Source: Promethearchaeota archaeon | Lineage (GTDB): Archaea; Asgardarchaeota; Lokiarchaeia; Sigyniarchaeales; SOKP01 | Direction of reading: 5' to 3' | Assembly (NCBI GenBank): GCA_016840165.1 | Contig: JAEOSU010000067.1 | Location: forward strand, 1-64,000 | Length of the DNA: 64,000 nucleotides | Shown here: positions 1 through 64,000 of the stretch, piece after piece | Layout: each line of letters starts with the position of its first letter | Position numbering within the stretch: position 1 is the stretch's first letter | Made by a program: the position numbers and the translations under genes | The notes under the pieces: model-generated | Told to the model about the DNA's origin: nothing | The model's database searches: none | Seen by the model: the letters and a program-made list of their open reading frames with translations, nothing else

Positions 1-179
1 GTGTGTAATCTATAATAAAAATAAAATTGAAAAACTGAATAATCTTAAATTAAAAATTAGAATTAAATTTTTATATAAACAGTCAGAGTTCAATAGGATT
101 TAGAGATCTACTTCCTTTGATACTGTTCTTTTTTTAATTTTAAAATTGCTTTATAAAAAGCCTAATATTCTTTTTTCTC

Positions 180-809
180 TTAGAAAAAGAAATCTGTTAA
201 ATCATGAATATCTAATAACTTTTCTACCGTAAGATTAGCATGAGCTTTTAATTCTTCCAAATTCTTGTTTTGTGATGTTTTTTGATCTTTCCAACAGAGG
301 GTATAAACCATTCCGAGATATTTTCCATAAATTATAACACCATCTTCAAAATCAGCATCATTATCAAGGTAAATTGTTCCGAACGTATTTATGTTATCAG
401 TTTCAGTCAAGAAATCAATTAATTGAGAATAAAATTTTGAACTCATGAATGCCCTATCTTGTACATTTGATAATTTATGTTCAAACCCTCTTCCTCCTCT
501 CCGAGGTACTTTCAAATGGTAAAATCTTACAGTTTGATCTAATTCATCAATTTTACTTTGGACATCTTCAAGTAATTGTTCATTTTGTGAAAAATCTCCT
601 TCAACCTTATCAATCTTTTGAGATCCTCTATGTCTTCCATTATTATCTATAAATGCTATAAAGGGAGGACAATTTTCTCCTATAGGATGATTTCTTATTA
701 ACAAATTAAAAAGACCAGACTTTTTCTCGTATTCTATTTGCTTTCTAAAACTTTTTTTGCAATATGGACAAATGAAATTTACTGTTATTGTCTGATCTGA
801 ATTTATCAT
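180..809 (-). CDS. Hypothetical protein with N-terminal CPxC zinc-ribbon-like domain (shared with 41407-42255)
   Basis: 209-aa ORF; CPYC...CPPFIAFIDNNGRHRGSQKID matches CPIC...CPKHQFIVFVDTKGIVRGYEKID in the 41407 ORF. Confidence 0.7.
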   Translation of the reverse strand: MINSDQTITVNFICPYCKKSFRKQIEYEKKSGLFNLLIRNHPIGENCPPFIAFIDNNGRHRGSQKIDKVEGDFSQNEQLLEDVQSKIDELDQTVRFYHLKVPRRGGRGFEHKLSNVQDRAFMSSKFYSQLIDFLTETDNINTFGTIYLDNDADFEDGVIIYGKYLGMVYTLCWKDQKTSQNKNLEELKAHANLTVEKLLDIHDLTDFFF

Positions 810-923
810 ATTCTTACAAATCCTTGATCAACTGAGCACTTTTAAACTTTAACAAAAGGAAAAGTAAGAACTAAAAATAGATCTCATTGAATAAACCTGA
901 AGCGAATATTCAATAAAGAAAGC

Positions 924-2078
924 TTAGAAAATCTTCTGCCTACTCTTAAATTCGTATATTCTTTTAATTGCATCCAATTTTTCTGTATTATTTAGACGGG
1001 CTTGATCGATTGCTTGTTCCAGTATTTCTGCACATCCTATCATCCTTTTAAGGTTCACAGGGTATGGGATTCCATCCTTACCTCCTACAGCATAAGAGTA
1101 TTTAGCAGGATCTTTCCAGCTTGGGGCCTCCCCCCAAATAAATTCTGATATTAGTGCCAACGCCCTAATCATACCAGGACCTAACCCCTTGATTTTTAAT
1201 AATTCAGTGTAATCATTTACTCCTAATTTGTTCACCATATCGACACTTTCCCATTTAAGTGTAAAGGGAATAGGCATATTCAAGTTTGGAATTTGTCTTA
1301 CCTTCATCCTGTCTTCTGTTTTTATAAAGTCAACTAAAGTAGTTTGGTTTTTATCTTTTAGTTTACTCAGGTATCGCTTTATTCGATTCGACCCTTCTTG
1401 GATCACTTCAAGTGATGTTTTTCTACACTTTCTACTTTCACTTGATACCATATTTAAAGCTTTATCTTTTACAACTTCAGAACTAATGTTCTTATGAGGA
1501 TTATCTAAATAAGATGTCAACCCTTCAGAGAGCCAATGATATCGTCTTGCCTTCTTAATATTACCATCGAGACCTTGCTGAATTATTCCCCAATTATTTT
1601 CAGAGACAATCATTAAATGATGATATAAATTAAAGCCATCTTGAACTGCTGCATTATCAATTTTAGCTACTAATCGACTAGTCTCACTTAATTCTTCAAT
1701 ATCATCAACACTATAATCTAAGACTTTTCCTTTATCTTGAAGATGTTCCCTAACTTTTGTAGAATTCTTGCCTTTTCCCCCTGCTATTATTAAACCATGA
1801 TCTTGGGGATTAATAATCTGTTTTAACACACCGCCTAAAACTGTAGTACAACCGCTTGAATGCCAATCAAATCCTAAAATACATGCTAATCCTTGAAACC
1901 AGTATGTATCAGATAACCGTCTAATTATTCCATCTGGTCCTTCCATATCATATAAAATTTTTAAGATTGGTTTTCCTAAAATTACCATCCTTTTTAAAAG
2001 CCAACCAGGAGCTTTATAACTGTGTAATGGAAGTGTCGCTATACCTACTTTACTCATCGAATTACATCCAAAATCCAT
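924..2078 (-). CDS. DUF763 family protein
   Basis: LPLHSYKAPGWL, GFDWHSSGCTT, LVAKIDNAAVQDG, ARRYHW, GGKDGIPYPV motifs; start may be MSKVG at 2057. Confidence 0.85.
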   Translation of the reverse strand: MDFGCNSMSKVGIATLPLHSYKAPGWLLKRMVILGKPILKILYDMEGPDGIIRRLSDTYWFQGLACILGFDWHSSGCTTVLGGVLKQIINPQDHGLIIAGGKGKNSTKVREHLQDKGKVLDYSVDDIEELSETSRLVAKIDNAAVQDGFNLYHHLMIVSENNWGIIQQGLDGNIKKARRYHWLSEGLTSYLDNPHKNISSEVVKDKALNMVSSESRKCRKTSLEVIQEGSNRIKRYLSKLKDKNQTTLVDFIKTEDRMKVRQIPNLNMPIPFTLKWESVDMVNKLGVNDYTELLKIKGLGPGMIRALALISEFIWGEAPSWKDPAKYSYAVGGKDGIPYPVNLKRMIGCAEILEQAIDQARLNNTEKLDAIKRIYEFKSRQKIF

Positions 2079-2169
2079 TAAACTATTAAAAGTAATTTAA
2101 TGATATGTATTAAAATGAGTGATACTATAGGATTATTAATTTTTTATTGTTTGTGTAAAGGTCAAATAA

Positions 2170-3501
2170 ATGGTAAGAGCTAAAAGAATAGTATTGATTG
2201 GCGCGGGAAGTGCTGCATTTGGACCAGTCACTTTAATGGATATAACTTCGAGTAAAGTTTTATCTGGATCTACAATAGTTCTCCATGATATTAATAAAGA
2301 AAAATTAGAAAGAGTTTATGATATTGTTGTTAAAGAAAATGAAATTGGTGGGAATAGATTTACTATTGAACAAACTTTAGAACGAAAAACTGCATTAAAA
2401 GATGCTGACTTTATTATTTGTTCAATTGAAAATGGGGATAGGTTTCTATTACGACGGCAAGATAATTTAATTCCTCGGAAGCACGGTTCTACAGAGATGA
2501 TGGCTGAAAATGGAGGTCCTGGAGGATTTTTTCACTCAGCTCGTCAAATTCCTGAACATATTAGAATTGGACAAGATATTATGAAGTATTGCCCTGATGC
2601 TTTTCTAATAGTTTATTCCAATCCAGTGTCAAGAATATGTTTAGCACTTAAAAGATCTATTCCGGGATTGAAATTTGTTGGTCTTTGTCATCAAATTGAA
2701 CTTTTAACAAAATATCATTTATCGGATATGTTAAATAAGGAAATAACTGAAATGAAATTAACTCTTGGGGGTCTAAACCATTTTGGATTCCTATTCGGAT
2801 TGGAAGATTTTTTAACAGGAAATGATTTAATTCCCGAATTTAATGCAAAATGTATGGAGTATTTTCAAGGTAAATGGGATAGATTTCATTATGCTGATCT
2901 AACATTTGAGCTATATAAGAGAACGGGTTGGTTTTGCTATGCTGGAGATAACCATGTTTGTGAGTATTTACAAAATGGATCTCAATATACTAAAATTGAA
3001 GATATCTTAGAATGGTTGGATAAAATGGAATCTGGAAACAAATCAGTAAATACGTGGTTAAAATTATATCATAGAAGACTTGAAAGGGGGAGATATCCCC
3101 GAAAAGGCGTAATGTTAAATATTCAGTCAGAGGAACGAGGGATACCAATTATCGAGGCAATTACTATAAACAGTAATTCATATGAAATGGCAGTCAATAT
3201 CCCTAATAATGGAATTATTGATAATCTTCCCCAAGATCTTGTAATAGAATGCTCTGGATATGTTAATAGAGATGGTATTCACGGAGTAAAGCTTGGAAAT
3301 ATTCCTAAAAGTGTTGCGGCGTTATTACGGATTGAAGCATCCATACAAGATGTGTGCGTTGAAGCAATTTTAAAAAAATCAAAAGACCTTGCTATTGCCT
3401 GTCTTGCTATGGATGTTAACTGCAAGAGTTTTGAGATGGCAGAAGCTATTTTTAATGAAATGAGTGCACTTCAAAAAAAATATTTACCTAATTTTAAATA
3501 A
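2170..3501 (+). CDS. Family 4 glycoside hydrolase (NAD+/Mn2+-dependent alpha-galactosidase/glucosidase-like)
   Basis: IVLIGAGS Rossmann motif, ENGGPGG, YSNP, GLCH, GLNH. Confidence 0.9.
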   Translation: MVRAKRIVLIGAGSAAFGPVTLMDITSSKVLSGSTIVLHDINKEKLERVYDIVVKENEIGGNRFTIEQTLERKTALKDADFIICSIENGDRFLLRRQDNLIPRKHGSTEMMAENGGPGGFFHSARQIPEHIRIGQDIMKYCPDAFLIVYSNPVSRICLALKRSIPGLKFVGLCHQIELLTKYHLSDMLNKEITEMKLTLGGLNHFGFLFGLEDFLTGNDLIPEFNAKCMEYFQGKWDRFHYADLTFELYKRTGWFCYAGDNHVCEYLQNGSQYTKIEDILEWLDKMESGNKSVNTWLKLYHRRLERGRYPRKGVMLNIQSEERGIPIIEAITINSNSYEMAVNIPNNGIIDNLPQDLVIECSGYVNRDGIHGVKLGNIPKSVAALLRIEASIQDVCVEAILKKSKDLAIACLAMDVNCKSFEMAEAIFNEMSALQKKYLPNFK

Positions 3502-3525
3502 GACTTCAATATCATTCTATTCAAA

Positions 3526-4371
3526 ATGAAAATTCCAATAATTTATTTTTCAGCTTCCGGAAATACAAAATACATAGCAAAATTGATTGAAATGGGATTT
3601 ATTTTTGCTAATCTTGAACCTGAACTAATTCCAATTAATACCCTAAAGAAGAAAAAAATAGATTTTGAAGAAATAGAAGTATTTGGGGTTGGAGCTCCTA
3701 TTTATGCTTTAGCATTTGCTCCAAATATGCTACAATGGGTAAAAAATTTACCAAAAGCAAGAAAAAAACTTAAATTCTTTTTATTTGATACGAATGCTGG
3801 ATTACCTGGCGCGCCAATTAAACAAGTTAGAAATTTATTGGAAAAAAAGAATTATAAATTCATAGGTGCTATTGAAATAATTGCTCCAACAAGAGATTCT
3901 GTATTTGAATCAAGAGCATTTAAATATGTTAACTGGTCAAGAAACAAAATTGAAAAGGTCTTCCAGTTCGGAATTAAACTTGCTAAAATTATCAAGACAG
4001 GAGAGGGTCAAATAGATTGGTCTAATCCTACTTTATTCAGCAAATTATTTAGAGTAATTTTTCAGAACATTGAAAAACCTTTTTATAAATATTTTGGTCG
4101 ATTTTTTGGATTTTTACCTGAAAGATGTAGTAATTGTAGGACATGCGAGAAAGGTTGCCCTACTGAAGCAATAACATTCAACAATAGACCTATTTTTAAT
4201 TATCAAAAATGCATATTGTGTTTTAGATGTGCAAGAAATTGTCCGACCAATGCTATTTATTTCAAATTATTTCCTAACGTAAGATATTTTAAAGGACCAA
4301 AAACCGTTCGGGGTTATATCGCTCCGGATCAAATATTGAAAGAGTATCAGAGAAGATTATTTACTAAATAA
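3526..4371 (+). CDS. EFR1-type flavodoxin-ferredoxin fusion
   Basis: YFSASGNT flavodoxin N-terminus and two CxxCxxCxxxCP clusters. Confidence 0.85.
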   Translation: MKIPIIYFSASGNTKYIAKLIEMGFIFANLEPELIPINTLKKKKIDFEEIEVFGVGAPIYALAFAPNMLQWVKNLPKARKKLKFFLFDTNAGLPGAPIKQVRNLLEKKNYKFIGAIEIIAPTRDSVFESRAFKYVNWSRNKIEKVFQFGIKLAKIIKTGEGQIDWSNPTLFSKLFRVIFQNIEKPFYKYFGRFFGFLPERCSNCRTCEKGCPTEAITFNNRPIFNYQKCILCFRCARNCPTNAIYFKLFPNVRYFKGPKTVRGYIAPDQILKEYQRRLFTK

Positions 4372-4375
4372 TTAT

Positions 4376-5440
4376 TTATTTCCTACGATTTTTTTTGCCT
4401 TCTAAAATTGCCATTGCCATCTCTATTACTCTATTAAAAGGTTCCTCACAGTCTTCCCTTAAATGTAAAGTAATAGCTTCTTCAGGGCAAGTTGTAGCAC
4501 ATAAACCACATCCAAGACATTTTTCTCTTGAAACTACAGCAGTATCTTCTAATATTATGGCTCCAACAGGGCATCGGTCAACACATGTTCCACAACTGGA
4601 GCATACTTCATCATCCACAATAGATTCGAACAGAGCATTCATAAATTTATGTTTATCAAATCCCTTCTGTGTTATTCCTTTCATTGATGCGCAACAACAT
4701 GGGCAACAGTTACATATATTAGAAAGATGTTTAGAGTTAGCTCCAGCATGAACTAGACCAGCATTATCAGCTTGTTCGATAATTTCAATTGCCTCATCAG
4801 CAGATATTTCACGCCCTATTCCATTTTCAATATAATATTCTGCTGCCACTCCAAAACTTAGACATGTTTCTATTGGATAATCACATCCCTCGCCATTTAA
4901 CTCTGCTTCTTTACGACAGATACATTCTGTAACTGAAATTACCCTGGTGTTCTTTATGCTTTCTTTCAATTTATGATAGGGGTAAAGAACAGTATTATAT
5001 TCAATTGTCTCTTCAATTGGAACCACTTTAAATCCAGGAACATTGCTTAAACCCATTTCTTCTTGGTATGCAGTATCATAATATTCTTTATAATATTTAG
5101 CAAGTTCTTTATCTATCTTTTTGACAGAATATTCATATAACCCAACCATAAAAGGAATAGCATTAAATAGCGTTTTATTATCTCGTCGAATACGAAATAT
5201 TAATCCTTTTTTAGCCATTATTTCTAGTTTTTCCTCTAATTGCTTTTTGTCCAATCCAAATTTTTTAGCAATTTGAGAAACACTATTAGGCGTCGGGGTT
5301 AATAATACAGCTATTTTTGCCTCTTCTTCCGTAAACAACCTTTTTAAGATTTTTAATTCAACTCGAGAAGGTGTTTCAGGAAAACCTAAAGGGAATTGAT
5401 TTAAAAATTCTCTTAATTTCAAGTAGACATCGTCAGACAT
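4376..5440 (-). CDS. 4Fe-4S binding protein with N-terminal HTH-like region
   Basis: CICR, ICNCCPCCC and two C-terminal CxxCxxCxxxCP motifs. Confidence 0.85.
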   Translation of the reverse strand: MSDDVYLKLREFLNQFPLGFPETPSRVELKILKRLFTEEEAKIAVLLTPTPNSVSQIAKKFGLDKKQLEEKLEIMAKKGLIFRIRRDNKTLFNAIPFMVGLYEYSVKKIDKELAKYYKEYYDTAYQEEMGLSNVPGFKVVPIEETIEYNTVLYPYHKLKESIKNTRVISVTECICRKEAELNGEGCDYPIETCLSFGVAAEYYIENGIGREISADEAIEIIEQADNAGLVHAGANSKHLSNICNCCPCCCASMKGITQKGFDKHKFMNALFESIVDDEVCSSCGTCVDRCPVGAIILEDTAVVSREKCLGCGLCATTCPEEAITLHLREDCEEPFNRVIEMAMAILEGKKNRRK

Positions 5441-5482
5441 TAATATTACCTAAACATAGGTTATTATAACTGTAATTATTAT

Positions 5483-6355
5483 TTATTTAATTAAATCTTT
5501 TTCAAATAATACAACTCCGAATGGTTCTCCCTCATAATAATAAAAACCTATTGTTTCAACAAGGTTTGCGATATCGGGATGGCAAAAAACTTCAAAATAA
5601 TTACTTTCTTCATTTTGAATTTCTCTATAAAGAACTGCTTTGATAAGTTCGAAAGCTATTTTCGGATTACCATATACTATTAACCAAACTTGATGTTCGC
5701 CGGGAGATTCTTGAAGAACAGTTCTTTTGAATTTAATCTTTTGAACTATTGCATCAGAATCGTGTACATACCATTCACCATCATCATCTGTTATGTAATT
5801 TAATGGAGTATAGGACCAACCTAAGCAAATCTCATTTCCAGGACCAATATCGAAAGATTTATATATTTCTTTAGCTTTTTGGGCTGAGATTTTGTTAAAT
5901 TCAAAGCTTGAATCTCCTGTTATTTGAATCTCTTTTTTTTCAGCATCTAAGACATTTAAAGATTTTTTTCTTCTAAATCCGAAAAATTTAGCTAGTGCAT
6001 GTGACCCTAAATTTTTTGAGGATGTATCATACTGCGCCACTTTAGCATTTACTTTATAACCATAATCTATTGCGTATTTTATCATTTTTCTTCCAATCCC
6101 TTGTCGTTGATATTCTACTTTTACCCTCCCTCCTTCTAACCAAGCTAAATAATTATTAATTATTTTTACACGTCCAAAACCCACCATCTCTGATTTATTT
6201 TCAACTTTAAATGCCCCATAGTTCAAACAGTTTTCATCTTTAAGCCAATATTCAATTACTCCAGGAATATAATCCCAACCTTCCCAAATATCTTTGCTAA
6301 TATCTTTTATAGCTTGAATATCTTCGAACGTTAATTCTCTAAAGTAAATTTCCAT
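5483..6355 (-). CDS. GNAT family N-acetyltransferase
   Basis: WLEGGRVKVEYQRQGIG acetyl-CoA-binding motif A. Confidence 0.85.
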   Translation of the reverse strand: MEIYFRELTFEDIQAIKDISKDIWEGWDYIPGVIEYWLKDENCLNYGAFKVENKSEMVGFGRVKIINNYLAWLEGGRVKVEYQRQGIGRKMIKYAIDYGYKVNAKVAQYDTSSKNLGSHALAKFFGFRRKKSLNVLDAEKKEIQITGDSSFEFNKISAQKAKEIYKSFDIGPGNEICLGWSYTPLNYITDDDGEWYVHDSDAIVQKIKFKRTVLQESPGEHQVWLIVYGNPKIAFELIKAVLYREIQNEESNYFEVFCHPDIANLVETIGFYYYEGEPFGVVLFEKDLIK

Positions 6356-6452
6356 TTAAATCAAACAAATAATTTTAAATATAGGACTAACAATAACAAT
6401 ACCATTAAAAAAAGTTAATTCTAATTAAAAAAATTTCTAAAATTGATCAAAA

Positions 6453-8183
6453 ATGACCGAAAAAATAATGGAAAGCAGCCCATATTCAGAAAAAATATGG
6501 CTAAAATCATACGATAAACATGTCAAACCTGAAATAGACATAGAAATCTATTCTTTAGCAGAAATGATGAGGAGAACTGTTCAAAAATTTCCTGATAGTC
6601 TTTGTTATGATTTTCAGGGGGCTCGCGCGACTTTTCAAGAAACTGAGAACTATATTAAAAGTTTTGCTAACTTTCTTATTGAAAATGGGGTCAAAAAAGG
6701 AGATCGCGTTGTAATAAACTTACCAAATATTCCTCAATTTATTGTATCATTATTTGGTACTTTCTATGCTGGATGTGCTGCTTCAGGGATGAATTTCCTT
6801 TTACAACCTAATGAAATAATTTATCAATTAAAAGATTCTGGAGCAATTGCAATTGTGACACTTGATTCTTTTTATGAAGAAAAGGTTAGACAAGCAATTT
6901 TAAGTGGAGAAACTGATGTGAAGATTGTTATTACAACTAATGTCGCTGACTTTTTAGATCTAGAACCTAGTATGAAAGAACAACTAATTAAAATAGGAAA
7001 AGTTCCATTTGGAAAAGTAGAGCCTATAGAAGGCGTTAAATTAGCTACTTTTAATGAGATATTAGAAAAATTTCCAAGTGATACGATTCCTGATGTAAAA
7101 ATTGAACCAGAAGATGTCTTATTACTTCAATATACTGGTGGAACAACTGGTCCTCCTAAAGGTGCTATTTTAACCCATAAAAATTTAATATCAATAATTC
7201 AAATTGTAAATCATTGGTTTGAACCTGCGCTTAAACCAGGAGAAGATGTTTATATCTCAGGTTTTCCTTTTTTTCACTTAGCTGGTCTGCAATTTTGTAT
7301 ACAAACTGTTGCTCAAGGGTGTATGCAAATTTTAGTACCAGATCCGAGAGATACGAACTATATGGCTGGGAAAATGAAAGACTATGAAGGGAAAGTTTCA
7401 CTAATGTATAATGTTCCAACCCTTTATATGATGCTTGTTAAGAATCGAAGATTTAAAAAGCTAGATCTCAGTTCAGTAATAGGTTATATTTCTGGTGCAG
7501 CGCCATTTCCAACAGAAAGTATAAATGAATTTGAAGATGCAGTTGGTAAGGAAAAAGTTGTAGAGGCTTATGGCATGACTGAAGCATCTCCAGGTGTTAC
7601 AATGAATCCATATTTAGGGAAGAAGAAAATAGGAACTGTTGGAGTTCCTTTCCCTAATACTGAAGTAAAAATCGTAGATGTTACAGATCGCCAAAAAGAA
7701 GTTCCTTTAGGAGAACCAGGGGAAATAGCTATTAGAGGCCCCCAAATATTTAAAGGGTATTGGAATAAACCTAAAGAAACAGAAAATGCACTTCAAAATG
7801 GATTCTTCTATAGTGGTGATGTTGGAGTTATGGATGAAGATGGTTATATCACAATAGTTGATAGGACTAAGGATATGATTATTGTTAGTGGCTATAAAGT
7901 TTTTAGTGTAGAAATAGATGATAAAATGAATAAACATCCAGCAATTGAACTCTGTTCATCTGTTGGTATTCCTGATCCAGATCGTCCTGGCTCTGAAATT
8001 GTCAAGTTATATGTATTATTAAAAAAAAGTTATGAAGCTATAGAAGAAACGAAAAATGATATTTTAAAATATGCCCAAGATAATTTAGCTAAATATAAAA
8101 TTCCAAAAATCATTGAATTTATTGAAGAAATGCCTCTTACTACAATAGGTAAAGTAGATAAGAAATTATTGAGAAAAAAATGA
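6453..8183 (+). CDS. Long-chain fatty-acid--CoA ligase (AMP-binding)
   Basis: YTGGTTGPPKG, YGMTE, SGD, DRTKD and C-terminal GKVDK motifs. Confidence 0.92.
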   Translation: MTEKIMESSPYSEKIWLKSYDKHVKPEIDIEIYSLAEMMRRTVQKFPDSLCYDFQGARATFQETENYIKSFANFLIENGVKKGDRVVINLPNIPQFIVSLFGTFYAGCAASGMNFLLQPNEIIYQLKDSGAIAIVTLDSFYEEKVRQAILSGETDVKIVITTNVADFLDLEPSMKEQLIKIGKVPFGKVEPIEGVKLATFNEILEKFPSDTIPDVKIEPEDVLLLQYTGGTTGPPKGAILTHKNLISIIQIVNHWFEPALKPGEDVYISGFPFFHLAGLQFCIQTVAQGCMQILVPDPRDTNYMAGKMKDYEGKVSLMYNVPTLYMMLVKNRRFKKLDLSSVIGYISGAAPFPTESINEFEDAVGKEKVVEAYGMTEASPGVTMNPYLGKKKIGTVGVPFPNTEVKIVDVTDRQKEVPLGEPGEIAIRGPQIFKGYWNKPKETENALQNGFFYSGDVGVMDEDGYITIVDRTKDMIIVSGYKVFSVEIDDKMNKHPAIELCSSVGIPDPDRPGSEIVKLYVLLKKSYEAIEETKNDILKYAQDNLAKYKIPKIIEFIEEMPLTTIGKVDKKLLRKK

Positions 8184-8228
8184 TTTAAAGCGCTCTTTTT
8201 TTTTATTTTTAATTTTCTTCATACTCTC

Positions 8229-8822
8229 CTATACTTTTTTTTTGAAATATCTTCTATAAATATTATAATATAAAAATAGAGCAAAAATATAATGAATCAC
8301 TATACAAGGTATTATTCCTAATTTCAAAAATAAATACCCATTGTATAAACCTAATATAAATGGATTGCCAAGATTGATTAACCTAAGTTTTAGATTTTTA
8401 ATAGCAAACCACGTATGTAGATGATATAGAGAGAAAATTAAGCTAGATAATATTATGAGTAGAAATGATTCTAATTCCATTGAAAAAATTAGGAACCCAA
8501 TTAAATAATACCTAAAAATTAATTCTTCAATTATCATTATAATAGGAAAAAAGAGCCATACTATTATCTGATTGTTCTTATTAATAAAACCATTAATAAC
8601 ATCATGATTTTTCATAATTTCGATGTTTCTATTGCTATAACCATAAATTTCGATTAATTTACTCAATATTAAAAGCACAAGAACACCAGTTATTATAATT
8701 AAGATTACGCATAGAGTTAAATCCCTTACCAAGAAATATTCGATGAATACCCCAAAAAACAGAGGAATAGTTAATAAAATAAAAATTATAGTTATAACAG
8801 TATACTTCTTAATCTTTTTCAA
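8229..8822 (-). CDS. CPBP (CAAX-protease-like) intramembrane metalloprotease
   Basis: EELIFR, FSLYH, IHY motifs in a hydrophobic protein. Confidence 0.8.
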   Translation of the reverse strand: MKKIKKYTVITIIFILLTIPLFFGVFIEYFLVRDLTLCVILIIITGVLVLLILSKLIEIYGYSNRNIEIMKNHDVINGFINKNNQIIVWLFFPIIMIIEELIFRYYLIGFLIFSMELESFLLIILSSLIFSLYHLHTWFAIKNLKLRLINLGNPFILGLYNGYLFLKLGIIPCIVIHYIFALFLYYNIYRRYFKKKV

Positions 8823-8895
8823 AATTTTCCAAACCTAAAATAAAGTAAATTTAAATTATTAATAGGAACCTATTTCAAAATACTATAAACTAAAA

Positions 8896-9180
8896 TTATC
8901 CAGAATAATCTTTTTTTGAACCCATTAATGTAGTTGTTTCCTCTACCCATTGAGACAAATCTTTATCTACTCTACAAAAAGTGACAATTTTATCTATATC
9001 CCTTAATTTAGAAAAAGAGCATTCAACCATAACATCCCATCCCCCATAGATTGGAGTGACATACGTAATTTTCCACTCCTCCTCTGGTTCAGTGGATTTT
9101 AAATCAGTCAATTTTTCAACGACTTTCCATTCTGTACCAATTGCTTTTAAACGTATTAATATATATCCTCGATAATAAAT
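8896..9180 (-). CDS. Lrp/AsnC ligand-binding (RAM) domain protein, probable ATT start
   Basis: Frame open from ATT at 9180 (IYYRGYILIRLKAIGTEWKVVEKL...), with AGGTG and an in-frame TAA just upstream; YGGWDVMVE and ETTTL are typical of RAM domains. Confidence 0.7.
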   Translation of the reverse strand: MYYRGYILIRLKAIGTEWKVVEKLTDLKSTEPEEEWKITYVTPIYGGWDVMVECSFSKLRDIDKIVTFCRVDKDLSQWVEETTTLMGSKKDYSG

Positions 9181-9320
9181 CTCTTACACCTTTGGTTCCC
9201 TAATCGTTTAAGTTTATATCTCTATTTCGACTTAACTTTAATTTAAATTAGAATATATTTAAGTAATTTAATGTTTCTATTATAAATTGCTTAATATAAA
9301 TTTGATGAGATAATACAGAA

Positions 9321-10838
9321 ATGTCTGACTTATATCAAAAATTAGAGAAAATAGTGTCAGAAAAGTATATTTCGAATGATATTTATGTTCGCCATGCTTA
9401 TTCGCGAAATGTGGATATTGCGTTACAAGGAATACCTGATATTGTAATACGACCAAAAGATGCACAAGAAATCACAGAAATTCTTAAAATTGCTAATGAA
9501 GAAAATAGTGCTGTAATTCCCCGTGGAGCAGGAATTTGTGAGTTTGGAGGAAGTAAACCTATTGGAGATAACGGGATTGTATTAGACTTGAAAAGAATGA
9601 ATAATATCTTAAACTTAGACAAAGAAAATCTCATTGTTACTGCTGAGGCTGGAATTTCTTGGGGCAAATTAAATGAATATCTTTGCCATCATGGTCTTTA
9701 TACAGGTTGTATGGGACCGGGCTCTGGTATGTCAGCATCAATAGGAGGAGGAATTTCTCACCATTCGGTAGGTGGTGGGGGGTGTGCTAAATATGGAGCT
9801 TGCACCAACCAATTAGTTTCATTAGAGGTTGTTTTACCAACTGGAGAGGTTATAGAAACAGGTTCTCAAGCAAATAAACACTCAAAATTTCCATTCAATC
9901 GATTTGGAAATGGCCCAGACTTAGCAGGATTATTCTGTGGAGATAATGGAATTTTTGGCGTGAAAACTAAAGTTTCATTACAAGTGTTTCCTAAGCCAGA
10001 ATATGCTGAGTATAAGACATTTTTATTACCCCGAAAAGAAAGGATAGTTTCAGCAAAAATTTTATCAGAAATTAGACATAAGGGAATTGATGTGTATGAT
10101 GCAATGTATATTATGGATCTTCTTGTCAGAGTGGGTGTTGATCAAGGCTCAATGCCTATGTATGAGAATTTAAAAAGGAAAAGAGGTTTAATTTTTTATA
10201 CTATAGAAGCTAATACTGAAGCAGAATTGGAAGAAAAAGCTAAACAATTAGATGAAATCATGATAAAAAATAAAGCAGAAAATGTTGGCTCAGAAATTTC
10301 AGACGGAAATATAGCTAAATGGCATTATGTTGAACAGGGGCATTGGCAATTCTATCATAATTTATGGGGGATGGTACCGTCCAATCAGCCTTTAACAGCT
10401 GAATCTTTTTGTCCAACAAATAAATATCCAGAAATTCTGAATGATATTGATCAATGGGATATGGAAAATAATGAGAATATGCAAAAGATTTCTGATATTA
10501 CTAAAATGCGACCTATTGCGGGAAGTGGACCAATATTATTAATAGATGGTAATAATGTAGAAATTACATGCGGATTTACAAGCTTCTGGAGTTATTTTGA
10601 CGGTGAGATCCATGATGTCATACAAGAAACAAATTTAAAACTATGGAAATCACTTTTAGAAAGAGTTACAAAACACGGGGTTCAATGGTATATGATGGGA
10701 GATTTTATGTCTCGCTTAATGGTGGATATTGGTGCTTACTCTGAGGAATATTACAACTTCATGAAGTCAATTAAAAAAATTCTTGATCCTAATATGATTT
10801 TAAGTAGAGGTAAATTTAATTTTTGGGGGGATAAATAA
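9321..10838 (+). CDS. FAD-binding oxidoreductase (GlcD/Dld family)
   Basis: PDIVIRP, PRGAG, AEAG, SIGG, LEVVLPTG, GPDLAGLFCGDNGIFGV, DPNMIL motifs. Confidence 0.9.
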   Translation: MSDLYQKLEKIVSEKYISNDIYVRHAYSRNVDIALQGIPDIVIRPKDAQEITEILKIANEENSAVIPRGAGICEFGGSKPIGDNGIVLDLKRMNNILNLDKENLIVTAEAGISWGKLNEYLCHHGLYTGCMGPGSGMSASIGGGISHHSVGGGGCAKYGACTNQLVSLEVVLPTGEVIETGSQANKHSKFPFNRFGNGPDLAGLFCGDNGIFGVKTKVSLQVFPKPEYAEYKTFLLPRKERIVSAKILSEIRHKGIDVYDAMYIMDLLVRVGVDQGSMPMYENLKRKRGLIFYTIEANTEAELEEKAKQLDEIMIKNKAENVGSEISDGNIAKWHYVEQGHWQFYHNLWGMVPSNQPLTAESFCPTNKYPEILNDIDQWDMENNENMQKISDITKMRPIAGSGPILLIDGNNVEITCGFTSFWSYFDGEIHDVIQETNLKLWKSLLERVTKHGVQWYMMGDFMSRLMVDIGAYSEEYYNFMKSIKKILDPNMILSRGKFNFWGDK

Positions 10839-10839
10839 A

Positions 10840-10895
10840 GTGAGTGAATTAAAGCATTTGAAAAATGAATGGGAAGCTATAATGAGTTGTATGGG
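10840..10895 (+). pseudogene. Original 5' fragment (MSELKHLKNEWEAIMSCMG) of the interrupted Fe-S oxidoreductase
   Basis: GTG one base after the GlcD-like stop; joining 10895 to 16492 gives TGT ATG GGT TGT GGG GAT TGT (CMGCGDC) in frame with the 16492-17671 body. Confidence 0.85.
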
Positions 10896-10908
10896 AGAAA
10901 AAAATTTA

Positions 10909-11376
10909 TTAAATAAAGATAAATGTAAGTACTAGAGTAAAATCAATTAATATTAAGAGAGAAAATATAAACCAATAAACCTTTTTTACTTTATTTATAA
11001 ATGAGTCTTTAAATTGAAATTTTACTTCAATAAATTTTTTAACTGATTTAATTTTCTCAGATTCATTTGCATATTCAGTGGGATTAATATATTTAAAAGG
11101 ATGTAAATATTTCTCATCAGAAAATATTTCAAAATTAGTTTCCTCATTTAGATTTAGTTTCTCACTTATTTTTATATTTGTACCTCGCCATTCAGCCCAT
11201 CTTTTATAATGCCTTTCGCTATTTGATTTAATTGTAAATAAAATGAGTACTAAGAATGCTGTTATACTTAATACAAATGAAATTTTACAGATTTTATCTA
11301 AAATTGTGTTTGATATATTAAATAGAAAAGGAATTATGGTTAAAATAGGTATAAAAATTGTCGTTATAGTCATCAA
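10909..11376 (-). CDS. Small multi-TM membrane protein, possibly 5'-truncated
   Basis: Three hydrophobic segments; frame stays open upstream to ~11484 without ATG/GTG/TTG and runs into the start of the divergent ATPase. Confidence 0.55.
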   Translation of the reverse strand: MMTITTIFIPILTIIPFLFNISNTILDKICKISFVLSITAFLVLILFTIKSNSERHYKRWAEWRGTNIKISEKLNLNEETNFEIFSDEKYLHPFKYINPTEYANESEKIKSVKKFIEVKFQFKDSFINKVKKVYWFIFSLLILIDFTLVLTFIFI

Positions 11377-11478
11377 AAATTTTAAATTTTCCCATATTTG
11401 ATTAATGTCAAATAATTCCTTTTCATGATATTTATCATATAAAAATTTTAAATTATCGAAATCAAATTTGCTGGGGTT

Positions 11479-13914
11479 ATGGGATTATTTCTCGTTGGAA
11501 CGATTATTATTATTTCAATTGGAATAATAATCTACATTATAATAATCCCATTTGATAAAGAATACAAAGCCTTAACCATTTTTGTTATTTTTTCCTTGGA
11601 AATATATATTTTAATTACCATTCGAGAATGGCTTCTAGCATTAATATTATTTGGGGCGATTTCATTCGTGGTTTCATTAGGCCATGAATCATTTAGAAAT
11701 AGAATTGTATCCATTTATCAAACAACTTTAGTTTCTTCAAAAAAGACAAGTTCAAAGATATTAAAACCATTAAAGAAGAAAGGTCATAAGAATTCACCTT
11801 TAAAAAATGATAAAAATGGAAAGAACGAGAAGAAGAAAAGAGCTTTATTCTGGCATGCAAGAGTAAAAATCTTACAAGGAACTCTTGAAAAAGAACCAAT
11901 TGAGAAAGACAAGACTAATCAAAATATAAAAACGTGGCTACAAGATTACTTTTCAAACAGTTCAAGATATTGTCTTGAGCTGGTTTCCCATAAAGATTTT
12001 AATTGGACGTTTTTAATGAGAGCTCGAAGGGAAGCTAAAGCACGTATTATTGGGGAAGCATTACTCACTCGTCTTTTAAGTATTTTTCCAGGTGTAGATG
12101 CAGAATTGGAAATTGAACCAGTAACACGCAAGAAAATCTATAAAAACAATGTATTTTGGGAAATCAAACTTCCTAAACCACCATATTTAGAAAAATTTAC
12201 CTTAATCAATGATTTTATAACGATTTTTCATAGAAGTAAACAAGAAATAAAAGTATATATAATGTGGAAAAAAGCAACTCCCAGAAAAATCGAAAAAATC
12301 AGATATAAAATTCAAAGAATGAAATTCAAGGATGAGGATGAGAAAAAGCAATATTTAAAAATGTGGGAAGAGGAACTTTTTCGAGTAAGAATTTTTGTCA
12401 GCTATCGAATTTTTGAAAAAGATCTTAGGGAAAGAGAACTTGAATTACAAAGGATTGAAGGAAGAATTAAGAGTTTAACTATGTCTGGTAGAAATTTGAA
12501 AAAAGCAGCTCAAATTAAAAGAGTCACCTCAGGAACCTATGGTAATATTCTTCGAGTTAATTTATTCTCTGGTAGTTATATCACGCCTTATTGCGTCGAT
12601 TTTGATATTCTTAAAATTACACCTTTAGTAAAACCTTTTACTCTTGAAAGTGAGAATGTGAAATATATCCCTACAGATATCAGTAATCCCGATTATATCT
12701 TAATTGGACGCCACGTGAATCAGGGAAGAAAAACAGAACATCGAATGCTGATTCAAAAGAATGGATTTGCTCAGAGTCTATTAGTAGCAGGGCAACAAGG
12801 CACAGGAAAAACTTATTTATTAGCTCAAATTGTAAACGAATTTCATAAGAAAGCGCCTGATATTGGTATTTTAATCTTGAATCTTGGAAAAGGGAACCAA
12901 GAAGGATTTTATAAGACTGATAAAGTGATTAAATTTGGTTCTCCTGATTTTCATGTTCCTTATTTTGTAAATGGACATTATCTTGAAAGGAGCATTCAAG
13001 AGACTGCTACTTATTTAATTGCTTCAACGGGATTAAAAAACATCGTAGAAAAAAACATGGTTAATGTAATGCAAGCATTTATAGATAAAAAAGGGAAATT
13101 ACCACGTTCATTAAAGTTTTTGTTTAAAGAATTGATAAGATACTTTGATCTCCACCCCTACCATGTAAAATTTCAAACTAATATATTACGAGCACTAAAA
13201 AATAGAGTATTAAGTCTTTTATCAAATCCAGTTCTAGAAAAGGCTATTAATCTAGCTCCTAATGATGAAATCCCTCAATGGTTTAAAGATTGGAGAAAAG
13301 GTAAAAAAGTATTCCTCGATCTCTCAATGTGTAATATTTATGAAAAACGATTAATAACCAATGCGATTTTTCAATTAATTCGCTCTCGCACACCTGATAT
13401 TGAGGTAGGGAAGCTTCAAAATATAATCTTGATTGATGAAGCTCATCAGATTTTAGAGAAATCTATAACCAACAATTATGATGATGATGACTATATTTCA
13501 AGAACTCAATTAGAGAAAATATTCAATGAATTATTGCGAGAATTCCGTTCAAAAGGTTTCTCTTTCATACTTTCTGACCAAACACCTTCAAGGCTTTTCG
13601 ACTGCGTTATTACACTTCCAAGCCTGAAAATATTGTTCCGTGTGGGTCATCCATGTAACACACGATTAGTTGGGAATCAAAAAGAGCAGGATTTTTTAAT
13701 GCTCCAAAAAAATCGACAAGCTTTGGTTCTGAACGGGATTACTGGTGAAAAATATATTATTGAAACTCTAGATTTTTCGTTACCACATCAAGGACCTGAG
13801 GGATCCATTAGATCAATAGATGATCAAAGATTTTGTGAATATTGTGGAACTCAAGTTGATTCTGATGCGAAATTTTGCGATTGCTGTGGAAAACCATTTC
13901 TTTTTTTTGATTAA
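11479..13914 (+). CDS. Membrane-anchored HerA/VirB4/FtsK-superfamily (DUF87-like) ATPase with C-terminal zinc ribbon
   Basis: N-terminal TM helices, Walker A GQQGTGKT, Walker B IILIDEAH, REFRSKG and SDQTPS motifs, CEYC..CDCC tail. Confidence 0.85.
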   Translation: MGLFLVGTIIIISIGIIIYIIIIPFDKEYKALTIFVIFSLEIYILITIREWLLALILFGAISFVVSLGHESFRNRIVSIYQTTLVSSKKTSSKILKPLKKKGHKNSPLKNDKNGKNEKKKRALFWHARVKILQGTLEKEPIEKDKTNQNIKTWLQDYFSNSSRYCLELVSHKDFNWTFLMRARREAKARIIGEALLTRLLSIFPGVDAELEIEPVTRKKIYKNNVFWEIKLPKPPYLEKFTLINDFITIFHRSKQEIKVYIMWKKATPRKIEKIRYKIQRMKFKDEDEKKQYLKMWEEELFRVRIFVSYRIFEKDLRERELELQRIEGRIKSLTMSGRNLKKAAQIKRVTSGTYGNILRVNLFSGSYITPYCVDFDILKITPLVKPFTLESENVKYIPTDISNPDYILIGRHVNQGRKTEHRMLIQKNGFAQSLLVAGQQGTGKTYLLAQIVNEFHKKAPDIGILILNLGKGNQEGFYKTDKVIKFGSPDFHVPYFVNGHYLERSIQETATYLIASTGLKNIVEKNMVNVMQAFIDKKGKLPRSLKFLFKELIRYFDLHPYHVKFQTNILRALKNRVLSLLSNPVLEKAINLAPNDEIPQWFKDWRKGKKVFLDLSMCNIYEKRLITNAIFQLIRSRTPDIEVGKLQNIILIDEAHQILEKSITNNYDDDDYISRTQLEKIFNELLREFRSKGFSFILSDQTPSRLFDCVITLPSLKILFRVGHPCNTRLVGNQKEQDFLMLQKNRQALVLNGITGEKYIIETLDFSLPHQGPEGSIRSIDDQRFCEYCGTQVDSDAKFCDCCGKPFLFFD

Positions 13915-13962
13915 ATCTTCTTATTAGTTTACTTTAAATTAGTCTGTCAAAAAATATATCAA

Positions 13963-14544
13963 ATGAGTGAATATGATGAAGAAGTGGAGAGTGAGGATGC
14001 AACTGATGATTATGAGGAATCTGAAGAATTGGATGAAGATGCCACAGATGACTATGAACCATTAGATGAAAATGAGGAACTTGAGAATGAAACTGACGAA
14101 GAGCTTGAAAATGATTTCGAACCGTTGGATGAAACTGATGAACTTGAAGACGAAATTGAGAATGATTTCGATCCTCGTGATGAATATGAAGATTTAGAAA
14201 AGGATAAAGAAGAACTTGAGGATTCTCAAGATAATCCTAAAGATATTAATGAAATAACTAAAGATAACTCTAGAGATGGCTTAAATAATAAACAATATCA
14301 TACAATGAGACTTGATGTCCCTCCTGGACGCTTCCCCCCAGAAAAACCAAAAGTTAGACGCCAAAAAGAGAAGAATCCAAGACCTCCTAAAAAAAAAGGG
14401 AAACTAATCGATTGGAATAGATTAAAGAAAATGTTACCCCTTAAAAAAAGGAAGAAAAAGATTTTTACAAAAAATGTTGAAGAACTCAAGGAAGAACTTA
14501 CGACTGTCAAATATAAAGAATTAAAGTATAAAAAACATAAATAA
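13963..14544 (+). CDS. Low-complexity protein with acidic repeat N-terminus and basic C-terminus
   Basis: Repeats EDATDDYE x2 and ENDFEPLDE/ENDFDPRDE, then Lys/Pro-rich tail. Confidence 0.7.
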   Translation: MSEYDEEVESEDATDDYEESEELDEDATDDYEPLDENEELENETDEELENDFEPLDETDELEDEIENDFDPRDEYEDLEKDKEELEDSQDNPKDINEITKDNSRDGLNNKQYHTMRLDVPPGRFPPEKPKVRRQKEKNPRPPKKKGKLIDWNRLKKMLPLKKRKKKIFTKNVEELKEELTTVKYKELKYKKHK

Positions 14545-14559
14545 CAAGGTGAAAATCTC

Positions 14560-16278
14560 ATAGGAGAATATGGGGAGGACGATTCCAAAGAAGAGAATAA
14601 GGAAATTGACAATAAGCTCAATCAAATAATAAAAAAAAAAAATAGTGAACTAATCAATGATTTTGAGCCTCTTGAAGAAAACCAAGATTTAAATGAAAGT
14701 CTTGAATCTAAATTTGAACCTAAAGATGAATCAAAATATATAAAAAATGACTTTGAAAAATATGAGCCAAATTCTGAATTTGAACATATAAATTATAACT
14801 ATAAAAGTAAAGAAAATTCAAAAAATGAAGGTTTCGATATTGAAAAGATTAAAAAAGCGATTAAAAAAAAGGATTGGGATGAAATTTCAAAGGATTGGAC
14901 AATCAAAATCCAAAAAAATCAGTATTCAGACATAGAGACTATTCAATTAAATCCTAGTCAAGATATTTCCAAGGAGAATCCCTTATATAAACATAAAGAG
15001 TGGTTAAATACAATCTATAATAATAAGCAATTAAACTTATATGACAAAGAAATTGGAAAAATTTGTGGAGTCAATACTTCTACAATTGGGAAATGGCGAA
15101 AAAAACATAATATACCAATAAAACCTTTAGGTAAAGGAAGATATATAGACAGAAGAAGTGGTAGAGTATATATTCGAGTTCCGAAAGATTATAATCACCC
15201 AGAATTGGGAAATTATAAAGATAGGATAAGAAATTTTCGACTAGAACATATTTATGTAATAGAACAGTATTTATCAAAACATCCTGAACTAGAAATCTCA
15301 AAGAAATTCTTAATAGATGGTAAATATTTAAAAATTGGATGTGAAATCCACCATATAAATCAAAATCCTCAAGACAATAAAATAGAAAATTTATGGGTCT
15401 ATAAAACAAAAAATGATCATGCTGAAGGTGAATTATCTTTGCGGGATTCTTTACAATTTTTAATAAAAACAAATCGAATTAGATTTAAAGATGGGAGATA
15501 CTATATAAATCAAGATAATAATTCTACTTTAAATCATTCTACTGAAGTTTCTATAAATCAAGATATTAAAGAACCTATCAATTATAAAGACATAAATTTA
15601 GTTAAAGATGAAATTAAAAAGATTAGTTGGGAAAAAATTTCAAATAATTGGACCGTAAAAAATCGAATCAACCAATTTGTAGAAAAAAAGATTCAAGTAG
15701 ATCCTACGAGGGAATGTTCAGTTGAAAATCCGCTCTATAAACATAAAGAATGGGTTGAAAGAATAATTAAAGATAAACGCTATAATTTAACAGATTCTAG
15801 ATTTGGAAAATTATGTGGAATATCAAGGGATAAAGCACGGTACTGGAGGGATAAAGTCCATAATATTAAAGGAAAAACAGATTGGGGCTATGACCGTATT
15901 GTTGATCCTAGTGATGGAAGAATTTGGATTAAGGTACCTGATGATTATGAAAATCCTATTGTTAAGAAGGAAGATCATCAACGTCGAAATATGTTAGAAC
16001 ATCGTTATAATATGGAACGATATCTTTCTGAACATCCAGAACTTAGAATTACTCAAGAAGCTTTAATCGATGGTAAATATTTAAAAACAGAATATCAAGT
16101 ACACCATATAAACTTAGACTTTCAAGATAATAGAATAGAAAACTTATGGGTTTTTAAAAACAATAAACTTCATCTGAAGGCTAGAGAATCTCTATATGCT
16201 CTAGTGGAAGATTTATTAAAACAAACTCAAATCATTTTCAAGGATGGAAAATATGAAATAAATAAAGAAAAGAATTAA
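14560..16278 (+). CDS. 572-aa protein: acidic NDFEPL leader plus two tandem HTH-HNH endonuclease units; probable ATA start
   Basis: Frame open from ATA 14560 (AGGTGA upstream) into the listed 15205 ORF; two copies of ENPLYKHKEW..GKxCG..W and EH..IHHIN..QDN.IENLWV. Confidence 0.85.
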   Translation: MGEYGEDDSKEENKEIDNKLNQIIKKKNSELINDFEPLEENQDLNESLESKFEPKDESKYIKNDFEKYEPNSEFEHINYNYKSKENSKNEGFDIEKIKKAIKKKDWDEISKDWTIKIQKNQYSDIETIQLNPSQDISKENPLYKHKEWLNTIYNNKQLNLYDKEIGKICGVNTSTIGKWRKKHNIPIKPLGKGRYIDRRSGRVYIRVPKDYNHPELGNYKDRIRNFRLEHIYVIEQYLSKHPELEISKKFLIDGKYLKIGCEIHHINQNPQDNKIENLWVYKTKNDHAEGELSLRDSLQFLIKTNRIRFKDGRYYINQDNNSTLNHSTEVSINQDIKEPINYKDINLVKDEIKKISWEKISNNWTVKNRINQFVEKKIQVDPTRECSVENPLYKHKEWVERIIKDKRYNLTDSRFGKLCGISRDKARYWRDKVHNIKGKTDWGYDRIVDPSDGRIWIKVPDDYENPIVKKEDHQRRNMLEHRYNMERYLSEHPELRITQEALIDGKYLKTEYQVHHINLDFQDNRIENLWVFKNNKLHLKARESLYALVEDLLKQTQIIFKDGKYEINKEKN

Positions 16279-16374
16279 AATAATACAGTTGGCTAGAATG
16301 GCAATATTAAGAAATTTTAATTATTAATGAAATTATATTCTTTTTATCTTAGAAAAAAATTTATTGCTGTAATA

Positions 16375-16449
16375 ATGTCAAAATTGAAAAATTTAAAAGA
16401 ACAATGGCAGGCCATAATGTCCTGTATAGGTTTTGGAATCTCTCCTTAA
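16375..16449 (+). CDS. Element-borne replacement 5' fragment of the Fe-S oxidoreductase (MSKLKNLKEQWQAIMSCIG-FGISP*)
   Basis: 13/19 aa identical to the 10840 fragment with diverged codons; out of frame with the gene body unless 61 nt are skipped. Confidence 0.8.
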   Translation: MSKLKNLKEQWQAIMSCIGFGISP

Positions 16450-16502
16450 TCGCGGAAAGGTTTATAATTATATTTATAACTCCCGCTTGGGTTGTGGGGA
16501 TT
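16437..16502 (+). other. Terminal imperfect hairpin at the element's right end (within the 61-nt coding gap)
   Basis: GCGG(16452-55)/CCGC(16483-86) and TTATAA/TTATAA inner stem; CTTAA/TTGGG and AATCTCT/GGGGATT outer pairing. Confidence 0.6.
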
Positions 16503-17671
16503 GTGGGTATGCTATTAGACCATTTGTTGGAAGATATTTAACTTGTCCTGTGAAAGAGGCAAAAGGTGAAGAGGGTTTCGAAATTTATTTTGCTCGTGGT
16601 CGAATGAATGTGTTAAAGAGTATCTTGGAAGGACAAATTCCACTAAGCAAGGAACTCGCTGAGTGGATATATGAATGTTCTGAATGTGGAAATTGTACAG
16701 AAGTTTGCCATATGACACATAATGAACATATCATTTTACCAACAAGCAAGTGGATCGATCATGTAAAAGTATGGGATGCTTTGAGAAGAGATTTAGTAGA
16801 AGCTGGGTTTGCTCCCCTTGATCACCATGAGGAATTGGTTCAATATATGAACAATGATGATATGAAAAATCCATACGGTGAAGATAAAGCTAAAAAATTT
16901 GAGTGGGCGAAAGAATTTCCAAATATTAAAAATAAGGGAGAATTTGTATTTTTTGCTGGTTGTACAATGCCATTAAGACAAGCTGACACATTAAAAAGCA
17001 TGATGAAAGTTTTACAATCATCAGGAATGGAAATTGCATTATCAAAAGACGAATGGTGTTGTGGCTCTATTGGAATCCGAATAGGCGAATATAAATCTGT
17101 GGACGAACTTTTAAAACACAATCTCGAAATTTTCAAGAATATGGGTGCGAAAACAGTATTTACTGCTTGTGCAGGGTGTTATAGAACTTTAAAGAAAGAT
17201 TATCCTGAGCTGTTGAGCGAGGAATTACCCTTCGAAGTAAAACATATTACAGAAGTTTTAGTTGAATTGATAAATAATAACAAAATATTATTCGATTCTG
17301 CTAAAGAGGAACAAATAAAAGTAACATATCATGATCCTTGTCATCTAGGACGTCATATGGATTTGTATGAAATACCAAGAGAAATTATTGCTAAAATTCC
17401 TGGTGTTGAATTGATAGAAATGAAGAGAAATCGAAAACACGCATGGTGTTGTGGTGCAGGTGGAGGTGTGAAAAGCCAATTTCCAGACTTAGCGAAAGAT
17501 ATTTCGAAAGAAAGAATTAGAGAGGCAGTAGAATCCGGAGCAGATATATTAACAACTAGTTGTCCTTTTTGTATAGGAAATCTGAATGATGCATATGATG
17601 AAATGGAGCTGGAGATTAAAGAAAAAATTAAATTAATTGACATCATTGATTTTATTGCTTCAAAAATTTAG
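16492..17671 (+). CDS. (Fe-S)-binding oxidoreductase, GlpC/HdrD-like with two CCG domains; 3' body of the interrupted gene (ORF track starts it at TTG 16433)
   Basis: CGDC...TCP, ARGR, CSECGNCTEVC, FFAGC, WCCG, ACAGC, YHDPCHLGR, CCGAGGG, SCPFC. Confidence 0.9.
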
Positions 17672-17818
17672 AATTTTATTTATTCTTTTATTTTTAAAGA
17701 TGAGTTTATTCTATTGATTTAATCAAGTTTAAATATATTATTTGTTATTTTTTTATAAAATAGCTTGAATGTTATTTTAAAAAAGATGAATTTAACAAGA
17801 ATAATATGAGGGAATGAC

Positions 17819-18742
17819 ATGACAACAGAGAGATATGGCAAAATAACGTTTATAGGAAAAGCTGGAATGGGGAAAACTACAATAAAGAAAGTTATCTTTC
17901 AGGGAGAAGATCCAAATGAGTTAGTAATTTTCCCACTTGAAGCTACTATTGGAATTAAATATTCGGTACACAATTATATGGATTCAAAAGTTAGTTTAAT
18001 TGATACACCAGGTCAATCTATGCAATTAATATTAGAAGATGAAGAAAAGCAGATATTTGTATTTGAAAATGCAAATGCTATAATATACATCTTCGATTAT
18101 CCTACTTGGATTTCAGATTCTCAAGATATTATTGATGATATTAAAAAAATCTATGAAATTAATAAAAAACGTAAATTTGGTGCCAAAATCGTTTTATTTA
18201 TGCATAAAGTTGATCTATTAATAAATAAAAAAATTGGTAGTAGGCTTGATATAATTAAACATCAAATAATTAGACAATTAAGTTTACCTGAAGAATTACC
18301 AATTTATTTCACAAGTTTACATCCAAATTTAATTTACACTATTTATAATGCATTATCTGATACTATTAGTTATTTTTCAGAAGACAATGTGAAATTAAAA
18401 GATATTATCATGAGATTAATCAATGGATTAGCTAAAACAAGCTGTTTTGTTACCAATCAGGAAGATAACATTATAATTCAAGTATTTTCAGAGGACTTTG
18501 ACACTAGTCTTCTTTATTATTTATATGAAAGTATTTATAGACTAAATACGTCGTCTGAATTTACTTCATCAGAATATAATTTAGTAAATCTTGGCCCAAA
18601 ATTATTGCATATAGCAGAAAAAAACATAAGCGAGTTCCATTCTAATTTCAAGAACGTGATGATTTTCTCGGAGACTTTAGAAAAAAATGATATGATTGAG
18701 ATAATAGATAAATTAAAGAAAGAACTAAACCAATATTATTAA
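17819..18742 (+). CDS. Rag/Gtr1-like small GTPase with putative C-terminal roadblock domain
   Basis: G1 GKAGMGKTT, G2 EATIG, G3 DTPGQ, Rag-type G4 HKVD, G5 TSL; ~120-aa C-terminal extension. Confidence 0.8.
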   Translation: MTTERYGKITFIGKAGMGKTTIKKVIFQGEDPNELVIFPLEATIGIKYSVHNYMDSKVSLIDTPGQSMQLILEDEEKQIFVFENANAIIYIFDYPTWISDSQDIIDDIKKIYEINKKRKFGAKIVLFMHKVDLLINKKIGSRLDIIKHQIIRQLSLPEELPIYFTSLHPNLIYTIYNALSDTISYFSEDNVKLKDIIMRLINGLAKTSCFVTNQEDNIIIQVFSEDFDTSLLYYLYESIYRLNTSSEFTSSEYNLVNLGPKLLHIAEKNISEFHSNFKNVMIFSETLEKNDMIEIIDKLKKELNQYY

Positions 18743-18772
18743 TATTTTTAGATAGAAATTAAAAAACACATC

Positions 18773-19822
18773 ATGCTGCGACAAGTTTTCATAATTATAA
18801 ATGATACAATAGCATATCAAAGAACTTATGCTAAAGGATTAGATAGTAATCTTTTTACAAATATATATCAAAAACTTAAAAAAGCAGCATTTTCGAAATT
18901 TGGAGGAGAAGCAGGTTCTTACGAGTTTTTTGAATATAAGCTGTCGTATATAGTTGATGAGAATTTAAATTTAATTTTACTCTTTGTTTCTGGATTAGGT
19001 GACAATTTCGATGATATAAAACCACAATTAAAAAAATTCAAAACTGAATTTTTAGAATTTTATGGGGATAATATCAAGGATGATAACTTCGAAATAATAA
19101 GTGATATTCTAGATCCAATTGTTGATAATGTTCACAGAAATTTAAAACCAAAAATATCTTTAGTGGGCTTTTCAGGAGTAGGGAAAACTACGACTACCAA
19201 ATTAATAAAATCTGAAGAGATTCCTATGCAACACATTCCTACGATAACTGGTGAAGTTGCCACTATTAAAATTGGAAAACTTCACTTCTTTTTATGGGAC
19301 TTCGCAGGACAAGATCAATTCGATTTTCTTTGGGAGAAATTTATCAGAGGAAGTGATGCTGTGTTATTAATAACGGATTCTACTTTAGAAAATCTTGAAA
19401 AGAGTAGATATTTCTTTGAATTAGTAAATAAAATAGTTCCTACTGCTCGTTTAGCAGTCATTGGAAACAAACAAGATTTACCTAATGCAATGAAAGTTGA
19501 AGATATTGAAAGATTATTGGGGCATAAAACTTATTCATTCATCGCCGTTGATCCAAACAATCGCCCTAAAATGATTCGTATAATAGCAGATCTCCTAGAT
19601 ATGGATACTGGAGTATCACCATTATTACAGCCTATGTTCGAAAGAGATGTTCTAATGGATAAACTACAAGAAGCATTACAACAGGGAGAATTTGAAAAGG
19701 TTATTGAAATCTTTGAAAAAATCAGTAATTTATGTCTTGAATTGGGAGATGATTCTCTTGCGATTGAATTTCAAAACAAAAGTAAAAAAATTCAGGATAT
19801 GTTGGCAAAACTTAGTAGCTAG
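18773..19822 (+). CDS. Longin-like domain plus Arf-like small GTPase plus helical tail
   Basis: GFSGVGKTT, HIPTI, WDFAGQ, GNKQDL; N-terminal MLRQVFII..YQRTY..LILLFVS longin-like pattern. Confidence 0.8.
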   Translation: MLRQVFIIINDTIAYQRTYAKGLDSNLFTNIYQKLKKAAFSKFGGEAGSYEFFEYKLSYIVDENLNLILLFVSGLGDNFDDIKPQLKKFKTEFLEFYGDNIKDDNFEIISDILDPIVDNVHRNLKPKISLVGFSGVGKTTTTKLIKSEEIPMQHIPTITGEVATIKIGKLHFFLWDFAGQDQFDFLWEKFIRGSDAVLLITDSTLENLEKSRYFFELVNKIVPTARLAVIGNKQDLPNAMKVEDIERLLGHKTYSFIAVDPNNRPKMIRIIADLLDMDTGVSPLLQPMFERDVLMDKLQEALQQGEFEKVIEIFEKISNLCLELGDDSLAIEFQNKSKKIQDMLAKLSS

Positions 19823-19843
19823 TAAAAAGATGTTTACGAATCC

Positions 19844-21529
19844 TTACCATGTTCTTGTTAAATTTTGTAAAAATACTAAAACTTCTCTATTTCCTAAGGG
19901 AACGATATTAGATTGAAAAACAATTTGATTATCCTTCAAAGGTAAAATAAACTTCATTTCGATTGATTCATTTTCTTTAAGTGCTTTTTCAATATTGATT
20001 ACTGCCTCATCAGCAATTTCTTTTGGTAAAAAATCATTTATAGTTTTCCCTATAAATTCTGTTGTTGTAAATGCTTGTTCAAAAATTTTTTTGATTTTTT
20101 TATCTAATTTAATCTCTAAGAAGACTCCATTTTTAGAAATTTTAAAAATTGAGAATGGAATATGATTAAGAAGGATATTTTTAGATATTTCACTTTGTCG
20201 TAATTCTTCTTTATTTTGTATTCGTTCCACCGCTGTGCCTAATTCCATCCCCAATGAAATAACTATTTCCATCTCTTCAGAGCTAAGTGATTTATTACCC
20301 TTAAAAATCATATATATAGCACCAATAATTTCGAATTTTGAAAATAACGGGAGTACTGCAGCAGAATTAAATTCAATTCCTTCAAAAAATTGTTCTAATA
20401 ATTCAGGAAAATTTTCATTATTAAGTACAACACCCTTATTAAAAACTATTTCATAAGGGCTTTTGGTTATATCTAATTTATTGTTTTGCTGAATGAAATA
20501 TGAAGGAAAACCTTTATGAACTTTAACACTAGCGATATTTTTAGATTTACCGACTAAGTATATACAGCATCCTTTAAGATCAAATAAATCTATAGAATTA
20601 TCAAGAATATTAGTTAATAATTCTGATAAACTATTAGCTTGGTTCGCAATACTGATGATTGTATTTAATATGTCCATTTTTTTAACCTGTCCCTTAAGTT
20701 TCTCCTCAAATACTTGGATGTCTGTAATATCATGAAACATATATTGAATAAAATGCTCATCTCCTAATATGATTTCATTTACACTTACTTCTAAGTATAA
20801 TTTCTTACCAGTCGATTTTTTTATCCTTGATATTATTGGAGGTGGGTTATTAATTAGATGTTCGACCATAGTCGGATCTATTAAACCTCCATCAAATAAT
20901 TCAAGTTTAAGGGCATGGAGCCCAATAATCTCCTCTCTAGATTTTTCGACTAATTTTTCAGCTTCTAAGTTAACATCAACGATTGTTCCATTTTTGCGAT
21001 TTGTAATAATAATTGCATCTTTAGCAGCCGTAAAAAGCGCTTGGTAACGATTCTCAGCCATTTTTATAGTTCTAAGAGCCGGTTTAATAGATTCAAAATA
21101 AGAGAAGAAGAAATTTTTGATTTCTTTCAATTTTTCAGGATCACTGTTAATATCCTTAACTTTATTATCAAAAGCTTTATATCCTTCTTCTAAATCTGCT
21201 AGATTTTGAGCAAAACTTTCAAGAAGTTCGTGGGCTAACATCAATGAGATATCGTTTTTAATATCAGTTATGATACTAATCATTAAACTTTCATTTCCGC
21301 CCCTTGCATGCTTATTAGGTAATTTAAAGAATAAATTTGCGGTTTTAATTTTTTTAAATATATGAATAAAAATCCCTTTAGTTTGGAGTTCCATTAATGA
21401 AGGAATTTCTTTTACATTATGTTTTTCTAATGATTTAGGTGCTTTTAAAAAGATTTTTGGACCATAAAATGGGTCAAAGCGACTAAGTATTAAAGCTTCC
21501 AAGGTTTTCACAGATTTGTTATAATTCAA
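19844..21529 (-). CDS. uDENN/NPRL2-like longin fused to PAS, GAF and PAS sensor domains
   Basis: LILSRFDPFYGPKIF N-terminus; PAS (DAIII..VDVNLEAEKL..REEIIG..HDITD); GAF (SAAVLPL..IIGAI); second PAS; no kinase domain. Confidence 0.75.
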   Translation of the reverse strand: MNYNKSVKTLEALILSRFDPFYGPKIFLKAPKSLEKHNVKEIPSLMELQTKGIFIHIFKKIKTANLFFKLPNKHARGGNESLMISIITDIKNDISLMLAHELLESFAQNLADLEEGYKAFDNKVKDINSDPEKLKEIKNFFFSYFESIKPALRTIKMAENRYQALFTAAKDAIIITNRKNGTIVDVNLEAEKLVEKSREEIIGLHALKLELFDGGLIDPTMVEHLINNPPPIISRIKKSTGKKLYLEVSVNEIILGDEHFIQYMFHDITDIQVFEEKLKGQVKKMDILNTIISIANQANSLSELLTNILDNSIDLFDLKGCCIYLVGKSKNIASVKVHKGFPSYFIQQNNKLDITKSPYEIVFNKGVVLNNENFPELLEQFFEGIEFNSAAVLPLFSKFEIIGAIYMIFKGNKSLSSEEMEIVISLGMELGTAVERIQNKEELRQSEISKNILLNHIPFSIFKISKNGVFLEIKLDKKIKKIFEQAFTTTEFIGKTINDFLPKEIADEAVINIEKALKENESIEMKFILPLKDNQIVFQSNIVPLGNREVLVFLQNLTRTW

Positions 21530-21653
21530 ATCTCAATTTTAAGGTAATAATTGAATTATTAAAATTTATATTTATGTTATAGTGAATAAAATAGAGATCT
21601 AATTAATTTTATTTAAGAGAAATATTATAAAATGATCTATTTTTTCTTTAGTT

Positions 21654-22313
21654 ATGGACTCAATGAAAGAATATCTCGGACCTACGGAATTCCTCGATTT
21701 TGACAAGAAAAATGTAAGTGATAAAGCTTTTGAAATAATCAATGGATTGAAATCTGAAAAAGAAAAAGCAATTGCACTTTTTTACTGGGTTAGAGATAAT
21801 ATCAAGTATAATATGTATACATACAATCCAAGTAATAGAGCAAATCTTAAAGCTTCTGTTACATTACGCAGAGGTAATGGTTTTTGTATGTCAAAAGCTG
21901 TACTATTATCTACTTTTGCTAGAGCTGTTGGCATTCCTGCAAGAATCCACATGGTAGATATCATAAATCATAAAATTCCTGATTGGATCGAAGAATTAAT
22001 GGGGACTAGAACATTTCATTGTCATGGATATAGTGAATTATATATTGAGGGTAAATGGCGAAAGCTCACTCCCGTTTTTGATAAAGATACAGCAATTAAG
22101 GCAGGCTACGTTCCTATAGTAGAATTTGATGGAGAAAATAACGCTCTTTTAGCTCCTTATGATGAAGAAGGAAACTTATTCGTGGAGTATGCTGAAGATT
22201 GGGGAATTTATACTGATGTACCGTTAGAAAAAATTAGTAAGATCTTTTCAAAAAATTATGGGAAAATCTATGATAAATACCAATTTCAAAAACCGGATAA
22301 ATTAGAAAGCTAA
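21654..22313 (+). CDS. Transglutaminase-like protein
   Basis: GFCMSKA, GIPAR, HGYSELYIEGKW. Confidence 0.85.
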   Translation: MDSMKEYLGPTEFLDFDKKNVSDKAFEIINGLKSEKEKAIALFYWVRDNIKYNMYTYNPSNRANLKASVTLRRGNGFCMSKAVLLSTFARAVGIPARIHMVDIINHKIPDWIEELMGTRTFHCHGYSELYIEGKWRKLTPVFDKDTAIKAGYVPIVEFDGENNALLAPYDEEGNLFVEYAEDWGIYTDVPLEKISKIFSKNYGKIYDKYQFQKPDKLES

Positions 22314-22326
22314 TAAAAATTTGAAT

Positions 22327-23244
22327 TTAAGAAAAATAATTTTCTTTTAATCCTAATTCTCTCAAAAATATTTTATATTTACCTAATTTTCCTCCATAAT
22401 TACCCGTTGATATTTTAATGAGACCCTCCAAATCAATTATTCCCTCAATTACTGTTAGCATTGTTTTTTCTATTGTTTCAATATCTAAAGCATTAAATAC
22501 AATTTCAGGAATAGACAATACTCCCTCAGGAACCTTATACTCTTCTGGCGAGAGTTTTCCTTTTAAGGATGGACAATATGAATGGTTTGTCGATGGACCT
22601 ATTTCAGGAAAGTTTGTTTCTGGTTTGGAACCAGCTGAACACACATCAAAAGTTGTGCAAACATTATCAATCTCAGCAATAATTTTAACAGCTTCTCTAC
22701 CCACTTTGATTCCTGACATCACAGAATCGCAAAATAACCATATATTCCCCCCCATTACGCCTTTTGTATAGGAAATCTCTTCTTCTACTAAAAAATCATG
22801 TCCCATCATAATTGGTACTGAAATCATTTTTCTTTCAAAATTTTCAATAATTTCTTCATAACCATCTCCGCAATGACCTACATTATTCATCATATTTAAT
22901 TTTATTTCAGATTTATGTGGATAATAGTCAAAAACAGCTGTTGTTGGTACAACAAGAATACCTTGCCTCATCCGTCTCCCTAATTGATCATAAAACTTCG
23001 CAATGGCTTTCTTTCCTGTTCCGGTGACCCACAATTGAACTATAGCACCTAATCTTCCATCAATTGTTTCCTTTTCAGTTAACCACCTTACAATACCTCC
23101 TTCAGCATCTCCAAAAACCGTTGAGGGTAAGGCAGTAAACGCATTAGCAGCTCTATTCAAAAATTCGCTATCCTGAGCAGTTACCATCAATTGGCAACAA
23201 AGACCTTCAAAAGCCTCACAATACGTATCTTCTATAATAGCCAT
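22327..23244 (-). CDS. ftr: Formylmethanofuran--tetrahydromethanopterin N-formyltransferase
   Basis: IEDTYCEAF, DGRLG, PTT, GDGYE, GVMGGN, SAGSK, STNH..CPSL, EIVFN, GNYGGKLG; start placed at ATG 23244. Confidence 0.9.
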   Translation of the reverse strand: MAIIEDTYCEAFEGLCCQLMVTAQDSEFLNRAANAFTALPSTVFGDAEGGIVRWLTEKETIDGRLGAIVQLWVTGTGKKAIAKFYDQLGRRMRQGILVVPTTAVFDYYPHKSEIKLNMMNNVGHCGDGYEEIIENFERKMISVPIMMGHDFLVEEEISYTKGVMGGNIWLFCDSVMSGIKVGREAVKIIAEIDNVCTTFDVCSAGSKPETNFPEIGPSTNHSYCPSLKGKLSPEEYKVPEGVLSIPEIVFNALDIETIEKTMLTVIEGIIDLEGLIKISTGNYGGKLGKYKIFLRELGLKENYFS

Positions 23245-23392
23245 ATTTTTAACCTTTATTTTTTCCCGCAATTTTTACTTTATATATATGACCTTAATCA
23301 TCTAGATAGAATAAAAATTTAAAATCAAAACCTTATTAACTCTATAATATATAAATTAATCACTAGAAATTTATTAACAGAGCTATAATAAT

Positions 23393-24316
23393 ATGCCACG
23401 AGCAATAATTTTATATGAAATTGATCAATCTTTTGGGCCAAATATCTTAGCTGAGTATTATTTAAAACAAGATGATAAAATATCACCAGCTATTTTAAAG
23501 GAATTTTCTGATAAACACGTAAAAAAAGAATCCTTAACTGTCACCATTCGCAAAGATAATAATCGTTATTATTCGAGCAAAGTTAATGCTGAACCTATTG
23601 ATAAAGAAAATCTTTATTTAAGTTTTATATTACAAGAAGAAGAGGACCTTATCTCCTTAAAAAGTATCTTTGAAAATATAGAAGAAAAAGTTATTCAAGG
23701 TTTTTCTACTGACAAAAAAAGTATGACAGATATTCTAAAAAACAGCTTGAATGCAATTTTAAGTTTGATTCAGAAACTACAAGAACCAGAAATCATAAAG
23801 GATATTTTGAATGAGAGAACAAAAAAAATGCTTGACGATGGACAGCTTCAAGAAGCAAGAGAATTGATAGATTTAGGAGAAGACATCCCTCAAAAACTCG
23901 CAGCTGAAGTAAAAATTGCAGATCAATTTTTGAAAGATGAATTTTACAGAAAAGCAAAAAAAAGCTTCCAAAAGGCTGCAGAATTAGCAGTACTTATTCA
24001 AGAAGAAGAAATTGCTTCATTTTTACAAAATAAGGGAGAGCAAGTTGGAATGTTCCCTGAATTATTAAAAGAACGAGAGAGTCTCTATAAAGAAATTGCA
24101 AAATTCTTTAATGAATTTTTAGGTGAGAAATTAGATATTTATAATCAATTAATTGAACCAATCGATAGATTAATTGAAATTTCTGATAATTTTGAAGAAC
24201 ACGAATTAATTGATGACTTAACTAAATTAAAAAACAATACACAAAGAGCTTCTCGCTTAGGAAAAGATCTATATGGATTAGAAAACAAAATAAAAGAATT
24301 TTTTGAAAAGATCTAA
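23393..24316 (+). CDS. uDENN/longin-like N-terminal domain plus helical C-terminus
   Basis: IILYEIDQSFGPNIL resembles the uDENN first hairpin; all-helical C-terminal half. Confidence 0.5.
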   Translation: MPRAIILYEIDQSFGPNILAEYYLKQDDKISPAILKEFSDKHVKKESLTVTIRKDNNRYYSSKVNAEPIDKENLYLSFILQEEEDLISLKSIFENIEEKVIQGFSTDKKSMTDILKNSLNAILSLIQKLQEPEIIKDILNERTKKMLDDGQLQEARELIDLGEDIPQKLAAEVKIADQFLKDEFYRKAKKSFQKAAELAVLIQEEEIASFLQNKGEQVGMFPELLKERESLYKEIAKFFNEFLGEKLDIYNQLIEPIDRLIEISDNFEEHELIDDLTKLKNNTQRASRLGKDLYGLENKIKEFFEKI

Positions 24317-24323
24317 TTAAATT

Positions 24324-26102
24324 TTACATTTCTTCATTTGGAGTAGGGGATTCTTCAGTTTCTATGTATTCTCCAATGTCGGGGAAAATAATTCGTGTAA
24401 TCTCCCATCCCTCTTTTGTTGGACGCTTTAACGCATTTTCTATTATTTTTTCTCCAGTTTCATTATTCAACTCTACTTTATGAATATCAGGGTTATTCTT
24501 CAAAATACTTTCAAATTTCGCACCGCTACTTCCCTCTGGAACAATTAATAATGCTTTATCTATTGCTTTTTGATCGAGAGCATCTTTCAAACGTTTTGCT
24601 GCATAATATCCTGCAACACCAGCACTACGATCGAAAGTTTTAATAGAGGGAATTTCTAATCCCCATTTTTTGCCTTCAGCTTCTATTAATGCAGCTAGAG
24701 TTTGTGATCTTTTACCAAGCTTAAATTTGAATTCCATTTGAGTTTTAAAATCTTTCTTTTTTTCCTCCCCTACCATATTAATACATTTTAATGTAGCTCC
24801 TGCAACGGATTGAGGATTGACATCAATCGAGTATTCCTCTTCTGCTAAGATATCTTCAATAGTCTTTTTAATAACTTCTCTTGGTTTTGAGAAATCTATC
24901 ACTTCTTCTTCAATTTCACTTGGTGGCTTAGCTGTCGCAACAAGCTCAGAGCCAACTTCCATAAGTTGTTCTACTGTCATCTCTTCCATTACAACTTTAT
25001 CGATAAACCTTCTACAAAGTTTAATTGAATTTCTAGGATTCCCTTTAGTCTTTTCAAAAATCAATTCAATAAGCTTTTCATTTAATGGAAATAATGGGTA
25101 TAGTGGAGGATTCAAATTATTATCATCCCAAAAAGATTCCATAGATTTCGAGAAAAATATTTTTAGATCATTTAGGCTAAAAGGTTTTAAATCCTGTTCA
25201 GGTTCCATCCTTGACCTTAAAGGAGCATCAGCAATCTCAATGATTCTCGGCCAAATCTCTTTTAAAACTGCAATTATAATTACAAGACTCTTAACTTCAT
25301 TATACAACCTTTTTAAGATTTCCAGGAATTTGCGCTCTGCAACTTCTCCCAAGTATCTATATGGAGATTCTAATTCGTCAAAATAAAGAATAAGCACTCT
25401 ATCTAAATTTTCCGTGATGATTTTAATTAATGCTAAGCATACGTCATCTTCTTCGAGGACTGAATTGATTCCTAATGTTTCTAATTCCTCATCTTCTAAA
25501 TCTTCACCGAGAAGCCACCTTTCTGCTAAAGCTTTCTTATTTTTATCTAATTGGTAAGTCACTAACGCTTTTACACAATCAGCAAATACACCCGGGAATT
25601 CTCTTATCCCCATTTGGATTACTTCCTCAGCCTTAGGCTTTTGGAATATTCCTTTCTTCTCACCACCCCATTTTTTAACTAACCTTTCTGAAACGATATC
25701 AAGCAATTCAGCACCAAGTTCCTCAATAATACATGTATAAACATGAAGTAAAACACGTATACTTGCAGGTGGGCTGGGAACATAAATGATACTCCAATCT
25801 ATGGGCTCTAATTTGCTCACATCTATTTCTTGTGCTTCTGTAGATTCCGATAATTTATTTCTATTTTCTCTCTCTTTATCTTTAAATGAATGATAAGCAT
25901 GAGTTTTGCCTGAACCTGCTGATCCTAATATTGGAATAAGTCTCGCACTTCGATCTTTATATGTTTGACGTGCTAACCTATATACCTCACGATCTATATA
26001 ACTTCGTGGTCTAGCTATATCAATTTTATCTGGTATATCTCCCCTCGATACAAAATTAGAAAAGGGCATTATTGGTGCTTCACGTAACACATCAAGATAC
26101 AT
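24324..26102 (-). CDS. P-loop AAA-type ATPase (BrxD-like) with uncharacterised C-terminal domain
   Basis: GSAGSGKT, LYFDELE, ERWLLGE, LRSRM, GNPR. Confidence 0.7.
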   Translation of the reverse strand: MYLDVLREAPIMPFSNFVSRGDIPDKIDIARPRSYIDREVYRLARQTYKDRSARLIPILGSAGSGKTHAYHSFKDKERENRNKLSESTEAQEIDVSKLEPIDWSIIYVPSPPASIRVLLHVYTCIIEELGAELLDIVSERLVKKWGGEKKGIFQKPKAEEVIQMGIREFPGVFADCVKALVTYQLDKNKKALAERWLLGEDLEDEELETLGINSVLEEDDVCLALIKIITENLDRVLILYFDELESPYRYLGEVAERKFLEILKRLYNEVKSLVIIIAVLKEIWPRIIEIADAPLRSRMEPEQDLKPFSLNDLKIFFSKSMESFWDDNNLNPPLYPLFPLNEKLIELIFEKTKGNPRNSIKLCRRFIDKVVMEEMTVEQLMEVGSELVATAKPPSEIEEEVIDFSKPREVIKKTIEDILAEEEYSIDVNPQSVAGATLKCINMVGEEKKKDFKTQMEFKFKLGKRSQTLAALIEAEGKKWGLEIPSIKTFDRSAGVAGYYAAKRLKDALDQKAIDKALLIVPEGSSGAKFESILKNNPDIHKVELNNETGEKIIENALKRPTKEGWEITRIIFPDIGEYIETEESPTPNEEM

Positions 26103-26324
26103 ATTTTTATCATCATCACTAAGTTCTGAGTATATTTTAATCTCCTCTACAAATTTTAATTTTTGATAATTAACTGTTTATGTAGAATAAATTTATTAAC
26201 CTAAACAATTTTTTCTAATATATAAGCTATTTAGTTTTTAGCAGTTATAATATTAAATTAACAATTTAGCTTATTAAATTTAATTGAAATTAAATAAATC
26301 AAATATTTTATTAAGATTGATTGT

Positions 26325-26984
26325 ATGCCTAAAAAAAATGGAAATGATGATGAGGAAGATGATGAAATAAAAGATCCTTTTGACTTTTCCAAATATTTTG
26401 AGGATCCTTCTAAATTTTTTTCTGATCCAAATAAATTTGTGATAGATCCGAATAAGTTATTTGGATCTAAAGAATTCAGACGGGTATTTAAAGACATTTT
26501 TGATAAGATTTCAAAAAATTTACCTCCTGATTTTCAAAATCTTTCCCCTGAAGATCTTATGAAGGAATTCAAGAAGAATCAATCTAAATTTGGTTTTCCG
26601 ATAATGTATGGATTTAACATAAATATTGGTAAAGATGGGAAACCAAGAATAGATTCATTTGGTAATATTGAACCAAAACCTTATTCTGGAGAGCCTGTTG
26701 TCAAATCAAGGCGAGAACCCTTGATAGAAGTTAATGAAGAAAAGGATCATATATTAATTATAGCTGAAATGCCAGGTGTAGATAGAGACGATATCGAACT
26801 TAAAGCAACTACACATAGTCTGGCTATTTCAACAAGAGAGAATGCCAATAGAAATTATTACAAAGAAATTGAATTACCTTCTGGAATTAACTCAGATGTC
26901 GCCAAAGCTCGTTATACAAATGGCATTTTAGAAGTTCGCTTGAAAAAGATTGATGAAACACACACACATATAAGGATTGATTGA
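26325..26984 (+). CDS. hsp20: Archaeal small heat-shock protein Hsp20
   Basis: YGFNINIGKDGKP..SFGN, REPLIEV, AEMPGV, ARYTNGILEV. Confidence 0.92.
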   Translation: MPKKNGNDDEEDDEIKDPFDFSKYFEDPSKFFSDPNKFVIDPNKLFGSKEFRRVFKDIFDKISKNLPPDFQNLSPEDLMKEFKKNQSKFGFPIMYGFNINIGKDGKPRIDSFGNIEPKPYSGEPVVKSRREPLIEVNEEKDHILIIAEMPGVDRDDIELKATTHSLAISTRENANRNYYKEIELPSGINSDVAKARYTNGILEVRLKKIDETHTHIRID

Positions 26985-27144
26985 TTTCTTATTCTTTCAG
27001 GAATTGAATCCTTAATACGGGAATCATATTATTTGAAAATCTTAAAAACCAATTCAGTTAAGAAGATATAAATCTTTATTAATTTGGTTTACTCATAAAG
27101 TTTTAAATGACTAGATTTTATTAAAAAATTTTTAGTGAAAACTT

Positions 27145-28095
27145 ATGAATGAAGAAGAAATTTTAACAAAAAGAAATTTTGTTTTTATATTCGTTGTAGC
27201 ACTTATCATTAGTTTAGTTGGGTTAGTTTTTATAGTTCTTGGATTAAACAATGCAATTAATGAGTACTTCTATGACAATGATATTGTTTTTGCAATTTTT
27301 ACAGCAATTGGTTACATTGGATGGCATACCGCTTTGATAGTAATAATAGTATCTGTCTTAATTATTTATGATGTTAGGTTTGCTAAAAATTTGACATTCT
27401 CTTTACTCGGGTCGTTCTATATAAATGGAATTTTGAAAGATTGTATTCAAGATCCTACACCCGCAACAAGGAGAGAAGAACCTGGCTTTGGCTTTCCTTC
27501 GGGACACGCTCAAAATGGTGTTGCTATATGGGGATATTTTTCCTATCACACATATAAGAAGAAAAATAAATACTTGCCTTGGGTTTTCCTTATTTTTATT
27601 TATTTAATCGCAACTGCGAGAATAATGAATGGATCTCATGATGTAGATGATGTTGTTGGAGGATTATTGGTTGGCATTGCCTTTTTATTATTATTTATTC
27701 ATTTAGAGCCAATAGTTACTAAGAAAATTAATACTCTGAATTTAAACATAAAATTACTTCTTTCAATAGTTATTCCAATAGTTTTATTTATAGTGGCAAT
27801 ACTTATTTTTCCTGATACTGACAATGAATATGGGTTAATCGGTGGTGCTTTAATGGGTTTATCAGTGGGATATCTATTGGAAGTAGAATATATTAAGTAT
27901 GATCCAGCGGAACTAAACAATAAGCAAAAAATCATTAATTTAATTATCGGATTGGTAATAGTATTGGTGTTGTATGTGGTTCTTGATTTGCTAGTTTCTT
28001 TAGAGAATCAAGTGTGGGCATTCTTTGAATACTTAATAATAGCTTTAACCGCAGTTTTGCTAGTACCGTGGATTTTGCAAAAAATAAAGCGATAA
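27145..28095 (+). CDS. PAP2 family membrane phosphatase
   Basis: FPSGHAQ and ARIMNGSHDVDDVVGG; many TM helices. Confidence 0.88.
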   Translation: MNEEEILTKRNFVFIFVVALIISLVGLVFIVLGLNNAINEYFYDNDIVFAIFTAIGYIGWHTALIVIIVSVLIIYDVRFAKNLTFSLLGSFYINGILKDCIQDPTPATRREEPGFGFPSGHAQNGVAIWGYFSYHTYKKKNKYLPWVFLIFIYLIATARIMNGSHDVDDVVGGLLVGIAFLLLFIHLEPIVTKKINTLNLNIKLLLSIVIPIVLFIVAILIFPDTDNEYGLIGGALMGLSVGYLLEVEYIKYDPAELNNKQKIINLIIGLVIVLVLYVVLDLLVSLENQVWAFFEYLIIALTAVLLVPWILQKIKR

Positions 28096-28167
28096 AAAGA
28101 CTATACAAAATCTAATTCCTTTTTTTTTTTATTTTCATATAATTTGATTACTCAAAAGTATAGGATA

Positions 28168-28329
28168 TTAATGAGCTATTTTTATGGTTCTTCTCTTAGC
28201 GACTTCTTCTAAAAGAATACGATTTACTTCCATTTTGTCGCTTTCTTTAACCTCATCATGAGGGGTAATTACCTCGTTTATATAAATTTCTGGTCTAGTG
28301 GGATGAGCCATAACTTGTTCAAGAATCAT
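28168..28329 (-). CDS. Putative 53-aa small protein (not in ORF track)
   Basis: MILEQVMAHPTRPEIYINEVITPHDEVKESDKMEVNRILLEEVAKRRTIKIAH*; TTTATAAAT box ~25 nt upstream. Confidence 0.5.
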   Translation of the reverse strand: MILEQVMAHPTRPEIYINEVITPHDEVKESDKMEVNRILLEEVAKRRTIKIAH

Positions 28330-28403
28330 TAATTAAGTGAAAAATTAGTGATTTATAAAATTTCTCATTTATCATCTGAAAAAAAGGAATTTAAATTAGA
28401 ATC

Positions 28404-28859
28404 TTAGAATAAGTCCAAATATGGTTTAACTTCTTTTTTTCCATTAGAATCTTTGATTGATTGCAAAATTTTTTTGGATAATTCCTTTTTCTTTTTAAAA
28501 TAAAGTTCCATTATTTTTTCCATCGTCAAATTTGGATATCGTTCCACTAGCGCAGTATCTCTCCTTGGGCATCCATTTCGTCTCATACAACAATAAGAAA
28601 TTGATCCAAAGCACACTATTTCTGAATCCCAATTATTTTCTTTAGAAAAATTCTCTTTTATTTTTATGAATTCTTCAGGAGTTAAACCTATTTCTCTTAA
28701 TATTTCATCTCTCTTACACTTAAACCCAAAGGTTAATGAATATCCCGGTTTACAACAAAAAGTTAAGGCTCGAAAATCACCGCCCATACAGATTGGAACT
28801 GGAGCATTTTTCTCCCATCCCGGTACGTCGCGAAGCTTATCTTGATCCAAATCCGTCAT
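28404..28859 (-). CDS. Methanogenesis marker 9 C-terminal-domain protein
   Basis: WEKNAPVPICMGGDFRALTFCCKP, CFGSISYCC..CPRRD; start placed at ATG 28859. Confidence 0.8.
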   Translation of the reverse strand: MTDLDQDKLRDVPGWEKNAPVPICMGGDFRALTFCCKPGYSLTFGFKCKRDEILREIGLTPEEFIKIKENFSKENNWDSEIVCFGSISYCCMRRNGCPRRDTALVERYPNLTMEKIMELYFKKKKELSKKILQSIKDSNGKKEVKPYLDLF

Positions 28860-28963
28860 ACTACTTTTTAGAAACGGGGCTATTAATGTAAATAAAAATC
28901 CATAAAGTATTATTAATTTTCCATTTTTAGAATACAAAACTAGATTTCTAAAGAGGAAATAAG

Positions 28964-29123
28964 GGCCCGGTACGGGAATTGTTCCAACGAGAAGAAAATT
29001 CTCATTATTTGAACCCGTCTCTAGGGATTCACATTAGGGTCTCTATTGGAAATAGAAATGTCCCCAATACTAACCACTCTACACATATCCAGTTATTCTG
29101 GGATGTTCTATACAAACCGGGCC
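28964..29123 (-). tRNA. tRNA-His(GUG) with three introns (15/16: 29107-29077; 32/33: 29059-29034; 58/59: 29008-28979)
   Basis: Spliced sequence G-GCCCGGT TT GTAT AGTGGTTA GTAT T GGGGA CTGTGAA TCCCT AGAG ACGGG TTCAATT CCCGT ACCGGGC C folds as a cloverleaf with the G-1:C73 His identity pair; each intron sits in a BHB motif. Confidence 0.88.
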
Positions 29124-29229
29124 ATTTGTGTCTCTGACTTAGAAAAATCAATTAGAATTAATTTAACTTAATAAAAAAATTTATTCATTTTCCTATATAA
29201 GTAATTTTCCTATAAATTGTTTAATAAGC

Positions 29230-30477
29230 TTAAACAAAATTATCAATCGAGACTTGATGATCATCTGAATTTATATATCTTAAATCTAAAATTGGTGAGA
29301 TCTTGACAATTTCGTGATTTATATGGTAAAATTTCTCCACTTTTTCATAAAATTTCTTGATAATCTCTTTTTGTACTCTGATCGGGTTATTTAATAAAAA
29401 TTTCCAATTAAATCCATCATATTCTTTAATTCTAATTAAAATAATTTTATATTTTTCAGCAATTTCTAATTCTAATTTATCTCTCGCAATTTGATTAGCA
29501 AACTCAGAGAATGATTTATGAAATAAAGATGTAAAATTATCGTGTTGGATTCCATCATACTCAAAGGCAACTTTAAATGAGTAGTATTTATTATCCTGAC
29601 CTTTTAATTTGATTTTTCCGTTATATCCATCAAATCTTAATTTTCCAGCAGAAATGATAAATTTAAAACTCTTATTGTTCAACTCTATTGTTTTTAAAAC
29701 TTTTCCCGAACATCCACATGCTTCTCTTATTGAAATTTCAGATTTAAAATTTAAATTAAATACATTATTCATATAGAATGTAGTGATCTCTTGACATTTT
29801 CTTTGTTGGCATATAGGGCACCATGTATCGTCATATATAAGATGTCCTACACGAGCAGTCCAGTTTTTATGGTTTTTATTACATTTTATTTTAATGTATC
29901 TTTTGGTAGGTCTCTCTTTCATTGAATTAAATATTTCTTCTTTAGTGATTATATAACCATTTTTATTTTTAATATATTTTTTTATGGCGTTATAGGAAAT
30001 TGGATTATTTCTATTCTTTTTAGATGTCCAAACGTCATATAATATATTTTTCCCTTCAAATCTACCATATTCTTGAATTAACCAATCTTTAATCCACTCG
30101 GTAATTGTCAATCTGTTTAGGTTCCACTTAAAAGCTAAATCCGATAGGGTTTTAATTTTAATATTGTTTTCAGGATAAAAATTTACTAGTTGATTAATAA
30201 TTTCTTCTTTCAATTTGTACTTTTTTAATCTCGCATCAAGATGAGTGGAAGGCCATAATTGAGAGCGAATTTCAAATGACTTTTTAACTCCAAATTCATT
30301 ATCGAGATATTTAATAATTTTTAACCTAAAACTTGGATATGGTATTTCAAAATATCTCGCATATTCTCTTAAAGACCTAATATTTTTACTTCTCTTGAAT
30401 TCATTTAAATCATTTAGTTGAAAATTTCTAAAGAGTTTGTTGAAATAAGTAACATAATCGTTTCTTTTTGTAGACAT
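29230..30477 (-). CDS. Putative endonuclease: HTH-like region, CxxxH..CPxC zinc motif and PD-(D/E)xK-like domain
   Basis: KCNKNH..WCPIC, LRFDGY...AFEYDGIQH..RD..K..IILIRI; start placed at ATG 30477. Confidence 0.65.
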   Translation of the reverse strand: MSTKRNDYVTYFNKLFRNFQLNDLNEFKRSKNIRSLREYARYFEIPYPSFRLKIIKYLDNEFGVKKSFEIRSQLWPSTHLDARLKKYKLKEEIINQLVNFYPENNIKIKTLSDLAFKWNLNRLTITEWIKDWLIQEYGRFEGKNILYDVWTSKKNRNNPISYNAIKKYIKNKNGYIITKEEIFNSMKERPTKRYIKIKCNKNHKNWTARVGHLIYDDTWCPICQQRKCQEITTFYMNNVFNLNFKSEISIREACGCSGKVLKTIELNNKSFKFIISAGKLRFDGYNGKIKLKGQDNKYYSFKVAFEYDGIQHDNFTSLFHKSFSEFANQIARDKLELEIAEKYKIILIRIKEYDGFNWKFLLNNPIRVQKEIIKKFYEKVEKFYHINHEIVKISPILDLRYINSDDHQVSIDNFV

Positions 30478-30586
30478 AGTACTAATTTTTAATTTGATCT
30501 GAATAAATGTCTTACTTTCTCTAATTATGAATAAACAAATAATCATTTGGACGGTGGTTATTTTTCAAAATTTAGAGGAATCCTAT

Positions 30587-31156
30587 TTAGAATTCCTTAA
30601 TATCTTTCAACATATATTCCAAAAGATGATTAATAGCATCATCCAACTTTCCAGAGTTATCTACTATGAAGTTTGCTTCTGGAAACTTCTGATTATTTTT
30701 AGCTCGTTCAATTCTTTCATTTAATAATTCTTCACTTTCTCTTTTTCGATCTTTTATTCTTTGGTAAGTTATTTCAAAGGGAACATCAATAAAAACAACC
30801 TTGACATTTTTATATTTTTCTTTAGCTTCATTTACAATAGTACGGCTTACATTAATAATAACTGGATGCCCATTCTTAAGCCAATCTTCAATTTCAATAT
30901 GTATTCCGTAATCTAAACCATATATATGCCATTTCAATGCGTATTCTCCATCTTTCTCCATTTTTTTGAATTCTAATGGTGAAATTGAGATATTTTTTTC
31001 AGTTTCAGAAGGAGGTCTAGTGATATATCTTTTAGGAGCATAGATTTTTTTTAAATTTGAAGGATAAATATTAACTACACCAGAGATAATAGAGTCTTTA
31101 CCAGCACCAGAATTTCCAACCACCAAAAATAATACGCCAGAAAAATATTTTGTCAT
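30587..31156 (-). CDS. phnN: Ribose 1,5-bisphosphate phosphokinase
   Basis: VVGNSGAGKDS, RYITRP, WHIYGLDYGI, NVSR, DNSG. Confidence 0.85.
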   Translation of the reverse strand: MTKYFSGVLFLVVGNSGAGKDSIISGVVNIYPSNLKKIYAPKRYITRPPSETEKNISISPLEFKKMEKDGEYALKWHIYGLDYGIHIEIEDWLKNGHPVIINVSRTIVNEAKEKYKNVKVVFIDVPFEITYQRIKDRKRESEELLNERIERAKNNQKFPEANFIVDNSGKLDDAINHLLEYMLKDIKEF

Positions 31157-31378
31157 TTACTTCTTGATCTAATACTTTATTAATCTATATTCTTATAAGG
31201 TTCATTTAAAATATAAAGTCTTTAATAATTTGAACAGTCTTTATTTTTCTTACAGGTTAAAAAAAGATATACAAAGAATCACCCTAATCAAAACAAAAAA
31301 AATTAAAGTATGATTGATGTTATCACTCTTGTAAGCAAGATTAAATTTTCATTAAATATTTAAAATTTTCATTTAGTT

Positions 31379-31801
31379 ATGACAAAAAAAAAGATTAAAG
31401 ATACTACAAAAATTTCAGACATCCCTGAAAGTTATCAAAGGTATTTAGATGAAATTCATGTTATTTCACGTAAAAAAAAAGGGGGCTGGGTAAGTAATAA
31501 AGAAATAGCTGAAAGACTTCAGATTGAACCGCCATCTGTTACTGGGATGTTGGAGAAATTAAAAAATAAAGGATTAATTAAATGGGAACCAAGAAAGGCT
31601 ATAAGACTAACTGATAAAGGAAAAGAAATTGCAATGCAATTAAGTGAAATACACTCATTGTTATACCAATTCTTTGCAAAAGTTTTGAAAATACAAGATA
31701 AAAAAGTGATAAATGATTTATCTTGTGAAATTGAGCATCATATTACCCCAGATGTTAAAGACTCTTTAGAAGAATTCCTCTCAAAATATTTGAATGGTTA
31801 G
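31379..31801 (+). CDS. DtxR/MntR family metal-dependent transcriptional regulator
   Basis: YLDEI, IAERLQIEPPSVTGML, LTDKG, CEIEH. Confidence 0.9.
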   Translation: MTKKKIKDTTKISDIPESYQRYLDEIHVISRKKKGGWVSNKEIAERLQIEPPSVTGMLEKLKNKGLIKWEPRKAIRLTDKGKEIAMQLSEIHSLLYQFFAKVLKIQDKKVINDLSCEIEHHITPDVKDSLEEFLSKYLNG

Positions 31802-31824
31802 ATTTAATTAATATTCTTAATTCA

Positions 31825-32625
31825 TTGATTCAACTATTTAAAAAAATACTCTTGGAACATGTAAAAATGTCAGAAGAATTAAAGCAAAAAATAGATAAAG
31901 TTCATGAAAATTTCAGTAACTTTACTAATTTCATTGAACTGCAAAATTTTCGGTCATTTCTGTTATTTACCTTGACTAGTCAGGTACCTACAAACATTTT
32001 AGCTCAGTTTGGATTAGGTGGAAACAAAGAGATAATTAATTTACCATACAATCCTGTTTTTAAGATTTATTACCAAAAAATAAATTTGATGTCTGCTGGT
32101 TCGCTAATTGTCTACATAAAGAACGAACCTATATCTGGTGAATTTTTATTAGAAAAAGATGATTCAGTTATAAAACAATTTCTAAATCCTAATGAAATGA
32201 GTCTCGCATTTCGAGGAAAGGAAAAATTCATTCTACCGATGATTAGTGATTGCAGTATATTTGATGTTGATAACAATTCAAAATTAACAGTAAATGTCGA
32301 TGATATCTTTCATTCATTAGAAAGTTTCCTAGCTGTTGGTGAACCAAATTTACTTTTTGTTATTGACGCTAAAAATGCATCTGAGCCGGATATATTATAT
32401 ACTTTCAATATAATGCCACAAATGCCAACTAAATTAGATAAAAAAGTATTAAAAATCGATGTATTTTTGGACAATGAACATAAAACTCAGGATATCACTT
32501 ATTTAAAGCGTGAAGAAGATTATAGTATAACATATTTAAAAGATATAAAAGAAGTAAGTCATGCTGATTTATATAAATCTGCATTTTCACTATTATTACA
32601 TATTAAATCTTTCACTCAACCGTAA
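31825..32625 (+). CDS. Hypothetical protein (start possibly ATG 31867)
   Basis: 266-aa ORF, no motif recognised. Confidence 0.65.
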   Translation: MIQLFKKILLEHVKMSEELKQKIDKVHENFSNFTNFIELQNFRSFLLFTLTSQVPTNILAQFGLGGNKEIINLPYNPVFKIYYQKINLMSAGSLIVYIKNEPISGEFLLEKDDSVIKQFLNPNEMSLAFRGKEKFILPMISDCSIFDVDNNSKLTVNVDDIFHSLESFLAVGEPNLLFVIDAKNASEPDILYTFNIMPQMPTKLDKKVLKIDVFLDNEHKTQDITYLKREEDYSITYLKDIKEVSHADLYKSAFSLLLHIKSFTQP

Positions 32626-32877
32626 TTCTGTTCTAATGTGTTCTTTTTAATCTTTTACTTTCTTTTAAAAATATTATTTAAAAAGTAAGTATATTATTAC
32701 TTTAATAATACTTTATGCTTATTAGAAATCTGAAAGTATTGTATTCGTTAGCCATTAAGCGATTAATACAATTAAAGGATTAATATATTCAATTTATAAA
32801 CAACCCGACAAAATATATAACGTATAATATTCTTTATTAAGGCTTATTTCAATTTTTAGAATAAAGGGTTGTGTAAA

Positions 32878-33081
32878 ATGAGGATAATAACAATTAATTT
32901 ACCAGAAAAATATTTACAAGCTATTCAAATTCTAAACGATATGGGAGTTTATCCATCTAGAAGTGAAGCTATAAGAATTGCGTTAAATGATTTTTTAGCA
33001 AAAGAATTGAAAATGTATAAAGATCTTGATGATGAAAACTTTAAAATGCTGATAAGAAGCAAATCAAATAAACGTAATTAA
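32878..33081 (+). CDS. Ribbon-helix-helix (CopG/Arc/MetJ) regulator
   Basis: MRIITINLP..YPSRSEAIRIAL. Confidence 0.88.
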   Translation: MRIITINLPEKYLQAIQILNDMGVYPSRSEAIRIALNDFLAKELKMYKDLDDENFKMLIRSKSNKRN

Positions 33082-33235
33082 TTCTACTTTTTTTATTCTT
33101 TTTTTTATTAAATTAGTCTTATTTAAATTAATTTAATTAAAGAAATTAAAGCTTAACTAAGAGGATAATTAAAATATTAAATATATAGAAAACATAATAG
33201 GAATAATTAAAAATTAGATAAAAAGAAGATAATTT

Positions 33236-34498
33236 ATGGCAAAAAATACTCAAATTTTAGCTATTTTAACGCTTTTCTCATCAACTCTTTTTAGTATCAT
33301 CACACCAATGGCTTTTGAAATTTCATCAGCATTAAGTTTCGATGAAAATCAAGTCATTTTTATTAATTCAATGTTTTTGATGGTCGGCGCCATAAGTTCT
33401 CTTTTTTGGGCATTTTTAGGAGATAAAATTTCTAGGAAAATCTTACTAATCATTAGTACATTAGAATGGTCAATTCTTACTTTATTGACTATATTTTCAA
33501 CTAATTTTTTCAGTTTATTGATGTTTCAACTAATTACAGCAATAGGATTTGGGGCGACATTACCTTTAATTTTCTCATTAACAGTCGATCTAGTAGGTTC
33601 AGAAAACCGGGGTAAAAAATTTGGAGATTTAAGTGCAATCTATGTTTTAGGAAACGGTTTAGGTCAAATGCTTTCGGGATTCTTAATTGATTATTATACA
33701 TGGCAGATACCTCTTATAATTGTGTCTATATGTGGACTTTTTTGTACAGGATTCTTATTTTTGGTTGAGGAACCCGCAAGAGGTGCAAAAGACGATCTTT
33801 ATAAAGCAATTGATGAGAGTGCTCTTGGATTAGGTTATAAGATAAAATTCAAAGATCTCAAGCAAATCTGGAAAGTAAAATCAACAATTTGGATATTATT
33901 ATTAAATTTTGCGATGTTCATATCTATAGGTGCGATATCATCATTTTTTATTTCAATGCTTAAAAATGATTATGGAGTTAGCTCTACTCTCGCAACTATG
34001 TTTTTAATTATAATTTTTGGTTCACAAGTTCCAGCAGGACCCATATTTGGAAAATTGGGGGACAAAAAGTATAAAACTGATAAAAAAGGTAGGATGAAAA
34101 TTGTATTTATATGTCTTTTAAGCGGTTCAATCCTTTATATTATAGCGTTTTCATTGTTATTCATATCAAATGAATTTTCGATTGTAATTCTCTTTATTAT
34201 TCTCGCATTGGGAGGCGCCTTTCTGTTTGGGGGTATTGACCCGTTAACACAGGCTACACTCGGTATTAATCCTCCTCAGATCAGATCAACAATATATTCC
34301 CTTAATTATTTAACTTATACATTCGGCAGGAGTATCAGTTTATTACTACTTGGGCAATTCTTTATAGCCTTTAACAACCTTTATAGTCCAGGTTATTTCA
34401 TTTTATCAATCATGGCCTTAACGTGTACATTATTGCTTATACCAATTGTTAGATTATTACCTAAAGACATAGACAATATCAAGTCTGAAAAAGTCTAA
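33236..34498 (+). CDS. MFS transporter
   Basis: ~12 hydrophobic segments; LGDKISRK motif A, ENRGK. Confidence 0.9.
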   Translation: MAKNTQILAILTLFSSTLFSIITPMAFEISSALSFDENQVIFINSMFLMVGAISSLFWAFLGDKISRKILLIISTLEWSILTLLTIFSTNFFSLLMFQLITAIGFGATLPLIFSLTVDLVGSENRGKKFGDLSAIYVLGNGLGQMLSGFLIDYYTWQIPLIIVSICGLFCTGFLFLVEEPARGAKDDLYKAIDESALGLGYKIKFKDLKQIWKVKSTIWILLLNFAMFISIGAISSFFISMLKNDYGVSSTLATMFLIIIFGSQVPAGPIFGKLGDKKYKTDKKGRMKIVFICLLSGSILYIIAFSLLFISNEFSIVILFIILALGGAFLFGGIDPLTQATLGINPPQIRSTIYSLNYLTYTFGRSISLLLLGQFFIAFNNLYSPGYFILSIMALTCTLLLIPIVRLLPKDIDNIKSEKV

Positions 34499-34532
34499 TA
34501 TTAAACACAAATCTGTCATAGGAACTATTATT

Positions 34533-35234
34533 ATGTATATAAATAGAGAAATTTGCACAGGGTGTGGACAGTGTGTTATTGTATGCCCTGTTCAAGCAAT
34601 TAGATTAGTTGATAATAAAGCTGTTATAGATGAAGACAAATGTGTTGAGTGTGCCATTTGTTATCGAAATGCAGAATGCCCAGTTAAAGCAATTAGACCT
34701 ACAAGATTAAAATGGCCAAGGATAATTAGAAGTCCATTTAGCAATGTAATAGCAACCCATAAGATCACAGGCATTCCCGGGAGAGGAACAGAGGAAATGA
34801 AAACGAACGATGTTACTAATCGATTTAGTATTGGGGAAATTGGAGTTTCCATTGAAGTAGGACGACCTGGAGTAGGAACTTATCTTGAAAATATTGAATT
34901 ATTCACAACAAGATTATCTAAAATTGGTATAGCTTATGAAGAAAAAAGCCCAGTAACAGCATTAATAATTGATAATGAAGGGCATATTAATGAAGAAGTA
35001 AAGAATCAACGCGTGCTTTCAGCAATTATTGAGTTCAAAATACCAGATAAAAAACTATCTCAAGTATTGGAAGTTATTAGAGAAGTAGAGAAAGAAATTG
35101 ATACTGTTTTTTCTGTTGGTATTATATCAAGAATAAAAGAAAATAATACAAAAGATATTATAAATAGAATATCTCAACATGGTTTTGAAGTAAGACCAAA
35201 TGCTAAAGTCAATGTTGGATTAGGTAAGCCATGA
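34533..35234 (+). CDS. 4Fe-4S dicluster protein with conserved GRGTEEMKTNDVT domain
   Basis: CTGCGQCVIVCP, CVECAIC..CP, GRPGVG, KVNVGLG. Confidence 0.85.
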   Translation: MYINREICTGCGQCVIVCPVQAIRLVDNKAVIDEDKCVECAICYRNAECPVKAIRPTRLKWPRIIRSPFSNVIATHKITGIPGRGTEEMKTNDVTNRFSIGEIGVSIEVGRPGVGTYLENIELFTTRLSKIGIAYEEKSPVTALIIDNEGHINEEVKNQRVLSAIIEFKIPDKKLSQVLEVIREVEKEIDTVFSVGIISRIKENNTKDIINRISQHGFEVRPNAKVNVGLGKP

Positions 35235-35255
35235 GATTATGGAGAAGATAAAATT

Positions 35256-35840
35256 ATAACTCATTCATTACACAGGAAAGGGATTGAAAATGATTTAAAA
35301 AAGGATTATGTTATTCTAGCAATGTTAGCGGCTGGCATCAATGATAAATATGATGATTCACGACAAAAATTAATAAGAGTAGGGGAAATTTTGAAACAAC
35401 ATAATCCTGTTAATATAATGCCTGAAATAGGATGGAGAACTTCCCCTACTGTTACAGCTACATTCAATGACCTTGAAACAGTAAAAAATATAATTCAACA
35501 ACTTAAAAAAGAAGATCTTGGTCTCTCGATTGTCATAAGTGGATTGATTCCTGAAATAAAACGCACTATTAGAGAAGTTGATTTAGATATTCATACAGTA
35601 CATTTATCCTTAGGTACATTCGGGAAAAAGGAGTTATTACCATCTGAAAAGGTTTTAGAAATTACTACAATGTGTGGACATCACACAGTTTCTCCAAAAT
35701 CAATAACATATTATGTCAAATTGATTAAGCAAGGCAAAATAACGATTGAGATAGCAGCAAAAAAGTTAGCTAGACCTTGTGTATGTGGTATTTTTAATAC
35801 TTCTCGAGCAATAGAAATCCTTACTACATTAACTAAATAA
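35256..35840 (+). CDS. Conserved hypothetical protein (THSLHR...TMCGH...CxCGIFN), probable ATA start
   Basis: Frame open upstream of ATG 35322 to ATA ACT CAT TCA TTA CAC AGG, with GGAG upstream. Confidence 0.75.
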   Translation: MTHSLHRKGIENDLKKDYVILAMLAAGINDKYDDSRQKLIRVGEILKQHNPVNIMPEIGWRTSPTVTATFNDLETVKNIIQQLKKEDLGLSIVISGLIPEIKRTIREVDLDIHTVHLSLGTFGKKELLPSEKVLEITTMCGHHTVSPKSITYYVKLIKQGKITIEIAAKKLARPCVCGIFNTSRAIEILTTLTK

Positions 35841-35954
35841 TATTTTCAAATTTTGCAATACTTGCAATACAGCTCAAGATATAAATACCTAACTATTATA
35901 TTTTCAATTAAAACTGAGCGATTTAGAATTTATAGTTTTTAAATAAAGTTCAAT

Positions 35955-36608
35955 TTGGAGGAAAAATTAATGAAAATTGGGATAATTGGCACAGGAAGAT
36001 TAGGGAGTGCTCTAGGAAAAATTTGGGCAGAAAAGGGTCATATGATTATGTTTGGCTCTCGAGATCCTCAGAAAGCAAAAAAGTTAGCTAATTCAATCGG
36101 ATCTAATGCAAGTGGAGGAACATATGAAGAAGCTGCAAAATTTGGGGATGTTATCATTCTTGCAGTTCCATGGTCAGGAGCAAAAGAATCAATCAAAACA
36201 GCAGGAAATTTAGATAGTAAGATTATAGTAGATTCTACTACTACTGCTGCACCCCATTTGGGAGGCCCTTTAATAGGACGTACTCCATCTGCAGCAGAAA
36301 AAGTCGCAAAATGGGCAGTAGGGGCTAAAGTAATAAAAGCAGTTCATACTATTGGAGTAGAAAGTTTAAATAACTTACAATTTGGTTCCCAAAAAGCAAA
36401 TTTATTTATTTGTGGAGATAATTTAGAAGCAAAATCAATTGTTCGTACTTTGGGAGAGGATATCGGTTTTGAAGTAATAGATGCTGGGCCACTCACAAAT
36501 GCGAGGCTTACTGAACCCCTCGCGATGCTTTGGATTGAATTAGCTTACAAACAAGGCATGGGTACAGACATAGCGTTCAAATTATTACGCCGTAGGAAAG
36601 CTAAATGA
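35955..36608 (+). CDS. NADPH-dependent F420 reductase-like oxidoreductase
   Basis: MKIGIIGTGRLG, GSRDP, LAVPW, CGD, DAGPL..AR..E; start probably ATG 35970. Confidence 0.85.
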   Translation: MEEKLMKIGIIGTGRLGSALGKIWAEKGHMIMFGSRDPQKAKKLANSIGSNASGGTYEEAAKFGDVIILAVPWSGAKESIKTAGNLDSKIIVDSTTTAAPHLGGPLIGRTPSAAEKVAKWAVGAKVIKAVHTIGVESLNNLQFGSQKANLFICGDNLEAKSIVRTLGEDIGFEVIDAGPLTNARLTEPLAMLWIELAYKQGMGTDIAFKLLRRRKAK

Positions 36609-36722
36609 AAGAATTAACAAATTAAGTTTTAATACTTTTTATTTTTTACATTAGATTTTTTAAGAGATAAAGACGCAATACTTTAAGTATACTTTAATAA
36701 GAATGCTTGTAAGTACAAAATT

Positions 36723-37664
36723 ATGCAAATTTCAAAATTCAATAGTAATTCTCCATTTGTTCATACTTATTCTATTGTAGCAAGAGATCCCATTACAGGA
36801 GAAATGGGTGTGGGAGTTCAAAGTCATTATTTTTCTGTTGGTTCGGTCGTATCGTGGGGGGAATCTGGCGTTGGAGTAGTTGCTACCCAATCTTTTGTAA
36901 ATAAATCTTTTGGATTACGAGGACTTGAGTTATTGAAACAAGGAAAAACTCCTCAAGAAGCAGTAGATATTTTGCTTTCAGATGATGATGGAAGAGATGT
37001 AAGACAAGTTTCAATTTTAGATGTTAAAGGAAAAGTAGCAACTTGTACTGGTTCAAAATGCATAAAATATGCTGGCCATTTTAAAGGAGATAATTTTTCA
37101 GTTCAAGCAAATCTCATGCTCTCGGATAAAGTTTGGCCAAAAATGGCAGAAGCCTATGAAAAGCATAAAACACTTCCATTACCTGATCGAATAATTAGAT
37201 CTATGGAAGCAGCAGAGATTGTAGGAGGGGATATAAGAGGAAAACAGTCTGCAGCATTATTAATTGTAAAGGGTGATCCAGTAGAAAACAAATGGGAGGA
37301 TCCACTGATTGATATTAGAGTGGAGGATCATAATGAGCCTTTAAAAGAATTAGATAGATTACTGAAACTTTGGAGAGCATATAATCACTTGGATAAAGGT
37401 GACCAAGAATTCGAGAAAGGAAATATAAATGAGGCTTTTGAAGAATATAATACTGCTAGAAAAATGTTTCCCGATGATCTTGAGATGAAATATTGGACAG
37501 CAGTTACATTAGCTAATCATCAAAAACTTGATGAAGCTTTACCATTATTCAAAGAAATCTTCAAAAAGGATAATAATTGGCGAATACTTACAGAAAGATT
37601 ACCTGAAACAGATCTTTTAAATGTAAAAAAGGAAGAAATAGACAAAATCCTATCTCTTAAATAA
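36723..37664 (+). CDS. DUF1028 (Ntn-hydrolase-like) protein with C-terminal TPR
   Basis: HTYSIVARD, GVVATQS, GGDIRGKQSAAL, DIRVEDH. Confidence 0.88.
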   Translation: MQISKFNSNSPFVHTYSIVARDPITGEMGVGVQSHYFSVGSVVSWGESGVGVVATQSFVNKSFGLRGLELLKQGKTPQEAVDILLSDDDGRDVRQVSILDVKGKVATCTGSKCIKYAGHFKGDNFSVQANLMLSDKVWPKMAEAYEKHKTLPLPDRIIRSMEAAEIVGGDIRGKQSAALLIVKGDPVENKWEDPLIDIRVEDHNEPLKELDRLLKLWRAYNHLDKGDQEFEKGNINEAFEEYNTARKMFPDDLEMKYWTAVTLANHQKLDEALPLFKEIFKKDNNWRILTERLPETDLLNVKKEEIDKILSLK

Positions 37665-37745
37665 GTATTAAAAACATCAGAAAGACTTAAGTAACTTTTT
37701 ATATTATCTTATTGAAGTAGAATATAATCTAATTATTGATTTTTA

Positions 37746-38807
37746 TTGTATATAATAATGAAAGTTGCGAGATATTTTAGTAATGATGATATAAGAGAAG
37801 CTGAGATGCAAAAACCAATAATAGGTCCAGGAGAGATTTTAGTTAAAGTTAAAAAATCAGGTATTTGTGGATCTGATATACTGGAATATTATAGAAAGGC
37901 AAAAATGAAAAAGTTGGGTGTAAGCTCACTCATCTTAGGTCATGAAATTGCTGGAGAAATAGTTGAGAAAGGTGATAATGTAAAGCACCTTAAAGTTGGA
38001 GATCGCGTATTCGTCTCTCACCACGTTCCATGCTTTGAATGTCATTACTGTGAACAAGGTCATCATACGGCATGTGATCTGCTCCATAATACAAATTATG
38101 ACCCGGGTGGTTTTGCTGAGTTTATTCGAGTCCCGAAAATTAATATTGAAAAAAAAGGGGTTTTGGTGTTAGATAAAAATGTATCTTATGAAGAAGGAGT
38201 TTTAATTGAACCACTTGGTTGTGTGTGCCGTGCTCAAAGATTAGTTAATGTAAAAAAAGGTTTAACTGTTCTGGTACTAGGTAGTGGTGTATCTGGTATA
38301 TTGCATATTCAATTAGCTAAACTAAGAGGAGCCAAGAAGGTAATAGCAACTGATATTAATGAATTTCGATTGCAGATGGCAAAAAAATTTGGAGCAGATT
38401 ATGTTTTTCATGCACAAGAAGATATCGCTACTGAATTAAAAAAGGTTAATGAAGATAGATTAGCAGATATAATAATAGTTTGTGCGGGTGCTTTATCTGC
38501 TGCAGAACAAGCATTAAATTGCGTAGCACCAGGAAGTAAAATTGTGTTTTTTGCAGTTCCAGAACCAGGGATAAATCTTGAAGTTCCTATAAATGATTAT
38601 TGGAGAAATGAAATTACTATTATGACATCCTATGGTGCAGCGCCAGAAGACCTTGATGAGGCATATAATTGGATACTTTCAAAAAGAATCAATGTAGAAG
38701 AATTGATAACTCACCGGTTTCCCTTAAGTAAGGCTGGAGATGCTTTTAAAGTGGTTTGCGAGGCTGCTGAGTCTTTGAAGGTGATTATAGAACCAGAAAA
38801 AGGCTAA
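37746..38807 (+). CDS. Zinc-dependent (MDR) alcohol/polyol dehydrogenase
   Basis: GICGSD, GHE, CxxCxxC..C, EPLGC; start probably ATG 37758. Confidence 0.9.
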   Translation: MYIIMKVARYFSNDDIREAEMQKPIIGPGEILVKVKKSGICGSDILEYYRKAKMKKLGVSSLILGHEIAGEIVEKGDNVKHLKVGDRVFVSHHVPCFECHYCEQGHHTACDLLHNTNYDPGGFAEFIRVPKINIEKKGVLVLDKNVSYEEGVLIEPLGCVCRAQRLVNVKKGLTVLVLGSGVSGILHIQLAKLRGAKKVIATDINEFRLQMAKKFGADYVFHAQEDIATELKKVNEDRLADIIIVCAGALSAAEQALNCVAPGSKIVFFAVPEPGINLEVPINDYWRNEITIMTSYGAAPEDLDEAYNWILSKRINVEELITHRFPLSKAGDAFKVVCEAAESLKVIIEPEKG

Positions 38808-38818
38808 ATTGTATAATA

Positions 38819-39784
38819 TTATCTCTTAAAATAGTCAGATTGTTGAATATGTTTTCGAATTATCCATGATTCCCAAAAACTATATATTTCTAATACAACA
38901 CCCTTTAATTTCTTTTTAGGGAAAAATAAATCCATTTGCAGTAATTTTTTAACTACTTTATTCTCATTTTTATTTAAGATCTCAAGTGATATTAATGTTT
39001 TATCAACTTTCTCTTGGTTATTCTTAATTTTTTTTCTCATATATTCAAAAGGGTGTGTGTTTGGACTCTTCACAAAGTAGGAATGACTTGAAGTTAAATA
39101 TTTACCATTTTTAAGAAAAAATGCTTCTGCTTTATTAATATCTTCTAAATATTGAGGAATTGAGCATTGTTTAAATCCATACCAGGGACCAAAACCTTCT
39201 ACTTCAGGCTTGGGTTTATCAAATCCTAAGCAACTGATGTGGAAAATTCTCTCTTTAGGTAAAAAGAAACCTATATGTCCTTTTGAATGCCCAGAGAAAG
39301 AAATTGTATCTATCTTAAAATCTTCAAACTTTAATGAATCTCCTGGATTAAAAGAATTAACGTGATTACACTTTTGGAATCCGTTTAATTTTGCGAAATG
39401 GTTAACAATATTAAAGTCTAATTCATCATCAAACCCAAAACCTTTATAAAATTTATGAAGATCTAATAAATAATTTGCTTCTGGATATGGTGCGTGAATT
39501 TTAGCTCCAAGTTCTTCCCATGCGTGAACATGACAAGTGTGATCAAGATGACCATGAGAACAAACATAATTTGAAACAGGACCATAAATATGATTTAGTG
39601 AATTCACATATCTTGGCTCGATATTCAAATCAAGTGCTATAGTTTTTCTATTTCGAACTGGCTTTGGTAAAACAAGAAGACCATCGCAGCAAGAAAAAAA
39701 GAATGGTGGTTTAATTTGATGGATTAATAAAATATCTTCCGTTACTTTTCTAATCTCAAGATTATCAATTTTAGGTAAAGTCAT
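38819..39784 (-). CDS. Metallo-beta-lactamase-fold hydrolase
   Basis: SHGHLDH, GHSKGH, SSH. Confidence 0.85.
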   Translation of the reverse strand: MTLPKIDNLEIRKVTEDILLIHQIKPPFFFSCCDGLLVLPKPVRNRKTIALDLNIEPRYVNSLNHIYGPVSNYVCSHGHLDHTCHVHAWEELGAKIHAPYPEANYLLDLHKFYKGFGFDDELDFNIVNHFAKLNGFQKCNHVNSFNPGDSLKFEDFKIDTISFSGHSKGHIGFFLPKERIFHISCLGFDKPKPEVEGFGPWYGFKQCSIPQYLEDINKAEAFFLKNGKYLTSSHSYFVKSPNTHPFEYMRKKIKNNQEKVDKTLISLEILNKNENKVVKKLLQMDLFFPKKKLKGVVLEIYSFWESWIIRKHIQQSDYFKR

Positions 39785-39941
39785 AAAATGAGGTTCTGAA
39801 AAATAGTCAAATTATTGCGATGAAAAATAAATTAGAATTTAATAACTTAACCTTAAAGAAATATTTTTTTTCAGAATTAACTCCTCATGATTATAAAGAA
39901 AAAAAAGAGAATTTGGAATTTGAATTTATCCTTATCTACTT

Positions 39942-40346
39942 TTAAAGTAGTGGTTTCATCTTTTCCTCTTGCTGTAGAAAAGTAAGTACAAAGAGTACTA
40001 GCAGAACTATAAAAATTATAAGGGTTACTACACCCATTCCTATATTAAAAACCGCGAAATTAATAATTGCTGCAATTAATCCTGTTGCCAACCATACCAA
40101 TTCAGCAATAATTACAATTTTCACTTCTTTCCATTCTTTTGCTAAGAAACCACATAAAGAACTCACTGTCAAACCTGCGCCAGAAGCACCCAAAATCATT
40201 AATATAGCCCCAATTTCATCGGTATAAGTCATTCCATATATAGGCACGGTAATTTCTGGTATAAAGAATAAAACCGTTAAAATAATCCCTATAACAAAAT
40301 GGATTATAAAAGTTATTTTCGTAAATTTTTGAATCTCTTCAACCAT
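39942..40346 (-). CDS. Small 4-TM membrane protein
   Basis: 134-aa hydrophobic ORF. Confidence 0.7.
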   Translation of the reverse strand: MVEEIQKFTKITFIIHFVIGIILTVLFFIPEITVPIYGMTYTDEIGAILMILGASGAGLTVSSLCGFLAKEWKEVKIVIIAELVWLATGLIAAIINFAVFNIGMGVVTLIIFIVLLVLFVLTFLQQEEKMKPLL

Positions 40347-40493
40347 TTTTCAAATCACTTTTTTGTTAGGTTTATTTAAATAGATGATTTTGAATTATTA
40401 TTTTCCTTAGTATATAAATGTTGAAATCTCAATAATATTAGTTTAGATATGAAATTCAATTAAAAATAAAAAAATAAGAAAATAAAAAAGTAA

Positions 40494-41288
40494 TTATAGC
40501 CCTACAGGGCCTTGTTTATAGATCTCATAAGCTTCATCAACTGAAACATTATCATGAACTATAGCTCTCACGGCTTTAATCATGCCAATAGGTTTATCTG
40601 ATTGGAAAATATTCCTTCCCATGTCTACTCCAACGGCATTTTTTTCAATTGCATTCTTTGCCATCTGCAATGCATCTCTTTCCTCGATTTTCTTCCCTCC
40701 AGCAATTACGATTGGTGCTGGGCAAATGCTAGTTACTTCCTCAAAATTTTCACAATAATAAGTCTTTACAAAAGTAGCTCCCATTTCTGCAGCCATTCTA
40801 CTTGCCATTCCGAGATAACGTGCATCTCTCACCATTTCTCTCCCTACTGCTGTGACCGCAAGTACGGGTACTCCATAAGTTTGCCCAAAATTCACAAGCT
40901 TAGAGAGGTTCATTAAAGTCTGTTTCTCATACTCACCTCCAACGAAAATAGAACAAGTAATAGCAGAAACATTCAACCTTATCGCATCCTCGATTGAAAC
41001 ATTGATTTCTTCGTTTGAAAGTTCCTTAAGCATACTAGCACCAGCAGAAACTCTTAAAACAATAGGAACATCTATTTCAGAAGGAACACAATTTCTTAGC
41101 ATACCACGTGTTAGCATTAAAGCATCTGCATATTCAAATAAAGGTGTCATATCTGCAAAACATTTCAGTTGCCCAGGGACATTTCCAAAATACCCATGAT
41201 CTATAGCCAGCATTACACAACGTCCACTCTTGGGCCTAATTATTCTATTCAATCTGTTTTGAAAGCCCCAATCACCTATTACTACCAT
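40494..41288 (-). CDS. lsrF: LsrF-like thiolase / DhnA-type class I aldolase
   Basis: DWGFQNRL, MLAIDHGY, VKTYYC, IAGGKK, GVDMGRNIFQ. Confidence 0.85.
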   Translation of the reverse strand: MVVIGDWGFQNRLNRIIRPKSGRCVMLAIDHGYFGNVPGQLKCFADMTPLFEYADALMLTRGMLRNCVPSEIDVPIVLRVSAGASMLKELSNEEINVSIEDAIRLNVSAITCSIFVGGEYEKQTLMNLSKLVNFGQTYGVPVLAVTAVGREMVRDARYLGMASRMAAEMGATFVKTYYCENFEEVTSICPAPIVIAGGKKIEERDALQMAKNAIEKNAVGVDMGRNIFQSDKPIGMIKAVRAIVHDNVSVDEAYEIYKQGPVGL

Positions 41289-41406
41289 TTATAATTCACT
41301 TTTTATATTATTGGTTATATTTATAGTTAATTTTTGTAAATTAATTATCGATCTTTATTTTATTTTTACTAAAAATTGGAGTTTACAAAGTTTCATAAGA
41401 AATTAG

Positions 41407-42255
41407 TTATATGACACTTAAAAACTCTCCAACTCTACTTTTTATCTTTGAGACAATCTTCACAGAGATATTTCTTCTAATAAATTCTTTAATCAAATTC
41501 AAACGATAAGTACTTATTTTTTTTATTTTTAATGCTTTAGATAATTGTTCAATTAAATCATCTTCATAAATATTATCAACTGTTTCAAGAATGGAAACAA
41601 CATAATTCACTTCACTTATAAATCGGGAAATATCTTGTTGAAGAAGCTTTTGTTGCTCTTGTTCATCAATAATTTCTAAAGCTCTTTTTAGAATTTGTTC
41701 TTCAAACTTTAGTTTTTCTTTCCATGGCGTTTGAAAAATATGTTGTTGTGTATCCATTATCAATGCATCTTTATCTTTTACTTTAATTTTACTAATATCA
41801 GGTTCATCGAGTAAATAGATTGTTTTACTTCCTCTAAAACTTTCGGGTAATATATTATCGCCTACTTTGTTTAATATTTCTTCAGAATACTCAAAAAAAT
41901 CATCCTTTATAATATAAGCAGGATAATTAAAAATCTTAGCATGAATTAGACTAAAAATTCCATAAGTACCAAAAGTTTGAATTAAATTTCTAAGATTTAT
42001 TCTTCCTTCAGCCTCTCTCTCTGCTTCAGGAGAAATAGTAACTATATGAAGGTCAATTTTTTCATAGCCCCTTACAATTCCTTTAGTATCTACAAATACT
42101 ATAAATTGGTGCTTTGGACATACTGCATTTATGGGTACTTGAATTTTGATGGTCCCAAACTTTTTTTGTGAAAAAACAGCTTCAGGAATATTAATTGTTT
42201 TTGCTATACCACATATAGGGCATTTTACTTCGAGGACTTTAAATGTATTACTCAT
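41407..42255 (-). CDS. Hypothetical protein with N-terminal CPxC...C..H zinc domain
   Basis: CPIC...CPKHQFIVFVD..G..RGYEKID. Confidence 0.7.
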   Translation of the reverse strand: MSNTFKVLEVKCPICGIAKTINIPEAVFSQKKFGTIKIQVPINAVCPKHQFIVFVDTKGIVRGYEKIDLHIVTISPEAEREAEGRINLRNLIQTFGTYGIFSLIHAKIFNYPAYIIKDDFFEYSEEILNKVGDNILPESFRGSKTIYLLDEPDISKIKVKDKDALIMDTQQHIFQTPWKEKLKFEEQILKRALEIIDEQEQQKLLQQDISRFISEVNYVVSILETVDNIYEDDLIEQLSKALKIKKISTYRLNLIKEFIRRNISVKIVSKIKSRVGEFLSVI

Positions 42256-42364
42256 CTTTCAAATTAACTAATTTGATCAGATCCTAATAATAATACATCA
42301 ACTCTACATAAAAAGATTAACAAATTTCTTAAAATCTGATATTAGATATTTAGAATTAGTGTAA

Positions 42365-43099
42365 TTACAGTTTTGTCGCAAAGCTTTCATTTTTTAAGCT
42401 GACTAATTTTTTATTCCAATTCTTATAATCCATAACATAATTATATCCACATACTGTTTCGATATTTTGTTTTTTAACGATTTCTTTTATTCTTTTTACC
42501 CCATCCATAGTTGAATGAGCAGGACCGTAAGGATTTAAAATCAGATTTTCTTCTCTTAAGAAAAAATAATCACAAATAAAAAGCACATCTTCGAAAATAT
42601 AAAATGTAAATCCTGGTGTATGTCCATTAATAATGTGGGCTTCAATGCCTTCAAGTTTAAAATCATGTTCAAATTTCTTATCAAATGGATGTTTACTAGC
42701 AATTGGAAGTTCTGAATCTTTCTTATGGATCCAAATAAAGGTTGTATAATAAGCCCTATAAAGATTAGATGCTCCTAGAAAATGAGGGTGTGTAAATAAT
42801 ATTTTATCCATAGGTTCTAAATCCTTACTGAATGTAGAAGGACAATCAATCCATATATTCTTACCCTTTATTTTAATACAATAAGCTGAATGCTCAAATC
42901 CTAATTTAGGGTAAGAATTTAAACGATCAATTTTATTATTAATTTTAGAACTCACAATTGAATATTTTTGAGAACACTCTTCTGCGGTAATAAAATTTTC
43001 ATGAGATACCCCACAAAAAGGACAGGATTCTGGATAATAACCCCCAATTATATTATACCCGCATCTTTTACAAACGTATTGTTCTTTCAATAATTTCAT
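42365..43099 (-). CDS. Rubredoxin-like domain fused to MBL-fold domain
   Basis: CKRCGY...CPFCG; THPHF, GHTPG. Confidence 0.8.
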   Translation of the reverse strand: MKLLKEQYVCKRCGYNIIGGYYPESCPFCGVSHENFITAEECSQKYSIVSSKINNKIDRLNSYPKLGFEHSAYCIKIKGKNIWIDCPSTFSKDLEPMDKILFTHPHFLGASNLYRAYYTTFIWIHKKDSELPIASKHPFDKKFEHDFKLEGIEAHIINGHTPGFTFYIFEDVLFICDYFFLREENLILNPYGPAHSTMDGVKRIKEIVKKQNIETVCGYNYVMDYKNWNKKLVSLKNESFATKL

Positions 43100-43193
43100 T
43101 TTTCTAGGAAAAAATCACTTCAAAGAAACTCTCTTTAAATTAATTCTTCTTAAATATGTAAAAAGTTTTTTTAAAAAATTAATTAATTCCATT

Positions 43194-44489
43194 ATGAAAA
43201 TAGATATTTCTAAAGAAGATTCAGAATTTTTGTATAATTTTGTTCATCGAATAATTACAGAAGTGGGACCAAGAATACCTTGTAGTTCTCAAGAAGCTAA
43301 AGCCGCTGAAATTATTGAAAAAGAGTTTAAAAAATCCTGTGATGAAGTTTTGATGGAAGATTTCACTTGTCATCCGAAAGCATTTTTAGGTTGGATTAAG
43401 CTGGATATGATTATGATTGTAATATCGATTCTTCTTTATTTCTTAAGTCAAGTATTTACAAATTATTATTGGTTGTTGATTATAGCTATATTTTCCTTTT
43501 TGTTTGTATTAATCCCTTTTTTGGTTATGTGGGAGGAATTTTTTAATTATAAAGAGTTTATAGATCCACTATTTCGTAAAAAAACCTCCAAAAATGTAAT
43601 TGGGAAATTTAAACCAAAAGGAGAGCTAAAAAAAATCATAATCTTTTCTAGCCATATGGATAGCGCTATTGAATTTAAATTGTTGAAACTTTTAGGTTGG
43701 AAATTTATACCCATTGCATTTGGGGGAATATTCATAATGTCAATGTGGTTAATTCTTTCATTTTCACATCTTTTAATTATTTTGATTGGTATAATTAGCT
43801 TAAAGGCAATTTTTTTTAATGTAATGATTTGGACTCTTATTATAGGAAGCCCATGTATTATAGGACTTTATTTTTTTGTACCACTGGGAGATAAGGGAAA
43901 TGTAGTACCTGGTGCTGTAGATAATCTAAGTAGTTGCTCAGTTGTTCAAGGGATAGGACGATATTTAAAAAAAAATAGGGACTTAATCCCAAATAATACT
44001 GAAATAAGATTAATAAGCTTTGGTTGTGAAGAAGCTGGTTTGAGAGGGGCATATCGGTATGTAGAAGCTCATTATGAAGAGTTAAAAAAATATGATGCAG
44101 TAGTTGTAAATATGGATGGTCTTGAGTCTCCTGATCATTTTCAAATAATCGAATTTGAACCTACTACGAGAACTTGGCATTCAGAGGAAGTTATTCAAAA
44201 CCTATTAAAGGCAGCAAAATTAGTTGAGGTTAAAACAAAACGATTTGGTGCAGGAAAATTAGAGAAAACAGTAGGGCGTTTAAGTGGGGGTTCCGATGCC
44301 GCAGCATTTTCAAAAGCAGGTATTAAAGCAGGATTTCTAAATTCCGCAGATTGGAGGACACGTTCAAAATATTATCATCAATCTACAGATACATTAGATA
44401 AAATCAAAACTGGAACATTAGAGTGCGCATTAAAAATTTGTATTGCTTTTCTAATGAATGAAAAAAATACTAATTATGAATTTTCATAA
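43194..44489 (+). CDS. M28 family metallopeptidase with TM insertions
   Basis: SHMDS, GAVDNLS, GCEEAGLRG, NMD, GSDA, YHQSTD. Confidence 0.88.
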   Translation: MKIDISKEDSEFLYNFVHRIITEVGPRIPCSSQEAKAAEIIEKEFKKSCDEVLMEDFTCHPKAFLGWIKLDMIMIVISILLYFLSQVFTNYYWLLIIAIFSFLFVLIPFLVMWEEFFNYKEFIDPLFRKKTSKNVIGKFKPKGELKKIIIFSSHMDSAIEFKLLKLLGWKFIPIAFGGIFIMSMWLILSFSHLLIILIGIISLKAIFFNVMIWTLIIGSPCIIGLYFFVPLGDKGNVVPGAVDNLSSCSVVQGIGRYLKKNRDLIPNNTEIRLISFGCEEAGLRGAYRYVEAHYEELKKYDAVVVNMDGLESPDHFQIIEFEPTTRTWHSEEVIQNLLKAAKLVEVKTKRFGAGKLEKTVGRLSGGSDAAAFSKAGIKAGFLNSADWRTRSKYYHQSTDTLDKIKTGTLECALKICIAFLMNEKNTNYEFS

Positions 44490-46124
44490 TCATGTTTTTC
44501 TTAAAGGCATTCCAGACAATGATCCTGTAAAATTTCCCTGATCATATGCAATCACTCCGTTTACGAAAACATATTCAACGCCTTCAGAATATAATCGAGG
44601 ATTTTCATACGTTGCTTTATCAATTATTTTATCTGCATCAAATATGGTGATATCCGCCCAATATCCTTCTTTAAGTAAGCCACGATCTTTTAATCCCAAT
44701 TTCTGTGCAGGAAATGAAGTCATTTTTTTAATTGCATCATGTAAAGTAATTAATTTTTTTTCACGGACATACTTTCCTAATACCTGAGTAAAAGTACCAT
44801 TACAGTAAGGATTTGGAAAAACCTCAGAATTTTCTGGTATTATTAACCCATCAGAGGCAATCATGGAAAGTGGATGCACAATTGTTACAATATTATCTTC
44901 AGCAGTTATCGAAAGGTATGTTGCGTTTACAGCACCATTTTGATCTATTAAAATTTCAATAATTGCTTCTCTTGGATCGATTTTTTTCTCTAATGAAATT
45001 TGGTATACATGTTTACCGTTATATTCTTTGCTTTTAGGAGCATTTATATATACCTTCACCCAATCTTTTTCTTCCTTGATATTCAAAAAACTGCCAGCGA
45101 TCACACTCATTTCTCGAAGTATCTTACTTTTTAAATCATTATCGTTTTTAGATTTTTTTAAAATATCTATCGCACGAGGAATGTCTACTCTTTCATTTGA
45201 TTGGTAAATCCAAGGCGGTACCATAGCAAACAAAAAAGTGTAATTTGATGCATGAGGAAATACATCAAAAGTTACATCTAAACCCTCTTCACGGGCTCTT
45301 TCGACAACTTTACAAGCTTTTCTGATATCTCCTGGCCAAAATCCAAAGGGTTTAAAATGAGAAATTTCTACGGGTATCCCTGTTCTAGCAATCTTAACGG
45401 CCTCTTTCGTAGCCCTTACTAATCCGCTTCCAAATCCGCGAAAGTGAGTAGTATAAATTCCATCATATTCACTAACAACTTTACAGAGCTCAATAATTTC
45501 ATCAGTTTTGGCAAAAGAGCCTGGGGGATAGTCTAAACCTGTTGACATGCCGAATGCCCCCTGTTCCATTTGTTCTCTTAGAATATCTTTCATTTTTTTC
45601 AATTCTTCAGAGTTTGGGGCTCTTTTGTCTAAACCAAGGGTTAAAATCCTTATCATCGAATGACCTACTAATGGAGCAATGTTAATGGGGATCCCTTTTT
45701 GCTTTAAATCGGCTAAATATCCACTTAATTTACGATATGTTTTATATTTATCTCCAGATGAAATGAGAGATCTAAACATATCATAAATTTCATCTCCAGC
45801 TCTCTTTGGATCGATTGGTGTCATTGAAAATCCACAATTCCCGACAACATGAGTAGTTACTCCTTGTGTCAATACATTCTCACCTCGACTTAAAAAAATT
45901 GTTTGATCTGAATGTGTGTGGATATCAATAAAACCAGGTGAAACAATTAAACCTGAAGCATCAATTACTACATCAATATCTTTTTTTCTAATGGTACGAG
46001 CAATTTCTTTAATTTTACCATTATCAATTAATAAATCTGCTTTAAACCAAGGATTTCCTGTTCCATCAATTATTTTTCCATTCTTGATTAAAAAAGAGTT
46101 TTTATTAGAGTTTTGTCCTTTCAT
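44490..46124 (-). CDS. N-acyl-D-amino-acid deacylase (amidohydrolase)
   Basis: PGFIDIHTHSD, GNCG, STGLDY, SHFK, ASDG, ADITIFD. Confidence 0.9.
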   Translation of the reverse strand: MKGQNSNKNSFLIKNGKIIDGTGNPWFKADLLIDNGKIKEIARTIRKKDIDVVIDASGLIVSPGFIDIHTHSDQTIFLSRGENVLTQGVTTHVVGNCGFSMTPIDPKRAGDEIYDMFRSLISSGDKYKTYRKLSGYLADLKQKGIPINIAPLVGHSMIRILTLGLDKRAPNSEELKKMKDILREQMEQGAFGMSTGLDYPPGSFAKTDEIIELCKVVSEYDGIYTTHFRGFGSGLVRATKEAVKIARTGIPVEISHFKPFGFWPGDIRKACKVVERAREEGLDVTFDVFPHASNYTFLFAMVPPWIYQSNERVDIPRAIDILKKSKNDNDLKSKILREMSVIAGSFLNIKEEKDWVKVYINAPKSKEYNGKHVYQISLEKKIDPREAIIEILIDQNGAVNATYLSITAEDNIVTIVHPLSMIASDGLIIPENSEVFPNPYCNGTFTQVLGKYVREKKLITLHDAIKKMTSFPAQKLGLKDRGLLKEGYWADITIFDADKIIDKATYENPRLYSEGVEYVFVNGVIAYDQGNFTGSLSGMPLRKT

Positions 46125-46300
46125 AAAAATCAGAATTTTTTATTTTTTTATTAAAAGTGATCTTTATTTTTGGGGATATAAATATTGAATTATTTATATA
46201 CTCTTGAAATCTTTACTGAAAATCCTACCTTTTTTATTTCGAAAATATAAAGAATTAATAGATTGAACAAAAAAAATAGAATTTATTATTATATTTTCTA

Positions 46301-48886
46301 CTATTGTTTTTTAACAACTAGTTTTGTTAAAGCTATGATAAGAATCATTGGTATAACACCAAGACCAAATATCAGAAATAAAGCTAAATCTAGATAGCTT
46401 CCAATCGATAAAATGAAAGGAATTAGAAATAGTTGTCCAACAGAATCGAGTAAATAATGAGCTATTATACATGGTAGTAAACTTTTTGTTTTAATATAAA
46501 TATAAGCAAAAGTAATCCCAATACAACTAGCATAAATTGTTTGCATAAGAGTTAAGAATAAATCTGCTCCCAGTATTAAATTAGTTAAATGGAATAATCC
46601 AAATAATACACCATTTAAGATTATTGATGTCTTATGTGAATATTTCTTTAATTGCAAATTTAAAATTACTCCTCTAAATGCTATCTCTTCCCATATTCCA
46701 GGTATTAATGCGATAATCAATATAAACCAACCTAAGCCTGTATAAATGCTTGGATTCCCAAATAGAATATTCCAATCAAGGAACCATGTTCCAAAAATAT
46801 TTCCAATCAAAAGTATCGAGATACCTAATATTATGATACTACTAACTCCAAGAAATATATTACGCCAGAGAGGTCTAAACGTACTTAATCCAATAGTTAG
46901 AGAAAATTCTCTAAAAGATTCTTTCTTAGGTAGCTTTAATCCAAGAGGTACCGCTACAAACCATAAAAGGGCAAATAAGCTAAAAGTTAAAAAAAATTCA
47001 ACAAACAACAATACAAGAAAAGGTAGATTTAATATAATTGGTAATAAGAGTAATTCTATTGGTATCACCAAAAGCCCGAAAATTAGATACAGAACCATTA
47101 GGATTCCAGAACCAATATTAACATGTTCTCGTAGTAATCCTCCAGTTACATAATTGTGCATTTTTTCAACATTAGGAAACATTCTAGTGAATACAAATAT
47201 TAAACTTAAAACTCCAATAATCCCTATAAACCCTAAAACAATTAATGCAGTAATTATACCAGAAATATAAAACAAGAGATTACCAGTTATTGAAATTGTT
47301 GCATATAATAAAAATAAAGATACGAGCATAAGTGCCCATTTACCAACTTTATGTTCTTTATTTAATTCCTCTATGATATATTTGTATTTCACCTTCCCAA
47401 AGAGTCGAATCTTCACCTCAAACATGAATAACAATAAAGTCCAAGCAATTGGTAAACTGACTAAGAATAATAATAGTATAATTATCGAATTAGTTAATAT
47501 TGTAAGCACTATTGATGACAGAATAATTGATATTCCTTGAATTGATAACATTAGTATGATTTTAGCTTTAGCTTGTTCACGAGGGATAATAGGTAACGAT
47601 GCTATTGTGGATGAGCCTGATTCTTCAATATTTAAGAAACCTACAATTAACATTGGAGGAATAAATAAATACACTGCTAACACAATAGACCATAGGATTA
47701 AAATAGCCTCTACCGATGTTCCTGCCATGTTAATTGGTACTTGCATAGTTAAAATTAGTATTAAAGGATAAAAAATAGGGAAGAAAATAAACATAAAGGA
47801 CTGTAAATCACGTGTCGTTGATACTAAATCTTTCCTTAAGTATGCCTTTATAGGTGATTTAGGAACTATTTCCACTTCAATCTCTCTTTTCTCTACTTCT
47901 TCTACTTTTATCTCGGTAGAAATCGTGCTACGTAAAGCTCGTTGAGCAGTCCTAAAGAGAAACAATGTTATTAGTATGAATAAGGCAAACCCTATGATTG
48001 TACTTCCTATTATTCCTAAGGGAACTCGATTTGGCATACTACTTAATGATATGAGATATCCTGGAGCGAACGGGTATGGGATTAAGCTAAAAATAATATT
48101 CATCATATCAGAAGGCTCATTAGTAGCGAAAGTAGCTAGAAGTGTATCAACAGAATTAAATCCCCAAGTAATTATGAATCCAGATGAAAATGCGATTACA
48201 AAATAGCTTATCATCGTTATCATTCTAACAATATTCACTTTCTTTGATTTTCCTTTCGATTCTGAGAAAATATAGCTCATTTTTTCTCCTAAGATAACAA
48301 GTAAGCTAAAGCAAAAGACCACATTTAGAAACGAAACTAAGAGCGTGGTTATAAAAATTAAGAAATTCTGGGTTCCGATGAACATTATAATAGGAGATGC
48401 GAAGATTAATACAATGAGCGGGATATCAAGATTGCGAAAAATAGTCATAAATCCAATTTTTCTCAAATCTTTTTTAGAGAAGGGAAGTGTTTGTAACCAT
48501 TTGAAAGAATTTCCCGACATGAAAGAACTGGTTGAAACCATACCAAACATTATCATATATAGAAGTGTTATTGCAAAGAATATTCCAAAAATGAAACTGG
48601 ATACAAAAGCAATGGTATTTGGCGTATATACATGTTCAGGATTAAGTGTAATTTGGAAATACATGACTAATGGGAGAAGGGGAAAAAATGTAAATAGAAA
48701 TGAAAACACAATCTTTAACGCTAAAAATTGATGTTTAATATAATTCTTATTTCTCTTGAATTTTTCAATTAACCTTGCCTGATGAGCACCTGCACTTGCA
48801 ATTTGACCCTCCATCAGAATTTCATAGCAGGTAAATTTACTTATGCTGTAGTATTTTAACTTTTCTTCTTCCATATTCAATTTCAC
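46301..48886 (-). CDS. ABC-type permease fused to C-terminal CPBP intramembrane protease
   Basis: Multi-TM N-terminal ~570 aa (LQTLP, YLRKDL, ASLPI); EEIAFRG, FGLFH, AHYLLD at C-terminus. Confidence 0.8.
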   Translation of the reverse strand: MKLNMEEEKLKYYSISKFTCYEILMEGQIASAGAHQARLIEKFKRNKNYIKHQFLALKIVFSFLFTFFPLLPLVMYFQITLNPEHVYTPNTIAFVSSFIFGIFFAITLLYMIMFGMVSTSSFMSGNSFKWLQTLPFSKKDLRKIGFMTIFRNLDIPLIVLIFASPIIMFIGTQNFLIFITTLLVSFLNVVFCFSLLVILGEKMSYIFSESKGKSKKVNIVRMITMISYFVIAFSSGFIITWGFNSVDTLLATFATNEPSDMMNIIFSLIPYPFAPGYLISLSSMPNRVPLGIIGSTIIGFALFILITLFLFRTAQRALRSTISTEIKVEEVEKREIEVEIVPKSPIKAYLRKDLVSTTRDLQSFMFIFFPIFYPLILILTMQVPINMAGTSVEAILILWSIVLAVYLFIPPMLIVGFLNIEESGSSTIASLPIIPREQAKAKIILMLSIQGISIILSSIVLTILTNSIIILLLFLVSLPIAWTLLLFMFEVKIRLFGKVKYKYIIEELNKEHKVGKWALMLVSLFLLYATISITGNLLFYISGIITALIVLGFIGIIGVLSLIFVFTRMFPNVEKMHNYVTGGLLREHVNIGSGILMVLYLIFGLLVIPIELLLLPIILNLPFLVLLFVEFFLTFSLFALLWFVAVPLGLKLPKKESFREFSLTIGLSTFRPLWRNIFLGVSSIIILGISILLIGNIFGTWFLDWNILFGNPSIYTGLGWFILIIALIPGIWEEIAFRGVILNLQLKKYSHKTSIILNGVLFGLFHLTNLILGADLFLTLMQTIYASCIGITFAYIYIKTKSLLPCIIAHYLLDSVGQLFLIPFILSIGSYLDLALFLIFGLGVIPMILIIALTKLVVKKQ

Positions 48887-49683
48887 TATTGATTTTTCTT
48901 TCTAAATGAAGCTCTTAGTCTTTTTACAATTTCAATTACTGATGTATCTTGTTCAGTTAAACGTAAAAATACATCTTCTAAGCTTGCGCCTACTTTATTT
49001 GCCTTTTGACGGAGTTCTTCAATAGTACCAATCCCAACAATTTTACCCTTATTTATAATTGCTATACGGTCGCATAAATCTTGAGCAATCTCCATTATAT
49101 GGGTAGAAAATAAGACAGATCCTCCATTTTCTATATGTAAATCTAGTATTTCTTTCATTACTTTGACTGATTTGGCATCAAGCCCTGCAATTGGCTCATC
49201 TAAAATTAATAAATCGGGATCATGTAGAATAGCTGCAATGATCTGAAGTTTTTGTTTGTTACCATGAGATAATGTTGCTATTAATTGGTCATAATATTCA
49301 AGTGCATCAAAACTTTCTAAATATTCTCGTACTCGTTCTGTAGTAGTAGTTTCATCTAATCTTCTAATTGATGCTATAAAGTTAAATAAATCTTTAGGTG
49401 TAAGCGACTTGAATATTAAGGGTTCTTCTGACACATAGCCTATTCTTTTTTTTATTTTGACTTCCTCTCGTTCAGGATTTAACCCAAAAATACTCATTTC
49501 TCCTTCATTTGGTTCAAGTAAGCCGAGAAGAAGCTTAATAGTTGTTGTTTTCCCCGCTCCGTTCGGACCAAGGAGTCCAAATACTTCTCCTTTATGTACA
49601 TTAAAAGAAATGCCATTAACGGCTTTCACTTCTCCAAAAAACTTCTTTAAATTTTGAACAATAATGATTTCATTATTAATCAT
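48886..49683 (-). CDS. ABC transporter ATP-binding subunit
   Basis: GPNGAGKTT, LSHGNKQ, ILDEP, STH. Confidence 0.95.
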   Translation of the reverse strand: MINNEIIIVQNLKKFFGEVKAVNGISFNVHKGEVFGLLGPNGAGKTTTIKLLLGLLEPNEGEMSIFGLNPEREEVKIKKRIGYVSEEPLIFKSLTPKDLFNFIASIRRLDETTTTERVREYLESFDALEYYDQLIATLSHGNKQKLQIIAAILHDPDLLILDEPIAGLDAKSVKVMKEILDLHIENGGSVLFSTHIMEIAQDLCDRIAIINKGKIVGIGTIEELRQKANKVGASLEDVFLRLTEQDTSVIEIVKRLRASFRKKNQ

Positions 49684-50105
49684 TTCAAATCAACTTTGAT
49701 ATATTTCTATATATATTTACATATAATATTCATAATTCATAATTCTTCCTAATTAATTCTAAAAAAATTAACCTTATGATAGTTTCTACTTCGTTGACTA
49801 TCAAGAATCTCTGTATAATACTGAATCTTAGACCAAAGATGTTATGATGATATGTGTATAAGGTCGCTTTACGGTAAATCTCCATTTTTTTAAACGGAAA
49901 AATGTCCTTAGATGCGTTAAATGGAACTTCACCATTATCCTTACAATACCCTCTATAAAATTTCCTCGATATCAATTATAGTTTAGATTCTTGTCTTCGA
50001 AATTCTACAAACTCTACAAATTAATAAGTCACCTATACATAATGAAATATATAGGGGAATTTTCTTTAAAATACTATAAGAGAACTATATTAAAAAATAA
50101 TCGCT

Positions 50106-50972
50106 ATGGCAAGAATGAGTGTTGAGATATTAGATGATGATGAAGAGGCTGATATAGCGGGATTTATGCTGGAGGCGTGCGGGATAGATTCTCCCGATTT
50201 TTATCGCAATGAAAGAATCCTCACGAGAGAGAACTTCGAGAAAAATTATGATGTTCTCGAGAGAATGGTACAAGTCCGGCACTTTATTAGAGCACCGTAT
50301 TTTGTAATTGGTTATTTTGCACTATTAACTGGTGCTAAAATATCTGAAGAACTGCGACAAGATATACTTGAGGCTGCGAAGTGGGAGCATGAGGAAGGAT
50401 ACTGGGAGGATGAGGGGTTTGCCCTCAAAAGACGGATATATCTCGAAGACTTTCAAGAAAAGATTCAAATCCATAAAGCAGGACAAAAATTACACGCAGC
50501 AAGCTTCAAGTATTCAGAGAAGGGTTTTATGGATTCAAAAGTGGTTGTTGGGATTAATCAATTTAAAAATTATTGCGATTATGGGAAAATTCAGGATATA
50601 AAGCATGTAAATTTAGATGGATGGGGGCTAATTTCAATTCCACAAGAAGTCTTTGAGCTTACTAATTTAAAATCACTAAGTCTTGAGTTCAATGAATTGA
50701 CAGAAATTCCAGATGAAATTTCAAATTTAGTCTCATTAAAACATCTACATTTAGATTATAACTCACTTGAAACGCTGCCGGAGTCAATAGGAAAGCTATT
50801 GTCATTAAAAAGCTTTTCCATAATCCATAATAATATTGCACATCTTCCTGAATCAATAAAATACTTAAACAATTTAAAATATGTTTACGTTAGGGGGACT
50901 AAAATAAATCAGGTTCCTGAGTTTCTAAATAATGCCGAGTTAGATAAGTTAAATAAAACAATCTACTTGTAA
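50106..50972 (+). CDS. Protein with unknown N-terminal domain plus leucine-rich repeats
   Basis: LxxLxLxxNxLxxLPxxI repeats (about five) in the C-terminal half. Confidence 0.85.
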   Translation: MARMSVEILDDDEEADIAGFMLEACGIDSPDFYRNERILTRENFEKNYDVLERMVQVRHFIRAPYFVIGYFALLTGAKISEELRQDILEAAKWEHEEGYWEDEGFALKRRIYLEDFQEKIQIHKAGQKLHAASFKYSEKGFMDSKVVVGINQFKNYCDYGKIQDIKHVNLDGWGLISIPQEVFELTNLKSLSLEFNELTEIPDEISNLVSLKHLHLDYNSLETLPESIGKLLSLKSFSIIHNNIAHLPESIKYLNNLKYVYVRGTKINQVPEFLNNAELDKLNKTIYL

Positions 50973-51044
50973 TTAAATAAAAAGAACTATCTACTTATGT
51001 CAAAATAAAAAGTTAAATAAAAAAAATAGTTAAATCTCCACTTA

Positions 51045-54000
51045 CTATACACTTACTACAATTTGTAAACGACCGAAATAATAATCTGAATATATATCCT
51101 TAGCAATATCAAAGTCATAACCGAGCAGATCAACAAATAAATTCTTTAATTCCCATGCTGACAAGGAGTTGAGCCGATCAGACAAGCCAAGATGTTGGAG
51201 AAATTCATACTTATTGTCAAAATTCTTAATAACAAAAGTAGCATAAAATCTTAACAACGGAATAATATCCTTTCTTTGCCAATGTTCGTAGAGCGACTCC
51301 CGCTTCCTAAACCAGGTATAGTATGATTGAACTGAAATTCCTAGATCTTTCAAATATTTCTCGAATTCTTGAGGAACTAAATTTTTATCGAAATCGAATT
51401 CCCTGAAGTATTTAGCGGTCAGAAAACCCTTTAGATATTCATTCCCCATTGGGAAATATTCAGAACTAAGAGTCCGCATTACTCGATTAGGATCCATACC
51501 TCTAAAATTAGAAGCTAATTCATCAAACTCAAATATACCATCATCCATTAATTCAAACATCCTCTTTCCAGGATAATACACACGAGCTGCTACAGTACTC
51601 ATACCTACGGCTCTCCATAGTACTCTCGTTAAAACGCCTGGACTTTTCGCTTGAGAAATTCCTATATAATCTCCAATTTCATGACCAATAAATCCGTGTG
51701 AAAAAAGGAAGGTAATTTTACCATCCAAATCTCTTTGACTATAACCAGTAGTCTCATATTTCGCGGTTCTTCCTGTCAGACCTCCCTTAACATTATACAA
51801 GTCTTCTCCCAATCTCCGAAACTCCTCAATCCACCAATCCTCCAAAACTTTTATTAGATAAGTGTCTGATTTAAAATTTCTCCCAAGCAATTGGATTTCG
51901 ACGATTTCAAGCTCCATTGATTCCCTAATTGCATCCATGCCCGCTTGACCTCTTCCTGCACTATCATAAATGTTTCTTATATCTAAATAAAATTCATTAT
52001 ATTTCTTCTTTAATTCTACCTTCCTAGTACTTAGTGCTGTGTCGAGCTCCTCTTCAAACCTTACAGACATTGAAGAAAAAGGACGACAATAAGGTGTACC
52101 CTTAACACGTTGAGTCCTACCAACATAGAACTTTCCCGTTTCTTTATTCTTCCATTTATAAATCATCCCGAACACATAATCATCACCTAATCTCTGCCCC
52201 TTCCATACATTTAACAAAAAGCGTTGGGTATGCTGCGGGTTCCCTCCACATTCATGAGAGATAATTCTCTTAGCTCTTGGGGGAATTATTGATTCCCCTG
52301 TCACCAGATCGCTCTGTGGTTTATGAGGAGGCCCTCTCCCGCCCATATAGAAACTTGCAACATCAGCAATTACCCTTTCTAATTGTGTCCAATCTTCATC
52401 CTTATTAAATTTGTCTTGAAGTATAGCCATAACCTCCCAATTCATCTGTTCATTAATAATAATATCTAATCCATGATATCTCGTAGACTTAAGAACCTCT
52501 CTTGCTTCTAAGATTAACTCAGACCGGTAGATAATTTGGTCGAGCACCTTTTCAGGCTTGTTCTGGTCATAATTGGGATCAAATAATTTCGCATGAATAT
52601 AATTTATCCGATCTTTATCATATTCTGGGAATAATCCTTCAAAATTGTCTACATGAACAATATCTGTTTTAACTATATCATCCGAAACTTTTTGTTCTAC
52701 TAGAACATTTTCTTCACTGGCCTCCTCTTTATAAAATTGCATTTGGAATGATTGAATATCATACCCAATACTTTCAGCATTCTTACCTAAAACAATTTCT
52801 TTAAACTTGTTGAATAAATCAACTTTTTGTTCAGTCTTAGGATCAGAATTAATGCTAGGGAATGAAATTGTTAGAGGTGGATTGTCAATCTCGATATCTT
52901 GCTTACCTCTAAAGAGGTCTCTTAATGATTCCCCATCGATTTCCGCTGGTTTCTTCGCTTGTTCTTGTAGCATGTTGGATAACACTGTGCTATCAAGAAC
53001 GTCTTGTTGGTCTTTGAACATATTCTGGATATCAGCTTTCCTATTTGCTTGTTGAATTGATTTTCGTTTCCCATATGCTTGGGGAGCGACAGCAACAGTG
53101 CTCTTAATCATCTTATTAAGCCCCATTAATGCGAAAAAGTCAAACGAGCCGAAAAAGATACCAGGCATTATCATGAGAAGTCCCTTGAAAAATCCAGATT
53201 TTATCAACCGCTCCATGGTGGTCATACTGTCTAATCTCTTTTGCTCTGCTTCACGTTGCTGCTGTAAGTCTTGCTGTATTCTCTGCCTCAAATCGATATA
53301 TGCACTCGGATCTCCTGCTTTCAAGGCTCTTACAGTCGCAATGCCTTGTTTAAGCTCAGAAAATCCACCTAATGCCAATTCTCCTAATGCACCTTTAACC
53401 TCCCTATAGGATGTTCCTAATGACGATAGCCAAAATCCTGCATCTTCAGAAAGTCCAGCAAGATCGGCAATGTTCTCAGCAAATGCTTCAATAAAGCCAT
53501 CTTTAATAATCTCCTCAAATACCTCTTGAATGGGACTTGTGACCAACTGGAGAACGGATTTTCCTATCAATGCTTTTACTGAATGAACCCCAGCTTGTGC
53601 CATCATACCGCTAGTGCTCATTATTGTCCATGAACCAAGTAATATCAAGGGAGCACTTATAAGCGTTGACCAGAAGGTCATTGTCTCTGTATATGCAATT
53701 TCTGAGATCATTTGGGCGGTAGTTTCCGCATATGTGTATTGATTGAAATAGTCCATTATGGTATAATAGGTAGCTTGAGCTAACGCTAATTTGTAATTCT
53801 CAGCCTTTGTATCATTAACAAACACATCAAACACGATGTGCACGTTATAGTACACGGAAGTTTGCGCATCAGTCTGCTGTAAGGCGTTATAGAACGAGGA
53901 ATATTGATTAATAATGATGGTCTCAAGTGGTATTGTGAAGTACAAATTACCACTATCAATTGCAAACTGTGCCTCATCGACAACCAGATCTTGAGCAAGA

Positions 54001-57000
54001 TAGTTAATTCCTTCACTTGGATGATCTCGTATCACGTCAATAGAGATATATCGAATCGGATATTCAAAACCTCTATCATTAATTGGGATCTTCGATCTAT
54101 ATCCCGCTTTGGTTTCAATATCATTTAGCGAATACGCATTAATCCCTTCAGTATTAATGGAATATTCCTCATCATAACTGCATTCAGTAGTTATAACTAA
54201 ATGCCCTGGTTCAGGATCAATTTCATCAAATCTACTTTGACTCAACACGATTGGTCTAAACAAAACGGATTGAGGTAATATGGCTTCATAATTAGTACTA
54301 TTAATAAATTCATATTGCGGTCTGCCATCTATACATGTTGCTCGAATCGCGTCAAGGTGACCATCAGAGACTATCCCCACCTTTCTCTCAAGATTACCTA
54401 ATGTATTGGCATAATACCAATTATAAATACTAGTAATACTGTCGGTATTTTTATAGGTATAATGACTCTTCTGGTTGAATGAAGGCAATTCACTAGTCAA
54501 TAAGAAATAATCCAAATTCATATCATCAAAATCCAATGCCCAGAACGCATCGGGATCTGATTCTCCCATACTTTCGAAATTCTCCCATAGTAAATCCAAG
54601 AATCCGCCAAATGAGTCTAATAACCTTGCTGGATTTGGCGGACTTACTAATACTTCAGCGTTATACCTATTACCAGGTTCTCCTCCACTAACTGTGGTAT
54701 AATAACCTCCTGGATGACCAATAAGAGCTGCTGCCATTGTATCTCCAAGTACTCTATCACCAAGTGACTTCTCATTTAGCGATACAGGATCTCGCACTTC
54801 ACTTGATACTGGGTAAAATGTCTCAGAACGTGTTCGAGATTCTGCTTCATGCAGATCCATATCAATGAAGAATTTAGTCATCAAGGTATATACTGTGAAA
54901 TAAGTCAATGCATTTAATCCAGTAAGCGCCCCAATCCCTGCTGTTAAAGCAGTAACTGCAGCACTCAACGTTGAAGCGGTCACCGACATGAATACCTGTT
55001 CTGCGATATCACCTACTAGTTGTTTTTTATATTGCTCCCATGCTTGTGAATAAGTCTTATGTCGCACTTCATAGAATAGAGTGGAGAACTTAGGATTTTT
55101 GCTACTTTGTTCTGTAAGTTTATATATTTCAAATATCTGATCTTTCGGCTTATAATCATCCCATACAGATTCTTCATCCCATAAGAGTTCAACATATTGA
55201 AGTTTATCAAATTTGTATACCCAATCAGAGCCAAACATAGTGCTCTCACCTGCTAACCTATTAAACGTGGAAGTTATCTCTACGCTCTTATCTAATCGTT
55301 CATAAGGAGCAAAATCATGAATGCCGTCATAATTGTATCCAATGGTGATTACATCATATTCAGGAATCCCAGTTGCAGAAGTACCACAAATATCACTTAC
55401 AACATACACAGTTTCATAAAATCCATTTGAATCACTATCGACATAGAAATAAGAGCCGCTGGTCTTTGCAGTTCTATCAATGAACGAATCAATATCAGAA
55501 GTATAATACACCTGTCCATCTGGTGGTGTAATAAGCACTCCCTCTACTTCAAACTCAACCCATCCATCATCTACTACATTAGATTTTGAAATCTTGCCAT
55601 AGTCATTATAGAGAGAAAAGCGGTTTGGAATTCTTAGAATTATTTTTTCATCAAATGCATTTACACTATAGGCATAATCTTCTCCAACTACTTGTAAGGA
55701 ATCATATTTAACTGGAATATGATCAGAACCCCATGTGGGACTTGACCAACTGATATTAGCAGGATCCGTGAACGGAAGGTCGGGATCAAATAGTACTGAA
55801 ACTTCTTGCCCTGTTTCAATGTCTGTAATTGCATGCTCTTGGGCTAACTCTGAGAAAAAGTTATCTGCAACATTAACTTCATGATCTTTAAATTCATCAA
55901 TATAGACTCTTTGTTCCTCAATCCCACCTTCATCGTCAAATTCAATAACCGTGATCGCTGATTGCTCAAAAGTATCAACGTATGTAGTAGTTATGCTTTG
56001 CTTGAATTTTCTATATGTAGCCCGTAGAGTTGGGGCGTTATCCTGAGTGTATCCATTGCATGAACTAAAGTCTCCAGAATTAAGCACTTCTTCTGTGAGA
56101 TCCTCGTTAAATACAGGATTCTCATATGATCCGGTAAATAAGGATTCAATACTTTTATCAACATATTCTGCTATAAAAGTAAAAATATCTTGCTTTTTTG
56201 CTGCTAATATCGTCTTTCTGACTTCTTTTACCTCATAATAGATATCAACAGTAGTACGTTCAAAATTCATTTGAGAATCGGGATACCCATCCCTATCATT
56301 ATCAACTTTAACGCTATAGAAACTTGTTTTACTATATTCTTCTTTAGTTACCATTTGTTGAGTAGATTTCTTAGCCCAATAATCGACATCAGGAAGGATC
56401 ATCTTCGATATATGTAATGCTAATAGGGGTAAAGTAAGCACGATCTCAATTAATTTATCTACATTAAAATCATAAGATGCGAAGATTCTATCATTAATAT
56501 CAAACCATTCAGTATGTCGCTGTTCATCTACTTGTTGTTGGATGGTAATTTCTGAGCTTTCAAAATCTTGAATAACAGTATGCCAATAAATTTCTCCTGA
56601 ACCTTCTGGATCATCAATACCATATCTTATAATGTCTATTTTACCATCTCGATCAACGTCAATAGTATGCTTATAGTCTGGCTCTCCGTCCATATCGATA
56701 TCTGCTACATAAATTATGGAGCTTTCATCTTTGTAGAGTTCAAAATTATCATATAATTCTAACCCATAGCCAATTAACTTATCATTATCCCTCATATCTG
56801 GGTTTCGGCAATATTTACTAGATTTAAAGGATGTATATTCACTTGTGATAGTTGCAGCACTTTCAGCTAATAATGGGATTCCGGACTTTGATATGTAATT
56901 ATAATCAATATCTACATAATTATAGAAAGTTTCCTTAACATCGGTTAGATATGTCTGATTAAATTCATCTAACAGATAAATTTCAGTAAAGCTGGATATT

Positions 57001-60000
57001 GGGCCATATGAAAAGTTTAAAATAGCAGTGATTTGATCAAATGCATCAAGGAGTCCATCTCCAGAGTTCAAGTCAGTAATTGTTAATTGTCCTGTGATGG
57101 CATTAAATGCTACTGTGAAGTCACTATTATCAGTTAGGGTTGTGGATGAAAAGGTTGCATTCAAACCAATTACCTTATAGACGCTTACATTTACAAAATC
57201 ATCTTCAAAGGAAAGATCTCCAATATCATACGTATGGGTATATTCAGAAACACTAGTATATACGCTAAAGGATTCATAATAATATTGTACTACCTTATAT
57301 TCAGTTTCGTTCTTGAAGGAATATGCAATATTCTCATAAGAATGATCCATGCTAAATTGTTGGCCATACCATTCATAATATTCTGGTTTCAATAGATAAT
57401 TATAATCATAAATTACCCGAATTGAGTCAAGATCAATATTTTCCACTTCAATTAATATAGGTTGTGCCCAAGAAGTATTAATCACATACTCAAAGTATAA
57501 TGTTTTATTTGGTTCGATTATTAATGGTTCTTGAAATTCCATACCAAAGTATTCTGGGAATTGATTAAAATCTGGATTCCAAGTAAATGTATTGGTAGCA
57601 GATTCAAAGTGTAATTGATGATCATTTCCCGTAATACCTGCGGTATAATAATTACCATCTTCATCATAAATATTAAGATAGTCTAACCATTCTGAATTTG
57701 GATAGAATAATGGAATTTCATCTAAAGCTAGTTGATATGAATCATCTTCTGGAGTGGCACTTGCAGTAAACATTTCAACCTCAGAATATTGCCATACTCG
57801 ACTATCTATATTACCCGCTTGAGTTGTGCCTTCAAATGAATCTTCTAAGAGTATTATTTCGGAAATGGTTAATTCATATGAAGGATCTGGCATGGTAAAG
57901 AGCAGATGAGTGAAATTCAAGACGTCGCTTTGCGTGGATTCATAGAGTGAAGTAAGGTCTAACTCAATTTTAACCGCTTTATATCTTCCATTATGTTCGG
58001 TATCAAATGGTGTTAATTGTAAGGGAGTCTGATAATAATAATCGGCAGTGAAATCTGAATAGGCGGTATCAGAACTGGCTTCCACTAATAATATTTCTGC
58101 TTTTGGAAGATCTGAATGGGAAGCATAATTATATCCTTTATTTTCAAAATATAACTTACCAATACCTACCGCTATACCCTTCTTGATTGGCGAATTATAA
58201 CGAATTGCGATCACTTGATCTTCTATAAAGGACATTACTTCTTTAGTATCTGGATGAATATATGTAGTCGGAATGTGTAAAGTGTATACATCTTCTTCTT
58301 TGGTATAAGTTAAGGATTTTCCTTCAGGGAATTCTAAATATTCGAGTCTATCATTAAAGATATATGCTAATTCATCTAGTCCTGTTTTTAGAGCATAGTC
58401 TAACTTTACATGGAAGTATTCTTTCCCGCTATTTAGAGGGGAAACCGATTCAGAATTCCATTGTGCAGTCTGGAATCTCGCAATTCCTTGTATATTATCT
58501 CCATTATACTCTTTATCAGTCCTAAATGTGGGAATAAGCCTAATCTTTTTCAGCGTATTAGAAGAGGTTGGTAGTTCAATTTTGATATTATAATCATACA
58601 TGAGTAATTCTTCTCTAGAGAGCGTCTGAGTAAATGCTGACATCAATCCAGAATTATCATAAAGTTTAATGGTGAGGTGATCCACACTTTCAATATTTCT
58701 TATATTTGTATCAATGTAGAGTGCAAGGTACGTTCCATTGTGAATTTCATTAATTAATCCGCCATCAAAATCCCCGATTTCACCTTCTAAGTTAAATTCT
58801 AACTCATCTCCTTGCTCAAGATATGCAGCAATTTGAGAGGCATGACATACAGTAGTAGCTATGGTGGAATCTTCCTCATTTATAAAATAAAATGCATCTA
58901 AGTTAGGAATTACATCTACTCCACTTTCACCAATGACATCCCAATAGGGCATATCTAATGTATCTGTAATGGGCTCTGCGGGATTGTAAGTAAAGCGATA
59001 ACTGGCAAATTCTTTATCGTTACTTTCCGAGACAAAAGATACGTAAAATTCCATGAGTCCATTTGGTAAGACTAGCACATTCTCATCATTTTTGATTATA
59101 ATTTCACGTGTGGCACTAAGATATTCATAATGGATTGGATCTAAGAATCTCATTTTGCCAAATCTATCATAATAATAGATATTGATCGAATTTTCTCCAT
59201 TAACTTCAAGGACATCAATATAATTATCCAATTCTTCAGACATTAATTCATATACATATCCATTCTTAGAACTACTGAAATATTGAGATTTGATTTCAAA
59301 TTTATTCTCATAATAATCCCTTACATTTAAGCGATAGCTCAAGTATAAAGTATATTTGTTTTCAATAGAAAGGCTGTATTCGAAAGGAGTGATAATTGAC
59401 CCTCCACTTAGTTTCCTATATTCTTCTCTATAGTCAATTTGAGGATTATCACTTACCAAAGGATCATAAGGCGTATCAAAAATGTTGCTCCATGGGTAAG
59501 TTACAATCAAAAAGTGCTTTCTATCAAGCAGACCTGGTTGTAATTTAAATTTATAAGAAAGCTTAATGGCACTCTTTGGTTCAATATACCCTGATTGTCC
59601 TTCTGATTTGTCATTAAAGTAGATATATTCATTTTCAATCTTTAATACATAATCATTAAAGAGAGATTCGTTGGAATATGCTATAAATTGATCATCAATA
59701 TATAAAGCAATTTGATACGCGTCATGTTGATCTCCCAAATACTTATAATTAAATGGGGTGTGTCCCATTTCATATTTAAGTAGTGTGGAATTATATTGAG
59801 CTAATACATAGAGATAAGAATTCTCGACAAGCTGATATTCTGAGCCATAGGTTGTCTTAATATAAGCCTCAATATTGTCGAAATTGATGGTATATTCATA
59901 AGAATCTGGGGTATTTTGAGATAAATAGCTCTTTGACTCCTCATTAGCAATTTCAAATACTTCAATAGTTTCTTCATCCTCACCTTTTTGAGCCAATGTA

Positions 60001-63000
60001 TAAATTGTAGGGAATAGGATATAATCTTCTTTATATTGTCCTTCTGGAACAATATATTGTATGCTAAATTCATCAGTACTACTTTCTCCGGTGTATAATA
60101 TAGAAATATTATAAAATTCTTCAGGTTGGAATGTAAATAGATCCTCTCCATCTTTAATATACGTACTATTGAAAATCTCCCATTCTAACGCAGTATATTC
60201 AATTGTAAAACTTGTTTCATCAGAGAAATCAGGGTGCAGGTGATATGTATCTCTATCTGTATAGTTGTAATCCCATTCAATTTGTGAAATATAGGGATCT
60301 TCTGGATCTTCATGGATATAATAATCATAGCTATTGATAAATTCATGATTAATCCAATAATCGATCATGATTTTATTTTCATCATCCGTATAGGAGCTTA
60401 ATTCTCCTACTGCTTTAAAGAATAGAATATATGCAGTTCCGTTTTCATCATATTCTAAGGCAAAATCAGTATCAATCTCAAGTATATCCTCAGAAGGAGT
60501 AAATGAGCCGCTATAACCCTCAGATATTAAATTGCAATAATCTTCTTTGTAATTCCCGACTGGAAATCCTTGTACAGATAATGCATAGGAATAGGGCATT
60601 CCCACAGCTCGAATTTCAGCGACGTCAATATCTTCTATTAATTGTAGTCCAAAGTTAATTATTTTGCCATAATTTGGGAAAATATTTTCCATAACTGAAG
60701 AGCTGTTTATATCAATATCTAAATCAAATAATTGATGATAAAAGACTTGTCCACTTACCGTTATAATATCTGTGGTTAAGAATTTATCAGCAAAATTAAA
60801 AGTGTCCTCCCAAGAGGTTGGTTCATTTCCTGAAATCGAGGATCGATAATCTGGTATTGAACTGCTCTCATAATCCATGTAGATTGTATTTATATATTCT
60901 TCCTCTCCTCTTATCGAAGTTCCAGAACCGTAATAAAGGTCAACATATCCATCTTGATACAAAGGCTCATCAATATCATAGGTATCAATAAACATGCCTA
61001 AGTTAGGAATCATATAGAAATTCTCAGAATTTACGGGAAGAGTCTGTTTCCAGCCAATATAATCAAAAGCATAATTCACTCCATCTGAATCTACTGATAC
61101 TAAGGTTACATTAGGTAAGTCTTTTAACGCAACTGTTACCTTACTACTATCTATTAAATTAAATGGAGATTTTCCATAGATACAATCGACAAGAGGGCGA
61201 CTAAATATCTGATAGTAATGGGGAGTGTTTACCGCAGCTTTTATATCGAAATTGCCATATTTATCTAAGGGCATTCTATCATAATTCTCAACTAAATGCT
61301 CATCAGAGATATAATCAAATTGCTCTAAGATAACATATGGAATATAGTTATCACTACTTCCTACTTGATGAATAGTAATTTCAATATCAACACTATCAGT
61401 TCCAACCATGTCATAAATCGCTTGGAGATCTTTATTATAGCCAATAACATAACTATTTGCTACGATATCTGGCTGAATCTCAGTATAATTTAATGGAACT
61501 ACTTTAGGATCTGAATAATATTCATAAAATCCATCGTTTGTCGTATATTTAAATTCAATCGTTAAATCATTGAAATCATCTCCATAAGTTTGAATTAAGT
61601 CTAGTAATGCATGATCCAGAATGAATGTTAAATTAATTTCTGGAGCATATAACAATGGCACATTCAATAACTTGAGAATGGTCTTTTCATTTGAATTGTC
61701 TAATGAAATATATAACGCGGAATCTTCAAGCGTTAATGGGTATATCTCATTGCTCGATTCATCTAATAATTTAGAAGTGGAGTCGGTATTATTTATTAAC
61801 CTTACAGAATCGCTATATGATTTATTATACTTCTGGAATCCGTATCCGAGGGTATATTGCGATTTTACTCCATAAATTACTGTAAATGGAGAAATTGGGG
61901 GTGTAATTTGATCAAGGGTAATCTTTAAGTGATTTCCTACTATTGCCTTCACAATTGGATTATCATTATTTAGTATCTCTAATTCATGTTCATTGTAGAT
62001 GATAAAATCCGAGGGTACAGCATTCTGCTTTCCATAATCTAAGGTATAATCAGCAGTAGTTCCATCACAATCTTGGACAAATCGAGTGAACATAGGAGAA
62101 TAGGAATTATCACTTTCAGGTAAGAATCCAGCAGGTAATCGAAGCTCTATCGAACTCTCATTATATTCATTAGTATATCCGAGTGTTATTATACCATAAT
62201 TATTAGAGCCAAAATCAAACTTTAATTTGTAGATAACTGAAAATTCAGTTCCCTCATCAGGAACATTAGCTCCCGTAAACCTAATGACTGAATCATTGCT
62301 TAAGATACCAGAAGGATAATACGGGGCAGTCCAATCAGTAGTCTGTTCAAACTCATATTCATCTCCCTCTTTTATTCCTATTACCTCTAACACACTAATC
62401 TCAGTTAAGGCATTCAGCAATAATAATTCACTATCAGCATCAATACCATATTCTAAGGTATCATTACTAAACAAGAACGCAATTTCCTGTCCATACGTTT
62501 GTCCGTTTTGAATCCCTCCTAAATACCGTACACTATCACCGGTTGATACTGCATCCTCTATTGCTACGGTAATCGCACCGGAAGTAAATCCATCAACATA
62601 TATTGACCATATGGTGTTTGGATCATTACTGGAAGGATTCTTTTCCAGCCTTAAGTCCAATAAATAGATTTCAACATCTCTTTCATCCTTAAAAATTTGA
62701 TCTCTATTGAAATCAATACTAAATGATAAATTTAAATCACATTGAAGCCCCATTAAAAATGCATCTTCTGGACCAAGCCCTATAGTAAAGGTCATTAAGC
62801 CATCATGATTCCCTGGACGGAGCATAATATCATTTCGCAGGGGGAATGTGCTAGTAGTACCATCCTCGTTGTAGATTGTACAATCTAAATTAATGTCAAT
62901 ATAATCTTGGACAGATTCCTCACCACCCGATGAATTGAAATAAGGTTCTACCCATACACTTCCTATTAAAAATGGATAATTACTTTCAAATGGCATTTCC

Positions 63001-64000: not shown

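Follow-up and report, generated by a model that had tools for sequence, protein, structure and literature searches.

The BHB introns of archaeal rRNA and tRNA genes can encode LAGLIDADG homing endonucleases of the I-DmoI and I-PorI type. Among elements that integrate into a host gene, the SXT/R391 ICEs rely on a tyrosine integrase with an att core, and the new 5' end that they bring is fused directly to prfC. The free-standing endonuclease F-CphI adjoins the intron-containing psbA gene of cyanophage S-PM2 (Zeng, Bonocora and Shub, 2009, as presented in PMC6083498), and T4 mobE with I-TevIII is a related case of collaborative homing (PMC2790892). In protein-coding transcripts, the BHB intron of the crenarchaeal cbf5 pre-mRNA (Watanabe, 2002; Yokobori, 2009) is given in the account of PMC7714728 as the only coding-region example as of 2020, and the same account describes a BHB intron in the 5'-UTR of Haloferax HVO_1309. 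Asgard tRNA introns were the subject of a 2026 census, which put several routes to the test and noted that "how they arrive remains open" (10.64898/2026.10.13.758758). The locus described here may show how tRNA-type introns spread. On balance we lean towards reading it as a composite insert with spliced BHB introns, in which an HNH nuclease gene, a first exon and an intron have spread as a cassette in a manner resembling collaborative homing.

The window is a stretch of 64,000 nucleotides from a Promethearchaeota archaeon (class Lokiarchaeia; assembly GCA_016840165.1, contig JAEOSU010000067.1, positions 1 to 64,000). As read directly from the sequence, a gene for an Fe-S protein is parted in it by a 5,596-bp insert, which lies between the old 5' end of the gene (N1, 10840-10895) and the gene body (16489-17671). 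The 5.6 kb of incoming DNA has displaced the first 19 codons, and the gene is probably mended in RNA. The features of the locus are as follows.

9321..10838, plus strand: GlcD-like FAD-linked oxidase gene, the conserved left neighbour (Pfam FAD_binding_4, 2.4e-33)
10840..10895, plus strand: N1, original 5' exon of the GlcF/GlpC/TfrB-like gene, now stranded (starts with GTG, ends TGTAT^GGG)
10896..10910, plus strand: left copy of the 15-bp direct repeat AGAAAAAAATTTATT, beginning exactly at the junction
10909..11376, minus strand: ORF for a 155-aa membrane-protein-like product, cargo, which may not be a gene (no known family)
11479..13914, plus strand: 811-aa P-loop ATPase, HerA/mad8-like, cargo (N-terminal TM helices, C-terminal zinc ribbon)
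13963..14544, plus strand: 193-aa partner of the ATPase, cargo (acidic NDFEP-repeat N-terminus, basic C-terminus)
14560..16278, plus strand: tandem duplicated HTH + HNH_3 protein, candidate free-standing homing endonuclease (Pfam HNH_3, 2.2e-12, two stretches)
16351..16365, plus strand: right copy of the 15-bp direct repeat, preceding the start codon of exon 1 by 9 nt
16375..16427, plus strand: N2, replacement exon 1 (ATG ... TCC TGT AT), ending two bases into the 5' bulge
16428..16457, plus strand: predicted intron A, 30 nt (central helix CUGU/GCGG, bulges AU^A and AA^G, inner hairpin)
16458..16488, plus strand: predicted intron B, 31 nt, whose nested position coincides exactly with the 3' splice junction of intron A (bulges AA^A and UU^G)
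16489..17671, plus strand: exon 2, body of the GlcF/GlpC/TfrB/HdrD-like Fe-S protein (4Fe-4S dicluster and two CCG domains)

The GlcD-like ORF is closed by TAA at 10836-10838; its NCBIfam glcD match (1.9e-40) lies under the equivalog cut-off, and its synteny is kept in all relatives. The split gene opens with GTG 10840 as MSELKHLKNEWEAIMSCMG and departs from its frame after TGTATGGG (10888-10895), from where the N1 frame continues into the insert to a stop at 10933-10935. The body takes up again at GGGTTGTGGGGATTGT (16489 onward, with the ORF running to 17671) and matches Pfam CCG (9.1e-41), Fer4_8 and the TfrB/GlcF/GlpC-like NCBIfam models. The initial annotation had described an insertion that splits the gene at its first CxxCxxC motif, and both the sequence and the contigs that bridge the junctions agree: the split falls exactly within that motif, TGGG stands at both junctions (10892-10895 and 16488-16491), and removal of 10896-16491 (5,596 bp) yields TGT ATG GGT TGT GGG GAT TGT, or CMGCGDC. 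Two per-run contigs, X1 (6,551 nt) and X3 (6,555 nt), span about 10800-17353 with zero differences, and a contig set from a second study (X5), from a strain roughly 91-97% identical, bridges the left (10797-11466) and the right junction (16106-16701). Misassembly is excluded, because contigs from two studies bridge the junctions. Empty glcD-glpC alleles, for which a search among relatives had been proposed, exist in 17 of the 29 members of the genus set, in a further contig (X7, 94% identical) and in a relative with 88% protein identity (L117); the intact, intron-less site reads ...TGTATGGGNTGYGGNGAYTG... The insert sits at TGTAT^GGG, which is exactly the mini-intron site of relatives; the new exon and its introns join exon 2 in register, and the old exon is left stranded beside glcD.

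The initial annotation rightly recognized a real insertion with a second N-terminus, but it overlooked the 61-nt gap between N2 and the gene body, which consists of two nested mini-introns of 30 and 31 nt with BHB geometry. Eighteen intron-bearing alleles have inserts of 29-34 nt, or double inserts of 56-61 nt, at the same TGYAT^GGG site, and the nested (twintron) arrangement is found in four genomes, although these genomes include kin and are not independent, such that the counts overstate the support. All introns at the site are homologous, intron A of the window matching intron A of G004, G019 and G141, and BHB introns are also present in relatives that lack the large insert (G138, G019, G003 and L121). 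When an h-B-H-B-h' model was fitted, 19 of 19 intron units, drawn from 15 alleles, were parsed with 3-nt bulges and a 4-bp central helix. The H helix is paired at 73 of 76 positions, against 14-43 with the 3' partner slid by 1-3 nt, and none of 5000 permutations attained this pairing. Unguided RNAalifold finds the H helix, a 3-nt bulge and the inner hairpin, with double compensatory changes at 8 of 12 pairs; the pair H1:H'4 occurs as UA, CG, UG, GC and GU. The helix inside the intron, h', forms a good hairpin with compensatory changes in all units. The central helix of intron B, GCGG/CCGC in the window, is GCAG/CUGC in G019 and G141, itself a compensatory change, and the minimum-free-energy fold of 16410-16510 contains the intron B helix and hairpin. 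The outer helix h has 2-6 bp for intron B and only 2-3 invariant bp for intron A, for which reason we call the motif at the 3' site of intron A relaxed. Splicing in silico gives TGY ATG GGN TGY, with CMGCGDC in frame, in 15 of 15 parsed alleles despite their differing intron lengths.

The genome encodes EndA (PF01974) twice, on contigs C14 and C4, consistent with a two-subunit enzyme, and RtcB on C64. ARAGORN reports zero tRNAs on the unedited window, and reads a tRNA-His there only after three segments of about 30 nt are removed. A crude genome-wide search for mRNA introns, defined by BHB geometry and the merging of two open frames, gave 723 candidates; moving the 3' site by 1-2 nt gave 679-712, and there is therefore no excess; the filter is too crude to conclude from, because it missed the glpC intron on C79. 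It is highly probable, in our estimation, that the split gene works through transcription from N2, removal of intron B and then intron A by EndA, and ligation by RtcB. Transcription would start upstream of N2, EndA would cut within the 3-nt bulges, first those of intron B and second those of intron A, and RtcB would join the exons to ...UGU AUG GGU UGU..., a message reading SCMGCGDC that would therefore specify a normal Fe-S protein.

The replacement exon begins at ATG 16375 as MSKLKNLKEQWQAIMSCI. It was reported as a second, diverged and selected version of the 19-codon N-terminus, which stands: N2 is identical to N1 at 13 of 19 protein positions, and both Ser codons belong to the other family (AGT/AGT in N1, TCA/TCC in N2). 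The proposal that N2 was recoded to escape cleavage must be set aside. By its sequence, N2 belongs to a type of intron-bearing allele that occurs in 18 relatives, and is the natural exon 1 of that type: 51 of its 53 nt are identical to exon 1 of L119, its nearest matches in the panel (G160, G007 and G132) are all HNH-linked, and a UCN Ser codon is present in 18 of 18 intron-bearing alleles, where the UC forms the outer helix of the splicing motif. The Ile-19 previously read in N2 is not a real residue; the intron begins with the A at 16428, and the spliced message has Met at residue 19, like intact alleles. Intact alleles generally have the other exon 1 type, with AGY in 13 and UCN in 5 of the 18 counted (window N1 included), and exon 1 type follows intron state. 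N1 itself is 91% identical in nucleotides to exon 1 of an intact allele (G140) and has the AGT Ser codon typical of that class. Remnants of N1 measuring 57, about 43, 39 and 19 nt lie beside glcD in four genomes, the shorter ones in G132, G092 and G004; that of the window ends 3 nt beyond the intron site, and none passes the site. On the exon 2 tree, intron state requires at least seven changes and HNH adjacency at least five, and monophyly of the intron alleles is rejected (p-AU 1.4e-9). Exon 1 sequences of G152, G004 and G138 are mutually 89-94% identical, and the sisters of their exon 2 sequences are intact alleles. An exon 2 co-conversion tract was sought in recently converted alleles; there was none in G152, G004 or G020, and G138 showed no more than a weak dip over the first 60 nt of exon 2.

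Seven genomes from four genera have the HNH gene immediately ahead of exon 1 (the window, G152, G007, G092, G132 and G160, and as a truncated remnant G074/G161), and it adjoins none of 17 intact alleles. These exon 1-adjoining proteins are the closest relatives of the window HNH protein, and the catalytic motif LEHRY...VHHINL.QDNR.ENLW...H is invariant in five glpC-adjacent homologues. The protein also matches PHROG HNH endonuclease entries; a PDB sequence search with it gave zero matches under E = 0.9. Its frame is open from 14545, with ATA at 14560 where G092 has ATG, and the first canonical start is TTG 15205. Given that the window ORF has no canonical start and that the gene contains stop codons in two relatives, several copies may be decaying. 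An in-frame TAA at 14542 was considered as a nonsense mutation in one long acidic-HNH ORF, a reading that was dropped because the HNH gene of G092 starts at the position of ATA 14560 and because ATPase homologues precede separate short acidic proteins. Most members of the HNH family are at unrelated loci with no visible intron; the intron alleles of G138, G019 and G003 have no HNH gene nearby, and four others have only an SDR gene upstream. The HNH gene, put forward early as a possible driver of spread, is the best candidate for that role.

It is unlikely, in our judgement, that the locus reflects no directed mobility at all. Such an account would take the intron-bearing type to be an old one, the glcD-glpC spacer to be an indel hot spot, tolerated because exon 1 has its own promoter, and the HNH gene to be an island gene among many others that may act as an effector for the ATPase system; intact alleles would then stem from repeated precise intron loss or ordinary recombination between strains. 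The different cargo in each genome, the lack of visible exon 2 conversion tracts and the placement of most HNH relatives at other loci all accord with it, homologous introns at the site fit a single origin, and selection for an intact glcD alone would confine left junctions to the N1 region. Against it, N1 in the window is an exon of the intact type whose cut coincides exactly with the intron site, no N1 remnant passes this site, exon 1 type tracks intron state and not exon 2 clade, and the HNH gene keeps its place beside exon 1 across four genera while all DNA further upstream varies. Moreover, with an intact-type N1 and with nearest relatives (94% in nucleotides, 88% in amino acids) that are themselves intact, the polarity here is one of gain, not loss.

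The insert is a composite, with a conserved core of HNH gene, replacement exon 1 and BHB twintron at its right end. The DNA between glcD and the HNH gene differs in every genome, and in the window the left 3.6 kb comprises the 155-aa ORF, the HerA-like ATPase and the acidic protein. The ORF had zero matches in Pfam, PHROG and PADLOC, and the matches of the ATPase, to AAA/HerA/mad8 and zinc-ribbon families, are weak. The ATPase is single-copy in this genome, as is the element, and its family is multi-copy in 94 of the 161 genomes of the class; a homologue in L050 precedes a 30%-identical acidic protein, and relatives were not found among IMG/VR viral contigs by a pattern method. The other six HNH-exon 1 loci lack the ATPase and have TA pair, LRR, TPR, TM or SDR genes as cargo, and the ATPase module is best read as hitchhiking cargo. 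Transposon-type terminal inverted repeats and target-site duplications were sought at the insert, with chance-level AT-rich matches only.

That the whole 5.6 kb is one discrete element, as first proposed, does not fit this variability, since only HNH gene, exon 1 and mini-intron recur. We regard as quite improbable the view that it is a single site-specific integrating element, recombining as a circle at TGGG or at the 15-bp repeat through some recombinase or HNH-driven homing, and carrying a rescue copy of the N-terminus. Its appeal lies in the TGGG at both junctions, in an ATPase family whose multi-copy, patchy distribution resembles that of mobile elements, in the acidic NDFEP leader common to the HNH protein and the ATPase partner, and in the perfect 15-bp direct repeat, which brackets the inner 5.45 kb from the 155-aa ORF through the ATPase, acidic protein and HNH gene (the outer ends share only TGGG) and has only three copies on both strands of the 3.6-Mb genome (7.2 Mb), two of them at this insert. 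Such a repeat is the expected trace of Campbell-type circle integration, and the homing account covers it only ad hoc. However, none of the ORFs in 10896-16491 has a domain of an integrase, a transposase or a relaxase according to Pfam, PHROGs, PADLOC and NCBIfam, the lack of the first two having been noted from the outset. As for the proposed check whether such modules sit in split genes elsewhere, the closest ATPase homologues adjoin neither glpC nor any other split gene. The rescue exon is unfused, and is set off by introns that exist without the element. With the 15-mer as att, excision would leave N1, 24 nt and N2, and the cassette would still need explaining. Exact patterns in metagenome contigs gave neither a circle junction of the whole insert nor N1-DR15-N2, and exact matching in genome contigs gave no DR15 circle junction, but these searches, which demand exact matches and may exclude the source genome itself, say little either way. 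Finally, the N1 remnants have four different ends in different genomes, which tells against the site-specific recombination at TGGG that had been suggested and argues for break repair.

The split gene bears the marks of purifying constraint: exon 2 has dN/dS of 0.05-0.14 between intron-bearing pairs (0.058 for the window against G092) and 0.07-0.10 between intact pairs, and the exon 1 start codon and frame are always kept. Accordingly, it is very improbable that the 30/61-nt inserts stay unspliced, with the gene inactive, bypassed in translation or started internally, a view favoured by the weak outer helix and by matching GGU codons at both ends of the window gap, reminiscent of T4 gene 60 as noted earlier, since 18 intron-bearing alleles with dS up to 1.8 contain no stop or frameshift in exon 2, exon 1 stays intact while displaced N1 copies decay, BHB geometry fits 19 of 19 units, bypassing is ruled out by 30-nt alleles (e.g., G022) without matching take-off and landing codons, and an internal start would remove the first Fe-S motif, exon 2 having no in-frame start ahead of Met-39.

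Returning to the cassette reading, we give roughly even chances to arrival by HNH cutting of intron-less alleles followed by repair copied from a donor. The HNH enzyme would cut alleles that lack the intron, in or close to its insertion site, and an allele that has the intron would thereby be shielded from cutting; the only hint of such cutting, an indirect one, is the position at which N1 ends and the fact that remnants do not extend beyond the site. Repair would copy the intron, exon 1, the HNH gene and any upstream DNA from the donor; homology on the right would come from exon 2, and the left broken end would be joined without homology, since the 57 nt of the exon there would be too few and too divergent for annealing. 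In the window this join would lie at TGGG, and 15 nt from upstream of N2 may have been copied there from a template. More tentatively, and with somewhat less than even confidence, we suggest that in Asgard archaea minimal BHB introns can enter protein-coding genes within a cassette of free-standing HNH nuclease gene, replacement 5' exon and intron, and that repair drags in arbitrary upstream cargo, such as ATPase, toxin-antitoxin and LRR genes, and thereby seeds a variable island. If true, this would be the first DNA-level arrival route shown for BHB introns that lack a nuclease, and the first nested mRNA "twintron" of the BHB kind. The locus also shows how a selfish nuclease could give rise to a variable island in lineages that are the closest prokaryotic kin of eukaryotes, where intron origin matters specially. 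In practical terms, gene callers will give a truncated or split gene in about half of the genomes of the genus. The locus is a polymorphic, recently converted site with a candidate nuclease, a stranded-exon scar and intact alleles in close relatives, and for this reason splicing and homing are testable with a few oligonucleotides and two recombinant proteins.

Among described systems, F-CphI and psbA offer the closest likeness: in both cases the nuclease gene is external to the intron but adjoins the gene that contains it, the presumed target site is interrupted by an intron in which no nuclease is encoded, and relatives have intron-less alleles, with nuclease and intron inherited together. 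The differences are that the phage psbA intron is a self-splicing group I intron, whereas the predicted intron here is a 30-nt, protein-spliced archaeal BHB intron in a cellular Asgard host with a tandem HTH-HNH_3 candidate nuclease, and that the nuclease gene and intron are accompanied by an entire replacement 5' exon and by kilobases of cargo, with the old exon left stranded. The cbf5 intron shares with it the presence of a tRNA-type BHB intron inside a protein-coding transcript, such that removal by EndA and a ligase is needed to restore the frame; the present gene is a different one, in Promethearchaeota, and its predicted intron is polymorphic among close relatives, nested in four genomes and nuclease-linked. 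Introns of the I-DmoI and I-PorI type are likewise BHB-spliced and spread at the DNA level through a homing endonuclease that cuts the intron-less site, as is proposed here, but their nuclease is encoded inside a long intron of a stable-RNA gene, in contrast to a separate upstream HNH gene and introns of 30 nt. As with the SXT/R391 ICEs at prfC, a host gene loses its 5' end to incoming DNA and receives from it a functional substitute that has its own promoter; unlike those elements, the insert described here has no integrase that we could find, its left junctions vary, and its new 5' end is joined to the gene through introns.

The GlcD-like ORF stops at 10838, and the GTG codon at 10840 starts MSELKHLKNEWEAIMSCMG, the N-terminus of a GlcF/GlpC-like Fe-S protein whose gene breaks off past TGTATGGG (10888-10895) and picks up again at GGGTTGTGGGGATTGT (16489). 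Deleting 10896-16491 (5,596 bp) regains CMGCGDC. A second version of the first 19 codons runs from ATG 16375; its protein is identical at 13 of 19 positions, and both Ser codons come from the other codon family. To this extent the initial annotation, which described a split gene with a second copy of its N-terminus, matches the sequence as read. The parts are as follows.

10840-10895: N1, the stranded original 5' exon
10896-10910: left copy of a 15-bp direct repeat (AGAAAAAAATTTATT), starting at the insert's first base
11479-14544: HerA-like ATPase (transmembrane, P-loop and zinc-ribbon) and the acidic protein after it
14545-16278: HNH gene, 577 codons, with two tandem HTH + HNH_3 modules
16351-16365: right copy of the direct repeat, 9 nt upstream of N2
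16375-16427: N2, the second exon 1
16428-16457: intron A, 30 nt
16458-16488: intron B, 31 nt
16489-17671: exon 2, the gene body

The assembly is sound, and there is hardly room to doubt that the insertion is real. Independent per-run contigs (sets X1 and X3) span ~10800-17353 with zero differences from the window, and a strain from another study (X5), 91-97% identical, crosses both the left and the right junctions. Uninterrupted alleles are likewise present in relatives: 17 of 29 in the genus are intact and placed one base past glcD, the allele of the closest named relative (L117; 88% amino acid identity, one of the MAGs labelled Promethearchaeota) is intact too, and a 94% identical mangrove metagenome contig (X7) joins 10893 straight to 16492 and reads CMNCGDC. 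Contigs from the source samples (X1) also follow N1 to 10895 and then run into an intact gene body (GTGCGGCGATTGTGG...), indicating that related species with uninterrupted alleles co-occur with the window organism.

The insert had been explained as a site-specific element carrying a recoded rescue copy of the N-terminus, a model that requires N2 to be fused to the gene body; instead, 61 nt stand between them. Inserts at the identical site (TGYAT^GGG) occur in 12 alleles of the genus, 3 from other genera of the family and 3 further MAGs, both with and without the large upstream insertion, and mostly measure 29-34 nt (56-61 nt in the window, G004, G019 and G141). Orthologue comparison gives every unit the anatomy of an archaeal bulge-helix-bulge (BHB) intron: a 4-bp central helix between exon NUGY and intron GCAN, a first 3-nt bulge (AU|A) formed by two exon bases and the intron's first base, an inner hairpin adjoining that bulge, and a second bulge (AA|G) formed by the intron's final two bases and the first base of exon 2. 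Pairing in the central helix holds at 73 of 76 positions over 19 units, falls to 14-43 when the 3' strand is slid by 1-3 nt, and is attained in 0 of 5000 permutations. RNAalifold, given the sequences alone, returns the same helix, bulge and hairpin, with double compensatory changes in 8 of 12 pairs and a variable helix pair seen as UA, CG, UG, GC and GU.

The four long inserts are two introns, B sitting precisely at the 3' junction of A and taking the GCGG of A for its exon-side helix strand. This helix varies by compensatory change, with GCGG/CCGC in the window and GCAG/CUGC in G019 and G141. Folding 16410-16510 to minimum free energy yields the intron B motif, and once B is taken out the intron A motif is re-formed. 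In-silico splicing at the bulges yields UGY AUG GGN UGY in each of the 15 parsed alleles; the Ile codon seemingly present in N2 is therefore an artefact, and the motif has the same protein sequence as in intact alleles. Past the short outer helix, exon 1 CCAUAAU.UCC is able to pair with exon 2 GGG.AUUGUGG (16410-16427 with 16489-16510), an extended pairing that may keep the two splice sites close to each other. Several alleles that have diverged elsewhere (window, G007, G132, L119, L121) share one and the same 3' half of exon 1 (GCCATAATGTCCTGTAT).

The interrupted gene bears the marks of a functional one. Exon 2 has zero stops and zero frameshifts across alleles, and dN/dS between intron-bearing pairs (0.05-0.14, at dS 0.3-1.8) matches that of intact pairs (0.07-0.10). 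Each intron-bearing allele retains the start and frame of exon 1, while the displaced copies are truncated. The switch of Ser codon family, previously read as recoding, has a structural reason: the Ser before Cys is UCN in 18 of 18 intron-bearing alleles, where its UC and the exon 2 GG make up the short outer helix, against 13 AGY and 5 UCN among 18 intact alleles (window N1 included). The genome encodes two EndA paralogues (C14:37158 and C4:49673) and RtcB (C64:11156), and the introns are very likely removed by EndA splicing. Elsewhere in the window, a tRNA-His(GUG) gene (28964-29123, minus strand) is missed by ARAGORN as it stands and called normally once three segments (~31, 26 and 30 nt) are deleted; one of these resembles the glpC mini-introns by eye (4-bp helix, AA|A-type bulges).

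N1 belongs with the intact alleles: it is 91% identical to G140 and has the AGT Ser codon. As the closest relatives carry intact alleles, it was an intron-less allele that was converted in the window lineage. The nearest relatives of N2, by comparison, are exons linked to HNH; with L119 it shares 51 of 53 nt, against an exon 2 protein identity of only 83%. Cut-down N1 remnants follow glcD in G132 (~43 nt), G092 (39 nt) and G004 (19 nt), none reaching past the intron site. The exon 2 tree requires at least seven changes of intron state and at least five of HNH adjacency; forcing the intron alleles to be monophyletic costs 490 log-likelihood units (p-AU 1.4e-9). G152, G004 and G138 have exons 1 that are 89-94% alike, yet exon 2 of each is sister to intact alleles. 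The MAG of the window holds a second glcD-glpC locus (L042, G000:C79:40875-42140; 73% amino acid identity), likewise interrupted by a mini-intron, here of 31 nt; other ORFs fill 1.3 kb between glcD and exon 1. This locus is a paralogue or else stems from contamination (MAG contamination 6.3%).

What recurs upstream of exon 1 is the nuclease. The closest relatives of the window HNH adjoin an intron-bearing exon 1 in G152 and G007 (same genus), G092, G132 and G160, and a shortened remnant with a TGA lies directly upstream of exon 1 in G074/G161, so that the adjacency extends to seven genomes in four genera; the catalytic motif is unvarying among these homologues. The stretch from glcD to the HNH gene, in turn, is unlike in each genome.

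Genes between glcD and the HNH gene or exon 1.
Window: ORF155, ATPase and acidic protein
G092: 543-aa and LRR proteins
G132: TPR and zinc-ribbon proteins
G161: Phd/RelE-like pair
G004: membrane proteins
Four genomes without HNH (upstream of exon 1): SDR gene

Because only HNH, exon 1 and intron recur while the cargo varies, the 5.6 kb is a composite, and its conserved unit, by this comparison, is HNH + exon 1 + intron. The G161 cargo (L130, G161/G074:C55, 803-1364) is by eye a Phd/YefM-like plus RelE/ParE-like pair between glcD and the HNH remnant; exon 1 of this locus is identical to N2 at 51 of 53 nt. The ATPase belongs to a multi-copy family that 94 of the 161 genomes in the class carry; its members lie at unrelated loci and are usually followed by an acidic-leader protein. 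In the window and at L050-L053 (G017:C78, G089:C75, G085:C27, G076:C7) the proteins that follow the ATPase share an acidic leader of (N/E)DFEP repeats and differ in their C-termini, and the two may form a substrate-and-motor pair. The 890/710-aa versions in G089/G085 lie beside what looks like an NrdD-like gene and end in what looks like a Hint-type motif, both judged by eye.

As to how the cassette arrived, the closest fit is a phage precedent, collaborative homing: a nuclease gene stands on its own next to a gene with an intron, its product cleaves alleles lacking that intron where the intron would insert, and the intron makes its own allele resistant (PMC6083498). Here, a donor with the cassette would serve as template for mending a break in an intron-less allele, with exon 2 as the right-hand homology; the tandem HNH duplication may provide two active sites for a double-strand cut. 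Exon 1, at 57 nt and ~65% nt identity, would lack the length and similarity needed to catch the left end, so that synthesis would continue through nuclease gene and cargo, ending by homology-free joining (TGGG in the window) or on reaching glcD homology, as perhaps in G152, which has no N1 remnant. We hold the chances of spread by HNH-driven homing to be evenly balanced. Points that weaken it are that no conversion tracts were seen in exon 2, that several HNH copies may be decaying, that most members of the HNH family lie at other loci, and that the allele counts include kin, which are non-independent. The perfect 15-bp direct repeat has three copies in the 3.6-Mb genome, two of which, at 10896 and 16351, flank ORF155 through HNH. 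Such a pair is the expected outcome if a 5.45-kb circle entered N1-24 nt-N2 by Campbell integration, but it could also have been copied in from a template where a repaired break was joined. Exact-pattern scans of public contigs found neither the recombined form nor the circle junction, an absence that carries no weight.

The initial observation thus stands, and its reading as an integrating element with a recoded rescue copy gives way to a nuclease-linked exon-intron cassette with repair at the RNA level, which best fits the sequences compared. The component parts are of known kinds, namely a free-standing nuclease cooperating with an intron and a BHB intron in mRNA, as already known from cbf5 (PMC7714728). 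Their combination, in which a nested, nuclease-less 30-nt BHB intron in an Asgard protein gene moves with a replacement exon and cargo, appears to be undescribed, and the locus is relevant to the unsettled issue of how introns of this kind reach new sites.

Follow-up and report, generated by a model that had tools for sequence, protein, structure and literature searches.

A predicted pair of nested BHB introns in the mRNA of an Asgard archaeal Fe-S oxidoreductase gene

The window analysed here, that is, the whole stretch of 64,000 nucleotides, belongs to an AT-rich genome of 3.6 Mb in 105 contigs. It carries an interrupted gene that is assigned to the TfrB/HdrD/GlcF-like Fe-S subunits, whose usual upstream partner is a GlcD-like flavoprotein gene. 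Among curated families, TfrB, GlcF and GlpC come closest, and the cut-off is reached for none of them. A Gtr1/RagA-like GTPase is encoded near the locus, and ARAGORN called no tRNA in the 64-kb window. The features of the locus are as follows; the exon and intron coordinates were checked against the window sequence.

9321..10838, plus strand: GlcD-like FAD-linked oxidase, the conserved upstream partner gene
10840..10896, plus strand: orphaned original exon 1 with a GTG start, MSELKHLKNEWEAIMSCMG, directly 3′ of the glcD-like gene
11479-13914: HerA/AAA-like ATPase with a zinc ribbon, within the insert between the orphan exon and exon 1
13963-14544: acidic protein, within the same insert
15205..16278, plus strand: free-standing gene for a tandem HNH (HNH_3) nuclease, adjoining exon 1 on its upstream side, matching Pfam HNH_3 and phage HNH PHROGs; a longer version of the frame runs from about 14560
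16375..16427, plus strand: predicted exon 1, MSKLKNLKEQWQAIMSC plus the AT of a Met codon, bearing the first Cys of CxxCxxC
16428..16457, plus strand: predicted intron i1, 30 nt, with the relaxed motif BHB-1
16458..16488, plus strand: predicted intron i2, 31 nt, with the strict motif BHB-2, located exactly in the 3′ cut site of i1
16489..17671, plus strand: predicted exon 2, opening with the G of the Met codon and GCGDCGYAIRP and encoding the rest of the dicluster domain and two CCG domains

The ATG at 16375 opens a short frame, MSKLKNLKEQWQAIMSCIGFGISP, which ends at the stop codon TAA at 16447-16449. This frame reads TGT ATA GGT at 16423-16431, and the long frame restarts in another phase with GGT TGT GGG GAT TGT from 16490. 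The long frame has 393 codons and runs from GCGDCGYAIRP through the second cluster motif and the two CCG domains. A gap of 61 nt, which carries the stop and shifts the frame, lies between the exon 1 piece (19 codons, 16375-16427) and the gene body (from 16489), and the CxxCxxC motif is restored once the 61 nt are taken out. The sequence is in this respect just as the first-pass annotation of the window had described it, with a frame-breaking gap, matched GGT codons, a stop and a body in a different frame. Exon 1 shares homology with the N-terminal part of uninterrupted orthologues (MSELKHLKxEWKAIFSCM). The match to Pfam Fer4_8 scores 31.2 bits with exon 1 attached against 24.8 bits without it, and the cut-off is passed only when exon 1 is included.

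A second copy of the Fe-S gene, with 73% amino acid identity, is found in the same assembly on the minus strand of another contig (C79:40875-42050, locus L022). It has a single insert of 31 nt and its own pair of glcD-like genes upstream, and is a genuine paralogue or else comes from a second strain in the bin, for which contamination is estimated at 6.3%.

The interruption was compared across relatives in 42 genomes of the same genus and in 80 contigs from one metagenome scan, in which about 100 alleles cover the N-terminal junction. The uninterrupted alleles (17 from the genus and 36 from the metagenome, 53 together) read SCM followed by GCGDC, and the junction Met codon is ATG in 34 of the 36 metagenome alleles. 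At the identical site, 12 of 29 alleles of the genus and 37 of 73 metagenome alleles are interrupted, 49 in all, and the interruption of this site is far beyond chance. The position of the insert is constant, after TGYAT and before G-GGN-TGY. Its length is either 29-34 nt, corresponding to one unit, or 56-61 nt, corresponding to two units. When the insert is cut in the BHB register, the junction AT|G gives Met and the CxxCxxC continuation follows in 49 of 49 interrupted alleles. The register supported in the window allele is thus removal of 16428-16488, which yields SCMGCGDC, and not the skip of 16432-16492 to SCIGCGDC that had been put forward in the first-pass annotation.

The residue that follows the junction Met varies among the alleles. 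It is Ser in the uninterrupted allele L033 (genome G051; TCG TGC ATG TCG TGC) and Asn in the interrupted alleles L119, L137 and L144, in which exon 2 begins with GAAT or GAAC. The combination of a TCG Ser codon with the lack of an intron in L033 may reflect precise intron loss.

Other copies of the gap were searched for in the whole genome, and with blastn-short using i1 and i2 as queries; only the locus itself and chance AT-rich words were recovered. The introns thus do not belong to a family of repeated sequences, and the gap is unlikely to be a repeat element at the DNA level, since neither other genomic copies nor a target duplication were found. Boundaries of the spliceosomal type, GT...AG, were also tried on the short inserts and rejected, as they leave the frame broken.

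The BHB geometry was fitted to the alleles one by one, with the final six bases of the exon read as a 4-nt helix strand plus two bulge bases and with cleavage between the second and third bulge residues (PMC2738675). This geometry fits every allele in a single register, the one that yields ATG. In the window, the central helix of BHB-1 is formed by CTGT (16422-16425) with GCGG (16452-16455). The bulges are AT^A (16426-16428) and AA^G (16456-16457 plus 16489 after loss of i2), and the inner hairpin spans 16429-16451. The outer helix has 2 bp only, TC of the Ser codon (16420-16421) with GG (16490-16491), so that BHB-1 is classed as a relaxed motif. BHB-2 shares a strand with it: GCGG (16452-16455) pairs with CCGC (16483-16486), flanked by the bulges AA^A (16456-16458) and TT^G (16487-16489), the latter being NN^G across the long alleles. 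Its inner hairpin lies at 16459-16482. Its outer helix of 7-8 bp joins the 3′ strand of the first hairpin to the start of exon 2, CCTTAATC (16444-16451) with GGTTGTGG (16490-16497), and BHB-2 is classed as a strict motif. The inserts of the long alleles open with 30 nt that are arranged like a short insert and close with GCRGAA; the 26-31 nt after them make up the second BHB. As the BHB of i2 uses the same GCRG as that of i1, i2 lies exactly in the 3′ cut site of i1. The gap had previously been described as folding into a hairpin; it does fold, as two hairpins (16429-16451 and 16459-16482) rather than one.

Pairing in these motifs is maintained across alleles that differ in sequence. On alignment A1, a MAFFT alignment of 12 alleles, 91% of the BHB-1 cells are paired, as against 74% in column shuffles (0 of 500) and 34-50% with slid partners. 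The covariation score of BHB-1 on A1 is 0.605 compared with 0.275 after shuffling, and 10 of 15 pairs change on both sides. When 3′ halves were swapped between alleles, the observed inner-helix pairing was never reached (0 of 20000). Over 37 distinct units, metagenome alleles included, the central helix of BHB-1 is 98% paired with 15 different H/H′ combinations, among them TTGT/ACAA, GTGC/GCGT and TTGC/GTGA. For BHB-2, represented by 7 distinct units, 91% are paired against 38-47% with slid partners, and the GCGG/CCGC of the window is replaced by GCAG/CTGC, a compensatory change, in L013 and L039. The conservation and covariation of the gap in other filled alleles, which the first-pass annotation had named as a check on its reading, are borne out by the same-site inserts and by the pairing on A1.

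The MFE fold of 16395-16530 is not significantly better than that of shuffled sequences (z = -1.49), and BHB-1 is not drawn in it. Covariation was relied on, since MFE is a poor detector of bulged endonuclease motifs. A generic genome-wide BHB scan with an ORF-joining filter was too permissive, giving 4237 matches against about 3940 expected.

These results suggest that the gap is a pair of nested BHB introns which are spliced out of the mRNA, a reading to which we give a probability of roughly 0.85. We infer that cleavage and ligation would take place as follows. The precursor would fold first into the strict BHB-2, in which the 3′ strand of the i1 hairpin and GCGG pair with CCGC and the start of exon 2. 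An alpha-beta splicing endonuclease would cut after 16457 and 16488, after the second base of each 3-nt bulge, and RtcB would join the ends. Ligation at i2 would rebuild the 3′ bulge AA^G of i1. The RNA would then refold into the relaxed BHB-1 (CTGT/GCGG), to be cut after 16427 and 16457 and ligated. The mature mRNA would read ...TCC TGT ATG GGT TGT GGG GAT TGT..., encoding SCMGCGDC, and the first [4Fe-4S] ligand set would be restored. The predicted peptide spanning the junction of the spliced product is AIMSCMGCGDCGYAIR, with Met as the junction residue. A BHB mRNA intron had been among the alternatives of the first-pass annotation; the intron agrees with the present analysis, and the proposed cuts after 16431 and 16492 and the single intron give way to cuts after 16427, 16457 and 16488 and to two nested introns.

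The order of removal, i2 before i1, follows from the logic of pairing and is proposed with less confidence than splicing itself. Were i1 removed first, i2 would lose its helix partner, because CTGT forms only 2 of 4 pairs with CCGC; the workable order is thus i2, then i1. Removal of i1 would depend on an endonuclease tolerant of relaxed motifs such as BHB-1 with its 2-bp outer helix, and this tolerance is presumed for the host.

The genes for such a machinery are present in the genome. Two PF01974 genes were found, one for an EndA with the catalytic Y...H motif (contig C14, around 37158-37382) and one for an EndA-like subunit without the His (C4, around 49673-49921), and RtcB is encoded on contig C64 (556 bits). 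The host endonuclease presumably has an alpha+beta arrangement, its subunit stoichiometry being deduced from the genes. Hetero-oligomeric EndA has been linked to relaxed motifs and to splicing of the cbf5 mRNA (PMC2738675, PMC5829648). Inserts of the same BHB geometry were directly checked in three more genes of this genome, in each of which a 4-bp helix is flanked by 3-nt bulges, the inner helix being strong and the outer one weak:

C100:6689-6718, plus strand: BHB-type insert of 30 nt in rnhB
C87:6225-6255, plus strand: BHB-type insert of 31 nt in mvk
C58, minus strand: BHB-type insert of 43 nt in dnaG, between GAIFGQ and TEGLL

In each of them, a conserved protein motif is restored by removal of the insert, and splicing of mRNA may be routine in this organism. 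As a control, the geometry was applied to three canonical tRNA introns of the genome and fits them as well, the anticodon stem serving as outer helix. Only these canonical cases were used for the purpose, as the intron mode of ARAGORN gave inconsistent boundaries for many tRNAs.

The splicing model has to be weighed against removal of the 61 nt in a single step, for which BHB-1 would supply the 5′ bulge and BHB-2 the 3′ bulge, or for which a composite fold would be clamped by the exons, without an intermediate from which i2 has been spliced. The flanking coding segments can pair with each other, as had been claimed at first, and in the MFE structures of three long alleles both hairpins and the GCGG/CCGC helix form at once, enclosed by an exon-exon clamp of about 10 bp. 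The duplex between the last 24 nt of exon 1 and the first 24 nt of exon 2, computed for all alleles, is also stronger in interrupted ones, with a mean of -13.8 against -8.9 kcal/mol in uninterrupted ones (Mann-Whitney p ~1e-7, uncorrected for relatedness). The difference suggests selection for a clamp helix or a mere consequence of the TCN Ser codon. Against a single step, GCGG cannot pair with CTGT and CCGC simultaneously, and each half has BHB geometry independently and with covariation of its own. Moreover, the allele L119, a contig, carries i1 alone, identical at 28 of 30 positions to the i1 of long alleles, so that i1 and i2 are separable units. Removal in one step is thus considered unlikely.

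The remaining explanations leave the insert in the mRNA. A bypass of the T4 gene 60 type requires that the take-off and landing codons match and that a stop follow the take-off codon directly. A ribosome hopping on the unspliced mRNA from GGT at 16429 to GGT at 16490 would account for the matched codons, the hairpin and the neighbouring HNH gene of the window allele. However, matched codons are confined to the window, L013, L039 and L082 and are absent from most of the 40 distinct interrupted alleles; the stop comes six codons after the take-off codon rather than directly after it; the gap varies from 29 to 61 nt; the hop gives Ile where uninterrupted alleles have Met; and the covarying helices fit BHB geometry and not a take-off hairpin. 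The bypass offered in the first-pass annotation is for these reasons extremely improbable. Its suggestion of a +1 frameshift fails because frameshifting cannot remove 29-61 nt. It had also raised the possibility of a split protein, in which exon 1 is a separate 24-aa peptide and the body is made from the TTG at 16433; a broken gene, with exon 1 a dead remnant and the body so translated or not translated at all, is a variant of it. In the window allele this TTG is in frame and could in principle start a protein lacking the first Cys, and the locus has been hit by a 5.6-kb insertion. But in 26 of the 40 distinct interrupted alleles the body has no ATG, GTG or TTG start at all, and without exon 1 the first cluster Cys is lost and Fer4_8 falls below its cut-off. 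The 393-aa body frame is intact in all alleles that cover it, and exon 1 is conserved at the protein level across alleles that are 64-100% identical, so that neither a pseudogene nor a split protein can explain the allele set. A broken or split gene is very unlikely. Within the insert, a stop in the frame of exon 1 is found in 39 and a frame shift in 28 of the 40 distinct interrupted alleles.

The surroundings of the nested introns bear on how such inserts may spread. The HNH gene ends 95 bases upstream of exon 1 in the window. An HNH gene lies upstream in 11 of 49 interrupted and in 0 of 53 uninterrupted alleles, and where it is present the insert is always present as well (11 of 11). The closest homologues of the window HNH protein (51-64% identity) are encoded directly upstream of the same gene in the genomes G007 and G056 and in eight metagenome contigs, all of them interrupted. 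In all uninterrupted alleles with upstream sequence covered, glcD directly abuts the Fe-S gene. Among six phylogenetically independent HNH-intron pairs, about 4.7 go in the same direction, 0 in the opposite one and the rest are ties (p ~0.06). Other HNH homologues in the genus are found at unrelated loci with no visible interrupted gene downstream; the link between HNH gene and intron is thus specific to this Fe-S gene and not general. No sequence relative of the HNH protein was found among solved structures. The window HNH gene is a candidate homing endonuclease gene that travels with the intron-bearing allele.

The junction between glcD and the Fe-S gene is a recurrent insertion point. In the window, the orphan exon 1 stays homologous to the intact gene as far as ATGGG(A), which lies 3-4 nt beyond the site of intron insertion; its Ser codon is AGT, as is typical of uninterrupted alleles. 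Inserted DNA of about 5.6 kb (10897-16374) comes next, and then the functional gene with its own exon 1 at 16375. A shorter orphan first-exon remnant (truncated MSELKH) is found in G004, together with a membrane-protein gene, between glcD and the Fe-S gene. A gene for a short-chain dehydrogenase of about 290 aa occupies this position in the interrupted alleles L005, L006, L017 and L039 (G013, G022, G020 and G045, respectively). The orphan exon and the insert are as would be expected if a nuclease had cut an intron-less allele near the site and repair had copied the HNH gene, exon 1 and the introns.

The intron state changes at least 27 times on a gene-body tree of 99 alleles. The Ser codon before the Cys is always TCN in interrupted alleles and is AGY in 18 of 36 uninterrupted metagenome alleles. 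Between the interrupted allele L037 and its near relative L004, which is uninterrupted, identity is 78% over exon 1, rises to 82% over the 100 nt that follow and reaches 91-96% beyond them. With the interrupted L003, L037 shares 94% identity in exon 1, which is short and in which the TCN Ser is also needed by the BHB. These mosaic flanks look like gene conversion carrying the intron with its flanks; since the TCN codon is needed for the BHB itself, selection may contribute to the flank pattern.

Taken together, these observations can tentatively be read, at odds clearly below even, as a mobile cassette of BHB intron and free-standing HNH gene in Asgard chromosomes, an archaeal counterpart of collaborative homing. 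The HNH nuclease would cut the CxxCxxC-coding site of intron-less alleles, and the intron, spliced by the tRNA enzymes of the host, would split this site and protect its carrier. Repair would copy the intron, exon 1 and sometimes the HNH gene into new alleles. The window would represent one such event, in which repair used homology on the right-hand side and illegitimate joining on the other and left the orphan exon at 10840-10896 behind. The second intron, i2, would have been gained at the site where the RNA is cut to release i1.

In the known cases of collaborative or trans homing, T4 mobE acts with the nrdB intron (PMC2790892) and the cyanophage F-CphI with the psbA intron (PMC6083498; reviewed in PMC2988022). 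Like these and T4 mobA/gene 60, the Fe-S locus has an HNH gene adjoining a gene in which a conserved site is split by a short removable insert; its flanking exon sequence may also have been co-converted. The comparison with T4 mobA and gene 60 made in the first-pass annotation, an HNH gene beside a gap in its likely target, remains an apt lead to how the element spreads. The phage inserts, however, are self-splicing group I introns or are bypassed in translation, whereas the Fe-S insert is predicted to be a BHB intron spliced by proteins and resides in a cellular archaeal chromosome. The HNH protein at the Fe-S locus is a candidate nuclease with a presumed target.

The closest precedent for splicing is the BHB intron of the cbf5 pre-mRNA in Crenarchaeota (Watanabe 2002; Yoshinari 2006; Yokobori 2009, PMC2738675). 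The cbf5 and Fe-S genes are alike in having a short intron in the coding sequence, a relaxed BHB motif and cuts between the second and third bulge residues, a hetero-oligomeric splicing endonuclease in the host (as read from its genes in the Fe-S case), and a patchy presence among relatives, which points to gain and loss. The Fe-S case differs in its Asgard phylum, in the type of gene, an Fe-S oxidoreductase, and in the two nested introns at one site. It also differs in that presence of the intron is polymorphic within one genus and a homing-type HNH gene adjoins. Splicing of cbf5 has been proven by cDNA, whereas the Fe-S introns are here read from sequence. In Haloferax volcanii, a BHB intron in the 5′ UTR of HVO_1309 is a substrate of EndA within an mRNA (PMC7714728); it has no frame to restore, unlike the Fe-S introns, which lie in coding sequence. 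Archaeal tRNA genes carry multiple and non-canonical BHB introns, and Asgard tRNA genes are heavily interrupted (bioRxiv 10.64898/2026.10.13.758758). The Fe-S introns share with them the size class (~15-50 nt), the motif and the presumed enzymes. Their host RNA is an mRNA, unlike that of tRNA introns, and splicing would decide the reading frame; the text of the Asgard tRNA-intron preprint makes no mention of mRNA or nested introns (bioRxiv 10.64898/2026.10.13.758758).

In the literature searched, cbf5 of Crenarchaeota is the only archaeal coding sequence documented to be spliced by the tRNA endonuclease, and one Haloferax 5′ UTR intron may be added (PMC7714728, PMC2738675). If splicing is confirmed at the Fe-S gene, gene callers would systematically truncate such genes, as here, where the annotated product would start at a spurious TTG and lack a cluster ligand. 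Two nested introns that can leave in one order only would then mean that protein-dependent splicing of archaeal mRNA can be multi-step, and the homing-type nuclease link and the mosaic exon flanks would point to a concrete DNA-level route for the spread of BHB introns. The mobile-cassette reading, if true, would further hint that new BHB introns can arise at sites which the endonuclease already cleaves. With about 100 alleles having zero, one or two predicted introns at one site, the locus amounts to a natural experiment in the prokaryotes most closely related to eukaryotes.

Follow-up and report, generated by a model that had tools for sequence, protein, structure and literature searches.

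Asgard archaea are already known to fuse longin domains with prokaryotic signaling domains. Liu et al. (bioRxiv 10.1101/2020.10.19.343400, Fig. 5c; Nature 2021) present NPRL2-like longins joined to two-component-type signaling domains, and the authors surmise that these fusions regulate growth signaling. The longins of GTPase-activating proteins (GAPs) and their Asgard look-alikes have been described as sharing a Gly-Pro dipeptide (the GP motif) where strand beta2 begins and an Arg in the beta4-beta5 loop (Traffic 2025, PMC12290439). That study considers the GP motif specific to GAP-type longins, reports its absence from the longins of FNIP2, NPRL3, DENND, TRAPP, and adaptins, and raises the question of whether the Asgard proteins partner with ArfR or with Rag/Gtr GTPases. 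According to Tran et al. (2024; PMC10933270), genome layout seldom matches Asgard GTPases to their regulators, and the GTPases of MK-D1 are generally encoded outside operons with longins. Both the fusion of NPRL2-like longins to signaling domains and the GP/Arg type of Asgard longin have thus been published; what the locus described here adds is a sensor longin whose neighbors, two GTPases in a fixed pair, are candidate targets.

The locus lies in a 64-kb Lokiarchaeial window (i.e. the whole stretch of DNA that was analyzed) and consists of a trio of ORFs at 17819-18742 (+), 18773-19822 (+), and 19844-21529 (-). These encode a Rag/Gtr-like GTPase (P0001, 307 aa), an Arf-like GTPase (P0002, 349 aa), and, from Pfam and a structure model, a longin-PAS-GAF-PAS sensor (P0003, 561 aa when read from a TTG codon). 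The two GTPase genes have the same orientation with 30 bp between them, so they probably form one operon. A 21-bp spacer (19823-19843, unstranded) separates the convergent stop codons of the P0002 and P0003 genes, and in orthologues the arrangement of the corresponding 3' ends varies between a 44-bp gap and an 18-bp overlap. The ORF coordinates agree with the first-pass annotation of this DNA, which had described two co-oriented small GTPases converging, 21 bp apart, on a sensor gene.

P0001 matches the Pfam family Gtr1_RagA over residues 8-225 (E = 5e-20; 72.3 bits, cut-off 22), and comprises a GTPase domain (about residues 1-185) and, after it, roughly 120 residues that form a C-terminal domain. 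Its closest solved relatives in a PDB profile search are RagA, RagC, Gtr1, and Gtr2; it aligns with RagA 6-217 and Gtr1 1-241, and in each case the aligned region also covers 35-60 residues of the C-terminal domain. The C-terminal domain of P0001 is presumably a roadblock. The motifs GKAGMGKT, DTPGQ, HKVD, and TSL, including the Rag-type HKVD/TSL pair already noticed at first pass, are conserved across 20 orthologues, in all of which the G4 motif reads HKVD or HKID. On its family match and HKxD G4 motif, P0001 can be assigned to the Rag/Gtr GTPases.

P0002 carries a Pfam Arf core at residues 123-253 (E = 4e-19; 69.1 bits, cut-off 22.3), preceded by an N-terminal domain of 120 residues and followed by a helical tail. 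Its motifs are GFSGVGKT, WDFAGQ, and NKQD; WDFAGQ and the FDFLWEKF that follows it are conserved, P0002 shows 72-97% identity across more than 120 clusters, and the top PDB matches are Arf1, Arf6, and Arl8. The interswitch Trp and WDxxGQ indicate an Arf-type core. Because a globular domain of 120 residues precedes this core, in place of the N-terminal amphipathic helix, P0002 is Arf-like and does not qualify as a true Arf or ArfR. The N-terminal domain itself (residues 1-122; 18773-19138, +) may be called longin-like by hydrophobic pattern only (beta-beta-alpha-beta-beta-beta-alpha-alpha); it has zero matches in Pfam, a PDB sequence-profile search, and an Atlas feature search, hhalign finds no match to the GP-longin family, and the alignment reveals neither a GP motif nor a conserved Arg at the corresponding place. 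Both GTPases retain the catalytic Gln (DTPGQ in P0001, DFAGQ in P0002), as expected if an arginine finger were supplied in trans.

The sensor, on the minus strand, begins with a longin domain (residues 1-155; 21065-21529) recognized by an AF2 model, Foldseek, VIA-align, and an Atlas shape search. This is followed by a PAS domain (residues 161-270; 20720-21049; Pfam PAS 1.8e-9, PAS_9 3.5e-9), a GAF domain (residues 299-436; 20222-20635; GAF_3 1.2e-6, GAF_2 1.5e-6), and a second PAS domain (residues 455-558; 19856-20167; PAS_4 2.8e-8). A Pfam scan of the whole protein finds no kinase, cyclase, or HTH domain, which bears out the earlier description of PAS-GAF-PAS without kinase or cyclase output; PAS-GAF-PAS alone follows the longin, with no DENN module and no NPRL2-specific C-terminal domain in Pfam. 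The real start is probably the GTG at 21511 (Val7) and not the TTG at 21529, since the database gene call for the sensor (P0005) has 555 aa and orthologues begin M/L-x-A-L-I-L. Orthologues of about 552 aa are found in more than 120 protein clusters labeled Promethearchaeota/Lokiarchaeia. With prokaryotic signaling domains behind an N-terminal NPRL2-like longin, P0003 is thus an Asgard fusion of the kind described by Liu et al.

The N-terminal 150 residues of P0003 yield an AF2 model of topology bb-a-bbb-a-a with pLDDT 90 and pTM 0.86. In Foldseek, the top seven matches are NPRL2/Npr2 chains (E = 2e-6 to 7e-5, TM 0.64-0.68), while VIA-align places FLCN first (Z 14.0), followed by NPRL2 (13.2), Npr2 (12.0), and C9orf72-SMCR8 (11.8). 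Sec22, VAMP7, Ykt6, and sigma-adaptins score Z 10 or below in VIA-align, i.e. the FLCN/NPRL2-type matches exceed generic longins by 1-4 Z units, and FLCN, NPRL2, Npr2, and C9orf72-SMCR8 stand above every generic longin in three structural searches. The Atlas shape search retrieves eukaryotic NPR2 clusters at TM 0.69-0.73, with NPR2 and Avl9 as the only eukaryotic families, and also a Heimdall cluster with Pfam Folliculin matches in 23% of its members. Together, Foldseek, two VIA-align runs, and the ESM-Atlas shape search support placing the modeled domain among longins of the FLCN/NPRL2/SMCR8 GAP class.

A Foldseek comparison with NPRL2/FLCN had been proposed at first pass, and it returns a longin fold with NPRL2/Npr2 chains first. 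The label "NPRL2-like" is nevertheless too narrow: FLCN leads in VIA-align, NPRL2 leads in Foldseek, and the Pfam models for NPR2 (PF06218) and Folliculin (PF11704) give no match to P0003 at E 0.1. Among 72 family domains, Folliculin matches 1 (E 0.0028) and NPR2 none, and the family HMM, run against the PDB, picks up no chain of FLCN, NPRL2, or SMCR8. Two domains are candidates for a second, non-catalytic longin subunit comparable to FNIP, NPRL3, or C9orf72: the N-terminal domain of P0002, for which no family is detected, and the N-terminus of P0004, which has pLDDT below 50 and an hhalign probability of 1.8%.

Residues 14-28 of P0003 read LILSRFDPFYGPKIF and include Gly23-Pro24 (21458-21463, -; translated FYGPK), and residues 74-78 (HARGG) contain Arg76 (21302-21304, -). 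In the model, strand beta2 starts at the Gly-Pro position and Arg76 falls in the beta4-beta5 loop, the same arrangement of beta1-beta2 hairpin Gly-Pro and conserved Arg as in the GP/Arg Asgard longins (Traffic 2025, PMC12290439). The family comprises 229 longin representatives, and in the 72 domains used for motif counts G23 is conserved in 66, P24 in 70, R76 in 68, and the Gly after Arg76 in 66, while N65 is found in all 72 and S85 in 71. What had been read as an F-x4-GP-type start is therefore a Gly-Pro hairpin that, like the Arg, is nearly invariant; three members of the linked longin clade have GS or GA in place of GP. Known longin arginine fingers are FLCN R164, NPRL2 R78, and SMCR8 R147. 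The Arg region of P0003 may resemble the "ARG...SIIT" stretch of FLCN, and the model makes Arg76 a candidate arginine finger.

Family members are also frequently fused to GTPases. A GTPase domain directly follows the longin in 49 of 149 representatives, and a Pfam scan of 94 members finds Arf in 32, PAS in 48, and HATPase_c in 18. The same bin encodes a longin-Arf-PAS protein (1126 aa) and a longin-GTPase protein (347 aa). These longin-GTPase fusions provide Rosetta-stone evidence for a functional link between longin and GTPase.

We tentatively favor, with a confidence just short of even, a reading in which the three genes form one signaling module and the longin docks on a neighboring GTPase, most probably as a GAP using Arg76; the observations behind it are the class of the fold, the conservation of its motifs, the many fusions to Arf and PAS, and the recurrence of the trio in divergent forms (see below). 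The Rag-like and Arf-like GTPases produced from one operon would probably function together in the manner of paired Rag GTPases. The convergent gene would supply a cytosolic sensor whose PAS-GAF-PAS region binds a small ligand or cofactor and controls the N-terminal longin of the folliculin/NPRL2/SMCR8 class. The longin would dock on one of the neighboring GTPases and, most probably, insert Arg76 for faster GTP hydrolysis, with the Gly23-Pro24 hairpin beside it, and the ligand state could in this way be passed to the GTP/GDP state of the pair. The idea of sensing wired to longin regulation, also put forward in the first-pass annotation, is already in print (Liu et al., bioRxiv 10.1101/2020.10.19.343400).

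A more far-reaching version, which we consider quite unlikely, would make the trio an archaeal longin-GAP/Rag switch and a precursor of FLCN/GATOR1-Rag nutrient signaling, with the N-terminal domain of P0002 as the non-catalytic longin half. Arg76 would then belong to the catalytic half and the P0002 domain would act like FNIP, NPRL3, or C9orf72, so that the nucleotide state of a Rag-like/Arf-like heterodimer would follow directly from ligand binding and a small-molecule sensor would replace the eukaryotic upstream machinery.

In many cases longins are parts of GEFs or platforms and not GAPs, which counts against the GAP reading, and longin-roadblock pairs are common builders of GTPase platforms. 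It is conceivable, if somewhat unlikely, that the P0003 longin is non-catalytic (of a platform, dimerization, or GEF type) and recruits, scaffolds, or activates the GTPase pair on a cue from the sensor, pairing with the presumed P0001 roadblock or the P0002 N-terminal domain like the longins of Ragulator, FNIP, NPRL3, Mon1-Ccz1, TRAPP, and DENN. Such a role would agree with the other good structural matches of the domain, i.e. DENND1A/B, FNIP2, NPRL3, Mon1-Ccz1, and the dimeric Lokiarchaeal longin 8yqg (Z 13.1), and with the missing Pro of the GP motif in some clade members, and the trio linkage is equally compatible with it. It is harder to reconcile with the conservation of Arg76 in 68 of 72 family members, with the rank of FLCN and NPRL2 above GEF and platform longins in VIA-align, and with a motif described as GAP-specific and absent from the FNIP2, NPRL3, DENND, TRAPP, and adaptin longins (PMC12290439).

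The GTPase genes are present at 17 of 17 orthologous loci whose contig extends past the sensor 3' end. This adjacency is weak taken alone, because within that genus (g2) the entire CCG-Rag-Arf-sensor-TGase-FTR-P4-AAA block, roughly 20 kb, is syntenic. The trio recurs with unrelated flanks at three further loci (L036, L037, and L021), where identities to the main trio are, respectively, 46, 44, and 42% for Rag, 54, 55, and 52% for Arf, and 54, 43, and 41% for the longin. The L021 trio is co-directional, not convergent, and shares its genome with the main trio as a second copy. The longins of the four versions form one clade (SH-aLRT 98), and their recurrence supports a linkage to the Rag-like and Arf-like pair that exceeds local synteny, in this one clade. 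By comparison, two GTPase genes lie within 2.5 kb for 1.6% of ORFs of at least 200 aa in the bin, and at two loci (L010 and L014) the Rag-Arf pair is tandem-duplicated as one unit.

The claim of conserved GTPase linkage accordingly stands for four divergent trio versions in one clade and fails for the relatives that lack the pair. The nearest domain relative, P0125, does not have it alongside, and P0127, P0129, and five paralogues of genus g3 (PAS-fused paralogues among them) have no Rag/Arf neighbors. In genus g6, the orthologue is without the last PAS and both GTPase genes are absent from the locus. Other GP-longin paralogues are found near GTPases (within 3 kb) no oftener than the 13.5% background, and true orthologues were found in one GTDB family only.

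Convergent genes are not co-transcribed, which counts against a functional module. We weighed a reading, unlikely in our view, in which the GTPases have no functional link to the sensor, the gene order is inherited within a narrow lineage, and the longin has other partners or is an oligomerization or output domain. The synteny of the entire g2 block, the lack of an operon shared by the convergent sensor and GTPase genes, and the absence of Rag/Arf neighbors from the g6 orthologues, P0125, P0127, P0129, and the g3 paralogues all fit this reading. So do the background-level GTPase proximity of the other GP-longin paralogues, the roughly 90 small GTPases that the bin encodes as alternative partners, and the general placement of MK-D1 GTPases outside longin operons (PMC10933270). 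It sits poorly with three divergent trio versions with unrelated flanks, one of them reoriented and one a second copy in its genome, with the fusion of one third of the family to Arf-like GTPases, and with the joint absence of the GTPases and the sensor 3' domain in g6. Coupling at the RNA level, in which the convergent 3' ends cause transcription interference with, or antisense to, the GTPase operon, would suit the 21-bp spacer here and the 18-bp overlap in several orthologues, but is highly improbable given the co-directional L021 trio and the 108-aa ORF between the genes at L036.

The signaling module that we favor offers one concrete, clonable pairing, i.e. one longin sensor with two named GTPases, in four divergent versions. 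If its GAP activity is real, the arginine-finger longin mechanism would predate eukaryotes, and its original drivers would have been ordinary ligand sensors of prokaryotes; otherwise, P0003 would be a further example of an already published domain-fusion class.

Among eukaryotic systems, FLCN-FNIP2 (the RagC/D GAP; 6NZD, 8DHB, 6ULG) is the top VIA-align match (Z 14.0, rmsd 2.4 Å over 135 residues), and FLCN likewise has its catalytic Arg in the longin domain and Rag GTPases as targets. P0003 differs in having PAS-GAF-PAS where FLCN has DENN, no FNIP-like partner is identified, and identity is about 12%. GATOR1 (NPRL2-NPRL3-DEPDC5, the RagA/B GAP; 7T3B, 8FW5, 9V0J) provides the top Foldseek matches (VIA Z 13.2), and NPRL2 has GP on its N-terminal hairpin and a Rag GTPase as target, whereas the P0003 side is without the NPRL2 C-terminal domain, DEPDC5, and an NPRL3 homologue. 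C9orf72-SMCR8 (an Arf GAP; 7O2W, 7MGE) is a longin-pair GAP (VIA Z 11.8) that is relevant because Arf-like GTPases are frequent fusion partners in the P0003 longin family; it differs in its DENN modules and WDR41 partner, and is eukaryote-specific.

Among prokaryotes, MglA-MglB of Myxococcus also combines a small GTPase with an adjacently encoded regulator of the roadblock/longin superfamily, but MglB is a roadblock dimer with no arginine finger and no sensor domains. The Rag-like pair of MK-D1 (Tran et al. 2024, PMC10933270) consists of two adjacent, operon-encoded Rag/Arf-like GTPases with accessory roadblock/longin domains and a predicted heterodimer, with no longin sensor neighbor reported. 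The GP/Arg longins of PMC12290439 were described from 15 deposited models, with an emphasis on Heimdallarchaeia and no genomic or fusion statistics, as compared with 229 representatives and named candidate partners here. Liu et al. describe the same kind of protein in Lokiarchaeia, with prokaryotic sensor domains after an N-terminal NPRL2/FLCN-like longin; the cited part of that work reports no conserved Rag-like/Arf-like neighborhood, whereas the P0003 clade has a fixed Rag and Arf pair.

The three open reading frames lie exactly as first described. P0001, a Rag-like GTPase of 307 aa (17819–18742, + strand), is followed after 30 bp by the co-oriented P0002, an Arf-like GTPase of 349 aa (18773–19822, +), and a 21-bp spacer separates the latter from the convergent sensor gene P0003 (561 aa; 19844–21529, −). 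The database gene call for the sensor (P0005) is six residues shorter, so P0003 probably starts at the GTG at 21511. The Rag-type HKVD and TSL motifs reported for P0001 are present and, with the P-loop and DTPGQ, are kept among 20 orthologues. This protein scores 72.3 bits against Pfam Gtr1_RagA (cut-off 22), and its closest solved relatives in a PDB search are RagA, RagC, Gtr1, and Gtr2. Solved Lokiarchaeal Rag-like GTPases also exist (LokiRagO and LokiRagM; PDB 8YL2 and 9M28); their chains are too distant in sequence to be matched by P0001 in the PDB search, and the sole paper found in a literature search on these structures is Tran et al. 2024. P0002 consists of a 120-residue N-terminal domain, an Arf-type core (residues 123–253; Pfam Arf 69.1 bits, with WDFAGQ and NKQD), and a helical tail. 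A 706-aa paralogue of P0002 is found elsewhere in the bin (G000:C53:13349–15469, i.e. L043:4350–6467), with a GTPase core 68% and an N-terminal domain 36% identical, about 380 additional C-terminal residues without a Pfam family, and an aspartokinase with ACT domains immediately downstream. In P0003, Pfam identifies PAS (161–270), GAF (299–436), and PAS (455–558) domains and no kinase, cyclase, or DNA-binding domain, which bears out the PAS-GAF-PAS layout without kinase or cyclase output. Residues 1–155 match no Pfam family.

Used as a query against 1.84 billion cluster representatives, residues 1–155 of P0003 retrieve 229 proteins with an E-value of 0.001 or lower, with lengths of 138–2317 residues and the domain N-terminal in almost all. 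A 72-domain alignment of this family (the GP-longins) reveals near-invariant Gly23 (66/72), Pro24 (70/72), Arg76 (68/72), and Gly77 (66/72), with Asn65 in 72/72 and Ser85 in 71/72. The AlphaFold2 model built on this alignment (pLDDT 90, pTM 0.86) has the strand order of a longin—i.e. beta-beta-alpha-beta-beta-beta-alpha-alpha—with Gly-Pro where beta2 begins and Arg76 within the loop that joins beta4 and beta5. Foldseek, which had been proposed as a check of the sensor N-terminus against NPRL2 and FLCN, ranks seven NPRL2/Npr2 chains of GATOR1/SEAC at the top of the PDB (E 2e-6 to 7e-5, TM 0.64–0.68) and FLCN next. VIA-align, run on 48,161 chains independently of Foldseek, places FLCN first (Z 14.0, rmsd 2.4 Å, 135 residues), followed by NPRL2 (13.2), a Lokiarchaeal longin from a roadblock-longin protein (PDB 8YQG, 13.1), Npr2 (12.0), C9orf72-SMCR8 (11.8), and DENND1A (11.3), while generic SNARE, adaptin, and TRAPP longins have Z of 10 or lower. 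In an ESM-Atlas shape search, Promethearchaeota clusters come first, a number of them containing a fused Arf domain, and are followed by eukaryotic NPR2 clusters (TM 0.69–0.73) and a Heimdallarchaeal cluster of which 23% of members match Pfam Folliculin. At the sequence level, the curated Pfam models Folliculin and NPR2 match 1/72 and 0/72 of the family domains, respectively, and the family HMM finds no FLCN, NPRL2, or SMCR8 chain among PDB sequences, with spurious helical matches only. Given the agreement of the three structure searches, the N-terminal domain of P0003, as modeled, belongs to the FLCN/NPRL2/SMCR8 class of longins. The first-pass annotation had called it NPRL2-like; the class holds, but an assignment to NPRL2 in particular cannot be made, as FLCN comes first in VIA-align.

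Pfam analysis of 94 longin representatives finds PAS in 48, Arf in 32, Ras in 31, HATPase_c in 18, and Gtr1_RagA in 16, and local HMMs detect a GTPase domain starting directly after the longin in 49/149 representatives. Such frequent fusions provide strong evidence, from domain architecture, that Arf-like GTPases and PAS sensors are functional partners of this longin class. The window's bin holds five GP-longin members, i.e. P0003, a 1126-residue longin-Arf-PAS-PAS protein, a 347-residue longin-GTPase, and two shorter proteins. The 1126-aa paralogue (G000:C30:248176–251556, i.e. L022:2177–5554) combines a GP-longin, an Arf-like GTPase, and two PAS domains with a long C-terminal region that has no Pfam kinase match at E 0.01; a second hairpin-like stretch (FCRWDENLGVKIEF) follows its GTPase, and most genomes in the family have an orthologue of ~1125–1145 aa.

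The most economical reading is that P0003 would regulate the neighboring GTPase pair under the control of its sensor domains. We infer that its longin could act as a GAP, with the Arg and the GP hairpin directed at the neighboring GTPases, because both features are conserved in the longin, because the catalytic Gln is retained in P0001 and P0002, and because the GP motif is reported to be specific to GAP-type longins and common to their Asgard look-alikes (PMC12290439). The main rival to GAP activity is that the longin serves as a platform or a GEF; complex prediction for P0001, P0002, and the longin (ipSAE 0.00 in both runs, without controls) speaks neither for nor against binding. The N-terminal domain of P0002 may be a longin too, possibly the non-catalytic partner. 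Its hydrophobic pattern is compatible with beta-beta-alpha-beta-beta-beta-alpha-alpha; hhalign gives a probability of 0.4% against the GP-longin family, Pfam and PDB profile searches return nothing, and an Atlas feature search gives no usable match.

A further candidate longin was P0004, a conserved hypothetical protein of 307 aa (23393–24316, +) encoded two genes from the sensor, with 348 homologues, all in Promethearchaeota. After its first beta strand it carries an invariant E-I-D-x-S-F-G-P-N that resembles the GP hairpin. The candidate was rejected: BLAST and hhalign comparisons with the GP-longin family are not significant, and the AlphaFold2 model, confidently all-helical in the C-terminal half and with pLDDT <50 at the N-terminus, has no Foldseek match at E 0.001, with weak TPR-like rows only. 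An Atlas search with P0004 returns its own clusters only.

Orthologues of P0003 (~552 aa, longin 59–99% identical) form more than 120 clusters, every one labelled Promethearchaeota/Lokiarchaeia, and include Lokiarchaeum GC14_75. Among 20 orthologous loci examined, GTPase genes lie beyond the sensor 3′ end in 17/17 whose contig continues, within a syntenic block encoding a CCG protein, Rag, Arf, the sensor, transglutaminase-like, FTR, 307-aa, and AAA proteins. In 301 sampled Asgard genomes, true orthologues of P0003 (searched with the longin alone, as the full-length query missed orthologues) and of P0001 were all found in genus g2, within a single GTDB family, and in no other genus. Because the whole block is syntenic and true orthologues are limited to this genus, their linkage is weak evidence for a module on its own. 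Genus g6 retains the block, but its sensor is missing the last PAS domain, and both GTPase genes are absent between the sensor and the CCG gene, as is the gene for the 307-aa P0004. The Rag-Arf pair is duplicated in tandem as a unit in some genomes (loci L010 and L014). More broadly, lineage-specific tandem duplications (L004, L008–L010, L014, and L015) produce Rag-Arf-Rag-Arf, Rag-Rag-Arf, and Rag-Arf-Arf sets, always adjoined by a single sensor gene. Just upstream of P0001, in the region 10840–16500 of the window, the CCG/Fer4 (GlpC/HdrD-like) gene starts at 16433, after an insert with a tandem HNH nuclease (ORF 15205–16278, Pfam HNH_3); in orthologous loci, it directly adjoins the Rag gene without this insert.

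Trios in divergent relatives are stronger evidence of linkage than the syntenic orthologues. Specifically, P0126, a 528-aa protein whose longin is 54% identical and whose C-terminus has PAS alone, is convergent to Arf-like (54%) and Rag-like (46%) genes at locus L036, flanked by response-regulator, toxin-antitoxin, and STAS genes. At locus L037, the gene for P0134 (647 aa, longin 43%) and an Arf-like gene (55%) are 30 bp apart, with a Rag-like fragment (44%) after the latter. A third version (G219:C398, locus L021) encodes its Rag (42%) and Arf (52%) on the same strand as a longin-PAS protein of 385 aa (41%), in a genome that also has the main trio. The longins of these three proteins and P0003 form one clade (SH-aLRT 98, quick maximum-likelihood tree of 142 domains). 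As background, two GTPase genes occur within 2.5 kb for 1.6% of bin ORFs of at least 200 aa. At L036:10501–13533, a third GTPase (498 aa) comes after the Rag/Arf pair; beyond it lie RsbR_N/STAS and STAS genes, encoding stressosome or partner-switching type proteins.

Counter-examples exist: the nearest domain relative, P0125 (a 271-aa longin-PAS protein), has an unrelated convergent neighbor, no GTPase is encoded near P0129 or P0127, and five paralogues in genus g3 have none within 8 kb; P0133, P0141, and P0128 were left out of the comparison, their contigs being too short. The GTPase linkage first noted is upheld beyond synteny in the P0126/P0134/L021/P0003 clade and fails for P0125, P0127, P0129, the g3 paralogues, and g6. 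These exceptions speak for the second rival, i.e. no functional link between P0003 and the GTPase pair, and the divergent trios weigh against it.

The window's contig (G000:C48) itself is probably mis-binned, judging from nucleotide comparisons. Window 30000–49000 is 91–95% identical to a g2 genome (G273) over ~18 kb, and only 65–77% identical to genomes of the assigned genus, g1. Contig C30 of the bin has no comparably close match in G273, other g1 genomes searched contain no P0003/P0001 orthologues, and the bin contamination estimate is 6.3%. FTR protein identity fails to separate g1 from g2, whereas the DNA comparison does. With probable mis-binning, genome-wide counts from the bin would describe a related but different organism.

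Modules of this kind have precedents. Liu et al. (bioRxiv 10.1101/2020.10.19.343400) describe Asgard NPRL2-like longins joined to signalling domains, as well as longin-fused Rag-family GTPases in Asgard archaea, and Tran et al. 2024 (PMC10933270) report longin- and roadblock-fused GTPases and one operonic Rag-like pair in MK-D1, noting that GTPases as a rule do not share operons with longins. The literature searched holds no account of one longin clade keeping a fixed Rag-like and Arf-like pair alongside it despite deep divergence and altered gene surroundings. What is new is a useful and testable regulator-target pairing with a predicted mechanism, and the trio is a real, well-defined module of a published kind.
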